A DNA stretch of 60,776 nucleotides, the filler included, from Hausera hauseri (Eukaryota): NCBI GenBank assembly GCA_046269625.1. It is 11 parts of 11 records of this genome, joined end to end, with 100 filler letters (N's around TTAATTAATTAA, not from the genome) between each part and the next. Parts side by side here need not be neighbours in the genome. Positions count along the whole stretch, not along the records: positions 23,268 to 30,417 come from JBJURY010035557.1; positions 30,518 to 34,698 come from JBJURY010716325.1; 9 more parts are not named here. The stretch is one strand, 5' to 3'. Made by a program: the position numbers and the translations under genes. The notes beneath the pieces are model-generated. The model was not told the DNA's origin. It saw only the letters and a list, made by a program, of their open reading frames with translations, and did no database searches. Below are positions 1 to 60,776 of this stretch, in pieces; position 1 is the first letter of the stretch, and every line of letters begins with the position of its first letter.

Positions 1-5
1 CTTAC

Positions 6-3000
6 CAAATTCTGTGGTGTATTTGAAATAGCCGGATTCGACTCGTTCACAGACGATTCGTCTAATCGATAATTTTTTGTGTTATCATTGTTGACTGAAG
101 GAGTACTTTCGTTTTTCAATTTGTCGTTCGATCCACTTAAATCCGAAATTTTTAGATTCTCTTTTCCTTCTTCAAAATCGTTGAAATTGTTCGGATAATC
201 GTCAATTTCCATTGTAACTTCTTCCTCTACTTCAGTAAAATTATTTTGCCATAAGGAAATACCATTTGCGGGTAATTCGTTTTTTGTCGTTCTCAAATCA
301 AAATTTTTCCTTTCCAATTCGTACTGAATATTCGATAGTTTACTTTGCAGATCGGAGACCGAGGAAAACTCCCTCGTCATATCTTCATGACGAATTTCTA
401 AATTACGTAAACTGTCTTTTAAAGCTTCCAAATCCCGTTCTTTTTCTGTCAACGAATTTTCCAATGTTTTAATTTTATAAACTGCTTCTTCGTACATTTC
501 GTTTTTATTTGTTAAGCATTGTTCGTAATCTTCCAATTCCTTTTTTGACTGGCTTGCTAATTCATGATAACGACTTTCCATGATTGTAATTTTTTCCTGG
601 AGATCTTTCAATTCAACATTTCTCTGAGCCATTGTTTCTTCCAGAAGAGCACATCTACTCACTGTTCCTTCTAACAATTCAGTTTTCTCCAACAACCGTT
701 TCTCTAATTCATCATTTCCTTGCTTCAGACTCAGCATTTCATTTTCCTTTGGTGCATTTGCCAGTCTGTCTGTAACTTCTGATATTTCATTAACAATGTT
801 ATCGTATTTTGAAGACAGCTCGTCGAATTCAATTTGCAAATTATTCATTTTAAGTTCCGATAATTTCAGTTTTTCCAATGCATTTGACTTTTGGGCGTCC
901 AAATCTTGAATTTGTTGTTTCGATAAACAAATTTCGTCATTTAGTTTCGTAATCGATTCAATATACTTATTCTGTTTACTTTCTAATTCTTTTGACAACG
1001 TCCTCCAATCTTCAATTTCGTTCGTTAAACTTTCTACCATAACTTTACAACAATTATGATCCTTTTGAAATTCTTTGAAATTCTCTGATGTTTCTGTCAA
1101 CTTCTCTTCCAAAACTCGAACACTTTCCTTCAGATTTTTAATCTCTTCATTTCTCGAAGAATTCTCTTCCAATGCCAACGCCAATTCATTATTTTTTATA
1201 CATTGATCCTGTTTCATTTTTTCAAGTTCAAGTACGGCAGTATCATAAGAAACTGATATCTCTTTCAGATCCTTTTTGAACAATGCAATGCTTTCAACTA
1301 ACGTCTCTTTCTCCGTTGTGAGATTTTCAATTTGTACCAATTGTTCTTCGAATAATTTCCTCTGTTCGGCAAAATTTGATATTTCGTCATCAAGAATTTT
1401 TATTTTCGAATAACAGCAGTCAAGCTCGTTTTGTAATTTCTTTACTTGTTCCGAAGAATTCCACAGTTCTTCTTCAACGGTCTGCAGTTCGTTTTTAGTG
1501 AAAGTTAATTCATTCGTAAACTTAGATCGTTCTTCAATCAATTCATTTTTCAGTTGCTGCAAATTAACATGATAATTATCAATTTCAATTCCGAGTACAT
1601 CATTTCTTTCTCTTAATTTGTCTAATTCGATATTTAGCAAATCGTTACATTCCCGTGACTGAATTAAATCGATACCTGCAACGTCAAGTTCTTTAATAAG
1701 ATGGCCGATTTTTTCTTCTTTTGATGATAACTTCAATTTCAAATTTTCAACGGTAAATTGCAGCAATTCAAATCCACTCAATTCGACGATTTGTTCGTTT
1801 AATTTTGTATTCGCTGATTTCAACTCATTTACGTAACCGGTCAATTCTTGTACTTCATCATTTGCAATTTCTAGATACCTGCGTAAACTTTTAACTTTTT
1901 TTTCGAGTATCCGCCAATTCGTCTTCCAAAGATTTATTCAAATCGCCAAGAAGATCCAGTTCTTTCTCGAAATTCTCCCGTTCGGTATTCATTGCATTTT
2001 GAATTACAATAATTTCCTTTTCTCTTGATTCCATTTCGTTTCTTACAGTTTCACATTCACCCTTCAATCCATTGACTTCAATATTTAACAAATTGTTCAA
2101 CTCAGTCAATTCCGTGGATTCTGCTTTGTATTTATTCAATTCCATCGTGAGAGAAACAATATTTCTCTCCTGATTCTGCAATTTTACATTTGCTTCTTCC
2201 AAATTAGACTTGAATGACTCTTCTTGTTTTTTGGTTTCATTCTGCAACTCAAAATTACGTTCATTCAAATGACATATTTCAACTCTAAATGATTCTGATT
2301 CCATTTGGGATTTAATGTCATATTGGGAGATTTTGTCATTTAAATTCGTGATAGTGTCCTGGTATTTTTCAGATAGTTTTCTTTCTTCATTTATTTGAAC
2401 TCGAAGTTGAACCACTTCCAAATTTGCAGACTGAAGATCATCTCGCAAAACTTTCGTGCTACTTTCATTTGTGCTTAATAACCGTTCAAGTTTGGCAATT
2501 TTTTCATCCTTCACCAAAACTATGTTCGAAAATTCTTCCATTTTCATCTGTAGACTGGAAAGTTCTTGTTTGTAATTTTCCAGATCCAATAACATCTGTG
2601 ACTTCTCAATTGTCAGTAAGTTCACTTTTTCGTCCAATTCCTCGTCCTTTGAGTTGAAACAATAATCTTCTAACTTCTCAAAATCAGCAGTTGGGTCAAG
2701 ATCGATGTTATAAGAATAATTGTTTCGAATTTTGTTCAAAAGAAGTTGACCAAAATTCGAAGTTACATGGCTGTGAAATTGTATAAACTCATTGGACGAA
2801 TTGAAACCCAGAGCAAGTGAATTTGACAATATGTTGAAGGCGGAATCTACAAGCTGGTTAATTTTATCACTATTATCCCAACACAGATTATCAATTTGTG
2901 TTTTAATGTCGTTAAATATTGATGATGGGTCGGGTAAAGATAAACTACTGTTCGTATCGGGTAACTTGCGTTTTTTAACAACTGAGTTATTAGCACCAAT

Positions 3001-4013
3001 AACAACTGCACTATCTTCTTTTAACAACGACTCAGATTTAAACTGATCCAAATCCAAAATCGAATTATCCAATGATCTTTCATCAGATTTGATCAATATT
3101 TGCTCATCTTTTGAATGAACTGAACAATGATTTATATTCCTTTTCTTTCGCGAGTAACTTTCAGATAATAAAGAATTCGCAAGAGAAAGCTCTTCGACTA
3201 GATCATTTAAACGATGTTTTTCGTTTTTTAAACCATCAACATCCGAAAACAAACTTACATTCAACTTCATAGAATCAAAAATTTCCAGGGATAAATCTGA
3301 CACATCAGATTTAGCATCGCGCAATAACTGGTAAATTTGAATTCGGTTTTCAATAGTCATTTTCAGCAATATCTCAATGGTTTCCACACATTCGACATCA
3401 GCACTTGTCTTTTTACTAGCAGACGGACTGAAACATTCGGTATCTAGTAAAGTTGTACCGTGAAGTAATTCCAACAAATTCCAACATGAAATAATAAAAA
3501 TTGATTGACTTAAAAAGTCATTAAAATTTTCAATAACAAAAACATATAGTACCTTAAATCTTCCATGCCATCTCGTATCGTTTTCAAAGTATATTTCAAT
3601 TAATCTAAACATTATGGCACGTGCTGAGTAATAATAATAACATTCATGTTGAATAAAATTTGAGACATACTTTTTTAAAACGCACAATTCTCTAATAATA
3701 TGAGCGTACATACCTTCATTTTTTGAGAAAACCCCTTCACAAATTTCACCGTTTTTAAATTTCTTTATATGTAATTTTACAATTTCATTTTTCTTATAAA
3801 TTCTTTCGCTTCTTGTACAAAGACTTAATTCGGATACACGGAAAACGATGTCTTCAACAATACGTTTAAATTTTTCATAAAGTATAACAAATATCAATTT
3901 TGATTTCGGATGACTTATGCTGGCTAATTTCGTCATTCCATTTTGACACAATTGAGAATTATGAGAACACTCTTCTGAACCTTCTGTTTCGTTTAAGTAT
4001 TTCGTACTGGGCA
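6..4013 (-). CDS. Large exon of a host coiled-coil protein, split by one apparent homopolymer frameshift at ~1896-1903
   Basis: ORF 1891-3951 is open up to the gap and is E/K/L/N heptad-rich. Removing one A from the A8 run (CGA AAA AAA A GTT) continues as RKKVKSLRRYLEIANDEVQEL..., in the same frame as ...NTPQNL followed by a GTAAG donor at 5-1 (downstream frame spot-checked, not fully translated). Confidence 0.7.
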
Positions 4014-4113
4014 NNNNNNNNNNNNNNNNNNNNNNNNNNNNNNNNNNNNNNNNNNNNTTAATTAATTAANNNNNNNNNNNNNNNNNNNNNNNNNNNNNNN
4101 NNNNNNNNNNNNN
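4014..4113. other. Artificial contig spacer N44-TTAATTAATTAA-N44 (same at 10120-10219, 15591-15690, 23168-23267, 30418-30517, 34699-34798, 40254-40353, 44363-44462, 48696-48795, 53905-54004)
   Basis: Identical 100-nt spacer with a six-frame stop cassette occurs ten times; sequence type changes abruptly across each. Confidence 0.98.
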
Positions 4114-5200
4114 CACTGACGGTAATGGAAAGGAATCTTTTATCATAAGATTATTTAAGGCTCTGTAGTCAATACAAAATCGATGTTTTGCGGTGCATTT
4201 CTTCTTAACCATAAGGATTGGTGAATATCATGATCTGTAGCTAGACCTAATTATATCGGCCTTGAGCATTCGTTCGACTTTCTTCATTATCTCGGGGCTT
4301 AGTGAATGTGGTGAAGGGTACCATTTTGGCATTTTCTGGTCTTCCAAGTCTATTTCTTCGTTCGAGCCAGGCTTTTTCTTAAGCGGAATAGTCAGTTTTA
4401 CTTCTTTCGCTCTACCGATATCTTCTTCGTCCTTAGCAATAATCGATTTGTAGCGGCATAATAATTCGTAAAATCAACAATAGGATTCGAAGGAGAACTT
4501 AGTTTCGACATAAGGTGGAAACTCGGCATATTTGTAAGGCTTTTCTTCAATAGTTAACGACGACACTCTATACGTATCTCCTAGAGTCGTGTAAGCATGA
4601 AGCTTGACGGGAGTCTGTGCATTGTTAGCTATTCTGATCGGCACTTGACCGCAGTGAACTCTTGTCAGTATGTTACTAAGTGTTATATTCGGATTTAATG
4701 TCTCCCTTGGTTCGAAATATACCGGTTGATCGTCATCTTGCTGAATTTGTGCGTAAATTATCATTTCTGTTCTCGGTGGAATATCTTCGTCTACGGTCAT
4801 CCATACCTCTTTAAATTTTCTATCCTTAGCGTTTTTCACGCCTTTATTGGGCCTAATTTCTATTAACTTCCCTGTCTGTAAGTCAATTGCTATGTTTGAT
4901 AATCTTTTCAGTAGATTACATCCTAGAACTATATCGTCAGTTAATTGTTCCATAACTGCAAATTCGTGATGGAAAAACTGTCCAACTATTTGAACTTCTG
5001 GGTTCCATTTGAACATCGGTTTCGACATTTGGCCAAAAGCTCCCGTACTTCCTGGATATTTTGTGGATGGTGGGTATAACTGTCCCCTTAGCGATTTAGG
5101 TATAGAATCGTTCTTAATGTAAGATATTTCGGATCCTGTATCGATTAGGGAATAAACTTCCCAATCTTCGATAATGATTTTGTCAAAGAGTCTTCCTTCT
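4114..5200 (-). pseudogene. pol: pol 5' part of copy A: aspartic protease, dUTPase-like spacer, start of Gypsy RT
   Basis: EDWEVYSLIDTGSEISYI...DIVLGCNLL (protease); IPPRTEMIIYAQ...VPIRIANNAQTPVKL..YTTLG (dUTPase-like spacer of some Gypsy pols); [31 protein letters not shown] (RT). Confidence 0.9.
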
Positions 5201-5869
5201 ATTATTCTTCCGAAACAGTTTGTTGCTACTTTTGGACGTTTAGTTGCTGATATCTTATGTCTATTGATTCAGATTTCAGGGAAGGATACTATATTCTCCG
5301 ACAGTTGTCTTAGTTCTTCGTTCGGATATAACTCGTTGTTTTCTAAGTGTAATTCTTCCATTTCATGTGTACTAATTAATGGTTCTCGATTGCTAGTGTG
5401 TAGTTCAGTATTCTGGAAGGTTTTTAACTTTGGGTTGTCTAAAACCGTTGATCTAGTTTCTATATTCTGAGGTTTTCTCGGAGAATACAACATCTTGGGA
5501 CCGTCCGTTGACTGTCGGTAACACATTTTCCGTAGGATCCCGTAGCGTTTCGTTCCTTCATAAGGGTCTTCTACATTAATTGTTCTTTTATAGATTTCCG
5601 TCTGATATGAGCTCATTGATCGTTTGTCACAGTCTTCATAAACCGGAGCGGTAGGAGGTAGCATAGGCAACGGTGCCTTAACGACAGAGTACGCCTTATG
5701 TCTGTTAATTCCTGAAAGTACTTCTCCTCCTTAGGCTCTTCATCATCTGAATTATTTTTTCGTATGTTCGGTTTTATAAATTTCCGCTTTCGCAAGAATA
5801 TAGGCCTTCCTCTTCGTTTACGATTATAATAACTGTCATGGCGTTTTACGTCCGATTTCCATCTACTTT

Positions 5870-7757
5870 CTTCGTATGCCTTAAAGAATTTTCCAAAAGG
5901 CCTTATTATTGCAGTCAGTATTTTACATAAAAACCTAGTCAATGTAAATATTTCATACCCATTAATTACTGCTTGGATGACTGCTTTAATCATCTGTATT
6001 TGAAAATATATCGCTAAAAATCCTGATGCAGCTTGTCCGAAGATTAAAAATCATCACAAAATTTTGTATAGTATTTTTGTTGTTACTTGCTGATAATGGT
6101 TTACGCCGAGTAGGGATTCCCATTTAGCCTGATATCGTGTATCGCCTACTACTGAGGCCATGGCTCGGTTTAATTCATATGTTCGATGTCTCGGAAAAGC
6201 GAGGAACTGTCTGAAAGCTTTCAATTTCCTTAGGTCTGTATATTCCTTTTGACGAAGTGTCTTGAAATTTATCATCTGTAATTCCTTTCGCAAGATTTGT
6301 TCTTGCTAATTTATTTGGGGCGGCAGTAATGCCTCCATTTGGCAAACTAACCCAGTCTGTTTCACTACGCCTAAACATGGACTCTCCTAAGCTCGCCTTA
6401 CAATCTCTAAGGATGGTTGGCTGGGTCGCGTTGTCCAGTAACACTCTTGTCAACGGTGTAGCTAACCTGTGAGTATTTTGATAAATGACAGGAAGTTCCT
6501 GAATGTAGCGTTTTTCTTCTACGTTAATGGGTACATCTCTCTTTTCGCATTCATAGGTTAGCAGTACTTTACCTGTGACCCGATCGAAAATCCACTCTCT
6601 CATAGGTATTATTGGGGAAGCCAATTCTGGGTTTGCATATATAAGAGCCATTTTAGTCCTCATGATTTCAGTATCTAATTTGAAGTCATTCATTATCATT
6701 GTGTTATATAATTCCGTTATTCCGACTTGTTCTTTGTAATAGAAGTAATTGTCTCTATTTTTCAGATAGTCCTCCATTCGGACATCCTGAATTTTTAGTT
6801 TGTAAGTTTTTGCATTTATTTCTGTTTCTTCCACGAAAAATGCCTCGTAGTTAGGGGCAAACATCACTACATCACAACGAGAGATCATCTCTTTTTTAAT
6901 AAAGTTCAGTCCATGTTTATCTGAGATTAATATAGTAAGTGTAGGATGTTCCGATATATCCTCGCGCATCCTTGAGTTGGTATCCGATTTATCCACATAT
7001 TTCTTTCCGGTAGTTTGATTAAATTTCAGTTCCTTAACTTTGATAAAATTACACCTTCTTCCAGAAGGTAGTTCCCAGATTATAACAGAACTTCTAAAAG
7101 CACAAGTTCCATCTTGTAAATAACACTTCTGATTCTCAGTGTATAACTTAGTGACATTGTGGAACATTACTTTTTGTGATCGCATCTCTGATTCGTAGAA
7201 ATCCGCGAATACCATATTTGATAGTAATCCTTTTCCGGTGTCATATTCTGCTCCGTAACTATGTCCACTATGCATATCTAACCTTCCGGCCACTACCTTC
7301 TATGCTCTAATAATTTTTCCCGGTTGCATTTCTAATTCTATACTATCCCATTGTACTCTCCCGGTCTCCTTGGCATGTTTACAGTGCTGGCGTTCTAAGT
7401 TCATAGGAATTAGAGGAATTTTCGGCTTGATTATGAAGAATGTCCATGTACTAATCCACAGTGGAAAATGCTACGTGATCGCCTCAGCATGCATTCCATT
7501 ACATCTAACGATATCAGTTCTTGTTGTTGGTGCAAGAAATAATTTTTCTCTCTTGTTTCCAACTTGTGTGGCCTAGCATCTTTGCACACTTCTAGATCTA
7601 TCAGGGAATATCTCTGCCCTAGTTTAAACTTATCGCAGTGGTAGACGGTAAGAGCGCTTATGTGTTTTATTAGCATCATCAAGTTGAGTAGACTGATTAC
7701 CAAATTTGATTCATTTTTCCAATAATCAACATCCGCTGTTGTTAAGTTACATAACAT
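5870..7757 (-). pseudogene. env: Chuvirus-like (class III/gB-type) envelope glycoprotein of copy A, frameshifted
   Basis: Signal-like LVISLLNLMMLIKHISA, then LTVYHCD...YSLIDLEVC, ECMLRRSRSIFHCG, TPLTRVL, KGIY..KEIESF/RQFLAFP, and TM region FLIFGQAASGFLAIYF..MIKAVIQAVING. Spread over ORFs 7431-7757, 6175-7293, 6054-6293 and 5613-5993. Confidence 0.8.
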
Positions 7758-7794
7758 ATCGTATATTTTATTCCCGGTCCTTCTGTCTTCTTCC

Positions 7795-8180
7795 TTGTCA
7801 AACAGTCTTGACCAATTTACTTTTCAGGCCAATCTTCTTGCTGCTTTTTGTGCCAAGCTTATGGCTCTATTGATTTCATTCTCTCGATTAGGGTTTATTT
7901 TGATAGCTAAGTAGAGTAATAATTTTCTCAATTCATCATTGGTGTTTTCTACCATGATCTTTTCGATTATCGATTCATCGGTTAAGTTACTTTTTGACAG
8001 TTTAAAACGTGAACTTCTTATCATTCTGGCTGCATCGAATATTACCTTTTCTTCATCATCTAGTACATCACCTCGAAGGCTCGAATAATTTACAATTCGT
8101 ATTAAATTCTTCACTAACTCACTTAATTTCTCATTGTTTGTATTGAGAGTCGCAATCGTCATTTGCCTCAGTTCTCTAAT
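7795..8180 (-). pseudogene. Helical Bcl-2-like domain of copy A (divergent)
   Basis: DESIIEKIM..DELRKLLLYLAIKI..NRENEINRAISLA..RRLA*KVNWSRLFD aligns with the Bcl-2-like region of copy B (…IKRIGGWDRLFD). Confidence 0.45.
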
Positions 8181-8424
8181 CAATTCTCCATTATAGTCCA
8201 CTTTTTCTCGCGTTTTCTTAGGCTTACCAACTGGGCCTGTCGGACTTTGGCCCCTAGCGGTTAGTTCACTCAGTGGTACTAAATTCATATCGTATTGTTC
8301 CTTGCCTTCATCCGTTTGTAAATATTCGAAATACATTGCAGTATCTAAAACTCCCATAATCTGTCCCACGCACTGTTTTGACTTTACCTTACGTGTGGCT
8401 TCCTCTTTTGTTTGCTGGTTAGCT

Positions 8425-8635
8425 ACTGTTGCTACTATTCGATTTGTTTCGTCGGGAATAATCCCGACATCTATTAATTGTTCTAGGTCGCCGAGTATTC
8501 TACCTTTAAGTAAAATCTATAGTTTTGCTCATTTGTTCCGCCATTGTTTAATAACCACTCTCTTACGTCTTTTACAGAGGACTATGTAGTTAACTCGCAT
8601 TCTTTTTCGTCCATCCACTAAGATGATATCATTAT
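8425..8635 (-). pseudogene. Ubiquitin-like domain of copy A (frameshifted; absent from ORF track)
   Basis: Joined translation DIILVDGRKRMRVNYI/SSVKDVREWLLNNGGTNEQNYR/ILLKGRILGDLEQLIDVGIIPDETNRIVATV parallels ubiquitin [32 protein letters not shown]...LHLV. The last part is in frame with ORF 7824-8369. Confidence 0.65.
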
Positions 8636-8639
8636 TTTC

Positions 8640-10110
8640 ATGGCTACCTCTGGTTTAGCCTTTAAAAAATTAGCGTATTTCCTATTCAAAAGTTTCGGCA
8701 CCGTGCTATAAATCGTATTCTCATTTGATAATTTAGTTAATGTTGGAATGAGTTGTCTTAAATTACTTTCAGTAATGTTTACGTTAATTAGTTCAATTAA
8801 CTCTTTTTCAGATAGCGCTTAATCCAGAAGCATATCCATATCGAATGTCCTGTCCTGCGGACATGTCTCTATCTCGTTCAGTTGCACTGGAGCCACGGGT
8901 TTCTCGTCAAGCATTGCGTCGAATTACGCATCCCATTCGGGTTCATTTCCAGCATCTGGAAGTCTGTAGTCCACTAAGGCTGTATTCGTTCTTTGCACAT
9001 TTTCACGGATTTCTTTCAATCTAGGTTGTATTTCCTTCATCTGTGTAGTTCGGAAACCTACTCCGTTTCCACAGGCATACTGAATCACTTTTAGTAATTC
9101 ACCTAATTCATTAGAATTAATCAGCCCCTTTTGGCGATAATCTGTTAGTTTAATAATTACCTCTCTTTGCAATCTTTGTACGAATTCTCGTTTGTTTTTG
9201 ATTTCTGACTCGGTAAAAGCATATTTGTTTCGGTAGGTTTCGAGTTCCTTTGCTAGTTCATCTGCTCTTTGTTTCGTTCTGATGCACGTTTCTTCTACTT
9301 GCTGTAATTTTGGCATCAATTGCCTTATCTTCTCTTCATTAATTTCCGCCATTTCTACGAAATAAGTAGGCTAACTCATACATTTCATTAATGACTTTTG
9401 AGTCGGGATTCATCGCATCCAACAATTTCTTCACGAACTTAGATTCTTTCACACTAAGATGTTGGTCGTTTCGTATCTTTATCAACTCAGTATGCAAATT
9501 CTGATCTGATCCGGCCATCCATTTTTGTGGCTTATGCAAAAAATTTTTCGTGTCCGTTAAAACGGCTCGGTGTTCCGGGAAAATGTCTAGGGTTTCGATA
9601 TCTTGACCAGAGATCTCATTGATAGGTTTATCTGTTAGATGTTGAATTTCTTCTAGTCGAACATTTCTCAATCTTGGGTAAAAATTGGAAGTCATATTTC
9701 GCTTCTCTGCAAAATTCGTCTTTTTGACCATTTTATAGATCTCTTCCAGTATCGTCGCTTCTTGCTTTTTCTTCATAAAATTAAATCGTCGCATTGCCTT
9801 GAATCTCGTTCGGATATCTATTTCTGCTAGTATCGTATCTAAATTACGTGAGCTTTCTTCTAACTGTTTCTTTACAAAAGGCTCGCTTTCTGGAAATTCC
9901 TTCTTACGATTCTCCACTAATTTACTTAGTTGCATCACTAATTCGGACCATTCCGACAATTGGTTGGCGATTATTGGCTTTGCCATTATAGCCTTATCTA
10001 ATATCTTATAAGCATCTTTTAACTCATTATCTGGTTCTTTTATGAAATCCATAATCCGGCTGACGTAGTTAAACTCATCCTTATATTCATCAAATTCTAT
10101 GATGCAAGTT
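8640..10110 (-). pseudogene. Helical/coiled-coil accessory region of copy A upstream of Ubl
   Basis: ORFs 9339-10052 and 8924-9352 plus in-frame continuation past TAA stops to ~8640. Charged, helical composition; same strand as the element. Confidence 0.55.
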
Positions 10111-10219
10111 TTTATTATGNNNNNNNNNNNNNNNNNNNNNNNNNNNNNNNNNNNNNNNNNNNNTTAATTAATTAANNNNNNNNNNNNNNNNNNNNNNNNN
10201 NNNNNNNNNNNNNNNNNNN

Positions 10220-10470
10220 AACCAACTAGATAATTAGGTAACTAACCAACTAGATAATTAGGTAACTAACCAACTAGATAATTAGGTAACTAACCATCTA
10301 GATAATTAGGTAACTAACCAACTAGATAATTAGGTAACTAACGAACGAACCAACCAACTAACTATAACAAACTAATTAACCAACCATGACTAACTAACCA
10401 ACCAACCAACCAGCCAGCCAGCCAATCAAGCAACGCACGAACCAACAAACCAACCAACCGACCAACCAAC
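10220..10470. repeat. 24-bp minisatellite (AACCAACTAGATAATTAGGTAACT) x5 grading into (AACC/AACT)n
   Basis: Direct inspection. Confidence 0.95.
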
Positions 10471-11079
10471 TAATTACAATTAATCCGGGACTCATTTGAC
10501 AGAGAGCGTTATAAATTCTAATTATGGGTTACATTGGTCTGGTGTATCAATTTTTTCCACGACAGCAACTGGACATCTTTTAAAAAACTAATTTGGAAAT
10601 ACGAAATGTAATACGCCACTGACCTTTACACTTTACATAATGTGTGAATTGGCTAGTCTTATGGTGCACACGGTTATTATGATGTAGCTTTGTTGAATAA
10701 AATACACACTGAACGCTGCTGCTGAAAACGACTGCTTTGAGTAAGTGTGGATGCTTTCTCATTCAATTGAGACGCAATTCAATATGTTCCTCGTAGCGAC
10801 CGCGCAATGGAGACATCACGCAATCCGGAGTAACAATGACATTTTCGAACAAATTATTGAACTACTGTAACAACGTCAGACAAAGTATTTTACCTGATGA
10901 GGAAACGAGCCTGACAGTATGCGGACAAATATGGCGCCAGGGAATTAAAAACTTCATTGGTAATTTTATTTGTATGGTATTGCATATATTCTTCCACTGT
11001 CTTCTTGACATAATTAAATGAGTTCGCGTTATCTTCATCATTCCTTACTATATTATCTTTCACTTTTCTTATCCCTGCG

Positions 11080-11345
11080 ACCCCTTTGTGGATCATGGGT
11101 CGTCTACAAGAGCTCTCCAACCTTTTCTCTTCTGGGCCTTTCTTTCTATCTGATTCCAGATATAGCCAAACTTTTTTGTATCTGCCTCGAAGTTTCTGTG
11201 CCAGGTATTTCGTGGTCTTCCTGCTTCCCTGGGGATTCAAGGTCAGTGCCTATCTATTACAATTTATAGGGGGTTTTCGCAGCGTATGTCCTATCCATAT
11301 CCAGCGTCTTCTTACACTATCTTCGTCAACTGGGTATTTTACTAT
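11080..11345 (-). mobile_element. RTE-type LINE 3' fragment
   Basis: VRRRWIWIGHTLRKPP....ALTLNPQGSRK matches the post-RT WIGHTLRK..ALTWNPQGKR motif of RTE-clade LINEs. Confidence 0.75.
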
Positions 11346-11399
11346 AGTATCTTACCTTTAAAAATGTTTATCTTGTCCAAAGACACCCTACGCAGTGGA

Positions 11400-11745
11400 A
11401 TGAATGAACGAATGAATGAATGAATAAATGAAATCTTTATTTAGCCAGGGTTGAAAAATTGGCAGTGTTGCCTTTTTACATTTCTGCCTTGAGGGTAGAT
11501 TTTTCCTAGAATTTAGTCCTGATAGCGGCCATTAGGCCTTCTCTTTTTCAATGTCCAACTGCCAAGGGATTTTTAACGTGCCCGACAAAGTACACGGACG
11601 CCCGATTTTATTACCCAGAGATCAAGGGAATTTATTACTAGAAGATCTAGAAGAGTAAATTTGAACCCCTTACCTTGGTATCTGGATCTCTACGCCGTGA
11701 AGAGAAAGTAGTTCCAAGTTACATAGTATAATATGTAGCTTAGCA
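11400..11745 (-). mobile_element. Possible tRNA-derived SINE (Nin-domain-like core) with (GAAT)n tail
   Basis: Box-B-like GGGTTCAAAT on the minus strand (~11659-11668), core GGGATTTTTAACGTGC..CACGG, and TGAA repeats at 11400-11430. Confidence 0.35.
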
Positions 11746-11849
11746 AGCTAGGCTGGCTCTGTCTTTTGTTATCAAACTATTTCATATACTGGGGTGCTAC
11801 TGGCTTATGGCAGTTTAAGCGTTGCCACAGTATGATGCTTTCATCAGCA

Positions 11850-12065
11850 ATAATAATAATAGCAATCATCATCATCAGGTGCCATGCTGCGAAGCATAGG
11901 CCGTCAAGGATCGCCATTTCTCTGAATTCCTGGTGCCCCCAATCATCTGTGCTTACTTCCGAGCCATTCTTGCAAACCATCCAGATACTTCATTCTTTGT
12001 CGTCCACTACTTCATTTTCCTGGTATTTTGCCTGTGGTAACCAAATTCTCCAGAACTTCTCTTCT
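11850..12065 (-). mobile_element. RTE-type LINE 3' end with (GAT)n tail
   Basis: LENLVTTGKIPGK*SSGRQRMKYLDGLQEWLG; shares near-identical sequence with 13160-13295. Confidence 0.75.
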
Positions 12066-12714
12066 TAAAATAGGGCCAATCATAGATGTTTGTCTCTTTC
12101 TGATCTTACTGAAAATAACTCATTTAAAGAAAAACTTAACTGTGTAAAGTCAAGAATAAACATAAGAACATACAACTAACAACTTTAGCATTACGTCAGC
12201 AGCTAGAAAGTCGACAGGAAGGCAGTATCATGATCCCCGTGACTATTTCAAAGAATCAAAAGTCACTTTTATTCGGAAACCAAGACGTCTGACCTTTCAA
12301 CAATGTATCCCATTCGTATCGATGAGACTAGGTGCCCCATCACAACTGTCTCAGGATCGGTGAAAGGGGGGGGGGGGTATGTTTATAACAACCAATGAAA
12401 AATGATAACACCAGCTCTACATTCCCTTATAAGTTTTTGGCCCTGGTTGTGAGACTATTTTCTTTACTAAAGAGAAGGAGAAAAATTGACTTTCACATAA
12501 ATTCGCATCAAATGAAATCACTCAATAACGGAAGAACGTCATGTCTGTGAATCCTTTGATTTTACCCTCCCTTCTTCTTTTCCACTCCAGTATATTTTCT
12601 CCCGACTGGTACAACACCTTCCATGACAGTTGTTTGTTTATTTGTTTATTTGTTTACAAGATCACTTGATCTTGTGATTGAGCCACACTATTCTCGTTGG
12701 TTTTAGAAACTGGG

Positions 12715-12985
12715 AAAAACTTGTAGCAAATCGCACGACCATGGGAGTCATTACTATGCAGAAGCAAAACAGCATTCGATACTGCATTATTCAACAAGCT
12801 GGAAGACAAGAGATGTAGACGCACATATTCAGAAGAAAATAATATAGGTGTAGCCTGTTCATATTGTGGCAGGATCTGTAAGTCAAACATTGGTAAATTT
12901 ATCCATAAAAGAAGCTGTTCAGTGGGACAGCAGCCAACTTTTTCTGCTTTCAAGACCGTCTGACCAGACGAAAAGGCCAATCAAT
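12715..12985 (+). mobile_element. LINE 3' fragment with terminal C2H2 finger
   Basis: NRTTWES...VACSYCGRICKSNIGKFIHKRSC, typical of RTE-like ORF C-termini. Confidence 0.65.
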
Positions 12986-13159
12986 ACTAGTGAATATGAA
13001 CATTATCATTAATTCGCGGGCGTAGACCATCGTCCATCACGTCTTGTTGTGTTTCATATGATATCAGCAAATGCTCGTATATACTTTGTTTAATTAACAC
13101 TTTCACTGCTATCCACTGATATATCAGTGGTTAAAAATGCCAGTTTTCATACGAAACAA

Positions 13160-13295
13160 ATATCATCATCACCATTAGGTGCCGTGCTGAGAAGTGTAGG
13201 CCATCACGGATCTCAATTTCTCGCGATTCGTGGTGTCTCCAATCAGCTCTGCTGTTGACCTATTTCCGAGCCATTCTTGCAAACCATCCAGACAA
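13160..13295 (-). mobile_element. RTE-type LINE 3' end, second copy
   Basis: LDGLQEWLGNRSTAELIGDTTNREKLRSVMAYTSQHGT* followed by GAT repeats. Confidence 0.75.
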
Positions 13296-14499
13296 ATATA
13301 TTGGATAAATATTTTATTCAAGATATAGAACAACCATATTGTATAGCAACAAGCTCGGTCACTACTAATGATAGTATAAGTGAATCGTTCCACACCTCTA
13401 CATGTATGAGGAACGGATACATACTATCTTTTTAATTGTTCAACATCTTCCGATAAAACATTATTACTGATGCACCAGACGACCAATTAGGAATGGTTAC
13501 CATAGGTGGTAGAACTGTTACTAGTTGTAACGAAGAGGAACTTAAAAAGCATACGCAATGGAAATAAATACCGAAGAAAAAAAAACTCAAACAAATGATG
13601 AACATCAATCACGGAATAAATAAAATGACTGAAACACAAGAGGGTCTTGGCAGTCACGAATTTTAATTTTGTAGTATCAATTATCAAAGATTATGGGGGA
13701 AAAATGGAGACTCGCACAATTGTTACAAGTTTGCGGTTATTGGATTCTTAATTTCCAAACGGAAAAAAAAAGACAAACTGCTTACTAAGGCCTTGCCTAA
13801 TCTGATTCCTGTGATCGCACGCCATCGATATTTTCAAATGCTCGTGGAAAATAACCTTCCCTAGCAAGAACAAATATGGATAAAAAAAAAAGAAATGATG
13901 GAAAGATAATGTCAGGGAACTGACATTCAGCACATCACACAATGAAGCTAAGAAGCACGATGAATGGAGACAACTCTTCAAAATGTGACCGCCACAGGGG
14001 GAACCATATATAACCCATACAAAAACGAACACGGCGACTTTTCTCTAATAATTAAGTGATTTGTTATTGCCACAATAAATGTTATGGATAACACTGAACA
14101 TAATTATTATAATGTATTGCTTCGATTGTTCCTAAGTGTCAGGACACGTTGTGTAAGTCCCAAGTAAAGATATGAAGTAAGTAAAGGGACACCACTCACG
14201 CCTTAAAGACGTATAAGAGAACGTAGAGTTAGTGCCCACAATTTTCATTGACCTACGGCAACTCCTCCGTAGTCCTTCTTAGCTCTGCAACAACCCTTCT
14301 GAGGACTCATTCAGATCTGACACTAGGTGATGTGGAGATCGTACAAGAACAAGACAAGAACTAACGGATGAATTGGCAAAAAAATGCGTATGTTTCCGCA
14401 GGGATTTGAACATCGAACCCCTAGTACCTGAGATGGGTGTCTTACTGGAGACCACAATGTCCATCCATGATTTATGTAGTACATGGAATTGTAATCAGT

Positions 14500-14740
14500 C
14501 ACGCGACTTATGGTGGTCGCTGTGGTATATTGACGACTCTCCTCTATTCGCGTCGATCCTTTGCTGTGATTTGTGATACGCTGGCCTGTCAATTCCTTGG
14601 TTGTTCTCTAAACTTACCTTCTGTCTACCTTGCTTTCTCTTGTCCGATACTGTGCACTGTAATGTAGTTTTTGCTAGGCCTACAGATCTTGTAATGTGAC
14701 AATACCATCTCCACTTTCGTTCCATAAAATCAAGAAGCAA
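14500..14740 (-). mobile_element. RTE-type LINE fragment
   Basis: RKWRWYCHITRSVGLAKTTLQCTVSDKRKQGRQK; a related plus-strand remnant (WKDNVREL) lies at ~13790-13990. Confidence 0.7.
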
Positions 14741-15690
14741 ACATTATACAATTTACTGCTGTTTTGAAAACAAGGCAGAAAGAAAACGAAAAGGAAAGAA
14801 AGAAAACAAAAGGTGAAGTTAAAGAGGCATTAGTTATGTTCGATGCATACAACAGAGTTGCATAAGAATATTAAAAGTGACGAACTTTTTGCGTGATTTA
14901 AGACATTTTGAAAATAAAAACATTCATCAGTGAGGAATAACTCACGTCAATGCTTAATAAGCCAAGACAAGCACATTGGTTTCAAGAATGTGGAATTAAT
15001 GAGCACACAGAACTGGGCACTAGAGGCAAAATTTGAACAACCGCCAATGAAAGACGATGCAGGAGAAACTGGCAAAGGGCCTTTGACGGGTTTGATGTAC
15101 TGTGTTTGTATTAAAAGCCCGCCTATGGTGACATGACAGGATCTGATATTGTTGGCTTAATTGTATCGCTGCTGTAGTTCCTGTGATAATTTCTACAATT
15201 ACTTCAGATTACTTCCTGTCTGAACTCTGGCCTCTGTTGATGCTAGTCCATCTAAACTAAAGCAGAGCAACTGCGAAGCTGTCACAGAAAGCGTGTCCAA
15301 TTTAGACTTGTATAATTACTCACTGGTCAGGTAGTTTTGGGGACAAAATTATACCCTTTCTTTCTCTGTGGCTATTGCTAAAATTTGCAACGTTTTGTAA
15401 ATGAAATGGGCCATAGAGTGAGTATTACTAATTTTTGGAGTGAATTCAGGAGTACCACACATGAGCGTAATATTCGGAGCAGTAGAAGATCTGGAATGGT
15501 GCAGTAATAATAAAAGGCTGACACCTGGGAGCCATCACTAAGGTGGGCCAGACCCCACCCCCCCCCCCCAAGTGTGTCAAGGAGTGAGGGNNNNNNNNNN
15601 NNNNNNNNNNNNNNNNNNNNNNNNNNNNNNNNNNTTAATTAATTAANNNNNNNNNNNNNNNNNNNNNNNNNNNNNNNNNNNNNNNNNNNN

Positions 15691-16075
15691 TCCTCACTGT
15701 TGGGGATCACTTCTATATTGCCATCAATGTTGCCTAATTCTCGGACTATGAAGTGGCTGTCATAGCCACTAAGATTGTGGAATACCACAGGCACATATGT
15801 GCATGTTTTGCAGCGAAGATTACAGTTGTTACATGCTGCGCCCCGATATGCATCTGTAAAATGGCAGTGATCCTTGACGTTCCAATTTTCCTTGGTGAAG
15901 GACTTGTCGCACAAGTAGCATGATGCTGCCTTGCACTATTCTTGTTCTTGTATCCAAGACATGCTCATGTCGTTTTTATGTTGTTGTCGCATCTTTTTTA
16001 ACTTATGAGCCATGTCTTAAAGCCTCTTCATAATAACATTTTGAATGCTTCTGATTGTATTAAAATAATAAGATC
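15691..16075 (-). pseudogene. Polinton/Maverick/adintovirus-type protein-primed DNA polymerase B, N-terminal fragment
   Basis: CYLCDKSF..VKDHCHFTDAYRGAACNNCNL (endonuclease VII-like) then VPVVFHNLSGYDSHFIVREL..IEVIPNSE (exonuclease). Confidence 0.9.
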
Positions 16076-16084
16076 ATTTCATCA

Positions 16085-19000
16085 TTTTTCGTTCTTTCCT
16101 TTGTTCGTTCGTTCTGTTTTTCTTTTCTCGTTCCTTTTGTCCATCGTTCCTTCCTTCGTTCCTTTATTCGTTCGTTCCTTCGTACGTTTTTCTTCTTTGT
16201 TCGTTCGTTCGTTCCTTTATTTGATAAGTCATTCTTTCATTCGTTTCTTTGTTCGTTCGTTCCTTCGTTTGTTCGTTCCTTCCTACGTTCTTTCCTTCTT
16301 TGGTTCATTCCTTCGTTCCTTCGTTCATTCGTTCGTTCCTTCGTTCGTTCGTTCATTCGTTCTTTCATTCGTTCGTTCATTCGTTCGTTCGTTCCTTACT
16401 ACGTTCGTTCCTTCTTTTGTTCGATCCTTCGTTCGTTCAATCCTTCGTTCGTTCCTTCTTTCGTCCGTTCGTTTCTTCGTTCGTTCGTTCCTTCGTTTGT
16501 TCCTTCATTCGATTATTCTTTCGTTCTTTCTTTCCTTCGTTTGATCGGTCTATCTTTCATTCGTTTCTTTGTTCCTTCTTTCTTTCGTTCGTTCTTCCTT
16601 TTTACGTTCTTTGCTTCTTTTGTACTTTCCTTCATTCATTAGTTCCTTCCTACGTTCGATCCTTCATTCCTTCATTCCTTCGTTCGCTAGTTTTGTCCTA
16701 CGTTCGGTCCTTCTTTCGTTCGAAATTTCATTCGTTCCTTTGTTTGATAAGTCATTCTTTCTTTCGTTTCTTTGTTCCTTCGTTCGTTCGTCCCTTCCTA
16801 CGTTCTTTCCTTCTTTTGTACGTTCCTTCATTCATTTGTTCCTTCCTTCCAACGTTCGTTCCTTCTTTCTTTTGTTTCTTCGTTCGTTCATTTGTTCATT
16901 CATTCTTTCCTTCATTCGTTCATTCCATCAACCATTCGTTTCTTCGCTCGTTCGATCCTTCATTCCTTCGTTCATTTGTGCATTGCATTACTCATTCATT
17001 CTTTCATTCTTTCGTTCCTTCATTCATTCGTTTTTTGTTTCGTTAGTTCCTTCGTTCCTTCTTTTGTTTGTTCTTTCGTTCCTTGGTTCATTCTATCCTT
17101 GGTAAATTCGTTCATTCCCTTCTTTGTTCCTTCATGCCTTTGTCCGTTCTTTCCTTCATTCGTTCATTCCTTCGTTCCTTTATACCTTCGTTTATTCGTT
17201 CCTTCCTTTGTTCGTTCCTTCTTACGTTCCTTCCTTCTGTCGTTCGTACCTTCATTCGTTCCTTCCTTCCAAAGTTCGTTTCTTCTTTCTTTCTTTCCTT
17301 CGTTTGTTCATTCTTTCGTTCGTGCTTTCCTTCATTCGTTCGTTCCTTCGTTCTTTCGTTTCTTATTTCGTTCGTGCCTTCGTTCGTTTATTCCTTTGTT
17401 CGTTTGTTCTCTCATTTGTTCCTTCGTTCGTTCTTTCTTTCGTTCATTCATTTCTTTGTTCGCTCGTTATTTCGTTCGTTCATTCGTTCGTTCATTCGGT
17501 CGTTCATTCTTTCTTCCCTTCGTTCTTTCGATCCTTTATACGTTCGTTCTTTCTTTCGATCGTACTTTCATTCAATCCTTCCTTCCAACGTTCGTTCCTT
17601 CGTTAATTCGTTCCTTCCTACGTCCTTTCATTCATTCGTACGTTCCTTCATTCATTCGTTTTTTCCTACGTTCGTTCTTTCTTTCTTTCGTTCCTTCCTT
17701 CGTTTGTTCGTTCGTTCGTTCGTTCGTTCGTTCGTTTCTTCGTTCGTTCGTTGCTTCGTTCGTTCATTCCTTCGTTCATTCGTTCCTTCATTCGTTCGTT
17801 CCTTTATTCGTTCCTTCCTTCCAACGTTCGTTCCTTTTTTCATTCGTTTCTTGGTTCTTTCATTCCTTTGTTCATTCATTCTTTCGTTCGTTCGTTCCTT
17901 GGTTCGTTCGTTCCTTCGTTCGTTCATTCGTTCGTTCCTTCGTTCTTTTCTTCATTCGTTCGTTCCTTCTTTCGTTCGTTTTTTTGTTTGTTCGTAACTT
18001 CATTCGTTCGTTCCTTCATAACTTCGTTCCCTCTTTCTTTCGTTCCTTCGTTCTTTCATTCCTTTGTTCATACCTTCGTTTGTTCGCTCGTGTCTTCGTT
18101 CGCTCATTTCTTTGTTCGTTCGTTCTTTCGTTCTTTTGTTCTTTTGTTCATTTCTTCATTTGTTCGTTCCGACTTTCGTTCGTTCTTTCGTTCGATCTTT
18201 CGTTCGTTCGTTCCTTCGTTTGATGGGTCCTTCTTTCGTTCAATCCTTTGTTTGTTCGTTCATTAGTTCGTTCATTTCTTCGTTCGTTCGTTCTTTCCTT
18301 CGTTCGTTCCTTCGTTTGTTCGTTCGTTCCTTCTTTTTTCCCTTTTTTCTTTCTTTCCTACTTTTGTTCAATCCTTCGTTCGTTCAATCATTAGTTCGTT
18401 CGTTTCTTCGTTTGTTCGTTCTTTCTTTCGTTCGTGCATTCCTTCTTTCCTTTGTACTTTCATTCATTCGTTCCTTCTATCATTCATTCTTTCCTTTGTT
18501 CTTTCCTTCGTATATTCGTTCTTTCTTTCGTTTGATCTTTCGTTCTTTCCTTTGTACATTCGTTCTTTCTTTCGTTCCTTCTTTCGTTCTTTTGTTCCTT
18601 CGTCAATTCATTCCTTCCTTTGTTCGTTCTTTCCTTTGTTCCTTCTTTCTTTCGTTCATTACTAAGTTCGTTCGTTCGTTTGTTCCTTCGTGCATTCGAT
18701 TGTTTCTTCGTTCGTTCCTCCATTCGTTCGTTCTTTCGTTCGTTCGTTCCTTCTTTTGATCGGTGCTTCTTTTGTTCGTTCTTTCGTTCGTTCATTCCTT
18801 CGTTCGTTCCTTCGTGCATTCGATCGTTTCTTCGTTCGTTCCTTCATTCGTTCGTTCCTTCGTTAGTTCGGNNNNNNNNNNNNNNNNNNNNNNNNNNNNN
18901 NNNNNNNNNNNNNNNNNNNNNNNNNNNNNNNNNNNNNNNNNNNNNNNNNNNNNNNNNNNNNNNNNNNNNNNTCCTACCTAAGTTCATTCCTTCTTTCATT

Positions 19001-22000
19001 CGTACTTTCATTCATTCGTTCCATCTTTCTTTCGTTCTTTCGTTCCTTCGTCCATTCGTTCTTTCCTTCATTCGTTCGTTCCTTCTTTTGATCGGTCCTT
19101 CTTTCGTTCGTTCTTTCTTTCGATCATTCCTTCGTTCGTTCGTTCGTGCATTCGATCGTTTCTTCGTTCGTTCATTCATTCCTTCGTTCCTTCGTTCGTT
19201 CGTTCCTTCTTTTGATCGGTCCTTCTTTCGTTCGTTCGTTCCTTCGTTCTTTCCTTTGTGCGTTCGTTTCTTCATTCTTTTATTCCTTTGTTCATTACTT
19301 CATTTATTCCTACGTTTGTTCTTTCTTTTGTTCGTTCTTTCCTTTTTTATTTCATTCCTTCATTCGTTCATTCCTTCGTTCGTTAACTCCTTTGTTCCGT
19401 CTTTTATTCATTCGATCGTTTCTTCATTCGTTTGATCCTTCGTTCGTTCGTTCCTTCGGTCATTCTGTCGTTCATTCGTTTGTTCCTGCGTTCGTTCATT
19501 CATTTTTTCGTTCCTTCGTTCATTCGTGCTTTCTTTCTTTCTTTCGTTTGTTCGTTTCTTTGTTCGTTCGTTCCTTCATTCTTTCATTCCTTCGTTTATT
19601 TGTTCGTTCATTCTCTCGTTCCTTCTTTCGTTCGTTTTTTCGTTTGTTTGATAGGTCAATCTTTCATTCGTTTCTCTTTTCGTTCGTTCTTTCCTTCCTA
19701 CGTTCCTTCCTTCTTTTGTACGTTCCTTCATTCGTTCGTTCCTTCCAACATTCGTACCTTCTTTCTTACTTTCCGTCGTTCAATCATTCTTTCGTTCACA
19801 CTTTCGTTCGTTCCTTCGTTTCTTCGTTCGTTCGTTTGTTCTTTCGTTCATTCCTTCGTTTGTTCTTTCTTTCATTCGTTCGCTCCTTCGTTAGTTCGGT
19901 CCTACCTAAGTTCATTCCTTCTTTCATTCGTACTTTCATTCATTCGTTCCATCTTTCTTTCGTTCTTTCGTTCCTTTGTCCATTCGTTCTTTCCTTCGTT
20001 CGTTCGTTCCTTCTTTTGATCGGTCCTTCTTTCGTTCGTTCTTTCGTTCGATCATTCCTTCTTTCGTTCGTTCGTGCATTCGATCGTTTCTTCGTTCGTT
20101 CCTTCATTCGTTCCTTCATTCGTTCGTTCGTTCGTTCGTTCCTTCTTTTGATCGGTCCTTCTTTCATTCGTTCGTTCCTTCGTTCTTTCCTTTGTCCGTT
20201 TGTTTCTTCATTTTTTCATTCCTTTGTTCATTACTTCATTTATTCCTACGTTTGTTCTTTCTTTTGTTTGTTCTTTCCTTTTTTATTTCATTCGTTCATT
20301 CGTTCGTTCGTTCATTCCTTCGTTCGTTCTTTTTTCATTCGATCGTTTCTTCATTCGCTCGTTCTTTCGTTCGTTCATTCCTTCGATCGTTCCTTCATTC
20401 GTTCGTTCCTTCATTCGTTCGTTCTTTCTTTTGATCGGTCCTTCTTTCGTTCGTTCCTTCCTTCGTTCTTTCCTTTGTCCGTTCGTTTCTTCATTCTTTC
20501 ATTCCTTTGTTCATTACTTCATTCATTCCTGCGTTCTTTCTATCTTTCGTTCGTTTTTTCCTTTTTTATTTCGTTCCTTCGTTCGTTCATTCCTTCGTTC
20601 GTTTATTCCTTCGTTCGTTTTTTTTTCATTCGATCGTTTCGTCATTCGTTCGATCTTTCGTTCGTTCCTTCCTTCGTTCGATCGTTCCTTTCTTCGTTCT
20701 TTCCTTCGTTCATTCGTCCTTTTTTTCGTTTCTTCCTTCGTTCTTTCATTCCTTTGTTTGATTTTTCTTTCGCTCTTCCAACGTTCTTTTCTTCTTTCTT
20801 TCGTTCCTTCCTTCTTTCATTGTTTCGTTCGTTCTTTCGTTTGTTCGCTCCTTTCTTTGTTTTTCATTCCTTCGTTCGTTCCATCGTGCATTCAACAGTT
20901 TCTTCGTTCGTTCCTCCATTAGTTCGTTCCTTCGTTCTTTCTTTCCTTCGATCATTTGTTCGTTCATTCATTAATTCCTTCGTTCATTCCTTTAGTGGTT
21001 CGTTCCTTCGTTCGTACCTTCCTTCATTCGTTCCTTCCTTCCTACGTTTTTACTTCTTTCTTTCGTTTTTTCGTTCATTCTTTCGGTCATTCGTTCTTTC
21101 ATTCGTTCCTTCATTCATTTGTTCATTTGTTCGTCCTTTCCTTTGCTTGATTGGTCCTTCTTTCGTTCGTTCTTTCTTTCCTTCGATCATTCGTTCGTTC
21201 ATTCATTAGTTCCTTCGTTCGTTCATTTATTAGTTCCTTCGTTTGTTCCTTCATTCGTTCGTTCCTTCGTTCGTACGTTCCTTCATTCGTTCGCTACTTT
21301 CTACGTTTTTTCTTCTTTCTTTCGTTCTTTTGTTTTTTCATTCGTTCGATCGTTTTTTCGTTCCTTCGTTCGTTTTTTCATTCGTTCGTTCCTTTATTTG
21401 TCCTTTCCTTCGTTTGATCGGCTTTCTTTCGTTCGTTTCTTTGTTCGATCGCTCCTTCGTTCGTTCCTTCCTTCCTACGTACTTTCCTTTGTTCGTACGT
21501 TCCTTCATTCATTCGTTATTTCCTACGTTCCTTACTTCTTTCGTTCGTACTTTCATTCGTTCTTTCTTTCCAACGTTTGTTTCTTCTTTCTTTCATTCCT
21601 TCGTTTGCTCATTCCTTCGTTCATTCTTTTTTTCGTTCTTTCGTTTCTTCGTTCTTTCGTTCCTTCGTTCGTTCCTTCATTCTCTCGTTTTTTCTACGTT
21701 CTTTCCTTCTTTCCTATATTCCTTCACTTGTTCCTTCGTTCCTACGTTCGTTCCTGCTTTCTTCCTTTCCTTCTTTCGTTCATTCCTTCGTTCGTTTGTT
21801 CCTTCTTACATTCGTACCTTCGTTCGTTCCTTCCTACGTTTGTACCTTCTTTCGTTCATACCTTCATTCGTTCCTTCCTTGCAGTCTTCGCTCCATCTTT
21901 ATTTCATTTTTTCGTTCGTTCATTCTTTCGCTCGTTCTTTCATTCCTTCGTTTGTTTTTTCGTCCGTTCGTTCCTTCGTTTTTTCATTCCTTCATTCATT

Positions 22001-23167
22001 CCTTCATTCAATCCTTCGTTCGATCGTTTGGTCGTTCTTTCATTCGTCCCTTCGTTCAACATTCCTTCTTTCGTGTGTTCCTTCTGTCGTTCGTTCCTTC
22101 ATTCTTTATTTCCTTCCTACGATCGTTCCTTCGTTCCTCCATTCTTTCGTTCCTTCTTTCCTTCGTTCATTCGTTCCTTCTTTCCTTCGTTCCAACTTTC
22201 TTTCTTTCCTTCTTTTATCCTTTCCTTCTTTCGTTTGTTCCTATGTTCGTTCTTTCGTTTCTTTGTTCGTTCATACTTTTGTTCGATTGTTCCTTCGTTC
22301 GAACCTTCATTCTTTTCTTCCTTCCATCTTTCGTTTTTTCTTTGTTCCGTTCCTTCATTCCTTTGTTCCTTTGTTCGCTCGTTCGTTCGTTCGTTCCTAC
22401 ATTTTTTCCTTCTTTCGTACGTTTCTTCATTCGTTCCTTCGTTCTTTCGTTCGGTTCTTCGTTCATTCTTTCGTTTATTCGTTTATTTCTTCGTTCTTTC
22501 GTTCCTTCGTTGCTTTATTCCTTCATTTATTTCTTTGTTCCTTCGTACCTTCGTTCGTTCCTTCATTCAACATTCTTTCTTTCGTTTGTTCATTCTTTCC
22601 TTCGTTCGTTCTTTCCTTCGTTCGTTCGATCCTTCGTTTGAACGTTTCTTCTTTCGTTGTTCGTTGATTCGTTCTTTCCTTCATTCGTTCGTTCCTTCAT
22701 TCATTCATTCGTTCCTTCGTTCTTTGATTCTTTCGTTTGATCGGTCCTTCGTTCGTTCGTTCATTCTTTCTTTCGTTTCTTCGTTCACTGTTTCCTTCTT
22801 TCGTTCGTTCCTTCGTTCTTTCGTTTATTTATTCGTTCTTTCCTTCCTTCGTTTGTTCTTTCGTTCTTTCATTCATTTCTTGGTTTGTTCCATCCTTGGT
22901 TCGTTCGTTCCTTCGTTCGTATTTTTGTTCATTCGTTCCTTCCTTTGTTCATTGCTTCGTTCTTTCGATTATTTATTCTTTCTTTCTTTACTTCATTCGT
23001 TCGTTCGTTCGTTCGTTCATTCGTTGTTTCCTTCGTTTGTTCGTTTTTTCGTTCTTCCTTCATTCGTTTGTTCTTTCGTTCTTTCTTTCATTCATTCGTT
23101 CGTTCGTTCGTTCGTTCCTTCGTTCGTTCGTTCGTTCGTTCGTTCGTTCGTTCGTTCGTTCGTTCGT
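16085..23167 (+). repeat. ~7-kb degenerate (TTCG/TTCC/TTCT/TTCA)n array with internal N100 gap (18872-18971)
   Basis: Strong 4-nt periodicity, pyrimidine-rich top strand, pure (TTCG)n at the right end. Confidence 0.98.
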
Positions 23168-24117
23168 NNNNNNNNNNNNNNNNNNNNNNNNNNNNNNNNN
23201 NNNNNNNNNNNTTAATTAATTAANNNNNNNNNNNNNNNNNNNNNNNNNNNNNNNNNNNNNNNNNNNNCGTTTTCATAAGTGCTTCTGCGTAAAAAATTGT
23301 TTCGCAAATGTTCATGTTGCAATGTTTGATGAGTATAAAATTGTTTTACTATATTTGGTGATAGAACTTAGGCAAAATATGGCGATTTCCGAAAATGTAA
23401 AAAAAACCGAAAGCATTAATGTGCAAAAGTTCAGTAAATTCCTCGACTAAGGGTTTTGTAAATTTGATGCATTTGTGAAGATGAAAACTTTTCGGATCAA
23501 ACGTTTCTTGAGATCTTCGTATTCCTTGTTGTGCACAAAGCCTAATGCTTAAAGCATACATGAAATGGAACTGGGATATTTGTTGGCATATTCATTAAGA
23601 AAGCTAATCTGTCTGGAATGCAAGCGTTCTTCAACATTGGAGTACAGCGCACAATAGGTCATTCATAAGTTGTTCTAACCATATAATAAAGAGTAATTAC
23701 CAAAATAAGAACTCAAGAAATAGAAACAAAGTCGCAAAGCATCATCCGGAGAAATAAAAAATAAGTTGGATATTGAAGAGCACAAAAGAATTAGTAAGTT
23801 GGAAAATGAATAGACAAAATAATAAAATAGGTATTTCGATGAAAACACTTTGCCGGTCATAGTATTTAAGATCAGACACATGGGATGAATCGTTTCCTAA
23901 TAAATCAGTGTTAACCCTCTCAGCTCCCCTCAAAAGCAATTTCGGATTCTTGGTGCTATACAATATTGAATATTGTACATAAATGCCTAATAGTTGTGTT
24001 AGGTTTAATTATTATCGATTGTCGCGCAATATTAACTACTCTTATTGGAAGATATCCGTTTTTAATGGGGCTAATGCTACAAGCAGCCTTTATTCCGTAT
24101 CTAGTACTTAAATTATT

Positions 24118-27100
24118 CTATGGTTCGAAAAGCATTACTCCATTGATAATATTTGGTGAATATCCTTGTATTAAATGTTCACTTGCGGGTTTCAGAATAA
24201 TTCCTTCTGGGATGATAACAACATTTTTACGGAGTTTTATAGTTGGAATTACTAACTGTCCAGTAGCTAAATTAAGATATCTACCTATGCATTGACGTTG
24301 TAAATCTAGTCCAATTATTACTTCTTCAATTAATTTATCAAATACCTTAAAGGTGTGTTTTAACCTTTTATTATAAATAATAATAGAAGTTGTCCAATAT
24401 CCAACTGGAAGTAGTTTATCTCCCCAACCTGATATAGTCGCTTTGTCAGACTTCCTTGGTGGTTCTACTTCTGTTTTAAATCTTTCAGGTATACTATCTA
24501 ATCGAATGATTGAGTCATCGCTCCCGGTGTCTACTAAGGCAAGTATATCCCAATCATCATGAATAGTAACTAAGGTATACGGACGTTTTGATCCCATTTT
24601 ATCCTTACTTGTTCGTAAAGCACACATGTGATTGAAGGAAGGTATTATAACATCAAGGTTTCCTTCACTGTTTGGATTGTTCACATTTCCATTATCATCT
24701 GGGTGTATTTCGGTTATAGTTACGTTTGTAGTTGGCTCTTTTAATTGCTTTCGTAATTGTTTATATTTAATATAGTCGGCTCTACTTCCTGAATATAACG
24801 CATCTACTTGTCTTTCTATCAAACTTTCAGTTTCAATTCTATTTAACGGTGGTATTGGTAGTCTCTTGTCTTTATATTCTCCAGCATACATCATTTTCGC
24901 CTGATGAGAGGTAAATGAAACGTTATGATATTCGACAGGATTATGAGCTCGCTGAGGGACTAACTGATAATCATTTGCTGCTATATTTTTCATAAACTTC
25001 ATTATTACGCTTCTATGCGTTGTTCGTACTTTAGGATTTTTTTTAACCTTTTTTTGTCGTTTCTTGCCAATTGTTACTTTTGTACTACCGTCAATATTAT
25101 CATCGTCATTCCCCTCACGATCACGCATACATTGCGCCATAAATGCATGTTGTACGCACTTCGCTAGCGGAGGACAAAGTGCTGTTAATAGTTTTTTTGA
25201 ACAGCCAAATAATTGAAAATTAATAAATCCGCTAGTAATTTGAGAGATGATGGTCCTCAAAATTTGAACTATAAAGTAGACAGCTAAGAATCCTGATGAT
25301 ACTTGGCCAAATGTCATTAGACCTCCCCACAACTTTTTAAATATCGTTTTTGCCGCTTTTGTAAAATGGTCCGGACTCAAAATGTTTTCCAAATTCGTTC
25401 TCCCATCTACTGTGTCCGTTATTTTTTGAGTGTATGACACCACTAATCTCTGGATTTGTTTTGGAAACAGTAAGTAACGTCGTAATTTTTCCATGCTAAC
25501 AGCGTCATATAGACCTCCTTGAAAAAAATTGACATTGTTATCGAAAATTAATTTCTTTTTAAACGCCAACATTATCAGTTTTTCAGGAGTTATCACTTTT
25601 GTACGAGATGGCAACGTTACCCAATGATCATGACCTATCTTAAATAATGGTGCAATATTTCTAATACATTCCTTTAGAATAGTTGGCTCTTCTGATGTTA
25701 ATAGCATCACCCTGGTTATTGGTGCAACATACCTCAATTTTCCAATATACTGTACTGCAATTTCGTTGGTACACGCTGTTGTATCCATTACCGGTACCTC
25801 CACTTCCCGACATTTAAATGTTAGTAGCCCTTCGCCTGTAGTTCTTGCAAATATCCCTTTTCCTTTAATTGGTAATATTGGTGTATCTATTGATGGATTA
25901 TGTGCTGCAACGGTAACTCTTAGGGCCAGAAGATCCTGCGAAATTAAACAATCATTTTGAATCATTTCTTTATATAACTGGTATTGATTATGAATCATAT
26001 AATGAAACAGGTAATCCATCTTTCCGTTGTAATATATAATGGGCTTTACTTCGGTAGGATGAATTTGTCTATTAGCTTTGTCTATTTCTTTTTCTGTGAT
26101 ATATATATCCTCTATATTCGTAGCATATACCTCCGTTTTACATTTATTTACTAGCTTCTTTCGTATTAATCGTATTGCATCTTGAGCTGTAGACATAAGA
26201 ACTGCTGGGGTTTCAATTTCTGCTAGCTTTTGTATCTCATCGTTTTGTCGCTCTTCGTGATCCCTTACTGGTTTTCCAAATCTTATTCCTTTCGTAATGT
26301 TAAATTTTACTTCCTTGAGGAAGGCCAAATTACACGTCGTAACACTGATTTCCCACGTAATTACTGAGTCAGTCGTATAACAGTACCCTCTACCATATGA
26401 ACAATCAGGCTTTACCATCAAATTTAGAGTATCCGCTTCGAAGGTTATCTCTTTATCCATTACTGTCCACGTATACAAATTTTGAACAACTAATCGGGAT
26501 ACTCCGTCTACCGTTTCACCTGTACATCCACCATCGGAATCCAACACACCCACCTCATTGATTGTTAAATATTTAATTCCATTTACAATAGTCTGAATTT
26601 CTACCTTGGAATTAATCCTTAATTTCCCAGTTTTTATTGCTTCCTTACAATCATCAGGTAAGACGCGTTGTGGTTCATCTGGTGAAGCCATTAATACATT
26701 AGTCGAATGATAATGCATTTTTCCACAATGCCACTTTTTGGTTTGCTTCGTGAGTCTACATTCGAACGCCTTTTTGCGGAAGAATTTATTTTCCTGATAT
26801 ATATAATATGTTGTTTCCGGTTCCGCAATTAACTTGTCTGGCTCTGCATCCGGACATTTCTCTAAGTCAACAAGTGAATATGTAGCACCGACTTCAGGAT
26901 TGTCACAATCAAATGCTTGAATGCTTTGTCCTTGAGGGATTTTCATAAAAAGGAATATTATAAGTAGGAGGCCCAACATTCCACTAATATCTACTTTTGA
27001 CGGTAATTTAAACATTCCTTCTAGATATCGAGTAGTTTCTAATGTTTTCCTTATTAGACTTTCACTAGTCTTTCGTTCTGTCTTCGATCTCCTCTGGTGG

Positions 27101-27144
27101 CCTAATTGTGTGTTGGAAATCAAATAATCTATCCCATCCTCCAA
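24118..27144 (-). CDS. Envelope glycoprotein-protease fusion ORF (signal 26923-26979; G to ~25140; cytoplasmic linker; protease ~24255-24590; dUTPase-like spacer continuing past the TAG to ~23975)
   Basis: MLGLLLIIFLF..SIQAFDCD..YSLVDLEKC, ECRLTKQTKKWHCGKMH, YVAPITRV, GGLYD..MEKLRRYLLFP, LWGGLMTFGQVSSGFLAVYFIVQILRTIISQITSG..LFGCS..LLTAL (chuvirus-G-like pattern); uninterrupted to ALVDTGSDDSII...VIIGLDL. Confidence 0.88.
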   Translation of the reverse strand: MEDGIDYLISNTQLGHQRRSKTERKTSESLIRKTLETTRYLEGMFKLPSKVDISGMLGLLLIIFLFMKIPQGQSIQAFDCDNPEVGATYSLVDLEKCPDAEPDKLIAEPETTYYIYQENKFFRKKAFECRLTKQTKKWHCGKMHYHSTNVLMASPDEPQRVLPDDCKEAIKTGKLRINSKVEIQTIVNGIKYLTINEVGVLDSDGGCTGETVDGVSRLVVQNLYTWTVMDKEITFEADTLNLMVKPDCSYGRGYCYTTDSVITWEISVTTCNLAFLKEVKFNITKGIRFGKPVRDHEERQNDEIQKLAEIETPAVLMSTAQDAIRLIRKKLVNKCKTEVYATNIEDIYITEKEIDKANRQIHPTEVKPIIYYNGKMDYLFHYMIHNQYQLYKEMIQNDCLISQDLLALRVTVAAHNPSIDTPILPIKGKGIFARTTGEGLLTFKCREVEVPVMDTTACTNEIAVQYIGKLRYVAPITRVMLLTSEEPTILKECIRNIAPLFKIGHDHWVTLPSRTKVITPEKLIMLAFKKKLIFDNNVNFFQGGLYDAVSMEKLRRYLLFPKQIQRLVVSYTQKITDTVDGRTNLENILSPDHFTKAAKTIFKKLWGGLMTFGQVSSGFLAVYFIVQILRTIISQITSGFINFQLFGCSKKLLTALCPPLAKCVQHAFMAQCMRDREGNDDDNIDGSTKVTIGKKRQKKVKKNPKVRTTHRSVIMKFMKNIAANDYQLVPQRAHNPVEYHNVSFTSHQAKMMYAGEYKDKRLPIPPLNRIETESLIERQVDALYSGSRADYIKYKQLRKQLKEPTTNVTITEIHPDDNGNVNNPNSEGNLDVIIPSFNHMCALRTSKDKMGSKRPYTLVTIHDDWDILALVDTGSDDSIIRLDSIPERFKTEVEPPRKSDKATISGWGDKLLPVGYWTTSIIIYNKRLKHTFKVFDKLIEEVIIGLDLQRQCIGRYLNLATGQLVIPTIKLRKNVVIIPEGIILKPASEHLIQGYSPNIINGVMLFEP

Positions 27145-28987
27145 TTCTTTTTATGTCTACGGATAAATAATTCTTTGTAATCTCGGCAGCAACATCGAGC
27201 CCCATCTCAATTTCTTCTCTATTTTGAGCGGAATTTTTTACTCTCATTAAAAGAAATACCAAAATTGTGATCACTCTATCTTTCGTGAATTCCCCAGTTT
27301 TTATCCACCTTTGAATGACGTCTCCATCATCTATGGAATCTATTTTATTTGGTAATTGTTCATTCAGAACAACTTGTTTCAATCGTTGCAAAGCCCGTCG
27401 TAACTGTTCTTCAATATCTAAATCACACGGTTTCTCACATAATTGAATTGCTTCCTCTTCAAACAACACATTATAAATCTTCCATAATATGGACCTAATT
27501 TGTCGGATCTCTGGATCCATAATCTTAATTTCGCTTTTGCGTAACCCTCTGGTTAAGGTATCCACCTTAACCTGTTGTAATAAATTTTTCGGCGGTCTCC
27601 CTGGTGGTTTTTTATCAGTTTGTGTTTGATGGTGCTCAGTTTCTAAATCAGTCAAGTCTTGTACTTCCGAAAATACTTGCAGTGGTTCTGGGGTGATTAA
27701 TTCTTCAGACTGATGTTCCGGTCCATTCCTCACCTTCAATGGTCTCACTACTTCAGTCAAGGCCAAAACACTTTTAATTTGTTTTTCTAGCTCTTTTTCA
27801 TTGTCTTTGTTAGTTTTCCTATGTTCATCTATATGTATAATGACAATTTCATCCGCGTCCATTTCTGGTACGATACCCAATTCTGACCATGTAATACTTG
27901 CATCATCTGTCTTTCTACCCATAAATTCCACAGTTATAGTCCCAGTATTTTCATTCCCATAATATTTTCTATAGTAACTCTCGACTGTTTGGAGTGTCTG
28001 CCAAATCGTATCCAATGGATTTATCATAATTTCCAAATCATCACTTTTTGATCCAATTCGCATTTGAAATTTGACTAAAATTTCTTTTTGACAATTAAAA
28101 GTTTTAAACTTATCCTTATGTGAAAACATTTGTAGTATTAATCTCGCCATGTCCCTTCTCGGACAATTATCCGCAGCCTGCTGTACTAAAAATGGTCTAA
28201 TTTGCAAAAATCTTGCCCTTTCATCAGTAACCCATTCACGTATTTTGTATAATTGGTTTAAGCCGGCCGTCATTATTCCATCATCTTTCTCGTTTCCTTT
28301 AATAATTTCTACCAATGTTTTAAAGGCATTTTCCTGCCATGCTATATCCAATTCATAGTTGATTTCGCGACTTCCTTCCAACGATATCGATGGAGTGTCT
28401 ACATCTTCTTCTAATACTAATATACTTATGTCATTCTCTTGAACTTTCACGTCATTTCTTTTAACTACCTTTTGAATTAGGTGTTCCTCTAATTTATTCT
28501 TTAAGGATACAGCCTGATTATCTTGAATATTCTTCAGCCTTTGAAATTGATTCTTAACATCATCCCGTTCAAGCGTTAACCGTTTTATTTCTAGAAGCAA
28601 CTGGTCATTCGACATGTACAATTCCTGGGAACTATTTAAATCTAAAGGTACATCTAAATACTCCTTTATTTCTGTATCATTTATTTCCGGAACATTCAGC
28701 ATTTGTCGATGATTCATGATTTCGTCTTCGACAAATACCAAATTGTTACTATATATCTCTGAATCAGACTGCATAATAGATAAATTACTGGTTCCAGTTA
28801 TCAGCGGGCACACCTTCGCCAAATGTCCTGATTGACCACAATTAAAGCAATTTTTATGTTTCTGCAATACTGGTTGCTGTACTAACGATTGGGTTGTCAT
28901 TAATTGCTGCACTGGCATTTGCAATGGACATCTTTTAGATGTGGCCCCACTGACCACAAGTATTACATTGTTTCGGTGTTTGAACAT
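27065..28987 (-). CDS. Gag C-terminal extension: CCHC knuckle, coiled coil, Ubl (27827-28084), AT-hook-like (27584-27613), Bcl-2-like (27116-27520)
   Basis: CFNCGQSGHLAKVC; ILVKFQMR..LEIMINPLDTIWQ..ITVEFMGRKTDD..TWSELGIVP..IVIIHI; KKPPGRPPK; GEFTKDRVITILVF (BH1-like) and YLSVDIKRIGGWDRLFDF (BH2-like). Confidence 0.75.
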   Translation of the reverse strand: MFKHRNNVILVVSGATSKRCPLQMPVQQLMTTQSLVQQPVLQKHKNCFNCGQSGHLAKVCPLITGTSNLSIMQSDSEIYSNNLVFVEDEIMNHRQMLNVPEINDTEIKEYLDVPLDLNSSQELYMSNDQLLLEIKRLTLERDDVKNQFQRLKNIQDNQAVSLKNKLEEHLIQKVVKRNDVKVQENDISILVLEEDVDTPSISLEGSREINYELDIAWQENAFKTLVEIIKGNEKDDGIMTAGLNQLYKIREWVTDERARFLQIRPFLVQQAADNCPRRDMARLILQMFSHKDKFKTFNCQKEILVKFQMRIGSKSDDLEIMINPLDTIWQTLQTVESYYRKYYGNENTGTITVEFMGRKTDDASITWSELGIVPEMDADEIVIIHIDEHRKTNKDNEKELEKQIKSVLALTEVVRPLKVRNGPEHQSEELITPEPLQVFSEVQDLTDLETEHHQTQTDKKPPGRPPKNLLQQVKVDTLTRGLRKSEIKIMDPEIRQIRSILWKIYNVLFEEEAIQLCEKPCDLDIEEQLRRALQRLKQVVLNEQLPNKIDSIDDGDVIQRWIKTGEFTKDRVITILVFLLMRVKNSAQNREEIEMGLDVAAEITKNYLSVDIKRIGGWDRLFDFQHTIRPPEEIEDRTKD

Positions 28988-30146
28988 ATGGTAGAGTTAC
29001 AACTGGAGCTTGTATAAGCAACGGGCGTGATTTAGCGATGTGACCAAACTGTTTGCAGTTATAAAATTGAATTTGACATTTAATATTAACATTTTCACGC
29101 TCCATAACTGCCACAATATTAGATGAACCTTGTGCGTTCAACGATCGTAACGGGTATTGATGTGTCGGTCTTACATTACTAATCGGTTGTGTCATCTTCA
29201 TTCTATTAGGAGCTGCGCCCGTAGCCATCGCATTAGTTAATGGTGGACCATTTGGTCTCATCATAGGGAAAACCACTGATGGATTAGACTGTGGAACCTG
29301 TTGTTGAGGTGTCCTAAATTCAGGTCTCGTTGTCCATTGTGGCTGGGCATAAACCCATTGTTGTTGTTGCCTTTGAACTCAAGGTCTTTGAACCCCAAAT
29401 TGTCCTGATCGTATTGGTTGGTTGATCCTACGATTTCCACAATATTGATTGGATCTTACATTCATAATTGGTGCACGCAATATTACAGATGTATTGGCGT
29501 TATCTACAGGTTTTATCACAGCATTTCCCGGGATAGTCTTCTGAATTATTTGATTCATTTTAGCATCTACATTCTTCTATGCAATAGCCCGTTTCACCAA
29601 GTCCCCAAAGGTAAAAGCTTCACTTTCAATAAGACGACTTTGAACCTTCGGGTTCCTTAATCCCGTTATGAAACAATCTACTAAGATGGGTTCCGTCTCA
29701 AACACTTTTCTTTCTCTTGAAGATTCGTTTTTAATTCTATCTTCCGTTTCTAGTGCCAGTTTGTAACGCTTCACTAATGCTTGTAAAGCTAATGCAAACA
29801 TATTAACCGATTCACCTACTTGCTGAGTCCGTGATCTTAAATTTCGTAGACGTGCGTTAGCTGACGAATCCGGATCAATATACTTTTTTAATTTTTCAAT
29901 AACTTCCTTCAATGTAAAATCTTCCTTATCTTCAATCTGAAGATATGCCTGCAACGCGACTCCTAAGTACGTGACTAGTTTCCCAATTTTCTCATTATCC
30001 TTCCATTCCAGGCCATATGCCTGAGCATCTTACATGAGAATAAAATCGTCGAATCTAGTGGGATCACCAGCATAACGTTGCAAATTTAATCCAGCATACA
30101 ATTGAGTCGTATTCTTCTTAAAATCCGTTTCTGAATCTTTACTCAA
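28935..30146 (-). pseudogene. gag: Retrotransposon Gag (capsid, Q/P-rich linker, two degraded CCHC knuckles)
   Basis: LQRYAGDPTRFDDF..AYGLEWKDNEKIGKLVTYL..RTQQVGESVNMFALAL..FITGLRNPKVQSRL; FYNCKQFGHIAKS and CNTCGQWGHI/SKRC. One frame with premature stops. Confidence 0.85.
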
Positions 30147-30316
30147 ATCTTTCCTTAACCAAGAATCAAACAAATATATAATTTTAAAATCCGTCCTGAC
30201 CAATAAACCCTTCTTCGTAAATCAAATACTTTCAAAATCAAGTAGACAAATTCAAATTACAACAATCTTGGAGAAATAATGGAATCTATTTATTTTAAAA
30301 TATTTCAAACAATACT

Positions 30317-30412
30317 CAATAGACAAGTAAACTTCAACAAAACCGTTCACTTATAGTTACTTCAAATAACGTTCAATAGACAAGTAAACTTTTGATAAAA
30401 CTGTTCACTTAA
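30317..30412. repeat. Two-copy ~57-bp direct repeat in the 5' leader of copy B
   Basis: CAATAGACAAGTAAACTT..AAAAC.GTTCACTTA at 30317 and 30374. Confidence 0.8.
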
Positions 30413-33400
30413 TATTANNNNNNNNNNNNNNNNNNNNNNNNNNNNNNNNNNNNNNNNNNNNTTAATTAATTAANNNNNNNNNNNNNNNNNNNNNNNNNNN
30501 NNNNNNNNNNNNNNNNNAATTCATTCACTTTCGTGTCTTAAATGAATAAAAATGTCTTCAGATTATTATGCTCATTTATGAATTTTGAGAATATGGTTGT
30601 TTTGTATATATGGCTGACAACACGAACAACAAATTCAATGACACAACTTGATAAGTTATTATTTGTCTCATAGCTGCAACATGAAAATTTTAACTGAAGT
30701 AAGTTGTAGCGCTGCAGTATAAGACACGACCACGGTTTCCGGCAAAAATGGCCACCGATAAATACCCCTTAAACCGATGTGGGCTTTTGAGTGTGGTCGC
30801 CGCTCTCCGGTCCTTGCTCGTTGGCGATCAAAGTGGTCAATCATCAAACTCAAAGTTTCAAGAGAACAACGCATCAAAAAGTGATATTTAAATTTGCAAT
30901 ACTTTTCATTTTTTTATTCAAAGCATCAAACCCACGTCAATACAAAAATTTCGATAAGAAATCGCTTTCACGTTACGGAAGACAAAAACGCATTATTTGA
31001 GTTTAGCTTCCAAAAACATTTTTGCACCAAATCCTTTCCGTTAATCATAATTCCCGATCAGATCAACTAAAAATTTTTATCAGAATATGTCGATCCGAAT
31101 TCGTTAAGTATATCAGAAAACATCACGGATTTTCATACAAACATAAGTTCAAAGAAAGAACTCGTAAAATCGTCTGAAAATTCATAAAATAAACTATATT
31201 TTTGCTCAGATTCGTATATTTATTACTCCTCAGAAATTCAAATTCTCATTTCTTCTCCTCAAATCAGTAAAAATCATTCATTTAATCGAGGGTCTGATCA
31301 TCAACGAAAGTTAATAATAAAAGTCTTTAAACAAATTGTAAATATAATTTTTCCATTAGTTTATCGGTAGAGTAAAATTGCTTTTTGTGATTTGAGTTAA
31401 AGTAATACGAATAAGTTTTGTTGGTGTTTCGAAATACCCCTTGTACAACAATGCATCCATATCATTTAACAAAGGAACCTTTTTTATTTAATAAGTCCAA
31501 ATCGAATGAATCCTGGTAAATATCGAGCATAATATATCCAACAAATTTGTTTAATGCGTTAAAAGCTTTGAAATCCAGAAAAGTTTCATTTAAATTAAAA
31601 AAACTATTTACAGATGTCTACAACTATTAAAACAAAAGTTATTGAGCTTTCTTCCAATCTGTTCTTTTATTGAATTTCAAAATTATATAGCATTATGCTA
31701 TAATATATATACACACAGATGACTAGTGCTGAACTTAATTAATAAGGCCATTATACTGTAGAGCAGTACGATAAAAAATAAAAGATAAAGTTACAAAATA
31801 TCATCATTTATATTTTGCTAATATATGTGGAGTGTACCATATTGTAAAACAATAAAATAGTGAAATATCTTCGTTTTCCAATTGCTGAAATGCACCAAAT
31901 TGAAAACCAGATCTACCGCATTATCCACAAAGAATCTTAATGAAATCTGTTACTGTAAAGAGATCGATGTACGCCTGTAGTATGCTGTTCCAAGTGAATG
32001 CCACACAGATTCCATTATAAATCAATGCATAAAATGCCCTTTTAACATTTTCGAATTATCAAACACAACTAATTTATTGTTGTCCGCTACCAAATCGTAA
32101 CAAGAATGATTTTCGAAGAGAATTTGAATGCCTTATTTCTGTCAGAAAATCCATGAACTGTTACGGTACTTTGCGGCCGATTTCGGTTGGCTAGTCAATT
32201 TTCTTTGACAATTACAAATTTGTCTTTGTCGCTCGAATGTGGAGAATTTCGCATTTCCTTCTTCATTTCACAATAAGATTCCAAAAATAAATTTCCAAAC
32301 ACAAACAGTAATTTAAAACTATTTGAAACTGTTTGGAAATACTTCGTGACACAAATGTAACATGAGGTACAAATGTGTATACGACTATAGCCGGTTAAAA
32401 TGTATTGCGTATTCTTTATTGTTCTACTGTCGTCGATTATCTAAAATAGCGTTTACCATCTAATATAGTTTTGTTACTAACTCCCAATGTAGGCATTTCA
32501 GATTGATGCAGTTTTGTTAAACAATCCTCGAATGATGCAGCAGAGGAATCGTTTATGGGATATTTATTGGGAACGTTTGTAATTTCTGGGTTGATTGGTA
32601 GTTTAACCTGTGAGATCGGTGGAAACTCGACTATCAGAACTATAATGGGCGGTTGTTTTGATTGGGAACTCCACAAACGACCGCATCCTCAAACGAGAGA
32701 AATCGGATCAGACCTGCAAAACGATCGAAGCGAGGTCGTCGTCCCTGACTGTGCCCGGCTAGAATGGGCCAAAGGGGGACAACGCGATCTGGCACCACAC
32801 GGACAGTCTAAATAATGAGGATGCCAGAAATATTCTACGAATAACCTCACTGAAAAAATCTTATCCAAATCTGACAATTGTCGTCCAACCGCTGCAATAT
32901 GATAAAAAGTACAACATTCTAAACATTTGCAGTTGAAATAAATAAAATGGAAATGGCATAATCTGCTAGTGAAATAAATTTGGGCTTTTGTCCAAGAGTT
33001 GTTTAGTTCCAGGCCATACGACGTTCATATCAAATTTGTTCTCTCTGAGATACAAAAAGAAATGTCAATTATATCGAAATACAAAATGCCTATAGATGAA
33101 TGCATATCTAGATGGACTAAAAATGCAATTGTATCGAGTAAAAGTCTCATCGAGTTTATACAGAATGACATTTCAGGAACTGAATGTATTTTGCTACTGG
33201 AGTAGGTAGAAGGGAGATCACTGCTTCAGTCACCCCTCCAAGGGAAGCAGAAATGAAGTGGTTCGCGGATGAGTCATGGGGTAAAAAACGATACAAACAC
33301 GGTTAATAAGGCATAGATAGGAGGCACACAGTCATTAAAGTGATACACACAATCACGCGTACTGTATGGATTCGGAGTGGTTAAAAAATTTGAATTTCGC

Positions 33401-33571
33401 GAGCAAAAATTTATTTGTTTTAATTTCGGTTTTGGCGCAGTGTGATTGGTCGGTTTGTTTAAATTTTGGCAGCGAACAAAGCATTTTCTGCTGCACATTG
33501 AGTTTCACTATTCCACCCTACTTTATTTTAATTTTTTTTAAATACCGCTGTGTAAGTGTCACTTATGAAAA

Positions 33572-33844
33572 ATGTCTCAGCCATATATCTTGGCATCATT
33601 TAAATTGAATGCTCTTTCTGCTGTAGAATATTTTAATACTGTGGAAAAGTTGTGCGTACAATTGAAAAACATACAAAATAGAAGAATGGAGTCAAAGTTT
33701 GTATGTGTAGTATGTAAAGAAAATAAGGTAGATACGGTATTCCTAATGTGTGGCCATCTGGTATTATGTCAGATATGTTCAAAGTTAAGTCATTGTCCTG
33801 AGTGTAAATGCGCTATAACTGGAAGTGTACATATTTACTATTAA
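33572..33844 (+). CDS. Small protein with C-terminal IAP-type (C3HC4) RING finger
   Basis: CVVCKENKVDTVFLMCGHLVLCQICSKLSHCPECKCAITGSVHIYY*; AATAAA overlaps the stop. Confidence 0.85.
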   Translation: MSQPYILASFKLNALSAVEYFNTVEKLCVQLKNIQNRRMESKFVCVVCKENKVDTVFLMCGHLVLCQICSKLSHCPECKCAITGSVHIYY

Positions 33845-33896
33845 TAAAAAGACAGGAAAAACTTTTATTGTTATAACAAACTATTTACATTCAAAT

Positions 33897-34698
33897 TGAA
33901 TAATGTCTATATGCGACACTTACTTTTTCTGGATCCACATATTTCATCATCAAACGGATCCAATGCTTTCTTTTCTGATCCCATTGTCATAAGCTGATGA
34001 TTTGTGGTCCAATTCGCTCCTGGTCCACCATAGTCGCACAACCGGTTTCGTATGCTTGTAAGTAGCTGTTGAACTGTAAATCAGTCTGTTTCAGATTAAT
34101 ACACTTGCATTTGAGGACTGATTTGCTTTGGATTTTCAATGCGTAGGATTTCGGCCGTAGGAAAATACCCTCTTAATACTCGACATACCCCTTACTCTCA
34201 ACCTTAAATTTGCCTATTATCGCTGCGAAACGAGTTTAGTACAGTGGATCACTCTTATCATAGTTTGACGTATTTAACTGCTCGTTTGCTATCATTGCCT
34301 ATAAGAATTGTGATTTTAAGTCAACACCATGGCATTCAAGGACTAAACTGTCTGTGTCACCAGCAATAATATTAAATTCACAATTAAACTGTTGCTTATA
34401 CGTCTCAAACTCGATATAATTCAGCTCATACACCCGTAACTTGGATAGATCAAGTACGGCCTGACCGATGTATGAGAGTCTGTCTAAAGTAACTATGTCC
34501 TTATCGAGGAGTACGGCAACAAAGTCATCGGCTATAATAATACTTTCCTTAAACTGTGCCTTACTTGCGTATGTAACAAGTTTTCTTGCCTTATTGCACA
34601 GTCTTAAATTTGACCTTTTCAATAAATTCTCAACAGTCTTACCATGTAGACTATTATTCTTTAACTTAAAAAAGTCCTTCTCAAAAGAATTATTTGCT
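33897..34698 (-). pseudogene. Polinton/adintovirus-type pPolB, C-terminal fragment
   Basis: FEKDFFKLKNNSLHGKTVEN, YIGQAVLDLSKLRVY, AGDTDSL, IGKFKVE, FLRPKSYA, KKALDPFDD; several stops. Confidence 0.9.
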
Positions 34699-34798
34699 NN
34701 NNNNNNNNNNNNNNNNNNNNNNNNNNNNNNNNNNNNNNNNNNTTAATTAATTAANNNNNNNNNNNNNNNNNNNNNNNNNNNNNNNNNNNNNNNNNNNN

Positions 34799-37774
34799 TA
34801 TCTAAAAGAGAGCTTGACAGTCGTACCTCTGCTGGTTTACCCAAATACCAACAAGGAATACGTATTATACACCGACGCATCTGACTTTGCCGTAGGTGCA
34901 GTATTGGTGCAGAAAGACAGTGAAGAGACGGTACAAGGAAAGAGAGTCGACAGGGAGAAACCAATATACTTCTTGTCACATAGATTGACCAAATCCCAAC
35001 GCAAATGGTCGGTGACTGAAAAAGAAGCATATGCAATCCACTTTGCACTGCAGAAATTGAACTTTTATTTGCATAATAGCAAATTCACTATTAGAACAGA
35101 TCATATGCCGCTAAAAGCCATGATGAAAGCCGACGTACAAAACAAAAGAATACAAACCTGGATATTAAATTTACAAGGATACAACATGAACATTGAATAC
35201 ATTCCAGGATTGCAAAACACAATTGCAGATCTTTTGTCAAGACTACCAGAGAAATGTAATAATTATGAAGATCCACATGAAGTAAACGATGAAGAAGGTA
35301 CCCCAGAAATAGATGAGCACACACTTCAAATTTCAGCTGTTAGTACCACTGAAAAGAAAGCAAACGAGACAGGAGAATCAGAAACAGAATCCGGTGACGA
35401 AGATAAGAACAGAATAAATATGAAAACCGAACAAATGAAAGATGAAGAATTAAAGAACATCATAGAAGATCTACAATCAGGGGTAGAAGAGAAGTTAAAG
35501 AAGTGGAAAAAGTTCATGCTGGATGATGAAGAACTATACAGGGTAGGCAGTGAAGGGAAAAGAAATTTTCAACTATGTATACCCCAACATTTGAAAACTT
35601 GGGTAATGCAGGAACATCATGATAAAATGGGACACCTAGGTAGAGACAGGACGGCAGAACTGATCAGCCGGAAATACTACTGGAAAAACATGCTGTCAGA
35701 AATAGGAAACTATGTAAAGAATTGTGAACCGTGCAAGTTGAGAAATATGGAAGTGCTAAAACACCCTATCCAGGAGCCGGAATACGCAAACTTCCCTATG
35801 GAGAAAGTGAGTCTCGACTTATCCGGACCTCACCCATTGACAGTATCTGGGAACCAACATATTCTGCACATAGTGGACATTTACAGCGGTTGGCCCGAGT
35901 TATACGCGGTGCCTGATAAAACTGCAGAGAATATTGTTGATATTCTAGTAGGAAAGTTTATAACGAGATATGGATGTCCTAAAATCATCGTGACGGATAA
36001 CGGCAGAGAGTTTGTGAACCAGGCAATGAGAAACACACTAAAAGAATTAAACATCAAACACGTACGAACGTCCGTATACAATCCAGGCGCCAATGGAGTG
36101 AATGAAAGGCAACATTCTACACTGTATGATGTCATCTCAAAGTATACTAAAGACCAACCCAAGGAATGGGATATGCATTTGAGTAAGGCAGCAATGGTAG
36201 TTCGAATCATGGAAAATGGCAGCCGAAAGTATTCTCCTTATGAAATGTTATTTGGAAGGGAGCCGACTTTACCAATTGATAACCTACTGAAGCCAAGATT
36301 AAAATACCAAGGGGAAGAATTTCACAAATACCAAATCCAAAAGTTACATGAGATTACAGTGAAAGTCAGCAGAAACGTAAGAGAGGCCTTTCAAAAGAGG
36401 AAAAGGTATAGTGAACCAAAGACTGTCCAACAAGATTTCGAGATTGGAGATAAAGTTTATTATCGCAAGAACAAGAAGAGCTCGAAACTTGAAAACAACT
36501 GGGTACCAGGTTACAAGATCCTAGAAAAGAAAGGACCGATTACATACGTGGTAGTGAACCAACAAACAGGGCATGAAGCCACAACCACCACAAGTCTACT
36601 TAGAAGAGACAATCGAACCTTCCCAGAGGAACCAAAAATAGAAAATAAGAACAATATGCGAAAGTCGAAGTATGTCGTACCACCGAAAAGTGAAAACGAT
36701 TCAGAAACATCAAGTCAAACTGAAGAAGAAACATCTGATGAAGAGAGTGATAGTGATACGAGATATGAAATAGCGATTCCATATCAAGTCGGAAGAAAAA
36801 CGCAAAAGAGATGTGAAATCGAACCAAAAACAGATAAGGAAACGAACACTGAAGCACCTTACCAAAATACAAGGGCAGCGGCTAGGAAAAGATTTGAAGA
36901 AGCTAGGGCCCAACAATTAAAAAGAAGAAGAGCTGTCCGAAGCAACTCATCGGAAGAGAGCGACATCCCATACTTAGAAAGGAAAAGACGATTAGAAGAT
37001 AGGGAACGAAGAGAAGCTCAGGAAACACAAGGGGACGATGAAGAAACACAGAATGACTTGGAAAGCAGCAGCTCGGAAACCTTAGTGGAAGACACCGAAA
37101 CTGAAACATCCGAACTAGACCAAATGGTCAAAAGACTGAAGAGGTTAAGAGATTCGAGTACATCAACTGAAGACGAACCTAGAGCCAAAATCACCAGACA
37201 AGCAGAACTGAGAAGAAAATATGTGGCTGAAGAAGCGAGAAAGAAACGAGAAAGGGAAAGAAGACAAGCAGAAACTCGAATCGAAGAAATACGAAAAACA
37301 ATAGATGGAAAAGACAAAGAAGTACAAGAAGTAAAAGCAGCCATAGGAAAATTAACCGAAGACAAAAAGGCAGTCGATATGAAAGTTAATGAGTTAAGAG
37401 ACAAAGTAAAAGAAGCAGAAAGCCAGTCGGCCCAACTGGAAAAAGAAAATGCTGAAAAAACAGAAATTATAACAAAGTTAAGGAAGCAGTTGGCAGAAAT
37501 AATTAGTCAAAAGGAGCCACCATGTATTGTAAGGGAGAAAAGTGTGAAGCATAATAAACAGAGAGAAGAAGAAGATATGGAAAATGAAGTTACAGAAGAA
37601 CGGGTATATGATAAAAGTCGTCCAAAAATAACAACAGAAGTGGAAGAGAAGCTACTGGGTATAAAACAACCTGAGCGAGCAATAGCGGTAGTAGAAAAAG
37701 CAGCGGGTAGGACAGAATTGAAAGATGATAGTGTCATGAAACTATTATTGCAAACGATGTTGAAGTTGGCGTAA
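34799..37774 (+). CDS. pol: Pol: RNase H + integrase with long acidic/coiled-coil tail (5' truncated by spacer)
   Basis: LYTDASDFAVGAVL, WSVTEKEAYAI, IRTDHMPL, IADLLSR; HHDKMGH..CEPC; SLDLSG, VTDNG, NGVNER; PGYKILEK. Confidence 0.95.
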   Translation, partial: YLKESLTVVPLLVYPNTNKEYVLYTDASDFAVGAVLVQKDSEETVQGKRVDREKPIYFLSHRLTKSQRKWSVTEKEAYAIHFALQKLNFYLHNSKFTIRTDHMPLKAMMKADVQNKRIQTWILNLQGYNMNIEYIPGLQNTIADLLSRLPEKCNNYEDPHEVNDEEGTPEIDEHTLQISAVSTTEKKANETGESETESGDEDKNRINMKTEQMKDEELKNIIEDLQSGVEEKLKKWKKFMLDDEELYRVGSEGKRNFQLCIPQHLKTWVMQEHHDKMGHLGRDRTAELISRKYYWKNMLSEIGNYVKNCEPCKLRNMEVLKHPIQEPEYANFPMEKVSLDLSGPHPLTVSGNQHILHIVDIYSGWPELYAVPDKTAENIVDILVGKFITRYGCPKIIVTDNGREFVNQAMRNTLKELNIKHVRTSVYNPGANGVNERQHSTLYDVISKYTKDQPKEWDMHLSKAAMVVRIMENGSRKYSPYEMLFGREPTLPIDNLLKPRLKYQGEEFHKYQIQKLHEITVKVSRNVREAFQKRKRYSEPKTVQQDFEIGDKVYYRKNKKSSKLENNWVPGYKILEKKGPITYVVVNQQTGHEATTTTSLLRRDNRTFPEEPKIENKNNMRKSKYVVPPKSENDSETSSQTEEETSDEESDSDTRYEIAIPYQVGRKTQKRCEIEPKTDKETNTEAPYQNTRAAARKRFEEARAQQLKRRRAVRSNSSEESDIPYLERKRRLEDRERREAQETQGDDEETQNDLESSSSETLVEDTETETSELDQMVKRLKRLRDSSTSTEDEPRAKITRQAELRRKYVAEEARKKRERERRQAETRIEEIRKTIDGKDKEVQEVKAAIGKLTEDKKAVDMKVNELRDKVKEAESQSAQLEKENAEKTEIITKLRKQLAEIISQKEPPCIVREKSVKHNKQREEEDMENEVTEERVYDKSRPKITTEVEEKLLGIKQPERAIAVVEKAAGRTELKDDSVMKLLLQTMLKLA

Positions 37775-37779
37775 AAGTA

Positions 37780-39783
37780 ATGGTGCGGATGTATAATCCA
37801 CAGGACATGATGAAAATACATCAGTTGATGATCACAGTCCTTATAAGCTGGGAAGTTGTCGTGTCGACACAAGCGAGGAAAGGAATTGTCCAAAACCAAG
37901 GTATGGTATTTGTAAGGACCAAAGATGTACGCCAAATAAAAGCACACTGGAGATTGGTAATTACTCAGTCGATAAAGAATTTCCAGGAACAAGTGATGGA
38001 GGTAGAGGAAAAACTAGAAAACGCTAGTAAATTGCTCTATGAAAGAAGGTATATGAGTAGTAGAAAGCAGAAAACGAACGATGCTATATATTTCCAAAAG
38101 ATGCTACAAGAGTCAGAGAGAGAAGTGAAGCAGTGGCGACATGAAGTTAGAAATATCAAGGAAAGATTGAATTGGCTAAATAAAAGTCGAACCAAACGAG
38201 CCATCATACCATTTGTCGGAGAACTATTAGATACGCTATTTGGGACGGCGAGACAGGATGAATTACAAAACGTAAAACAGAGTGTTCATGTGATTAACGG
38301 CAATATTGAAGTCATAAAGCATGTGTTAGAACGAAGTATCTCAGCAATAAATATATCAAATAGAGAAATAGCTGAGAATAGAAGAAAAATCAACGAATAC
38401 ACCACACATATGACCAGAATCGAAACATATCTAACGGAAATGGGAAATAATATAGAAAATATAACCAGAGAACTTGAGATCAAAGTACATGAATTAGGAA
38501 TGCTAATATCTATTGAAGGCCGATGCAGAGAACTAGTTAGAAGAATTGAAAGAGTTGCCAACAACATTGAGGATATCATAAGCCTTACTACGTTGAAGAG
38601 ACTAAATGCGAATGCTATAGGTCCGACGGAGTTGAAGATAATTTTAGGGAGTATCCAGAAGACTATACCACAAAACTTACGAATGCCAATTAACTTAGAA
38701 GAACACCTAATAGACTACTATGAACACCTAGAAACGGAAACGTTCATCAATAGAGGTCAATTAGTAATGGTAATGAGTATCCCATTAGTAGACACCACTG
38801 AAGAATACGAGTTATACGAGATCACGAGTATTGGTAAAGTGAATAGTAATGACGGAAACGAAAAGAGCGAATTATGGGAGAACTACTATGTAAGAAACAT
38901 CCCAGAAGGCAGGGCATTACTAATAAACAAGGCCAACACCATATTTACAGTACTACAACAAGAAGAGTTTAGCAAATGTAAAGAAACGAACAATGAATAC
39001 TGTGAAATAGCGAGACCAATGTATAACACGAAGCAAACAGAATCGTGTATCCTGAATATATACGAAAACAACGTAGAAGGAGTTGAGAAATATTGCAGAA
39101 AGGAACTGGTTAAGAAAATGCGAACATCACAAGCAACGAAAATAGGCAGAGACATGTGGGTAGTAATCACAAAAACAGAACTGAAAGCACAAAAATTATG
39201 TGAGCAATACGGAAAATGGAAGACCGAAACAATACGTTTGAAGAAGAGGCTAGAGATCATCCAGTTAGACAAGGGATGTTCCCTATACTCAAGTGAAATA
39301 GTTATTAACGAACCGAAAATGTTTGACTCAAAAGTAAATGTAGAATTGGCAAAGATGAATACTTCGAAGATTGACATGAACGAGCAACAATGGGAAAACA
39401 CAGAAATGGAAACAGTAGCGAAGAAGATGAATCTGATATTCGGAGAACCTCTAACACACTTGAAAGCGATGGAGAAAATAGACTACAACGACATGTTGAA
39501 TGAGCTGGAACAATTTCAGACAATTAGGGAAATAAAGGACAAGAACACCACAACGACCATAAGTGGCATACTTATTGCAACGGCAATCATAATCGGTGGA
39601 GTGATCATAAGCTTGAACAAAAGGTTCAACTGGTGGAAGAAAGTGGAAGAATTCTACAAGAAGCGCAAGGAAACCCAGAAGTTAGATCAAGTAGAAAAAG
39701 GACAAGTACAGAACAAGGATGTCAGAGTAGAATATAGGGATATTAAATCCATATACCCAAATCTGACCATACAAAAGGTGTAG
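37780..39783 (+). CDS. env: F-type (baculovirus F/errantivirus-like) envelope glycoprotein
   Basis: Signal LMITVLISWEVVVSTQA; furin site RTKR (38188-38199) followed by fusion peptide AIIPFVGELLDTLFGTA; heptad repeat; Cys-rich region; TM ISGILIATAIIIGGVIISL. Confidence 0.9.
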   Translation: MVRMYNPQDMMKIHQLMITVLISWEVVVSTQARKGIVQNQGMVFVRTKDVRQIKAHWRLVITQSIKNFQEQVMEVEEKLENASKLLYERRYMSSRKQKTNDAIYFQKMLQESEREVKQWRHEVRNIKERLNWLNKSRTKRAIIPFVGELLDTLFGTARQDELQNVKQSVHVINGNIEVIKHVLERSISAINISNREIAENRRKINEYTTHMTRIETYLTEMGNNIENITRELEIKVHELGMLISIEGRCRELVRRIERVANNIEDIISLTTLKRLNANAIGPTELKIILGSIQKTIPQNLRMPINLEEHLIDYYEHLETETFINRGQLVMVMSIPLVDTTEEYELYEITSIGKVNSNDGNEKSELWENYYVRNIPEGRALLINKANTIFTVLQQEEFSKCKETNNEYCEIARPMYNTKQTESCILNIYENNVEGVEKYCRKELVKKMRTSQATKIGRDMWVVITKTELKAQKLCEQYGKWKTETIRLKKRLEIIQLDKGCSLYSSEIVINEPKMFDSKVNVELAKMNTSKIDMNEQQWENTEMETVAKKMNLIFGEPLTHLKAMEKIDYNDMLNELEQFQTIREIKDKNTTTTISGILIATAIIIGGVIISLNKRFNWWKKVEEFYKKRKETQKLDQVEKGQVQNKDVRVEYRDIKSIYPNLTIQKV

Positions 39784-39900
39784 GAAATTAGGAAGGGTAG
39801 CTGAATTACAGTAAAGAATTGCCTTCGGGAAAAATGATTGTCGATCAGTGAAAAGAAAAAAATATTTCCCATTCGTGGTGGCGAATGGAAAATAATTTTT

Positions 39901-40253
39901 AAAAAGGAAAGGGGGCATGGTATCATCGATATTACACATCCTCCATCCAAGCATAGTGACACATAGAAAGAGAACGTTTACGAGAAAATCTCAGAAAGAC
40001 CCAGAATTTTTTTCTTGTCAGGAAGTTGTTCCTGATTACTTGCACAAATGTTGGGACTGGGAGACTAAAGATCAAACCCAAACCCGCGACTGTGTAGAGC
40101 GAAAGGTGTGTGAATGAGTATACTGTGGGAAGTTAAAAGGTTAAAGGAACCCACAGCGGGACGATGTACATCCAAACTGAGATGTCCATGAAGGATGAAT
40201 GCGATGGATGTGAGAGAAAAGGTAATTGTGCAAGGGATAAAGAGGACAGATAG
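39901..40253 (+). repeat. Polypurine tract (39901-39915) and beginning of 3' LTR (TG at 39918)
   Basis: AAAAAGGAAAGGGGG-CA-TG shortly after the env stop. Confidence 0.7.
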
Positions 40254-41458
40254 NNNNNNNNNNNNNNNNNNNNNNNNNNNNNNNNNNNNNNNNNNNNTTA
40301 ATTAATTAANNNNNNNNNNNNNNNNNNNNNNNNNNNNNNNNNNNNNNNNNNNNGAAATGTCACAAAACAACAAAAAATAACTGAATGTGGCATGTTTCTA
40401 TCTTAGAGTGAATCGACCAGCCTCACACAGACGCTGCCGTTACGTATGGCAAGAAACAGGAAGTAAATGTTCTTTCATATCAGTATTGGTGATGTTACAT
40501 ACTGTCTGGAGAGGTCGAAAAAGAAATGCAATTCTCTTCACATTACGGGAACAACACTGGAAACAGCATGTGAGCTAAATGTCAATCATGTGAGGTAAAT
40601 GTTCACTTTGTCAGAACTTATTCAGTAGATGTGTTTCCATCTCCCCTTTCGCACATCAACTCTTTTTTTTGGAAAATCCAAAAACTACCTCAAGCGAGTG
40701 TAAAAACTTTTCTGCAAAATTGAGGACGTTTTATTTTATGTTCCTGTTTCCATCAACCTTTTCCAATGCCATACTTCAAAATATGCCTAAAAATGTTGAC
40801 GGAGACACGGCTACTGGTTGATTTTGGAGTATTTTAAAGGATATGTTTTACTTTGATTTTGTCCCATTCAAAACATAAAGGTGATACTTTTTTCTTTTAA
40901 ATTTAACTCCTACTTCAGGGCTATTCATCTGGTGGCTATTACCAAAAAAATGAATGAGATTTTTTATCATTTATTGTTGGAAGAAAAATCTGTGACCGAA
41001 ATTAGAATATTTATGAATGGTGTATTGCCCATTGTTCGATAAATCGTAGAAAACTGCTTCAGCATAGGTTTTGTTAAACTTAAACTACTTCAAAATGTTC
41101 AACAATATTTGGCGCGAGATATTCAAGAAATTTCTGCATAAACTAAAACAGTGTTACCGCACGTATTGTCAAAAAGGCCGGCTTATTTCAACCGCGTATT
41201 AGGCATCATATTTTTCAACGTCAATCGTTGCTAATAATTTTATATTTATTTTTGTCGTTACATAGTCCATTTCCTTGTTTCTAATTATTATTGCTTAATA
41301 TAGCATTTAAATTTGGCTTTTATATCAGAGGTTTCCATTCTAAAAACAATCTATTACAATCGTTTTCTCTGATAAGAATCCCTAATTTGTTTCTAGGCAT
41401 ATATTTGATTGAGAAATTTATTACTCTGATCAAACACGTACATACATACATACATCTA

Positions 41459-43502
41459 CAGTGCACTCCGCTTATAACGAAGTCGTATTATCCATGTCAA
41501 TTGCTTCGTTATATCCGTAATTGGTAAAAACCCGTTTTGTTCAGATCCACTAAATAAACAAAGAGGAGTGCATTGATGAAACACTTGTTGCCTGCGTGAC
41601 CGTTAAAATGATATGATGTTCAACGAGTATTAACTCAAGATAATGAATTCAAGACAGTGAAATAAATGAATAAAACCCAATTACAGTGAAAACTCCTATT
41701 CTTCATTAAGTCTTCTCTTTCTTTTTATACACCTTTCATTTTAGATATATGGAAGAAGATCGAGATACGACGGGACCCTCGATTTGGACGTAGAATTTAG
41801 TCTTTAAATGTTATATATTAAGTGACTTTATTCACAAACATATTAAAGTCAATAACTGTGATTCCCGTGTGTTGTCCAATTTCCTCCCTCTGCGCTAGTA
41901 TAGGAAAATTACTTTTTAACAAAATCCTATTCATTATTCAACGCAAAATAGCCACAGAAATATCAATAACAATCTTATCAGGTCATTTTGGAAAATAAGT
42001 GCGTGATCTTTTGACATTATGAAGTCTGTAGCATGCATTGAACGGTTTTTTCTATGTTATTCAAGTCTGAAAGTTCCCTATGAAAAAATGGGCACTCGTC
42101 TTGACATTGAAAAAACATTCGCACAGTTTGAATGCTCTCTAAGACTTCCTTAGGCCGTGGATTGTGGATGATTGTGGACTTCTTCAACAGATTCTTCATA
42201 ACACCACTATTTGGCCTCCCGAATACTGCCGACAATTTCTGCATCGGTTAACATCGAATTGGTGACTACATCATTGTCTACATCCGCATATGAATCGAAA
42301 TCCAGGTCTTCTGGCAAGTTCGAAATGTCTTTCATGCGATCGAAGAGGTTTTGTCCATTCTCCACTTGTGTTGCAGTTAGCGATGTGTCAAGTGAAGGAC
42401 TGACATCGTGCTTTAAGATTCCACTATGTCACCAACAGTTGGAAATTGTTTCTGGAAGCACGGCAGTCCATGCTGCAGATACAAGATCCACAGCCTGCTT
42501 CAGATTGATTGGTGACACAGCTCCAGCATCGTACGCCGTCAAATATTTCCTAAACAAACGCGTGCGGTAATTTATCTTTAAGTTACGAATAATTCCCTGG
42601 TCGCAAGGCTGCACACAGAAGTAGTGTTTGGCGACAAGAATTCTACGTGGATATTCGTAAGCCCCTGAATGTCTGTAGGATGTGCAGTGCTGTTGTCCAG
42701 CAGGAGTAGGATTTGTCGATGTTGTCCTGCCATCATTTTGTCAATGTGCCGAACCCACGCTTCGAAGAGTGGCCCGGTAATCCAGGCCTTATGATTTGCT
42801 ACATATCGAACGGGAAAGTGCTTAATCCATCGGAAACATCTTAGCTGCTTTGCCTTTCCAATGATTAATGGTTGTAACTTCTTAGAGCTATCCATATTGC
42901 AACACAGAAGAATTGTAACGTGTCCTTACTAGCCTTTCAACCGGTGCAAGTGTCTCCATTGAAGTGAAGCGTCTTATCAAGAAGGGGACGCCAGAAGCGG
43001 CCTATTTGATCGGCGTTGTAGAAGTCTTTGCAGGCATAGTTGTTGAACAAATGAGGCATTATATTTGTGTGCCAGTTCGTTATCTTTCTGTTGACATCAG
43101 CTTCGCCACAAATATTCCGCAGCTTGATGCCATATCTTTCCTTCCAACGCTCAATCGAACTACCACTTCCAGTGAAATCCTCTAAGCCAAATTCTGAAGC
43201 CAGTACCCTCGCTTTTTCAGAAAGCAAAGGACCATTAACCGGAAGAGTTACATTTATAACATGCTTGAACCACTGTAGTAGAGCCTCATCAACGTCAGCA
43301 TATGTAGACGTGCGCCTTCGCTTCCTTCTGCTTTCGCCTGTCTTCAGAGACTGTTGGTGAATATTTTCAGAGTTCTTTAATATGGTGCTGAGCGGCGACA
43401 GTGCGATGTTATATTTCAGGGCGATATCTGTCTTTTTCTTTTTCTCCACTTCAGCCTCTTAAAATTTGCGTTTTTTTGATAAAGTGAGTTTCTCTTAGAC
43501 AT
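41459..43502 (-). mobile_element. Tigger/pogo-family DNA transposon, decayed
   Basis: CENP-B-like HTH (TDIALKYNIALSPLSTILKN..VDEALLQWF..PVNGPLLSEKA); DDE_1 (FYNADQIG, LLLLDNSTAH, QPCDQGIIRNLK); TA-CAGTGCACTCCGCTTATAACGAAG terminus at 41457-41482. Other TIR not found. Confidence 0.9.
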
Positions 43503-44489
43503 TTTTAAATTAACCTTGTAATATAGCAATGTTATAACACATATATGGTTTGCTATCAACACCGAACAACATCAAATTATACCTACAAAATGAGTAGAAT
43601 AGTGTTACAGTTGTATAAATGAAATCAAAATTTTTTATTTACACTGAATATTGACACAAAACCATTAAACCACTTTCTAAGATACAAAATTTTTTGTAGT
43701 TCAATTAGGACTAATATGCACCGCAATCTATCTTAAATCTTATCCTAAATGTAAATATAAATCTAATCCTAAATCTAACTATAAACATATTAGTTTAAAA
43801 TTTTGATTCAAGAAATGGTTTCTTAATTTTTCTGCACCACAAAATTGAATTTTTTGTGTATTAGATTTAGGGTTAGATTTAGGAATATATTTAGAATTAT
43901 GTGGACACAATGAATTGTTATAAAATTGGTGTTTTGTATTTCGGGCGAATTATGTACAAGTATCGAGCCTTAATCAAAATTTTGGAAATCTGATCTTCTT
44001 TTATTACTTGGTTGCGTAATCATATTCGTCTGGTTCATCTGTTTTCTGGTGGTTGACTTTTCTTTTATTTGATTAATATTACAATTATAAAAATATTATA
44101 TTTGAATTAGTGTGATATCATGTTTTTCTTTATATATTGTAACAGATATGGAATAAATTTATTTCTATTGAATGACGTGAGTCAGTTTTACACTAAAATG
44201 TTCTATTATTCTTTGTTCTACTTGTTTCCCCTAACTAAAAATGAATAAAAATATAGTGGCACTTTTAGATATATCATGACCCGTGTGTTACCGTAAATGT
44301 GCCTTGAAAAATTCAAATACTTTCAAACAATGTTGGGTCAATAGAGTATTGAGCCTCCTATANNNNNNNNNNNNNNNNNNNNNNNNNNNNNNNNNNNNNN
44401 NNNNNNTTAATTAATTAANNNNNNNNNNNNNNNNNNNNNNNNNNNNNNNNNNNNNNNNNNNNCCCCGGGGGGGTTGGGTGGTGTAGAAT

Positions 44490-46240
44490 GCCCATTTTTA
44501 CACTACTAAGTCTAAACCAAATATAAATGTGTGTACATTAGCTATTGTAAATGTCCATGTGAATGTGTTTGTGAAGTGTGGGAGGGTGAATGTTAATGTG
44601 GTAACTCCAAAGATTTGTAAAGATTCAATGGACGCAGTAAACAGTTGCTTTTGTGAAGTGTAATTGTGTTGTATGTGTTGTTTTGGTGGCAGCAGAGAGA
44701 TTGCTGCACCCGTATCTATAAGAAAGTTTAATTGTTGTTTTGTTGGAATGACGACTGCTGCTTCCAACGTAAAAATTCGATGTTTATGTTTTTCCTGGTT
44801 GTTGCCTTTACTAGGACTTTCCGTATGTCCTAGTGTCGAAATTAGTTTTTTGGAGCTGGTAAGTTTGGCCTACTGTTTTGTGTGAGCTTGTTAGTGTTGG
44901 TCTTATTGTGTGTGCAGTAAGTACAGCCAGGTAGGCATTTTTGTGCTTTTGTGCCAAATTTTGAGTGGTAGATGCAAACAATGTTACTTGTATTAAAACC
45001 AGAGGAAAAAAATTTACAACCGATACAGCACTTCTGAGCATTGTTGCCAAATTTACAATGATAATAGCAAATAAACGACCGCACGGGGACGGCGACCGTC
45101 TGTAACGTTGACTAAGTAGATTTGGGGAAAGCGGCTTAGAAAAACCCCGTCGAGGTAGTGTTAATGCGTTTAGTTCATCGTTAATGTTGTTGATTGTTTT
45201 TTTTGCAATGTTTCACTTTCTGTGCGTAATTGCGCAATTTGTTGCTGCAGCATTGCATTTTGTTGTTGTTGATCTGTTGTCAGTGCTGCAGAGATAGTTG
45301 GTGCTGCAAGTGAGTGCAGTACTTCGTATGCCTTGTCTGCCAGTTTGGTTAGCTTGTCAAGAGCCGTGGAGTCCTCAACCACTGTTGGCAAGGCTCTTAT
45401 TTGAAGGGTCAATGCATTTAAGAAATTGCGACGAAGAAGCTCGGAACTGTGTTTAGAGGTTATGCCAAGGGTGTTGAGGTGATACAAGGATGTGCGTAGG
45501 AATTAAGAAGGCTTCTGAGGGCCCATGGCGTTGTCGTTAAAGAACCTTTGAATGACTGAATCGATTGAAGGATCAGTAGGCTTGAGAACGGCACTGTAGA
45601 GTTGTGTATATGGGTCAGCGTGCTGAAGGATATAGATTATATTGATGATTTTAGTTTTAATTGAAGATGGTAAGTGGAAAAAGAGGCTGTTGGCTTTGAC
45701 TAAATAGTTGACGACATTTTGCGATTGCAGCCAAAATTGGTGCAGCTTTAACCACGTTTGAGTAGAATTTTGGCTATTGAGAAAGTATTCGGTGCAGGGT
45801 GTATAAGTAAGGAGGGTATGTTGAGTAGGGATGTTGGAAGCGCTGTGTTTGGGTAAGTGGATAATGGGGATTTGTTGTTTAGTGAGTTTGTCCGTGGTGT
45901 CAGTTGTGGGTGACGAATCCATAAATATGGAGATAGATTTGGTTGTGGAAGATTGTGGAGTTCCAGCGAGGGATACTAGAAATCCGTTGTGTGTAAGGTA
46001 GAAATCAGAGGAGTGGAATAAGGTAGAAATGAAAGTGTGAATAATCGCAGTGTATAAATGCAATGTTATGTATGTATGTGTTTATTATTTAGAAAAAGAA
46101 AAATGGAGAAGGGCGAGGTAGTGTGCCCGGGGGTGTGTTGCAGGGCTGAAGCGAAAGGCGCCGTCTGACCCACTAGCGCAGGGTGGGCGGCCGGGACCTC
46201 AGCCTCGCAGCGGCAGGTCCCAAATTTCGGGGTGACCGAT
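44490..46240 (-). mobile_element. Gypsy family C copy 1 (leader, gag, protease)
   Basis: Gag homologous to 52029-53123 (TDPSIDSVIQRFF..QKPS); CYYHCKFGNNAQKCCIGC; protease FLIDTGAAISLLP. Confidence 0.88.
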
Positions 46241-46799
46241 GACCCCTCTGGCTGTTCATCCTAGTCTGCTGTTCTAAAGTCAAGTTGCTGGGTTTCATCG
46301 GGCATGGTTACAATTGATTTCAACAGCGGGGAATGAACAGAATTGTTTTTATAGGCAAATTTGATCAAAATATTCATACAGCACTTAATATATATTGCAA
46401 TAATAGTTGAATTACCTTTATATGAATTACTCAGTGTCTCTTTATCGGATGCACTGGAACAGAAACGCTCAATTCCTTCGATAGCTGAGGATGAACTTTT
46501 ATTGGGGAATTTGCAATTTACATCGAGCTCATCAGTATTGCTAACAGTACTTTCCTGATCTCCGTCGTCATTTTTCGATTTTTTCTTTTCCGCTGAATCA
46601 TGGGGCTGATAATTCAACATTTCAATAGCATTCTCGAGAAAATAATAGCTGACAGGATGTGTTCGATCTTCAATTTCAAGAACGAAAACTGAAGGAAAAA
46701 AGTTGTTGAACATTTCGACATCAATAGTAGAACTCATCAGAATAATTTTCAATTGTGAATATGCCACTACTTCTGCTAGACAAATAATTTTCTGTGATT

Positions 46800-47465
46800 T
46801 TGCCGTATTAGCATCCCGCCAGATCTTATCCTATTTGAGTCGCAATTCGTTCTTTACCCATTGAGATATGACAGCCTCATTCAATTCTGTTCGCAATTCT
46901 TGAACTTTCCCTTTCGTTTCAACACTTGTCAAATTTTTTACCCAACAACTCTTAAATTCGCCCACTCTTCTCCAATAAAGTCTCCAATCGAATCGCACTG
47001 ACTGCATCAAATCGTGTCAACGCCAATATTCGCCATTTCTTAGCAGATAGTGCTTTTTAAGAAATTATAACGAGATTGCCGATATGACCGCTGTTCTTCA
47101 AATAAGTACCACTACAGAATTCGATTGACGCGTTGTTCCATTGGGCATCGTTAATACCGGCTAATAGAACTTCGATAAGCACTCCAACAGACGCAAAACG
47201 AACAGAATCTGGATACGTCTTACCGAATACTGCCCGAATATCCTCGATGACTTTCGCTGAAACTAACGACACTTCTACAAATACCTCCAAATCATTGTCG
47301 ATGATGTCTTGACAGATCTTCTCTACCCTTCGCAATTATTCTATAGTTAATGCTCCATCTGATTTGAAATCGAATCGCAATTTTTTTGGTGTAACAAGAG
47401 ACCCCTCTTGGTTAGTGTCATTCAATACTTCCCTCAAAGCGTAATTGACAACGTGTACCGTATGG
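46800..47465 (-). pseudogene. AARS1: Alanyl-tRNA synthetase editing-domain fragment
   Basis: [65 protein letters not shown]; stops and frameshifts; no introns. Confidence 0.9.
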
Positions 47466-48345
47466 TGACATATACTTAACTTCTGCGGTTACCACTTCTG
47501 GATGAGTCGAATAAAGTCTAGCGCAATCTATTCATTCTGGAATTATTAGTGCGAACAATTGTTTTCTCGTCCACAACATTTGCGGCTTATAAATTGCTGG
47601 TTTCGGCAAACGACCATTCCATGTTGGCAATTACATTAGATGATGCATCATTTCGCACGATTGATAAACACGTCTCTACGGGTCATTTTATTGGACGCAG
47701 TTGGTGTATCCTGTACCATACTCACAACTGGCTTGTTACTTTGAGTTGTAATGACCAATTTTCTGACACGGGCTAGATCAGGTACTTCGGCCTTTGTTTC
47801 AACGGATTGTGGCAAATGCAAATTCATTTCATCACATCAAAATCGGCGTTGTAAGGTGTTGTGACACTGAGGTTCAATCGAAATATTGAGAAGGGCAAAA
47901 CTTTCACTCGATGGCATATCACTGACATTTTGTGCAGTTGGTTGTCAAATGAATACCACAAAATCGTCGTTAAGCATATGACGCTCCATGGTTTATCCGT
48001 ACTGTAATCGAACGTCTGATGTATCTGTTCATCGTTTCAGGTCAATTCGTTCAGCATTGCCTCTTATAACAAATGCAGCACCAGGGTACATTGATCCATT
48101 GTTGACCAATTGTTGGCGATAATTGATGTTATAAGGTGTAATCTTCTCTGGAAACGTCACATTTTGAGCAATCATTTGAGGAACACCGACTTGATCGGCA
48201 TTAATGACCGTACGATCTGAGTAATTCGTTCTCTTTCCCGTTAAATTTGACCTAATTCGACCATGTTTATCCTTTAATCGCTGCTTTATGCTTTCCAACG
48301 GTCTGCCGGATTTTTGCGTTGCGACCGGTAAAAAAGGATTGTCAT
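47463..48345 (-). pseudogene. POLR2A: RNA polymerase II largest subunit fragment
   Basis: [63 protein letters not shown] (1-nt deletion in the catalytic NADFDGD), KPAIYKP..WTRKQLF, STHP. Confidence 0.92.
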
Positions 48346-48795
48346 TATAAGTAAGAATTAAATCTGTGTGCCATATGAGAACCTTGAAATACATTTTAAT
48401 CCTGTCACTGCTTGCTTTAGCATTTTGTGTGAAACTACACATTTTGTGTGTAGTTTCTAAAGTGATTGTTTCTTCTGCTGTAGCTAAGCCCATTGTTATG
48501 ATTCAGATTATTTTATCCTGGTGAACCCACTATTTTTGGATGTCATGCTGCAGAAAGAAACATGAAATAAATGTCAGGTTGAGTTTATTTTGTCTGCTGC
48601 TTGCAGGAAAGGGAAGAAAATGCCTAATAAAAGACTTCCTAAATTTAATATACCACAAAGTGAAACATTAACAAATAAAAATTTATTTTTAATCANNNNN
48701 NNNNNNNNNNNNNNNNNNNNNNNNNNNNNNNNNNNNNNNTTAATTAATTAANNNNNNNNNNNNNNNNNNNNNNNNNNNNNNNNNNNNNNNNNNNN

Positions 48796-51700
48796 CTAAA
48801 ACCAGAAGGAGATTGATCTTTTAACCACACAAACTTGGCAAAGTATAAATCCTTCGGAATGTAAGATTTGTTGTCATTAAAGAGGCAGCAGAATGAATCT
48901 GAGCTGACCTCGATGAAGTGAGATTTTGCCGCACGAATGTTTTCCTCTGCAGGATTGTCGTCGAGAATAGAAAGTTCAAATAAGGCTTGAATTGGAGTCC
49001 CAAAGAGTCTTCAGCTACAGCACAACTGGTAGTAATCGAAGGTGTGTTGCGCCATCCTAGTAGAACAAAAGGTAGAATGGACGTCCAATTGCGATGAGTG
49101 TCAGTTAAGGTTTTCAGAGACACTTTCATCGTACGATAGAACCTTTCAAGAAGGCCATTTGCTTGAGAATGATATGGAGTTGTGTGAAAATGGGATATCC
49201 CCAAGCGTTTGACAAGTGATTTAAAAAGCTCAGTCTCAAATTGTGTACCTTGATCCGTTATTATGTAACGTGGGGAACCAAATCAACTGATCAAGATTTT
49301 AATAAAAGCGTCGGCTACTGAATCAGTGTTTGTCGAATGAAGAGGGACGGCTTCAGGCCAACGAGAAGCACGATCCATCACAGTAAGTATGTGTTGATAT
49401 CCGTTGTCGGCAGATAAAGGACCAACTAAATCAAGATGAATTGTATAAAAGCGTGATGTACAGGGAAAGTGGTAAAGTGGTGGTTTAAGATGTTTGTTAA
49501 TCTTGTATTTTTGACAGGCCTTGCATTCTTTGACCCAGTCCTGTACATCTTTGCGCATTGACGGCCATACTACATGACGTTGAAGCAGGAGAAAAGTTGC
49601 TTTTCGAAACTGGATGATGAAGTGAATGCGTATGAACAAAAGCTGGCTTTTGTAAAGGTGGTGCTATGATAACCCTTTTATTGCCTGCATTAGACGTATC
49701 AAAAGCTATTCCATCAATAATCTTGTAGGATTTGAAAGAACTGAGTAACTCAGCAGATGGTTTATTGGCCTTTAAGACTTCAGATGAAAAAATCGGCTCA
49801 ACTGTAATGGATGGAACCGACCTCGATAGAAAGTTAGCTACCACATTATCCGTGCCTGAGATATATTCCAAAGTAAAACTGAACGTTGATAGGGATGATA
49901 TATGTCTCTCTTGCCTCGGTGATGGCTCTTTTAACGACATTATATGCAGCAGAGGCTTATGGTCAGTTTTAATGACGAATGGTCGCGAGAGAAGTAAGTG
50001 TTTGAAGTGTTTTACTGCAAAACCTATGGCGAGTAATTCACGGTGAAATGTGGAGTAACGGCTCTCGGTTTGTGTCAGCTTCCTAGAATAGAATTCTAAT
50101 GGCTCGTCGACGCCATTAGAAATCTGGTGTAGTACAGCACCAGTAGCTGTGGTTGAGGCATCGGTTGTAATAATAAAATCTGCCATGGGTTTCGGATAAG
50201 CCAGTATTTCTGCGGTTTTAAGACCTTCGCGCAAATGATCAAACTTGGTTATCAAATCAGGATTCCAGTGGATCAACTGCCTCTTTTCTCCGGATGATAG
50301 ATGTGCGAAAGGAGCTGTAAGCTAAGAGCAATGAGGCACGTAATTGTGGATGAAGTGGAGTGTGCCTAAAAAGCTTCTCATGTCAGTGGTTGTTGTTGGT
50401 AGCGTTATGTTCTTTAATTGTTGTAGTCGATCTGGTTGTGGAGAGTGGCCGTCAGGAGTGATGACGTGACCTAGGAAATTTACGCGTTTTTGAAAGAAAT
50501 GACACTTGGCGAAGTTGACTTGCAAATTGCTATGATGTAATCTGTGAAAGATAATACGAAGGTGTTCTTGATGTTGTTTGACAGACGTAGAGGCAACTAG
50601 TATGTCATCAATATATGGATGAGCGAAGTCTAGGCCTGACAGTACAGTATCTATGTGCCGTTGGAAAGTTTGGAACGCACTACGTAAACCAAATGGCATA
50701 AAGATATATTCGTAGAAGCCAAATGGAATAATAATAATAGCTGTTTTTGGAATATCATCAGGTGCAACAAGAATCTGATTATATGCTTTATGCAAGTCAG
50801 TTGTGGAGTACGTGTTAGTGTTGGTAAGGTTTTGCAGGATGTCATTTATTAGAGGTAAAGGATAAGCATCTACGACTGTTAGATTATTTAATTGCCAATA
50901 ATCACTGCATGGTCTATATGTGCCATCTTTCTTCGTCACAACATGCAAAGGTGAGGCCTATGGTGATTTGGATCGTCGAATAATGCCCGCCTTTTCGAGT
51001 TCGTTAAACTCTGATTCAACGGCTTTTCGTCTGCGAGATGACAGTGGTCTGACCTTTTGTCTAATAGGTCTTTGGTGTTCGGTGATTATGTGATGATATG
51101 TTGTAGAATGAGGTTTGAAATTGATATCCTTCTTAAGAGTGCGGGAACATGAAGTCTTAATGTAGGATTTAAGGTCACAATCTAACGATGAGAATAATGA
51201 TGGCATATTATTATAAGAGTCAGTTGCTGTAATCGATGTGCAGAGACTAGGTGCTTCATTAACGACATTTGGTTCAGCCGAATGTTTCAAAATTGATTTG
51301 CTACCACTTGGCGAGATTGAAAATCTAGATGAAATGTTAAATGCGTTGTTGTCCACCGATGAGCAGGATGTCACATTGATATTTGAACGATGTGAGGAAA
51401 ACAAGGTTTCCGACTGGTCTTTTGGCAAGTATTTGTTAGAATTGGCAGTGAAGTCTCTGCGCAGGAGGCACTTATGCTTGCAGTCGACTAACAAGTCGTA
51501 TGCAGCCAAGAAATCTGAGCCTATTATAGGCGATCTGATGTTGGCTATATGAAAATTCCAGGAAAATTTCCCTGGTAGGTTGTTACCTACAGTGTTCAAA
51601 GGTTGACCACAGGCAGTGAAGAGTGGAGGAGACAGAACTGTTTTAGATGTAGGAGCGAAAGACAAAGGAAGAAGTGAAAAAGCAGCTCCTGAATCAATAA

Positions 51701-53160
51701 GGAAATCTACGTGTGATGTGTTCCCAAATAATAGATCAGCTTTCAACAGAAAGACTGCAGAAGCGGTGTTGAAACGGCCAGTAGTTTGAACGATATTGCC
51801 TGTACCAGAATGTGCCGTGGCATCTGGTGGCATTACTGGTTTTTTGAGACTTGTTGGTAGGAGGCGGACGAATGGTGAGTGTGTGGAGACGAAGAAAATG
51901 GAGAAGAACTAGGATTCCTTTTATAATGCTTACATTCTGGTACGCATGACCTAGCCTTGGACTGGTACCTTGAGTGATAGATGCAGATTGGATTGCTACG
52001 GCATATCGTGCATCGTAGAATCGCCAACCTAAAACCCACTTCCGTCATCTCTGCGGAATTTGTTGTGATAGAAACACACCATTTTGCCCTCTCTAGATTT
52101 AGAACGAGAAGAGTGCCTAGACAAACTGCGATCGCGGAAAATGCGATTTTCGCTCCCTCGGGGCACATATAAGCCGCTGAGTTGGGCGGTGATTGCAGAA
52201 ATTGCTTGTTGTAGGGTATCGAATTGTTTCTGCATCAAGTTTAGTTGCTGTCCAAATAACGTGTTGTCTGGCAGTATGTGAGCAGTTGCTGCGGCTATTG
52301 GCTGAGAGTTATTGGACTGCAGAATATCGAAGCTTTTGTCTGCCAATAAGGCGAGCTTTTCGAGGGCAGTAGAGTTATCTACAACAGTAAGCAACGCTCG
52401 GATGGAGGTTGGCAGAGATGAGAGAAAGTATCAACGAAGACGATCAGCATTGTTTGTCGGAGTCACGCCTAAAGAGCTCAGGTGAGAGATGGCCATTTTA
52501 AGGAAATCTGGTGGTTTTTGATTTCCAATGGCGTGTTCGTTAAAGTACTTCTGGATAATGCTGTCGATTGAAGGGTCGGTGACATATAGAACCGACTCGT
52601 ACAGCATATCATACGGGGTTGAAGAGGAGAGTATGTCAGCCAAGTTACTTATCTGCTGTTTGATGTTGGCTGGGAATAACAGCAGTAAACTCTTAGCCCG
52701 CAGAAAGGGATCTGTAATGTGATTGGCTTTTAACCATTGCAAGTGGAACTGCAGCCAGGTACGACTAGAATTCGTCTTGTCTAAAAAGAAATCCGTGCAT
52801 GGGAGATTGGGACATATGTTTGTTGTAGGATCGACAGGACGACGGTCTGATCTAGTTTTTGTTATGTGTTCGGTAGAAGGATCAAGGTCTGATCCACCAC
52901 GGATGCAAAAATGAACACAGAGAGTGATGGAATATTTATCAGGTGCAAAGGATGAAAAATAGTTGTAAGGTTGCAAAGTTAGGCCGTTGTGCATAAGGTA
53001 AAAATCAGAAAAACCGAAATAAGAGTACAATTCAGTATAAAGAATGTGAGGTGTTTGTGCGTGTGTAACCCTTAATGTGTGGATATGTTTATGATTAGAA
53101 AAAATAAAAAAGAAAGGGTACATGGCGCAACGGGTGCGGGCACGCTCGGTCCCTCAACCA
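48796..53160 (-). mobile_element. Gypsy family C copy 2 (gag-pro-RT-RH-IN), decayed
   Basis: FLIDSGAAFSLLP; PYIDDILV; TTDASTTATGAVL; HLDLVGPL, ITDQG, ANGLLERF; PBS-like TGGTTGAGGGACC at 53160-53148. Confidence 0.93.
52893..53123 (-). CDS. N-terminal 77-aa ubiquitin-like domain of Gag ending in IRGG
   Basis: MYPFFFIFSNHKHIHTLRVTHAQTPHILYTELYSYFGFSDFYLMHNGLTLQPYNYFSSFAPDKYSITLCVHFCIRGG aligns end to end with the 76-aa ubiquitin pattern. Confidence 0.7.
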
Positions 53161-53525
53161 AATCATTTATGAATAATGAAATACGGATAGGTAAGTTATC
53201 TCTTTCGACCATCTTCGGACTAAGTTCCAGATTAAGACACCAGAGTGATTCAGCTTGTGTTTTGTTTCTCTCAGTAACCGTGTCATAGAAAGTAGTTAGA
53301 AGTGAGGACTTGGCACCAACCCCCTCCCCAGGGAAGGAAGGAAGCCAATGGGAGGAGAATACGTCATCGGAGGAAAGTAAACTGGCGAATGAGAAGAGGA
53401 CACGTCATCGCGGGGTGAGGAAAACTGACCAATCAGGGAGGGAAGCTGGTGCCAAGTGGGTTTCACTATTGAACAAAGCATTATCTGTTGATGCCAACTG
53501 GGTTTCACTATTCCCACCCATTATT
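53161..53525 (-). repeat. Putative 5' LTR/promoter of family C copy 2
   Basis: Immediately upstream of the PBS-like TGG; CCAAT and TGACGT motifs; 20-bp direct repeat GCCAA.TGGGTTTCACTATT at ~53451 and ~53493. Boundaries uncertain. Confidence 0.45.
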
Positions 53526-54185
53526 TGTTTTAATTTTAGTGGTCGGGTATAAATATAGATGTGTAAATAGCATGGCGTTGTTTCAAGGAATAGTACAATA
53601 AATGGTAAGTTTTTGTACTGCTAAATAATTCATATACTTAGAATTACAAAATAGATTTAGAAGCTTAAATTAAACGGCTCACAAAGGAAATATGCAGTGG
53701 GAAAATAGACTGTGTACAGTTTCTTAATGAAATGGACAATGGATACTATCTTTCAAAAGAAGATTATGTTGAACTTGTTGTTCGTTCAATACTAATGACA
53801 AAGATTAAAGAAGAGTTTAGAAAAAGGCAGAGAAATATTATACTTGCGTGTAGTATACTTACTGGTGCATTTGTAGTATTTTTATCTAGATTTGTTCATT
53901 AATANNNNNNNNNNNNNNNNNNNNNNNNNNNNNNNNNNNNNNNNNNNNTTAATTAATTAANNNNNNNNNNNNNNNNNNNNNNNNNNNNNNNNNNNNNNNN
54001 NNNNTGCCTAGAATTGTGAAAACAGTAAAACCACTGCAGCCAATATTAAAAAACGACTAGAAGAAGCAGTACGTGACGAAAAACAGCTTCAAGTTGCAAA
54101 AGATTTTTATTTGCCATTAGCAATTCGTGCTGGTCAGATCTATTTTGCTTTTGCGGATCTTTCAATCAATAATAACATATACCAG

Positions 54186-57100
54186 TTTTCCAGCAAGTAT
54201 CAAGCAGCAAATCAATAATCTTGCCGATATACTCACCTCTTTAAATCCATATGATATGCTTTATGAATCAGTCCTACATATCACCGACCCTTCCATTGAC
54301 AGCATAGTACAAAAGTACTTCAATGAGCATGCTATCAAAACTCAAAAACCGTCGGATTTACTTAAAACTGCAATTTGACAGCTAAGTTCCTTAAGCGTCT
54401 CTCCTACAAACAATGTCGATCTTCATCTGTATTTTCTTTCTTTTTTGCCCACCTCTATCAGAGTGTTGCTTACGGTAGTAGAGAATTCAACAGCACTTGA
54501 GAAACTCGCCTTACTGGCAGATAGAAGTTTCGACATCTTGCAATCAAATGGTTTACAACCAGTAGCTGCAGCAACCACTTACACACCATCACATACAGAT
54601 AACATTTTATTTCCACAACAACTGCAAATGATGCAGAAACAGTTCGACACACTTCAACAAGCAATCTCTGCGATTACAGCCCAACTTAGTGTGTTATCTG
54701 TGCCTCGAAGAAGCGAAAACCGTGTCTCGCGCAATCGTAACCTTTCCAAGAATTTTTTTCGGTCCAAATCTCGAGATGGAAGAATGACTTGTTTTTATCA
54801 CAATAAATTCCACAAAGACGCAAGGAAGTGTGTTTTGGGCTGTAGATTTTACGACGAACGTTATGCAGTATACAGCCCACTGCATTTATCACACAAAGTA
54901 TCAGTTCAAGGCTAAATCGTGTGTGCCAGGATGCAAATGTTATAAAAGGAATTCTAGTTTTTCTCCATCTTCTTCGCCTCCTCGTACTCATCATTCCTCT
55001 TCTATTTCCCAACAAGCCTAAAAAAACTAACAGCGCCGCCAGATGTCACGGCACATTCTAGTATAGGCAATATCGCTCAATCTTCTGGCCATTTCAATAC
55101 CGCCTCTGCAGTCTTTCTGTTGGAAGCTGAACTGTTATTTGGAGACACCTCACAAATAGACTTCCTTATCGATTCAGGAGCTGCCTTTTCACTTCTTTGT
55201 TTGTCCTTCGCTCCTACATTTAACACTCCTACATTTAACTCTTTGCTGTTTGTGGTCAACCTTTGAACATTTTAGGCACCACAAAACTGTCCTTCACATT
55301 CTCCAACCTACCATGGAAATTCTCTGGGAAATTTCACATAGCCAATATTAGATCGCCCATAATAGGCTCCGATTTCCTGGCTGCATACGATTTGTTAGTC
55401 GACTGTAAACATAGATGTCTTCTGCACAGAAACTCCGTTGCAAATACCAACAAATGCTCACCAGACGACCAGCCGTATACCTTCTTGTCTTCCGCTGTTC
55501 ATTCAAATGTCAATGTGAGATGCTGTTCATCGTCTGATAACAATACGCTTGATAATTCATCCATATTTTCAATTTCGTCAAGTGGAAACAAATCAATCTT
55601 CAAACAATCGATTGAACCGTATGTTTTTAATGAAGTGTTCACTCATTCTACATCAATTACAGCCACTGACTCTTCCAATAATATGCCGTCATCTTTCTTA
55701 TCATTGGAATCCAATCTTAAATCCTACATCAAAACTTCTTGTTTCCTCACTCTAAAGAAGGACCTCAATTTCAAGCCGCATTCTACAACTTATCACCACA
55801 TCGTCACCGAACACCAATGACCTATCAGACAAAAGGTCAGACCACTGTCACCTCGTAGACGAAAAGCCGTTGAATAAGAGTTTAATAAACTCGAAAAGGC
55901 TGGAATTATTCGAAGATCCAAATCACCATGGGCTTCACCTTTGCATATAGTGACAAAGAAAGATGGCACTTACAGACCATGTGGTGACTATCGGCAGTTA
56001 AAAAACCTGACAGCCCTAGATGCTTATCCTTTACCCGTCATAAAGGACATCCTGCACAGTCTTACCAACACTAATACGTACTCCACAATTGACTTGCGTA
56101 AAGCTTATCATCAAATTCCGGTTGCACCCGATGATATTCCAAAAACTGCTGTTATTACTCCATTTGGCCTTTATGAATATATCTTTATGCCATTTGGTTT
56201 ACGCAGTGCTTCCCAAACTTTTCAACGGCACACTGATACCGTCCTCTCAGGCCTTGACTTTGCTCATCCATATATTGGTGACATATTAGTTGCCTCCACA
56301 TAGGTTAAACAACATCTAGAACACCTCCGTATTATCTTTCACAGACTACATCACAGCAATTTGCAAGTCAATTTTTCTAAGCGTCATTTTTTCAAAAACG
56401 TGTTAATTTCCTAGGCCACATGATCACTCCTAATGGCCACTCTTCACAACCGGATCGACTACAACAATTGAAAACATAACGTTGCCAAAGACCACGACGG
56501 ATATGAGGAGTTTCTTAGACACACTGCACTTCATCCACAAATACGTACATCATTGTTCTGAGCTCAGGGCACCTTTCGCACATCTATCTTCAGGGTAAAA
56601 GAGGCATTTATTTCACTGGACTCCTGATTTAGTCGCCAAATTTGATCACTTACGCGAAGATTTAAAAACCGTAGAAATACTGGCCCATCCTACAGTCAAG
56701 GCAGATCTTATACCTACGATCGATGCCTTTACCACAGCTACCGGTGTAGTACTACACCAGATTTCTAACGGCGTCAATGAACCATTAGAATTTTACTCCA
56801 GGGAACTAACACAACCCGAAATCCGTTACTCAACATTTGACCGTGAGTTACTCGCCATAGTTATGGCAGTAAACAATTTCAAGCATCTCCTCCTCTCTTG
56901 TTTATTTATCATCCAAGCTGATCACAAGCCTCTGCTGCACATCATCTTATGAAAACAGCCATCACCGAGGCAGGAACGACAGATATCATACCTGTCTACT
57001 TTTAGTTTGATTTGGAATACATCTCAGGCACAGATAATTTGGTAGCATATTTATATCGAGGTAGGTTGGCTCCATTATAGTTCAGCCGATTTTCTCATCC

Positions 57101-58678
57101 GTAGTCTCAAGGGCAAATCTACCGTCTGCCGACATCCTTAGTTCCTTCAAATCCTTTGACATGATTGATGGCATTGCTTTTGATACGTCGAACATCGGTA
57201 ATAAAAAGATCATTCTAGGACTACCTTTACAAAGGCCAGCTTTTGTTTATACGCATTCACTCCATAATCCAGGTTCGAAAGCAACCTTTCGCCTGCTTCA
57301 ACGCCACGTAGTTTGGCCATCAATGCGCAGAGATGTACAGGCTGGGTTAAAAAATGCGTAGCCTGTCAAAAATACAAAATCAACAAACACCTTAAACTGC
57401 CGCTTTACCATTTCCCCTGTACATCACGCTTTCATACAATTCATCTTGATCTCGCTGGCCCTTTACCTTCTGACAACGGATATCAGTATATCCTTACAAT
57501 TATGGATTGTGCTTCTCGCTGGCCTGAAGCCGTTCCTCTTCGTTCAACGAACACTGATTCAGTAGCTGACGCCTTTATAAAAATCGGGATCAGTCGTTTT
57601 GGTTCCCACATTACATAATAACAGATTAAGTCCACAGTTTGAATCGAAACTCTTCAAATCGCTTGTAAAACACTTGGGGATATCCAATTTTCATACAACT
57701 CCATATCACCCTCAAGCAAATGCCCTCCTTGAAAGGTTCCATCGAACAATGAAAGTTTCTTTAAAAATCTTGGCTGACATTCATCGTAATTGGATTTTAT
57801 TCTACCATTTGTTCCACTACGTTGGCGCAACACATCCTCTATCACTATCGGTTGTGCTCCAGCCGAAACACTCTTTGGGACTCCAATTCGGGCCTTATTT
57901 GAACTTTCTGACCTCGACGACAACCCCACAGACGAAAAAATTCGTGCAGCACAATCTTACTTCGTCGAGGTCAGCTTAGATTCATTCTGGGGTCTCTTTA
58001 ACAACAACAAATCCTATACTCCGAAGGATTTATACTCCGCCAAGTTTGTGTGGCCGAAGGATCAATTGTCTTCTAGATTTAGACCTCAATATGTTGGTCC
58101 ATACAAACTGATGACTCTCTCATTTCATACAGCAACCATTTTACGCCAAGATAAACCTAACAACGACCATATTTTGAATCTGAAGCCCGCTTTCTTTATC
58201 GATGACAAGCGGAATGCCAATTCTACCTCCAACTCAAACTCAACTCATATTCCGCCCAATTTTCTAAATGGCTTTGTGCCGTTGCAGCAATCACTTTTCT
58301 GTCACACTCAAGCATCGTCATGTCCCCCATCCATCTCACATCCCTCTCCATAATCATGCTCACTACTTTCTTCACCTCTTTTACCTACATCGACTGTTTC
58401 ATCACCTCCAATTGCATCGCCTTTTCTGCTTGATTCATATTTTCTATCATCTTTATCACAAAATATCACTCAACAGCCCAGCACAAATCCATCGAATAAG
58501 GTACGCAGAGTGACAGCAGAGAAACGTTCTTTGATGATACACAACGCCTGACCCATAATAAAACCGAATAGGCACCAATCATTGTTCCTTTTTGCGACTC
58601 ATCGTTTTCATCCATCTTATCATAATCATTCTTTTTTCGTCTTTACATAGTTTCTTTCTGCCACGGGGGGAAGGATGA
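54186..58678 (+). mobile_element. Gypsy family C copy 3 (5'-truncated gag to PPT), decayed
   Basis: Colinear and highly similar to the reverse complement of 48796-52680; PPT GGGGGGAAGGA at 58665-58675. Confidence 0.93.
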
Positions 58679-59158
58679 TGTGGTGCCGCGGTCGCTGGCG
58701 CAAATCGTGTCCCTATATCAAAAGATGCATCAGACTACGAGGATTTTTGATTTTTCAAGGTCAGTGTTCAAGCGCGAAAATCAGTTGCTTAAAATTGATC
58801 AGTCATTTGGCGGTTACATGTCATGCAGTTCATTCCAAATCAAAATTTACGCCATTTCACATTTTTGCAATGTTTTCTTCTAACAGGCAGTGCAGTTCGT
58901 CTCAAGTCAAAATTGACGTCATTTCACACTTTTACAATGTTCTTTCCCAACAGGCAGTGCAAAAATATAGACCGCTACATTTGTCTTTGATCGCAGCTTG
59001 GTAATATCATTGTAAATATTGTACAAAAATAGATTAATAATTATAGAGTTTTTTGGAATTTTAAATAAAGAAATAGAAACTTGCTATAACCGTGGATTTT
59101 TTTGTTCAATTTATTTATTCAACTGTAGATCTATTTCACCTTTAATATGAAATTAAAT
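58679..59158 (+). repeat. Putative LTR with internal ~66-bp tandem duplication (58825-58960)
   Basis: Begins TGTGG right after the PPT; AATAAA at ~59063; followed by a PBS-like sequence. Confidence 0.55.
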
Positions 59159-59240
59159 TGGTGTCAGAAGTGGAATTCGAACTCATGGACGTACGTAATG
59201 GACTGTTCAATTGTATCTCCCTGATCATCTACGCCAAATA
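59159..59240 (-). pseudogene. tRNA-Leu-derived sequence with encoded CCA / extended primer-binding site
   Basis: Plus strand TGGTGTCAGAAGTGGAATTCGAACTCATG is complementary to the tRNA-Leu 3' end; a box-A-like TGGCGTAGATGA lies at tRNA-length distance on the minus strand. Confidence 0.6.
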
Positions 59241-59325
59241 ATCCTATTATTGAAAGGCTTTTAAAAACTTTAGTATTTTGACATTACTCCAACCGTCTTC
59301 AAATATTCTCCAAAGGATTTTTTAG

Positions 59326-60233
59326 GTAGTGTATCAAGAAATAAATGATATTGAAAAACTAAAGCGAAATTTTCAAGAAATTTTAACGAAGTTCGAAGGA
59401 ACTTACCATAAAGTGAGTTAGCATGGGTAGTGAAAAGCTCTTACATTTTATTACTTCAGGAATACCAGTTCATTTTCTTTGATCAAGCAGTCCATCATGT
59501 CGTTCGGATTTGCAGAATTCTACAACTTCACAAAGGACACATGCTCATAATTGGAACTGAAGGTTGTGGGAAATATTCCAATTTGAAAATTAGTTGCATC
59601 TTGTCAGGCATTGAACTTCACAAACTCAATATGACTTCGAAATAAAATTTACGAATCACGTCTTTCAGAAATGATGTGAAGAAAATTTTGGAAAAATCCG
59701 TTCTGTTAAATAAAAAATGTGTATTGTACTTATCCGATATGAACGATCTGACAACAAATTCCTTCATGGATGACTTAATTTGTTTACTCAACTCTGGCTA
59801 TATTCCTGATATCTACAAACAAAAGAAATTAGAAAGTATATACTCGCGACTTAAAGACGAGGTTGCTTCAGTGGAATTATCCAAAGATACAAACGTGTTA
59901 TACGATCATTTTATACAGAAAATTAATCGAAATCTTCACATTTTTATTTGACTTAGTCCGTCGAACCCGGATTATTTAAGCCGTTTGGAAAATAATGTTA
60001 GTTTGATAAATTATTGTACAATTGATTGGTATGATGATTGGACGACTCATTCGATGTTACACGTTTCCAAATATCGAATAGTTAAAATATTCGACAATAT
60101 ATCTCATGAAGTTCAGGATAAGTCGGTTTATATCAATACAATCACAGACGCATGTATTTACATATACAAAACAACTATTGATATTGGCCAACGGTTTCAA
60201 AATGAACCACGAATACCATATCATATTGATTGA
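59326..60233 (+). pseudogene. Dynein heavy chain (axonemal-like) AAA4-region fragment with 47-nt intron (59413-59459) and two in-frame stops
   Basis: FFDQAVHHVVRICRIL..GHMLIIGTEGCGK, FMDDLICLLNSGYIPDIY, NLHIFI*LSP, SLINYCTIDWYDDW; GTGAG...TTCAG phase-0 intron. Confidence 0.85.
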
Positions 60234-60776
60234 AAATGACTGATATTAAAAGGACAAATGACTGAAATTAAAAGGACATCACACTTTAAAAATTGTCAAT
60301 CTAATGACAATCCTTGGTGATAATCCTCTTTTGAATTATTTATGCTCACATTAACAATCCTTTTACTTAGTTATGTTGACACTTCTATTATTACAGTTGA
60401 TTATGTATATTTTGTTTATTATGCTGATTTTGGGGATTGTTCATGTCAATTATGTAAAGATTTGCTATGTTATGTATCAGTATAAATACTGTAACCATTT
60501 TCACTCTAATCAGAACTTTTTGACATCTGCTGTCTATTCACGACGCATTGCAATTTATTCTGTGACGTGAGTATTATTATTGTTGTCATATTACGTACTG
60601 TATTATTGTTATCGCATTTTATGTTTCTTTTTTTTAATATATTTCACATTTTTGTTTAACGAATTGTTTGTTGATTTAATCCAAGTAACTTAAATAACTA
60701 AGTAAAAACGAACTAACTTGGAAACTCAGCCGTCTAGATCAAACCTACTTACGGCAGCCTATCTAAAACTTAAGTA

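Follow-up and report, generated by a model that had tools for sequence, protein, structure and literature searches.

Bcl-2-like domains ahead of a predicted internal envelope signal peptide in decayed retroelements of Hausera hauseri: a possible membrane anchor

Introduction

The closest described system is Burro (GYPSM1) of dugesiid planarians, a group of giant gypsy elements of over 30 kb with long LTRs, whose ORF1 (4,873-5,140 aa) carries Gag, MATH, Ubi/SUMO-like, BCL2, Env, PR, dUTPase-like and RT regions in frame (PMC6431247). Its env was described as the first to lie in frame between gag and pol, and decayed Burro fragments with stops and shifts were reported from Dugesia japonica; the available text of that report mentions neither a signal peptide nor an anchor (PMC6431247). 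According to a second-hand account, Burro1 protects planarian stem cells via a captured IAP region (PMC13465017).

Errantiviruses of the HSV/gB-type with the order GAG-ENV-POL, in which Env lies between gag and pol, are present in Platyhelminthes, Bryozoa and Nematoda. Their ectodomains are flanked by a signal peptide or a second membrane segment, and their ORFs were treated as separate (PMC13524379). The main text of that study, as available, does not mention Bcl-2, ubiquitin or a polyprotein, and its seven supplements hold nothing genuine on these subjects (PMC13524379). Anakin is a BEL/Pao element with a chuvirus glycoprotein (PMC7642597). In rubella virus, the E2 signal peptide of 23 residues stays on the capsid protein and is required for its membrane and mitochondrial targeting; the capsid is anti-apoptotic, and the signal peptide is dispensable for the blocking of apoptosis (PMC3040668).

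The idea that an envelope signal peptide acts as the anchor of a Bcl-2 domain was not stated in the literature searched; it might appear in Grohme 2018, Sacco 2022, Lee 2026 or their supplements. Here, two retroelements of Hausera hauseri are described in which a Bcl-2-like domain lies directly ahead of the predicted signal peptide of a class III glycoprotein.

Results

Two distantly related elements

The window, i.e. the whole analysed stretch of 60,776 nucleotides from H. hauseri (GCA_046269625.1), is a chain of short contigs linked by N-linkers. Element A lies on the minus strand of contig 4114-10119 (6.0 kb) and element B on the minus strand of contig 23268-30417 (7.2 kb). The preliminary description had regarded them as copies, which was not borne out. 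They are located on different contigs, blastn returned no significant match between them (best E 0.44) and tblastx gave amino acid identities of 20-42% in most blocks; two copies of one element are thus ruled out. Both contain a class III fusion glycoprotein (G; PF24664) followed by an aspartic protease. The domain order Gag-Ubl-BCL2-Env-PR is present in broken form in A and B, and is open in the related proteins P0018 and P0003. Relatives continue in the order PR-RT-RH-IN with an H2C2 integrase; A retains only the start of RT and B retains none. A dUTPase-like motif between PR and RT was recognized by eye in both elements, with no Pfam match, and LTRs were found on neither of the two contigs. 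The best explanation, which we hold with modest confidence, is that both elements are decayed and belong to two distant families of Ty3/gypsy Gag-Env-Pol-type elements related to Burro.

Element B

The Gag of element B (28805-30089, minus strand) consists of a capsid-like region and zinc knuckles (tblastn, zf-CCHC in Pfam, three-frame reading); it is interrupted by three stops and one frame change and matches residues 21-131 of P0018 (tblastn E 2e-8). A ubiquitin-like stretch (27830-28081) was assigned by position and by eye within a tblastn match (197-748) to P0018, which at the corresponding position matches the Pfam ubiquitin model with E 0.031; searched alone, including against Pfam, the stretch of B gave no match. 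A Bcl-2-fold domain follows (27095-27532), with a BH1-equivalent at 27307-27251 that lacks NWGR and the BH2 motif IGGWDRLF at 27145-27122. The signal peptide (26923-26988; h-region 26988-26944, predicted cut 26923/26922 from hydropathy and the (-3,-1) rule) leads into the glycoprotein ectodomain (25030-26922; PF24664 E 1e-73), which ends with one C-terminal membrane segment at 25293-25246 according to hydropathy. The aspartic protease (24588-24292; PF00077 E 0.0003) is in frame with G, and the region (24118-24588) closes with a stop at 24118-24120. The element is compact, with about 1,050 codons from Gag to the signal peptide, and BIR, MATH, ankyrin and RING domains were absent by Pfam.

The junction between the Bcl-2-like domain and G was correctly described as a +1 overlap. 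The Gag/Bcl-2-like ORF (28996-27065) and the G-PR ORF (27150-24118) share 86 nt (27065-27150), and the frame change is located between about 27133 and 27068.

Element A

The frame of element A from 8516 to 7431 (minus strand) contains one stop, the TGA at 7824-7826, and reads RRLA*KVNWSRLF...LVISLLNLMMLIKHISA-LTVYHC, as had been quoted. Its upstream part (8400-8516) is the C-terminal half of a ubiquitin-like stretch, weakly assigned by a four-homologue profile (best non-member match E 0.0005-0.16), whose first half lies just upstream in another frame; a Pfam scan gave no match. The helical core of a degenerate Bcl-2-like domain (7827-8165) is collinear with a five-member profile over 111 columns, and same-frame tblastn matches with P0003, P0010 and P0018 span the domain. 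By sequence reading, the BH2-like motif ends in WSRLF at 7800-7814 (WDRLF in B) and lacks the preceding Gly-Gly. A charged linker with one Met (7710-7799) follows, with 37 residues between the Trp and the hydrophobic stretch. The latter is the internal signal peptide (7653-7709), with an h-region at 7709-7668, a c-region to 7653 and a predicted cut at 7653/7652 (I-S-A / L) by hydropathy and the (-3,-1) rule; the PF24664 model starts here. The glycoprotein (5886-7652) is matched by PF24664 in three pieces (E 5e-8, 2e-16 and 1e-7) and broken near 7435, 7300, 6216, 6054 and 6051. The remainder, up to the contig end (4114-5181), comprises an aspartic protease (5181-4900; PF00077 E 0.0013), the dUTPase-like stretch and the start of RT, where tblastn with P0005/P0008 reaches 4114.

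The TGA lies not at the boundary between the Bcl-2-like domain and the signal peptide but inside the BH2-like motif, four codons ahead of the conserved Trp and about 38 codons ahead of the hydrophobic stretch. A frameshift-aware alignment to relatives revealed 10 breaks between 8510 and 4114 (4.4 kb), i.e. 2.3 per kb; by our own arithmetic, this density gives a chance of about one in three that a break falls no farther than 170 nt from the junction. The TGA is a decay product. Programmed read-through was ruled out, as the stop falls within a conserved motif, is one of the 10 breaks and occurs in no relative.

The ubiquitin-like assignment is weak in A, B and the relatives alike, and the members of the corresponding profile did not recover one another in leave-one-out runs. 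A role of this stretch as cleavage signal was ruled out, as the domain ends without a C-terminal di-Gly in B, P0018 and A.

Identity of the Bcl-2-like domain

Whole-ORF Pfam scans did not detect a Bcl-2 domain. A profile was built from B, A (up to the stop) and the four relatives P0003, P0006, P0010 and P0018, with no cellular Bcl-2 protein included. This six-domain profile found Bcl-xL at E 0.002, and the best 60 of its 144 matches all belonged to the Bcl-2 family. In turn, PF00452 was matched by five of the six members (best E 3e-5), A being the exception. Leave-one-out profiles recovered B, P0003, P0006 and P0018 at E 1e-12 or better (B at 1.6e-12) and P0010 at 6e-5. The BH2 Gly-Gly-Trp is shared by these same five members, and the BH1 signature NWGR, at the position aligned to GVNWGR of Bcl-xL, was found in none of the six.

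Modelled with the six-row alignment, the domain of B reached an AF2 pLDDT of 80.8 and a pTM of 0.79. VIA aligned 126 residues with rmsd 3.4 at Z 11.3, which is below the caution level of Z 13 for helical bundles; rows 1-33 were all Bcl-2-fold and the first unrelated row followed at Z 6.0. Foldseek gave a probability of 1.00 and a TM of 0.60, but its best E value (0.009) was weak. The single-sequence fold had a pLDDT of 43.8 and no Foldseek match under E 0.2, and the domain alone had no match in a PDB sequence search and no usable one in the Atlas. Profile, Pfam and modelled fold together identify the domain of B as a Bcl-2 fold, and here the label of the preliminary description holds. For A it is weakly supported, with E 0.25 in the leave-one-out search, yet A was the top non-member among 771 targets. 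Over the 111 collinear columns it outscored 100 of 100 shuffles in hhalign and 1998 of 2000 in the HMM comparison. Position and weak similarity point to a degenerate Bcl-2 homologue with a shortened BH2 that lacks Gly-Gly and is interrupted by the stop.

The poxvirus proteins A52, B14 and N1 were among the structural matches (VIA rows) to the domain of B. These proteins have non-apoptotic roles, and by analogy the Bcl-2 fold described here may have such a role as well.

An open frame across the junction in relatives

A full HMMER search with G of B returned 977 matches, of which the best 150 were used; word-index homolog searches with the same query found nothing. Nineteen matches with E<=1e-40 form the close set. 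Five of them begin within G and are uninformative, and 14 keep the signal peptide. In 12 of the 14, the signal peptide is preceded by 116-1332 in-frame residues. The other two begin at the signal peptide: P0002, a 272-residue fragment with 72% identity to B, and P0020, a stand-alone G of 666 residues. Since G was the query, separate G ORFs were equally findable, and the weaker matches, among those listed, are indeed mostly separate G ORFs. Given the off-frame stop density in A and B, the probability of 110 open codons is about 1e-5.

A Bcl-2-like domain lies in frame in four of the 12 open relatives (P0003, P0006, P0010 and P0018) and is missing in eight. Further Bcl-2-bearing relatives were found neither by a motif scan of 151 proteins nor by a profile scan, and a word-index search with the six-row profile returned only two of its inputs, P0003 and P0010. 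The linker from the BH2 Trp to the h-region measures 24-57 residues in the four open bearers; in three of them it contains no Met, so that G cannot start there. Judging by its in-frame occurrence in four independent relatives, the arrangement of Bcl-2-like domain, signal peptide and G is beyond chance.

In P0018, a single frame holds Gag, zinc knuckle, ubiquitin-like and Bcl-2-like domains, signal peptide and G; this protein can be aligned with both ORFs of B and through the stop of A. P0003 comprises Bcl-2-like domain, signal peptide, G and PR, and P0017 capsid-G-PR-RT-RH-IN with no Bcl-2 domain, each in one frame; no single match covers the whole span Gag-Ubl-Bcl2-G-Pol. The relatives are known as protein sequences only, and spliced gene models may be among them; indeed, some database entries are probably gene models, and P0147 carries a fused host MRP-L47 domain. 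The reading frame of P0010 takes up 5,889 of the 7,573 nt of its contig, which leaves scant space for introns. The ancestral frame was very probably open across the junction. The earlier proposal of a single ancestral Gag-Ubl-Bcl2-G-Pol polyprotein is supported by the frames of P0018, P0003 and P0017 and by the published ORF1 of Burro; it is correct, and, with the Burro polyprotein already in print, was known before (PMC6431247).

If G were instead expressed from a spliced env RNA, the frame upstream would be open as a side effect of Gag-Pol read-through. Insect errantiviruses as a rule express env from a spliced RNA, and the 1:1 ratio of Gag, Env and Pol that a polyprotein implies is odd. However, the 150 nt before the h-region contain no strong acceptor (best 6/12 pyrimidines in A and 8/12 in B). 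Moreover, Pol follows G without a change of frame, and no Gag-Pol product could be made without crossing the signal peptide. We consider a spliced env highly improbable.

Element B does not speak for an open junction and may speak for a split one. Gag-Ubl-Bcl2 would then be made unanchored, and translation of G-Pol would either rely on sporadic +1 frameshifting or begin at a start codon of its own. This would set the ratio of Gag to Env-Pol and yield both soluble and anchored forms. The overlap is the sole break of B within 28849-24121 (4.7 kb) and is located in the short linker. Met codons 31 and 19 residues ahead of the predicted cut would make an ordinary N-terminal signal peptide, and the sequence of P0002, the sister of B in the tree of G (SH-aLRT 100), opens with Met-Met at its h-region. 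At 27106, an in-frame heptamer differs by one base from the Ty1 +1 frameshift site. Against this, B is decayed elsewhere as well, by the lesions in Gag and the stop at 24118, P0002 is a short fragment known as protein only, a -1 slippery heptamer is absent from the overlap, and the junction is open in most of the relatives that keep the signal peptide. As a general account a split expression is quite improbable; for the lineage of B alone it deserves tentative consideration, and for the family as a whole far less.

Signal peptide and topology

The compared rows support the earlier claim of an internal signal peptide and a signalase-type site: of 16 rows, 15 have a small residue at position -1, and all 16 have a small or aliphatic one at position -3. 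The conserved [YF][DH]C start of G served, by homology, to position the cut site, the (-3,-1) pattern being a rule of thumb. A signalase cut before G is very probable from these residues.

The uncharged run of the h-region is short, 12-18 residues (mean 14.7) in the six Bcl-2 bearers versus a mean of 19.6 in the 10 others (p 0.04, with rows that are related and not independent). Peak hydropathy is no different in the bearers. A shorter h-region that is not more hydrophobic gives no sign of adaptation to an anchor role. The h-region was also considered as a captured Bcl-2 tail helix; this was ruled out because G proteins that lack Bcl-2 or stand alone have it in the same pattern, which identifies the h-region as the signal peptide of G.

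None of the Bcl-2-like domains has a tail anchor of its own at the C-terminus, and the Gag/Bcl-2 ORF of B contains no 19-mer with a hydropathy above 1.6. In all six bearers, the next hydrophobic stretch after the domain is the signal peptide of G. In B, P0005, P0006, P0008, P0010 and P0014, G lies between the signal peptide and a single segment some 550 residues further on; the resulting two membrane crossings would place Pol back in the cytosol. P0017 has one additional hydrophobic segment upstream, and the signal peptides of P0003 and P0007 fall below the hydropathy cut-off.

Order of acquisition

A quick tree was calculated from 28 G sequences (18 close matches, 8 stand-alone proteins, B and the longest unbroken piece of A), leaving out P0019-P0021 and the remaining matches. 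The six Bcl-2 bearers all fall into one clade of 13 rows (SH-aLRT 99) together with four open-frame elements that lack Bcl-2; five further open-frame, Bcl-2-less elements lie outside this clade. On this tree the Bcl-2 label has to change five times, its clustering does not exceed that of shuffles (178/500), and A and P0010 form long branches. The internal signal peptide probably predates the Bcl-2 domain. The simplest reading of the tree would be an older internal signal peptide ahead of which the Bcl-2 domain was gained once, with at least two losses.

Discussion

The following model would account for these observations. Intact members would encode one polyprotein of Gag, ubiquitin-like and Bcl-2-like domains, internal signal peptide, glycoprotein, membrane segment, protease, RT and integrase. 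During translation, the internal signal peptide would insert into the ER membrane with its N-terminal end in the cytosol, and signalase would release G into the lumen. Hydropathy and general knowledge suggest that the C-terminal segment of G stops transfer and returns Pol to the cytosol. The signal peptide would remain on the upstream product, comparable to the rubella capsid, as the sole membrane anchor of the Bcl-2-like domain. The viral protease would probably trim Gag off, leaving a membrane-held Bcl-2-fold protein that may damp host cell death. As to the order of events, the quick tree suggests that the internal signal peptide came first and that a Bcl-2 domain with no tail was gained once ahead of it and lost in some lineages. 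Taken as a whole, from polyprotein through signalase release of G to the peptide left as Bcl-2 anchor, this is the best explanation of the data, and we lean slightly towards it.

The anchor function itself is evenly balanced. It is favoured by the signal peptide being the only hydrophobic stretch after BH2, by the consistent topology and by the rubella capsid as precedent. It is disfavoured by the fact that the peptide is short, alike in Bcl-2-less relatives, probably older than the domain, and might be removed, and that the rubella capsid blocks apoptosis without its signal peptide. In orientation, an internal signal peptide matches the tail anchor of a Bcl-2 protein. The comparison with flaviviruses drawn in the preliminary description points the other way: in the flavivirus capsid and the HCV core, the signal peptide is removed and the protein is freed.

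A doubtful though serious alternative is that the polyprotein uses the signal peptide for G only and that the Bcl-2-like domain is soluble, either because the element protease cuts the linker or because signal peptide peptidase cleaves the peptide. The short h-region, its similarity in relatives devoid of Bcl-2 and the presence of internal signal peptides outside the Bcl-2-bearing clade are in line with this alternative. So are the up to several protease domains in relatives and the exposed, variable linker, which at 24-57 residues is longer than the 15-25 residues that connect cellular Bcl-2 proteins to their tail. On the other hand, all six domains lie immediately before the signal peptide with no other tail, in the last cytosolic slot before the membrane, which is consistent with selection for anchoring, and rubella virus shows that such peptides can persist (PMC3040668).

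If the anchor model is true, it would explain why the Bcl-2 domain invariably occupies the final slot ahead of the signal peptide, and would provide a simple model for the sorting of a Gag-Env-Pol polyprotein across the ER membrane. It would also add a second anti-death module to that reported for Burro1, one that is kept in compact relatives with no IAP and anchored through envelope biogenesis. More speculatively, we would suggest that a flatworm retroelement lineage gained a Bcl-2 domain with no tail directly in front of an internal envelope signal peptide already present, which, left behind by signalase, became its working anchor, so that ER or mitochondrial membranes would automatically receive an anti-death protein whenever envelope is synthesized; the lineage of B would add a +1 switch or split that toggles between soluble and anchored forms. 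This extended scenario is less likely than not to hold in all its parts.

Compared with known systems, the captured glycoprotein is of the same family as in Anakin, which differs in its BEL/Pao backbone and whose available description discusses neither Bcl-2 nor a signal peptide (PMC7642597). As in the gB-type errantiviruses, a class III glycoprotein lies between gag and pol, in B with PR in frame, and domain I of its G resembles by eye the Smed_errantivirus rows from Schmidtea (PMC13524379). Taken together with the low GC of the sequence, this resemblance points to a flatworm as the probable host. The domain of B is similar to Bcl-2 family members (CNP058, A179L, KsBcl-2 and Bfl-1/Mcl-1/Bcl-xL) in its fold (Z 10.9-11.3, rmsd 3.4-4.4, 123-135 aligned residues) and, together with four relatives, in the Gly-Gly-Trp of BH2. 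It differs from them by an identity of only 11-20% and by its embedding in a polyprotein; NWGR and an own tail anchor are missing throughout, and BH2 of A is shortened and broken. The likeness to rubella virus, proposed here from sequence only, is that a cytosolic part of the polyprotein would retain the signal peptide of the next glycoprotein as membrane anchor; the rubella capsid differs in not being a Bcl-2 fold, going by the available account (PMC3040668). The closest correspondence is with Burro, whose order of a Gag with CCHC knuckles, Ubi/SUMO-like and BCL2-like domains, a mononegavirus-like Env, PR and RT recurs across A, B and their relatives taken together, with a putative dUTPase-like region between PR and RT in A and B. 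Unlike Burro, B is compact and devoid of BIR, MATH, ankyrin and RING domains, and A is cut at the contig end. The gene order was thus already known from Burro, to which the present analysis adds a compact form with no BIR, MATH or ankyrin domains, structural support for the Bcl-2 domain, a tentative anchor model and the likely gain of this domain ahead of an older internal signal peptide.

Additional elements and repeats in the window

A third gypsy element, distinct from elements A and B, the two probable Ty3/gypsy members of Gag-Env-Pol type in the window, lies at 34799-39783 on the plus strand. It comprises an RNase H-integrase ORF recognized by Pfam and an overlapping ORF of 683 aa, which exhibits a signal-like start, the furin-like site RTKR and a hydrophobic segment at the C-terminus. 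The 683-aa ORF matched PDB entry 9w4d, annotated as 'fusion protein', with an E-value of 0.004. It is probably an env of the F type, which would give this element the customary arrangement of env after pol. Decayed gypsy pol regions were also found on two adjacent contigs, where 48796-52676 and 54187-58082 form an inverted pair with 79% identity.

A satellite of approximately 7 kb (about 16050-23167), with a periodicity of 4 bases and an extreme strand skew, is located upstream of the linker preceding the contig of element B. The contig 10220-15590 contains a direct repeat of 120 nt (11865-11985 and 13165-13292; 80% identity). Two long, overlapping coiled-coil ORFs (3-1937 and 1891-4065) occupy the minus strand of 3-4013; the pair shows no clear introns and probably represents a single gene of the host whose reading frame has shifted.

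Modules of elements A and B and their relatives

In element B, an AT-hook-like motif GRP[KR] is present 5' of the Bcl-2-like domain (27587-27604, minus strand). The motif also occurs in the database relatives P0018, P0004, P0007 and P0008, and was retained even in relatives devoid of the Bcl-2-like domain, whereas element A shows only a looser basic motif (8214-8237).

Downstream of the glycoprotein G, relatives P0003, P0004, P0007, P0008, P0013 and P0015 carry at least two consecutive aspartic-protease domains. Additional hydrophobic segments within several hundred residues C-terminal to the integrase in P0005, P0008 and P0014 suggest a further membrane protein at the polyprotein end. Stretches resembling a DEDD exonuclease, as judged by eye, precede G in P0010 and P0014; a Pfam search at E 0.05 returned no match for them.

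Element A contains at least 490 codons of unassigned, helical coding sequence 5' of the ubiquitin-like stretch (8650-10119, minus strand), in comparison to 255 codons in element B. A zinc knuckle was absent from this upstream coding region of element A. Element A may be a piece of a larger element, similar in size to the giant planarian Burro elements.

Follow-up and report, generated by a model that had tools for sequence, protein, structure and literature searches.

A decayed and probably Burro-like retroelement of Hausera hauseri with Bcl-2-like cargo and a chuvirus-like env between gag and protease

Introduction

One 7150 bp contig of the Hausera hauseri assembly (GCA_046269625.1) carries gag, several accessory (cargo) domains, a chuvirus-like env and a protease on a single strand, raising the question of whether this locus represents a new retrovirus-like system, as a first-pass annotation proposed, or a kind of element that is already known. 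The window, by which we mean the whole stretch of 60,776 nucleotides that was analyzed, consists of separate contigs joined by N spacers, so adjacency across a spacer carries no meaning; the element occupies the whole contig at positions 23268-30417, on the minus strand. We conclude that it is very probably a defective copy, shortened at its 3' end, of a multi-copy LTR retrotransposon with env that likely belongs to the Burro-like lineage of Ty3/gypsy; in intact relatives, a single frame encodes cargo, env, protease and Pol. Because this architecture has already been catalogued (PMC6431247; PMC13524379), the proposal of a new system falls, and the element is a divergent new member of a kind whose layout is published.

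Results

Organization of the element

Along the minus strand the order is Gag, CCHC knuckles, four-helix domain, ubiquitin-like domain (Ubl), GRP motif, Bcl-2-like domain, env and retropepsin (Table 1), distributed over a stop-broken gag frame and two open reading frames of 643 codons (28996-27065) and 1010 codons (27150-24118). The shorter of these contains the zf-CCHC match with E 3.5e-5, the Ubl, the GRP motif and the helical domain ending in GGW, and the longer is common to env and protease. Domain calls and frames both support the gag-cargo-env-pro order, with env between gag and pol, that had been read from this strand. The four-helix domain before the Ubl is conserved and was overlooked in the first reading.

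Table 1. Coordinates of the features of the element, and of a second element in the window.
Feature	Position	Strand	Evidence and remarks
Leader upstream of gag: two 34-nt direct repeats, 57 nt apart	30301..30391	.	85% identical
Gag capsid region	29580..30071	-	phmmer to relatives' Gag N-termini; stop inside at 30032-30030
Three CCHC knuckles	28800..29066	-	Pfam zf-CCHC E 0.0014 and 3.5e-5; translations
Conserved four-helix domain, no family found	28100..28360	-	AF2 helices 14-99, block pLDDT 71-88; alignments A4, A5
Ubiquitin-like domain, internal, without C-terminal Gly-Gly	27824..28081	-	A4 profile against PDB; Foldseek
AT-hook-like GRP motif	27587..27613	-	Pattern search; kept upstream of env in relatives
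Bcl-2-like helical domain, BH2-type GGW at its end (~27125)	27122..27520	-	phmmer, Pfam on relatives, PDB profile, Foldseek
Hydrophobic signal-like segment of env	26920..26994	-	Hydropathy 2.19
Env: Monjiviricetes (chuvirus-like) fusion glycoprotein ectodomain and TM	25237..26913	-	Pfam PF24664
Retropepsin (DTG at 24537)	24298..24582	-	Pfam RVP E 3.3e-4; in env's open frame
PR-RT spacer (position of Burro's dUTPase-like domain)	23935..24297	-	Stops at 24120 and 23958; phmmer
Second, diverged, decayed element	4114-10119	-	Helical, Ubl, Bcl-2-like, env, PR, start of RT

On its own the Gag region is not recognized by Pfam, and the capsid assignment of the first-pass annotation is upheld by homology to N-terminal Gag sequence in three relatives (P0008, E 1e-10; P0017, 6e-10; L002, 6e-5; phmmer). 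The gag frame shows no start codon, and two further stops (29579 and 29381) follow the capsid region. All three of the CCHC knuckles described earlier could be located, although a single one, at 28849, is intact (Pfam E 3.5e-5); a frame change splits the knuckle at 28967, and that at 29066 is degenerate, with two Cys lost. A repeat search found no LTR inside the contig, which ends at 30417.

The cargo domains

The cargo of the element was aligned with that of eight relatives and of the second window element (alignment A4), and the resulting profile was searched against 177,635 PDB sequences; every one of the 60 PDB rows shown is of Ubl type or Bcl-2 type. Among the ten A4 members, Pfam recognized Bcl-2 in four (best 2e-5) and ubiquitin in two, and the window's own cargo protein alone had no Pfam match for either domain. 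A profile of the cargo from which the two window rows had been left out covers the window cargo over 2-400 of 404 positions (E 3.4e-17). AlphaFold on A4 gave a model of mean pLDDT 65 and pTM 0.41 with the four-helix domain, a beta-grasp, a helical bundle and low-confidence linkers; single-sequence AlphaFold of the window cargo gave a poor fold (pLDDT 36). With the A4 model, Foldseek found no PDB match at E ≤0.001 (its E-values were 0.005-0.03), and the listed rows are mostly UBLs (TM by target ≤0.79) and Mcl-1/Bfl-1. In the viral library it matched ubiquitin-like proteins as well as herpesviral Bcl-2s. For the Bcl-2-like domain the ESM Atlas yielded no usable match, and for the helical-Ubl part of L002 a single lead below 0.9 with a ubiquitin family.

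The earlier Ubl and Bcl-2-like assignments both stand. The UBL of ubiquilin-2 matches at A4 positions 86-153 with E 3.8e-6 in the profile search of the PDB, and the Get5 UBL was matched by Foldseek with a TM(target) of 0.79 and an rmsd of 2.7 Å. For the Bcl-2-like domain the scores are moderate and agree across methods: phmmer to P0017 (E 2e-7) and P0006 (1e-4), Pfam on relatives, Bcl-xL at A4 positions 322-389 in the PDB profile search (E 0.009), and Mcl-1/Bfl-1 in Foldseek (TM(target) 0.48-0.58). HMMER aligns one BH1 position with the Gly of Bcl-xL, and 0 of 8 rows have Gly there. Bcl-2 and Bcl-xL require this Gly to bind BH3, although some viral Bcl-2s can bind BH3 peptides in its absence.

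An AT-hook-like GRP motif is present and is conserved before env; six of the 17 relatives examined have it there, two of these coming from a single cluster. It has no Pfam AT-hook match, and its core is PGRP, whereas the canonical core is RGRP. The four-helix domain has nothing significant in Pfam, and no TFIIS-N or LEDGF-IBD appears among the 50 Foldseek rows listed. A likeness to TFIIS-N/LEDGF-IBD, which we had considered, thus gained no support, and a three-row profile matched only coiled coils in the PDB.

Env, protease and spacer

Env matches PF24664 (Monjiviricetes_fusion) over 5-637 of 653 positions with E 1.1e-73, and contains 14 Cys between the signal-like segment and the TM at 25302-25237; together with hydropathy, this supports the signal peptide, Cys-rich glycoprotein and C-terminal hydrophobic region previously noted. 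An env profile matched 0 sequences in the PDB, and one relative has a weak Glycoprotein_B match (E 0.014). The DTG protease is likewise recognized by Pfam (Table 1). Beyond it, the spacer matches the PR-RT spacers of P0005, P0151, P0154 and L001 (phmmer, E 1e-9 to 8e-6); no Pfam match to the dUTPase family was found in the spacer of the window element or of the relatives examined.

Breakage of the copy

Five in-frame stops and two frame changes interrupt the copy, one of the latter lying between the Bcl-2-like domain and the env signal segment. Family homology ends at ~23935, before RT, where run X1 shows a drop in depth and loose ends (23932-23954), and beyond this point other run X1 contigs continue with unlike sequence. 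As the contig extends ~660 bases past the end of homology, the copy is truncated or interrupted before RT and not merely cut by the contig end. RT, RNase H, integrase and LTR are all absent from it, and its gypsy class therefore rests on relatives. The copy cannot replicate alone. The gag-to-protease layout that had been described is real, although the description mentioned neither the stops and frame changes nor the loss before RT.

Relatives of the element

A full HMMER search with the env-PR ORF returned 939 relatives at E ≤0.001, of which 150 were listed, and a metagenome scan added three further loci (L001-L003); word-index homolog searches gave no match, and no locus of the family was found in viral contigs. 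The window env is only ~30-35% identical to the long relatives. Env, PR, RT, RH and IN are in one frame in P0004, P0005, P0010 (to RH), P0013, P0016, P0151, P0154, L001 and L003, the pol order PR-RT-RH-IN being met in relatives and only PR in the window copy. P0017 carries Gag, CCHC, helical, Ubl, GRP, Bcl-2, signal segment and env in one frame, and a single polyprotein of L001 runs from Ubl to IN. L002 has the same Gag-to-env order as P0017, with a single TGA (3058-3060) between the Gag-to-Bcl-2 ORF and the env signal segment.

In run X1, 1127 contigs, mostly 85-99% alike, cover 23985-30198 without gaps, cargo included. The copies differ in length at both frame changes, which fits copy-specific damage. 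Run X2, with a small share only, was left out of the evidence. The cargo-env cassette recurs in at least 8 diverged relatives. The second element in the window has an env about 26-34% identical and a different helical or coiled-coil region upstream (8924-10118).

An env tree (a quick maximum likelihood search of 47 rows with long branches, 28 of them unlabelled, several labelled rows N-terminally incomplete and P0012 labelled from its cluster-mate P0154) places 14 of 14 cargo-labelled rows within one 16-row branch (SH-aLRT 98), which holds 0 of the 5 no-cargo rows. Eight of the 14 have Bcl-2, four have Ubl without Bcl-2, and in two the GRP motif alone was seen. The cargo of the relatives is modular, Bcl-2 being present or absent beside a common helical-Ubl unit.

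Several relatives have features of their own. The 3426-codon ORF of L001 (2-10279) includes several retropepsin copies, with hydrophobic surface-protein-like segments both within Pol and after it, and downstream of it is an RNase T-family exonuclease ORF (10617-12104; E 1.4e-5). In P0151 (4844 aa), one frame joins env and Pol to seven retropepsin-like stretches, as well as to ankyrin repeats and C2H2 fingers. The env-Pol polyprotein P0004 (HBK71150.1) is deposited as part of a Flavobacteriaceae MAG and is most likely animal DNA binned into it.

Other features of the window

A gypsy element in the usual order lies at 34799-39783 on the plus strand, with RNase H, integrase, a long charged tail and a 683-codon env-like ORF; this ORF has, by eye, a furin site, a fusion peptide and a C-terminal TM of F type, and no significant Pfam match. 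Two decayed gypsy copies, ~80% alike, occupy 48796-58082 on neighbouring contigs in opposite orientation, an apparent inverted repeat that results from contig joining. Positions 16088-23167 are a 7-kb degenerate TTCG microsatellite array, the source of long spurious ORFs. There are also fragments with matches to RNA polymerase Rpb1 (48029-48502; Pfam E 2e-12), a C3HC4 RING (33569-33844; Pfam 9e-10), a Tc5 transposase HTH (42937-43458; Pfam 5e-10) and, weakly, DNA polymerase B (34302-34697; Pfam 0.018).

Discussion

Alternative interpretations

Could env or the cargo be a separate insertion, or a captured host fragment, in one gypsy copy? The frame changes that flank the cargo ORF on both sides would suit such an event, which we nevertheless consider hardly credible. 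There are no terminal repeats at the env or cargo borders (the longest repeats, 34 nt direct and 27 nt inverted, lie elsewhere), env is in frame with PR, and the cassette is shared by the diverged relatives and covered by the multi-copy family in run X1; the single-frame relatives P0017 and L001 refute the idea. A nested env with its own termini is ruled out in the same way, env being continuous with PR-RT-RH-IN in one frame in relatives. The frame change that follows the Bcl-2-like domain is very unlikely to be a site of programmed recoding that sets the ratio of Gag to Env-Pol, as opposed to a lesion. The in-frame TGA of L002 at the corresponding junction could be either a lesion or a read-through site, and a 1:1:1 polyprotein would be an odd ratio for a particle. 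P0002, P0006, P0009, P0017 and L001 are open across the junction, however, making five of the seven rows in which the domains on both sides of it are intact; moreover, one run X1 contig differs in length at the Bcl-2/env junction, and the window copy is broken elsewhere too.

An independent retrovirus-like lineage that converged on the gag-Ubl-Bcl2-env-pro layout of Burro seems most improbable to us. GAG-ENV-POL elements are not monophyletic according to PMC13524379, and the modest identity of the window env to the long relatives, together with a comparison to Burro by description alone, leaves some room for convergence. On the other side, seven domains follow each other here as they do in Burro (PMC6431247), domain I-II motifs of the cargo-bearing env branch recur, by eye, in six Schmidtea env rows in the eLife supplement, and P0151 resembles Burro in having ankyrin repeats. 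A damaged member of a Burro-like lineage remains our preferred reading.

Proposed topology and cargo functions

In intact members, a single polyprotein may cross the membrane twice. Gag and the cargo, which precede the env signal segment, would remain cytosolic; the internal signal segment, recognized from hydropathy, would direct env to the lumen of the ER, and at the env TM the chain would return to the cytosol, such that PR-RT-RH-IN would begin as the cytoplasmic tail of env. Pol would then be delivered to the budding membrane via env and not via a Gag-Pol frameshift. Signal peptidase and retropepsin are the presumed agents of cleavage, the latter freeing Pol from the env tail, and the env signal segment may also serve as the kind of tail anchor found after BH2 in Bcl-2 proteins.

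Host cell death or innate signalling is the likely target of modulation by the Bcl-2-like domain. Receptors of the ubiquitin pathway are the likely partners of the Ubl, which would not be conjugatable, and the GRP motif likely binds AT-rich DNA. A more specific proposal, which we offer as speculative and rather unlikely, is that the lineage has its own chromatin tether, made of the four-helix domain and AT-hook and loosely like the LEDGF adaptor borrowed by lentiviruses, and that the Bcl-2-like domain, without the BH1 Gly in 8 of 8 rows, would be a poxvirus-style blocker of innate signalling anchored by the env signal segment, and not a BH3 sponge.

Comparison with known systems

Mosquito BEL/Pao elements with a chuvirus glycoprotein (Dezordi et al. 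2020) share the PF24664 glycoprotein and differ in their BEL/Pao Pol; in our env tree, shorter proteins presumed to be of this kind fall outside a 23-row polyprotein branch. Nematode endogenous retroviruses (Sacco et al. 2022, as cited in PMC13524379) also have env before pol in a metavirus, although their hosts are nematodes. Closer are the GAG-ENV-POL Ty3/gypsy elements whose env is of the HSV/gB type, from Platyhelminthes, Bryozoa and Nematoda (Chary & Hayashi, PMC13524379), which have both the gag-env-pol order and the chuvirus/gB-type glycoprotein seen here. Six of them come from S. mediterranea (Smed_errantivirus_1-6, env group Platyhelminthes_C1a), and their env rows share, by eye, Y-[IV]-Y-Q-E...E-C...C-G motifs with the window family. 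That paper mentions no cargo by name: the strings 'Bcl' and 'ubiquitin' do not occur in its main text, and in its seven supplements neither 'ubiquitin' nor 'AT-hook' appears, while a lone 'bcl' string there is irrelevant. PMC5408684, PMC13238120 and PMC11410931 provide context on the topic only.

The closest likeness is to Burro/GYPSM1 of planarians, reported to encode Gag, two to three CCHC knuckles, a Ubi2/SUMO-like domain, BCL-2, an in-frame env, PR, a dUTPase-like domain and RT (Arkhipova & Yushenova 2019, PMC6431247), with Burro1-4/GYPSM1 in Schmidtea mediterranea and a Burro-like element in Dugesia tigrina (PMC6431247, citing Jurka 2007 and Grohme 2018). BURRO1 transcripts are under SMEDWI-2 control (PMC8532177). 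Likened through this published description, the element agrees in its seven domains and their order: Gag with knuckles, Ubl before Bcl-2, Bcl-2 directly before env, and a mononegavirus-like env that sits after BCL2 and before PR, sharing the frame of the latter. The Gag-to-integrase polyprotein of Burro is broken here and is found in parts in two relatives, from Gag to env in P0017 and from Ubl to IN in L001. The window element is compact, at ~6.2 kb from Gag to PR. Burro is giant (>30 kb) with long LTRs. The MATH, BIR and ankyrin domains of Burro1 have no Pfam match between Gag and PR here, the 3' half being missing; this excludes Burro1 itself and not the wider lineage, since ORF1 of the D. 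tigrina element also is without MATH (PMC6431247).

Interference with host apoptosis and ubiquitination has already been suggested for these elements in PMC6431247, and with the layout in print since 2019 and the copy dead, the locus carries little weight as a discovery. The AT-hook-like motif, the four-helix domain and the BH1 without Gly are undescribed in the texts searched; for Burro, the GRP motif and the four-helix domain of the window element are unnamed in PMC6431247 ('AT-hook' occurs there 0 times). The interest of the locus is in its relatives, which point to two parts without a description in those texts (the AT-hook-like motif and the four-helix domain), and in a lineage that would appear to pack env and Pol, with a Bcl-2 fold, into one membrane-spanning chain.

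Follow-up and report, generated by a model that had tools for sequence, protein, structure and literature searches.

A Predicted Bcl-2-like Domain Between the gag and env Regions of a Broken, Probably Burro-Type Retroelement in Hausera hauseri

Introduction

Large DNA viruses characteristically encode mimics of Bcl-2, and a C-terminal membrane anchor is present in many members of the Bcl-2 family. Among retroelements, the published cases found are those of planarian Burro, for which a function of the Bcl-2-like cargo was considered "worthy of experimental confirmation" (PMC6431247), and our literature searches retrieved no functional test of such cargo in a retroelement. Burro, also named GYPSM1, comprises giant gypsy-like LTR elements of planarians, which are described as encoding Gag, two or three CCHC knuckles, a SUMO-like domain, a BCL2-like motif (credited to Grohme et al. 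2018) and a dUTPase-like domain, with env, a mononegavirus-like fusion protein, lying in frame between BCL2 and the protease (PMC6431247). According to the same description, Burro cargo includes MATH/TRAF, BIR and SUMO-like domains tied to ubiquitin signalling, and decaying Burro fragments with stops and frameshifts occur in Dugesia japonica (PMC6431247). In addition to Burro, "ancient errantiviruses" of the HSV/gB type with a GAG-ENV-POL order have been reported in Nematoda, Bryozoa and Platyhelminthes, the nine flatworm elements being from Macrostomum, Prostheceraeus and Schmidtea (PMC13524379).

The DNA analysed here (the window) is a stretch of 60,776 nucleotides from Hausera hauseri (assembly GCA_046269625.1), made of several contigs joined by N linkers. 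The Bcl-2-like segment that is the subject of this report lies on the minus strand of the contig at 23268-30417 and had been proposed in a first-pass annotation as a Bcl-2-like domain encoded by a retroelement.

Organization of the Retroelement

In the direction of transcription, the gene order of the element is gag, zinc knuckles, a ubiquitin-like domain, the Bcl-2-like segment, a gB-type env and a protease (Table 1). The env (PF24664) sits between zf-CCHC and PF00077, that is, between gag and pol. The proposal that the segment is encoded by a retroelement was borne out by the matches to zf-CCHC, the Monjiviricetes fusion protein and the retroviral protease listed in the table.

Table 1. Features of the element carrying the Bcl-2-like segment, and the candidate counterpart of that segment in a second element (positions of the window)
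Feature	Position	Strand	Basis
Probable gag capsid region, stop-broken	29382..30146	-	Position before zinc knuckles and by eye
Three CCHC zinc-knuckle positions	28805..29063	-	PF00098 (E 3.5e-05 and E 0.0014); translations
Gag-frame ORF, 640 aa	27065..28987	-	Open-frame translation
Predicted ubiquitin/SUMO-like beta-grasp domain	27824..28090	-	Model and Foldseek
Predicted Bcl-2-like helical domain, ~135 aa	27116..27520	-	Pfam, predicted structure, motifs, selection
ORF of 965 aa, fusion glycoprotein in frame with retroviral protease	24118-27015	-	Pfam PF24664 and PF00077
Hydrophobic Env leader (signal or anchor)	26938..26994	-	Hydropathy peak 2.19
gB-type (chuvirus/Monjiviricetes-like) envelope glycoprotein	25030..26970	-	PF24664 (E 9.4e-74)
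Retroviral-type aspartyl protease, in frame with env	24292..24588	-	PF00077 (E 0.0003 / E 2.7e-05); DTG motif at 24531
Post-protease remnant with stop; element end, before RT	23962..24243	-	Second-element similarity and coverage drop
Candidate Bcl-2-like counterpart in second element, one internal stop	7755..8225	-	Helical stretch at same position

The probable capsid region, translated with X at its stops, gave no Gag match in Pfam at E ≤ 0.1. Two of the CCHC knuckles are damaged and lie in an upstream frame, and the third is intact and stands at the start of the 640-aa ORF; a scan for CCHC-like patterns recovered two of the three positions. Within this ORF, the knuckle is followed by a low-complexity or coiled region, the ubiquitin-like domain, a linker and, as the last element, the Bcl-2-like domain. 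A membrane segment was located in Env by hydropathy at approximately 25237-25302.

The ubiquitin-like domain was modelled as strand-strand-helix-strand-strand-strand with a mean pLDDT of 39.8. Its top Foldseek matches were the SSL7 beta-grasp domain (E 0.005), Bag1, SHANK3 SPN, Smt3/SUMO and the SUMO-like domain of Nip45; none reached E ≤ 0.001, and no Ubl family was matched in Pfam.

Neither end of the element is contained in the 7-kb contig, no pair of terminal repeats was found within 23268-30417, and RT and integrase are absent. The coverage by related contigs from run X1 drops near the element end from 113.8 to 20.7, reaching 0-0.9 below 23985, and because of this collapse the copy is considered to end before RT. 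The post-protease remnant (23962-24243) is weakly similar to the same position of a second element in the window (E 0.002) and has no Pfam match; it may be dUTPase-like, as judged by eye and by analogy with Burro. Env does not share the frame of the Gag-frame ORF, and gag carries stops. Broken and cut short before RT, this copy is no longer a working retroelement.

Evidence for a Bcl-2-like Domain

The first-pass annotation had quoted four peptides, described as BH4-like, BH3-position, BH1-like and BH2-like. All four were recovered in a single open minus-strand frame and in the order proposed, at 27511-27464, 27409-27374, 27295-27254 and 27169-27116. The all-helical character of the segment was likewise reproduced by a single-sequence AlphaFold model, which contains six helices of at least four residues and is of low confidence (pLDDT 47.8, pTM 0.38). 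The NWGR and GD signatures are degenerate, as had been noted: in the BH1 motif, Arg alone is retained (TKDR), with Trp and Gly replaced, and the BH3-position helix lacks the Gly-Asp typical of pro-death members. The GGW of BH2 is kept (GGWD within 27169-27116). The role of the NWGR motif has been described, and in the divergent viral protein ORFV125 the BH1 Arg makes a hallmark BH3 contact (PMC7719400). Since even ORFV125 keeps both Gly and Arg (PMC7719400), whereas the BH1 Gly is lost here, a canonical BH3 groove appears doubtful. Hydropathy showed no hydrophobic C-terminal tail for the Gag-frame ORF; the first hydrophobic segment after it, the Env leader, lies approximately 40 codons downstream of BH2 and, in this copy, in another frame.

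Comparison with the PF00452 profile, a check that had been called for with the first-pass annotation and was run with Pfam, gave a divided answer. PF00452 was the sole match of the segment among 24,736 families (E 0.075, 14 bits), and trimming to 27116-27445 gave E 0.044 with a match that spans positions 10-100 of the 100 in the profile, but these scores of 14-14.8 bits stand against a gathering cut-off of 31.4 bits. The other 26 proteins of the same Pfam run, the 640-aa parent ORF included, showed no match to this family. Because the score is below the cut-off and the NWGR motif failed, the segment is named Bcl-2-like and not a formal member of the Bcl-2 family.

The structural check proposed at the same time, AlphaFold followed by Foldseek, was similarly mixed. 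Chains of the Bcl-2 family occupied ranks 1-16 of the search against the PDB and 38 of the 43 matches listed, a redundant set with many Mcl-1 entries, but the matches are weak (best E 0.35, rmsd 8-15 A) and come from the model with a pLDDT of 48. In a VIA-align search against 48,161 chains, catfish BAX ranked first (Z 6.1, rmsd 5.0, 117 residues aligned), tied with unrelated short helical proteins at Z 6.0; the Bcl-2 family made up 7 of the 50 matches listed, but 7 of the 8 with at least 98 aligned residues. These methods are not independent, since a single model underlies both structure searches and a single sequence underlies every method.

Other searches were negative. PDB sequence searches gave chance matches only and no Bcl-2, the best NCBIfam match was unrelated (E 0.052), the BFVD library of viral structures offered nothing clear, and the ESM Atlas gave no usable match. 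For the domain within the ORF, none of 920 candidates reached E ≤ 0.01, and a search of 1.84 billion representatives gave 0 matches at E ≤ 0.001. Homologues of env were absent at near and longer lengths, and viral and metagenome contigs were likewise without relatives. These absences weigh little on novelty, because the collections searched are poor in animal repeats.

Taken together, the claim of a Bcl-2-like domain stands on concordant, if weak, rankings by profile and structure, on purifying selection and on a published precedent, whereas every fold score remained below significance. The resemblance goes moderately beyond chance and, with the Burro precedent counted in, we consider it quite likely that the segment has a Bcl-2 fold.

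Sister Copies and Purifying Selection

Sister copies of the element were taken from contigs of run X1 matching the 7-kb stretch; X1 may be the source sample and is not counted as independent support. Run X2, in which the share is small (0.05), was set aside as a guide to habitat or host. No RNA data set was among those listed, a result that carries no weight as to expression. A total of 1267 contigs was found, with 157, 242, 440 and 428 in the identity bands of 99% or more, 95-99%, 90-95% and below 90%, respectively, and this spread indicates an old, multi-copy family. The domain was covered at a summed depth of 80-103, comparable with the 72-458 seen elsewhere in the family. A host Bcl-2 gene split by an insertion was rejected as an explanation, as the domain is intron-free, in frame with the knuckle and the ubiquitin-like domain, and covered like the family's other parts.

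At the best-supported 40 of 61 positions of the domain at which sister copies differ, 25 differences were synonymous and 15 non-synonymous, and none created a stop. Depending on transition bias, a synonymous share of 0.21-0.32 would be expected, so that the excess has a p value between 2e-8 and 7e-5 for these 40 positions. Within the same set, residues 60-135 carry most of the signal (17 of 23 synonymous, with a rough pN/pS of 0.09-0.15), and it is weak in residues 1-59 (8 of 17, p 0.02-0.21). The counts refer to positions and not to independent events, and they describe constraint while the family was active without fixing a precise ratio. The mostly silent differences indicate that purifying selection acted on the domain, above all across BH1-BH2.

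Other Sequences in the Window

A second and more decayed env-before-protease element is present on the minus strand of the contig at 4114-10119 (PF24664 E 5.8e-16 and 3e-08, protease E 0.001). Its env is 26-34% identical to that of the first element, and its upstream region is unrecognised. At the position corresponding to the Bcl-2-like domain, the stretch at 7755-8225 bears a tryptophan (BH2-like) motif at its end and runs in frame into its own env leader. It has no Bcl-2 match in Pfam, and its identity to the domain is 18% (tblastn E 1.1). For this pair, which was chosen by position, the local score of 53 was reached by 14 of 2000 shuffles and the global score by 25 of 2000. The similarity weakly suggests that this stretch could be a counterpart of the Bcl-2-like domain.

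Several further retroelements were observed. The third element (34799-40253, plus strand) contains RNase H, integrase and a long charged tail, followed by a 667-aa ORF at 37780-39783 that starts in a signal-like manner, contains heptad regions and has a hydrophobic segment near its C terminus; by eye it has the look of an F-type env, and it has no env match in Pfam. Two related gag-pol elements, 74-85% alike, occupy 48796-53904 (with RT and RNase H matches) and 54005-58353; they lie on separate contigs in opposite orientation, and their appearance as long inverted repeats arises from contig joining only. The minus strand of 44463-48695 contains degenerate pieces of host genes, namely RNA polymerase Rpb1 (E 1.6e-12) and an alanyl/threonyl-tRNA synthetase domain (E 0.0004), and downstream of them a DUF7041 gag-like ORF.

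The remaining contigs hold other kinds of sequence. A degenerate T/C-rich tetranucleotide satellite of approximately 7 kb (15691-23167), which yields long spurious ORFs, is preceded by an endonuclease VII-like fragment (E 4e-05). At 33569-34698, a RING finger (zf-C3HC4_3, E 9e-10) adjoins a DNA polymerase B fragment (E 0.017), and the whole is possibly a Maverick or viral remnant. A broken DNA transposase of the Tc5/CENP-B type was found at 42581-43458. The dynein heavy-chain pieces at 59646-60233 lack introns and include a stop. Two long overlapping coiled-coil ORFs of no clear family on the minus strand of 1-4013 probably represent a single host gene whose frame is broken.

Possible Functions and Alternative Explanations

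The best explanation of the locus as a whole, which we consider reasonably probable, is that a Bcl-2-fold domain carried by a Burro-type element would, in working copies, have restrained the death of host cells while tethered to a membrane. The domain would probably have been captured long ago from a host gene, and working copies would most likely have produced a single Gag-Ubl-Bcl2-Env-Pol polyprotein, by analogy with Burro. In such a polyprotein, the Env leader could enter the membrane and serve as the C-terminal anchor of the tail-less domain, which might then be freed by the protease of the element or by signal peptidase. The domain would bind pro-death proteins of the host (Bax/Bak-like or BH3-only) through a remodelled groove containing the BH1 Arg and would thereby restrain cell death in the cells that make the element. 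An anti-apoptotic function through a BH3 groove, taken by itself, is plausible at slightly short of even chances.

Bcl-2 folds can also act in other ways. The poxvirus Bcl-2-fold proteins A46, A52, B14 and K7 dampen innate-immune or stress signalling and are not known to do so by BH3 binding. That the present domain, together with its ubiquitin-like neighbour, damped innate-immune or stress signalling through a surface other than the BH3 groove is a serious rival, albeit on balance an unlikely one. It would fit the loss of the NWG of BH1 and the GD of BH3, and also the association of the MATH/TRAF, BIR and SUMO-like cargo of Burro with ubiquitin signalling (PMC6431247). What speaks against this signalling role is that purifying selection peaks over BH1-BH2, with the BH1 Arg and the BH2 GGW kept, although these helices also form the core of the fold.

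A structural role and a chance resemblance are less likely than a role in signalling. Bcl-2 folds are membrane-active, which counts in favour of a particle-serving module, matrix-like or membrane-shaping, that would be membrane-proximal and connect the Gag precursor with the Env leader as particles are assembled. The position before the Env leader is also fixed here, in Burro as described (PMC6431247) and perhaps in the second element of the window; on the other hand, the main text of PMC13524379 describes GAG-ENV-POL elements with no mention of such a domain, so that it may be dispensable for the layout, and we regard a particle-serving role as very improbable. Hardly more credible is an unrelated helical domain in which a central hydrophobic helix and a GGW motif happen to look like Bcl-2. 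This would agree with fold scores that all fall below significance and with the lack of homologues in the large-scale search, but profile, Foldseek and VIA-align all put Bcl-2 first, and a BCL2-like motif has been published at the same position in the same gene order (PMC6431247).

A wider hypothesis, in our judgement an unlikely one, holds that the Bcl-2-fold domain has been a fixed part of flatworm GAG-ENV-POL elements since ancient times and is no peculiarity of planarian Burro. Two lineages with env proteins approximately 26-34% identical would have retained it just ahead of the Env leader, possibly in a parasitic flatworm as host. Remodelled by the loss of NWG and GD, the domain would act as a modulator of death or immunity that makes no use of a canonical BH3 groove and has the Env leader as its anchor.

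To the published cases, this copy adds one that is compact and highly diverged and whose domain shows a signal of purifying selection, which supports the idea of functional cargo. Moreover, it offers a small, unbroken domain of 135 aa for assay.

Comparison with Known Systems

The element is probably of Burro type, as judged by its gene order against the published description. The two share the order of gag-CCHC, SUMO/Ubl-like domain, BCL2-like domain, env and protease, the Ubl and Bcl-2 domains being predicted here (PMC6431247). Unlike the giant Burro, the present element is compact, with approximately 640 codons from the knuckles to env, and no Pfam match to MATH/TRAF, BIR, ankyrin or midasin was found between gag and env. 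It is called Burro-type, and not Burro, because the giant size and the extra cargo are lacking. Burro is described as a continuous polyprotein (PMC6431247); in the present, broken copy env and protease are in frame with each other and the Gag-frame ORF is not, and in the second element of the window the BH2-like motif runs in frame into env.

Like the GAG-ENV-POL errantiviruses, the element has a gB-type env (PF24664) between gag and pol (PMC13524379). Unlike the element studied here, those in the main text of PMC13524379 come with no mention of apoptosis cargo, the string "bcl" having 0 occurrences in that text. Troyka was rejected, since it is described as encoding no env (PMC12440569).

In comparison with cellular and DNA-virus Bcl-2 proteins, the domain differs in being part of a retroelement ORF, in having no tail anchor of its own, and in the loss of the BH1 Trp/Gly and the BH3 Gly-Asp. 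On the other hand, its predicted helical order and central hydrophobic helix resemble those of the Bcl-2 family, including BAX, Mcl-1, A1, sponge BHP2, ASFV A179L and M11L (PMC11209288, PMC7719400), and the BH1 Arg, the BH2 GGW and the top rank of Bcl-2 in profile and fold searches are features in common. The novelty implied by the first-pass annotation was not supported, as a BCL2-like motif flanked by a SUMO-like domain and by env in the same frame is already on record for planarian Burro (PMC6431247). The locus is a compact, divergent and broken example of this published layout and does not represent a new kind of system.

Follow-up and report, generated by a model that had tools for sequence, protein, structure and literature searches.

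A diverged ubiquitin-like domain with a probably cleavable Gly-Gly end at the start of Gag in a CsRn1-like retrotransposon lineage

The domain-bearing element and its surroundings

The window, i.e. the whole stretch of 60,776 nucleotides of Hausera hauseri DNA analysed here, consists of eukaryotic contigs strung together with N spacers between them. The contig at 48796-53904 carries on its minus strand an element that is, judging from its coding regions, a broken, CsRn1-like Ty3/Gypsy LTR retrotransposon: Gag begins at 53123 and is followed by protease, reverse transcriptase (RT), RNase H and integrase. For comparison, five relative loci were fetched, three of which (L001-L003) contain a full gag.

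The first 77 residues of Gag (52893..53123, minus strand; Met1 to Gly76-Gly77) constitute the ubiquitin-like domain, identified by translation, profile, structure model and fold search. It closes with a ubiquitin-type tail, F-C-I-R-G-G (52893..52910, minus), and the tail pattern in relatives lets us predict a cut after Gly77 and before Ser78. There follow a flexible linker (residues 78-109; 52797..52892, minus; pLDDT below 50 at residues 83-104) and a DUF7041-like capsid part (52431..52796, minus), which is assigned through its relatives, is helical in the model and extends to a premature stop at codon 231. The remaining Gag (51830..52430, minus) is frame-broken; the first CHCC motif at about 52025-52076 is disrupted, and the second one, CX2HX9CX3C, is intact in the sequence of this copy (51932-51985, minus). 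An A-AAA-AAC heptamer ahead of the Gag stop (51845-51839, minus) is presumably a -1 frameshift site. The start of pol (50958..51833, minus) bears the protease motif FLIDSGA and runs to a stop near the start of RT; it matches the protease region of L002-L004 and yields no match in Pfam. RT, RNase H and integrase are likewise broken (48911..50864, minus; 46-47% identity to the Pol of L001 in tblastn; Pfam RT_RNaseH, E 3.5e-30).

The domain-bearing copy is dead: Gag is interrupted at codon 231, the frame changes within the zinc-finger region, and pol contains stops. Its contig stops at 48796, short of any 3' LTR, and searches of this copy for an LTR pair and for a primer site identified neither. 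A separate repeat lies head to head with the element at 53280-53904 (plus strand), and its summed depth far exceeds the depth over the 5' part of the element; it contains CCAAT/TATA-like sites on the plus strand, an inverted pair of 22 nt (53308-53457) and a short ORF with a hydrophobic end. This arrangement may explain the failure to find a 5' LTR.

Two further copies are present in the window. Copy 1 (45431..46260, minus) is a related, decayed element with a leader, a ubiquitin-like remnant without GG and a capsid (35% identity over 217 residues); its Gag, at about 46110-45431 on the minus strand, has a frame change and a stop inside the domain and another stop in the capsid. The third copy, on the next contig (54187..58082, plus), is 79% identical over 3,920 nt in a nucleotide comparison, and is uninformative on the domain because its sequence begins inside the capsid. 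Broken host-gene fragments beside the elements, at 47000-48500, 54005-54187 and 59300-60230, are what we take to be RNA polymerase large subunit-like, tRNA synthetase-like and dynein heavy chain-like pieces. A long simple repeat of the TTCG/TTCT type at 16000-23100 is a source of spurious ORFs.

The window also includes an env-bearing element, with a fusion-glycoprotein ORF at 24118-27015 (Pfam PF24664, E 9e-74). Residues about 300-390 of its minus-strand frame at 27065-28987 are a candidate internal ubiquitin-like stretch without GG. The domain profile of the lineage described below finds no match at 27-29 kb, in this element, and the sequences are compatible with an origin of the Gag domain independent of the putative domain of the env-bearing family.

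A diverged ubiquitin fold at the start of Gag

An initial sequence-only reading had proposed that Met1 to GG77 fits ubiquitin in length and pattern and continues in frame into Gag. Translation of 53123-52893 (minus) bears this out: the 77 residues, ending in CIRGG, contain HTLRV, FYLMHNGLTL and KYSITLCVHFCIRGG, and the frame stays open into Gag as far as codon 231. Taken alone, the domain of this copy has no match in Pfam and only a weak one in the PDB, to SDE2 (E 0.81); its single-sequence fold reaches a pLDDT of 40, with a ubiquitin-like spacing of helix and strands. In the ESM Atlas, the four named or Pfam-bearing entries are all ubiquitin- or SUMO-like (0.85-0.87) and the top scores (0.89) belong to unnamed entries, a result that we regard as a lead only.

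Relatives extend the comparison. A 25-member profile was built from relatives outside the window's own subclade, leaving out two near-ubiquitin members. It gives the 77 residues 21.5 bits and the first 70, i.e. without the tail, 16.3; among 1,999 scored shuffles with the final GG left in place, the maximum is 10.8 bits. When a 26-member profile, again omitting both near-ubiquitin members, is compared with the PDB, 275 sequences match at E up to 0.01, and the best 60 are all ubiquitin, ISG15, OASL or FAT10. With E up to 0.1 as the limit, the Pfam ubiquitin family is recognized in 8 of the 31 aligned members, at best with an E of 2e-24.

A model predicted from the alignment of these 31 rows, which were chosen for having the domain and include the two near-ubiquitin ones, has a pLDDT of 82 (about 80 in the domain) and shows a beta-grasp, then a disordered linker, then a helical capsid. 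Its elements are strands 4-9 and 12-18, helix 25-36, strands 41-45 and 48-50, helix 56-59 and strand 65-72, and it superimposes on ubiquitin with a TM score of 0.78 and an rmsd of 2.2-2.5 A. The fold search is taken up by matches over residues 1-77, to SUMO, FAT10, ISG15 and ubiquitin (Z 11.7-9.4). From profiles and model together, Gag residues 1-77 are almost certainly a diverged ubiquitin fold.

The roughly 30 domains share about 25-85% pairwise identity in the measured pairs. At the core positions, 28-31 of the 31 sequences keep a hydrophobic residue. The place of Ile44 is hydrophobic in ten of them; that of Lys48 is occupied by Lys in 22, and by Leu in the window's copy.

Distribution of the domain and its Gly-Gly tail

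A phmmer search of 1.84 billion representatives returned 18 matches, 17 of them Gags, and 13 of these 17 align only from residue 95 or later. The remaining match, P0008, is a bacterial surface protein and was dropped. GG lies 14-39 residues ahead of the capsid motif in 13 of the 17 Gags; as for the other four, one is chimeric, one begins inside the capsid, and in two just 23-27 residues lie upstream. The profile search added 41 proteins: 28 belong to the lineage (18 have GG, and the other 10 begin at the capsid or within it), and 13 are ordinary DUF7041 Gags, none of which matches the domain profile of the lineage. No homolog emerged among 282 candidates of a word-based search with the window's protein; a search with alignment A5 gave four extra proteins only, the domain in none of them, and a related-locus scan with P0017 found no locus.

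Thus counted, 45 related Gags, mostly found via their capsid part, comprise 31 with GG ahead of the capsid, 11 that start at or inside it, and three in which the domain is absent: P0015 (27 residues before the capsid), P0019 (23) and P0014. For these three, both a true loss and a late start call are possible. GG is present in 31/31 aligned sequences by selection, and the unbiased count is 31/45. The conservation of RGG across copies, a point raised by the sequence-only reading, holds for the GG of most relatives and fails in copy 1, which, as that reading had noted, keeps SDFYLTHNG and lacks RGG; none of three frames has a GG at this place, and a Met occupies the position after the missing tail.

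Deubiquitinases (DUBs) read the Arg72/Leu73/Gly-Gly tail of ubiquitin and cut poorly before Pro. Over the 31 sequences the tail reads R-[LI]-x-G-G, with Arg at the place of Arg72 in 26 and Leu or Ile at that of Leu73 in 29; the residue after GG is Ser (16), Gly (4), Met, Asn or Thr (3 each), Ala (1) or Asp (1), and never Pro. The lineage hence has what a cleavable fusion calls for, namely a domain-terminal GG, a passenger in frame and no Pro next to it. The linker is 14-39 residues long in relatives. GVRS and GVRW matches in P0003 and P0020 were taken as chance.

DUF7041 is found in 16 of the 31 aligned members at E up to 0.1, and not in the window's copy. A capsid tree of 52 rows (midpoint-rooted, long branches flagged, no AU test) sets 12 ordinary DUF7041 Gags apart from 40 lineage rows, 30 with the domain and 10 N-terminally short, with a support of 100/98; 14 near-duplicates and short fragments were omitted from it. 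CX2HX9CX3C occurs twice in 25 and once in two of the 27 listed lineage members, and at most once in 15 out of 15 others. From its CHCC motifs we name the lineage CsRn1-like, and not CsRn1. In L001-L003, a different TGG-starting motif, not the CsRn1 primer motif, directly follows the LTR; copy 1 presumably has a Trp-like primer motif. ARAGORN and Rfam found no tRNA by which the primer could be assigned. The Gags P0003, P0020 and P0014 are joined to host-gene pieces (CNOT1/Rrp44, histone H2A, LRR), which could be either joins made by the gene caller or captured gene fragments.

Within the window's own family, three DNA runs contain the element, and no RNA dataset carrying it is listed. The domain is covered by 262 contigs of run X1 and 20 of run X3 with no listed indel, and there is no stop among the 40 listed variant places (42 in all) on it. 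Codon 73, equivalent to Arg72, is Cys in the window's copy and Arg in 45 contigs of run X1, and codons 74-77 have no listed variant place in the run contigs. The GG block has a summed depth some four to six times higher than mid-domain, which implies that more diverged contigs still fit there. Synonymous changes make up 15 of the 40 listed, hardly above the 34% expected from transitions, and are weak evidence of selection.

Near-ubiquitin members

P0041 and P0042 carry, according to Pfam, a near-true ubiquitin at the same site of Gag. By eye, 56 of 75 residues of the P0041 domain (75%) are those of ubiquitin (E about 1e-30). P0041 is the sister of P0039 (support 100/99); 131 of 156 capsid residues are identical between the two, and 13 of 51 in the domain. 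P0042 groups with P0045 (weakly, 90/65), with 112 of 156 identical residues in the capsid and 17 of 74 in the domain. The simplest reading of these sequences is that host ubiquitin replaced the diverged domain at least once, and the likely donor would be ubiquitin itself, not SDE2. The occurrence of diverged and near-ubiquitin domains in sisters suggests that domains with very different surfaces can replace one another, which would be expected were cleavage all that matters.

The translated leader

In L001-L003, the Gag frame starts from an ATG within the LTR, 135-210 nt ahead of the primer-site motif, and crosses the primer site stop-free into the domain; the opening ATG of L001 lies between polypurine tract and primer-site motif, i.e. 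inside the LTR. Up to the domain, the leader is stop-free for 130-135 codons in DNA of 28-29% GC. Shuffled leaders are open in 2, 1 and 1 of 20,000 cases, respectively, in tests that are not independent draws, as the three loci are related to one another and the query itself came from L001. L001 (positions 1-4321) runs from the end of pol through a polypurine tract (2406), one LTR, the primer site (2759) and gag to the protease, with gag and pol frames open, and is a circularly permuted element, representing either a collapsed repeat or a one-LTR circle.

For L001 against L002, the LTR part has a dN/dS of 0.90, the stretch between primer site and domain 0.37, the domain 0.48 and the capsid 0.10; in comparisons with L003, the values are 0.77-0.88 for that stretch and 0.43-0.48 for the domain (values of 0.00 result from saturation and were disregarded). 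Given its 0.37 for L001 and L002, the stretch between primer site and domain is not clearly unconstrained, and in L002 it contains a second frame without stops. More widely, 15 of 30 relatives have the primer site read as peptide upstream of the domain, in one or other of two frames; in 19 of 30 the domain is preceded by more than 100 residues, two of these 19 being probable gene-caller joins.

In the window's copy, Met1 stands at the start of the domain and in-frame stops lie 11 and 14 codons upstream, so removal of a leader cannot be the reason for the domain there as the copy stands. Copy 1 shows an open leader frame similar to that of L001-L003. A 158-codon ORF at 46261-46737 (minus), in the frame of the copy 1 leader and of the first strand of its remnant, with one stop between, is possibly such a long translated leader.

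Comparison with known systems

The CX2HX9CX3C (CHCC) motif of Gag defines the CsRn1 clade, including CsRn1, PwRn1 and AgCR (PMC2582038). The lineage shares with this clade the CHCC signature, a DUF7041-like capsid, the order PR-RT-RH-IN, and gag and pol in separate, overlapping frames, as these are described in the parts of that source used here (PMC2582038). Unlike the clade, it has, at the N-terminus, a ubiquitin-like domain ending in GG; the main text of PMC2582038 does not contain the word 'ubiquitin'. Further differences are the mostly two CHCC motifs, the other primer-site motif (L001-L003) and a Gag frame that opens in the LTR.

Cellular hydrolases cut the ubiquitin inserted before NS3 of pestiviruses, even when extra residues lie upstream (PMC8310069). 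As in the insertions of BVDV Osloss, CP1 and CP Rit, a captured ubiquitin would serve as processing signal and give an authentic downstream N-terminus; according to the sections consulted, the pestiviral cases are sporadic recombinants with a near-intact ubiquitin in the polyprotein of an RNA virus (PMC8310069), whereas the lineage has a fixed, deeply diverged, lineage-wide domain on a capsid precursor, whose cleavage is a prediction. USP5 cuts SDE2 after its GG (PMC13572447). SDE2, too, combines a diverged N-terminal ubiquitin fold, a GG end and a working C-terminal part, the cut again being predicted for Gag; yet in the account given there it is a host gene and exposes a destabilising Lys, while the lineage would mostly expose Ser, Gly, Thr, Met or Ala (PMC13572447).

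The nearest case in a retroelement is the internal SUMO-like domain of Burro/GYPSM1, a planarian giant Gypsy element whose polyprotein includes a ubiquitin-fold domain (PMC6431247). Burro/GYPSM1 is described as a giant env-bearing element whose Gag-Env-Pol polyprotein includes internal SUMO-like, MATH, BIR and BCL-2 domains; the SUMO-like one lies after Gag, between MATH and BCL-2, and the passages of the source concerned propose no cleavage at a GG (PMC6431247). This architecture differs from that of the lineage, in which a Gag of ~400 codons is followed directly by PR-RT-RH-IN and the domain sits ahead of the capsid. A Gag with an N-terminal, GG-ended ubiquitin domain was not found among literature titles and the beginnings of abstracts, with subscription journals, Repbase and GyDB outside that scope; what is probably new here is a ubiquitin cap, probably cleavable, in a CsRn1-like lineage.

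Interpretation

Gag of LTR retrotransposons is normally matured by the element's own protease. According to our preferred reading, to which we assign a probability of roughly two in three, Gag in this lineage carries a captured ubiquitin-like cap that a host DUB cuts off, giving Gag an exact N-terminus and discarding the leader. An ancestor would have captured host ubiquitin ahead of Gag. A host protease of the USP or UCH type would cut the precursor after Gly-Gly, earlier than the element's own protease and without depending on it, and so leave Gag and Gag-Pol with a fixed small N-terminal residue, mostly Ser. Since the same cut would discard any peptide translated upstream, the start codon could sit in the LTR and the leader RNA could keep its priming and packaging jobs. 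The domain would drift save for core and tail and would occasionally be swapped for fresh host ubiquitin. That a host DUB cuts Gag after Gly-Gly is in itself quite likely, by analogy with the known fusions and in view of a tail that is kept while the surface is not: R-[LI]-x-G-G is widespread, as against a hydrophobic residue at the Ile44 place in 10/31.

Cleavage by a DUB would also be compatible with a domain that acts chiefly as a helper of co-translational folding and expression and raises the yield of Gag, in the manner of ribosomal ubiquitin fusions, the exact N-terminus and the removal of the leader being side effects. FUBI-eS30, a host gene whose precursor reportedly has an N-terminal ubiquitin fold with GG cut by a host USP, is said to be a precedent for a ubiquitin-like fusion of this kind. 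The well-kept core (28-31 of 31) fits such a role, and so does the window's copy, where the domain stands at the very start without an in-frame leader; but a folding lead from the N-terminus is harder to argue for the 19 of 30 relatives with more than 100 residues before the domain, and the stop-free leader stays unexplained. We consider this explanation unlikely.

Somewhat less probable still is an active ubiquitin mimic, released by the cut and conjugated to host proteins or blocking DUBs, E1 or ubiquitin receptors in opposition to host defence. The sequence-only reading had named a released decoy beside DUB-dependent maturation. Cleavage would free a C-terminal GG, the place of Arg72 is kept (26/31), two members have near-authentic ubiquitin, fast change of the surface could reflect conflict, and Burro elements carry several domains of the ubiquitin system, as reported in the sections used (PMC6431247). 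Against a mimic, the Ile44 place is hydrophobic in 10/31 only; the dN/dS of the domain is 0.43-0.48 and not above 1, sisters with 25%-like and 75%-like domains suggest that only cleavability matters, and long unrelated leaders would stay attached to the released product. The decoy is the weaker of the two readings because the Ile44 place is poorly kept and the domain usually carries a long N-terminal leader.

If the domain were instead retained on Gag as a tag, it could mark Gag for degradation and so limit Gag and copy number, or it could attract trafficking factors that bind ubiquitin. Lys at the Lys48 place (22/31) would be predicted by the former role; for the latter, ubiquitin fused to retroviral Gag relieves budding defects in the work as far as drawn on here (PMC3751857). 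Such a tag needs neither an invariant GG nor the R-[LI]-x before it nor the absence of Pro after it, the Ile44 patch is lost, Leu stands at the Lys48 place of the window's copy, and no env gene is seen in L001 (which covers the end of pol, the LTR and gag), all of which makes retention improbable. A chance likeness in an untranslated leader, with Gag starting downstream, would account for the lack of a Pfam match, the poor single-sequence model and the Met right after the missing tail in copy 1 or after GG in P0004, P0009 and P0010, but its probability is negligible, as there is no Met between residues 45 and 209 of the window's copy, domain homology and GG recur across the lineage instead of an unconserved untranslated region, and near-ubiquitin members, PDB profile matches and 21.5 bits against the shuffles refute it as to homology.

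We thus return to the cap that is cut off by the host. In its widest form, which we put forward tentatively, an old and widespread lineage may delegate the first maturation step of Gag to host DUBs, with a start in the LTR, a throw-away leader and a periodically refreshed ubiquitin. If this is true, DUB expression would gate when and where these elements build particles, a possible point of host control on transposition. The lineage would be the retroelement counterpart of the pestivirus ubiquitin insertions, fixed over deep time, and an instance of a single host gene being captured repeatedly at a single site. With its tail kept, it would also amount to a natural mutational scan of what DUBs need in a ubiquitin-like substrate.
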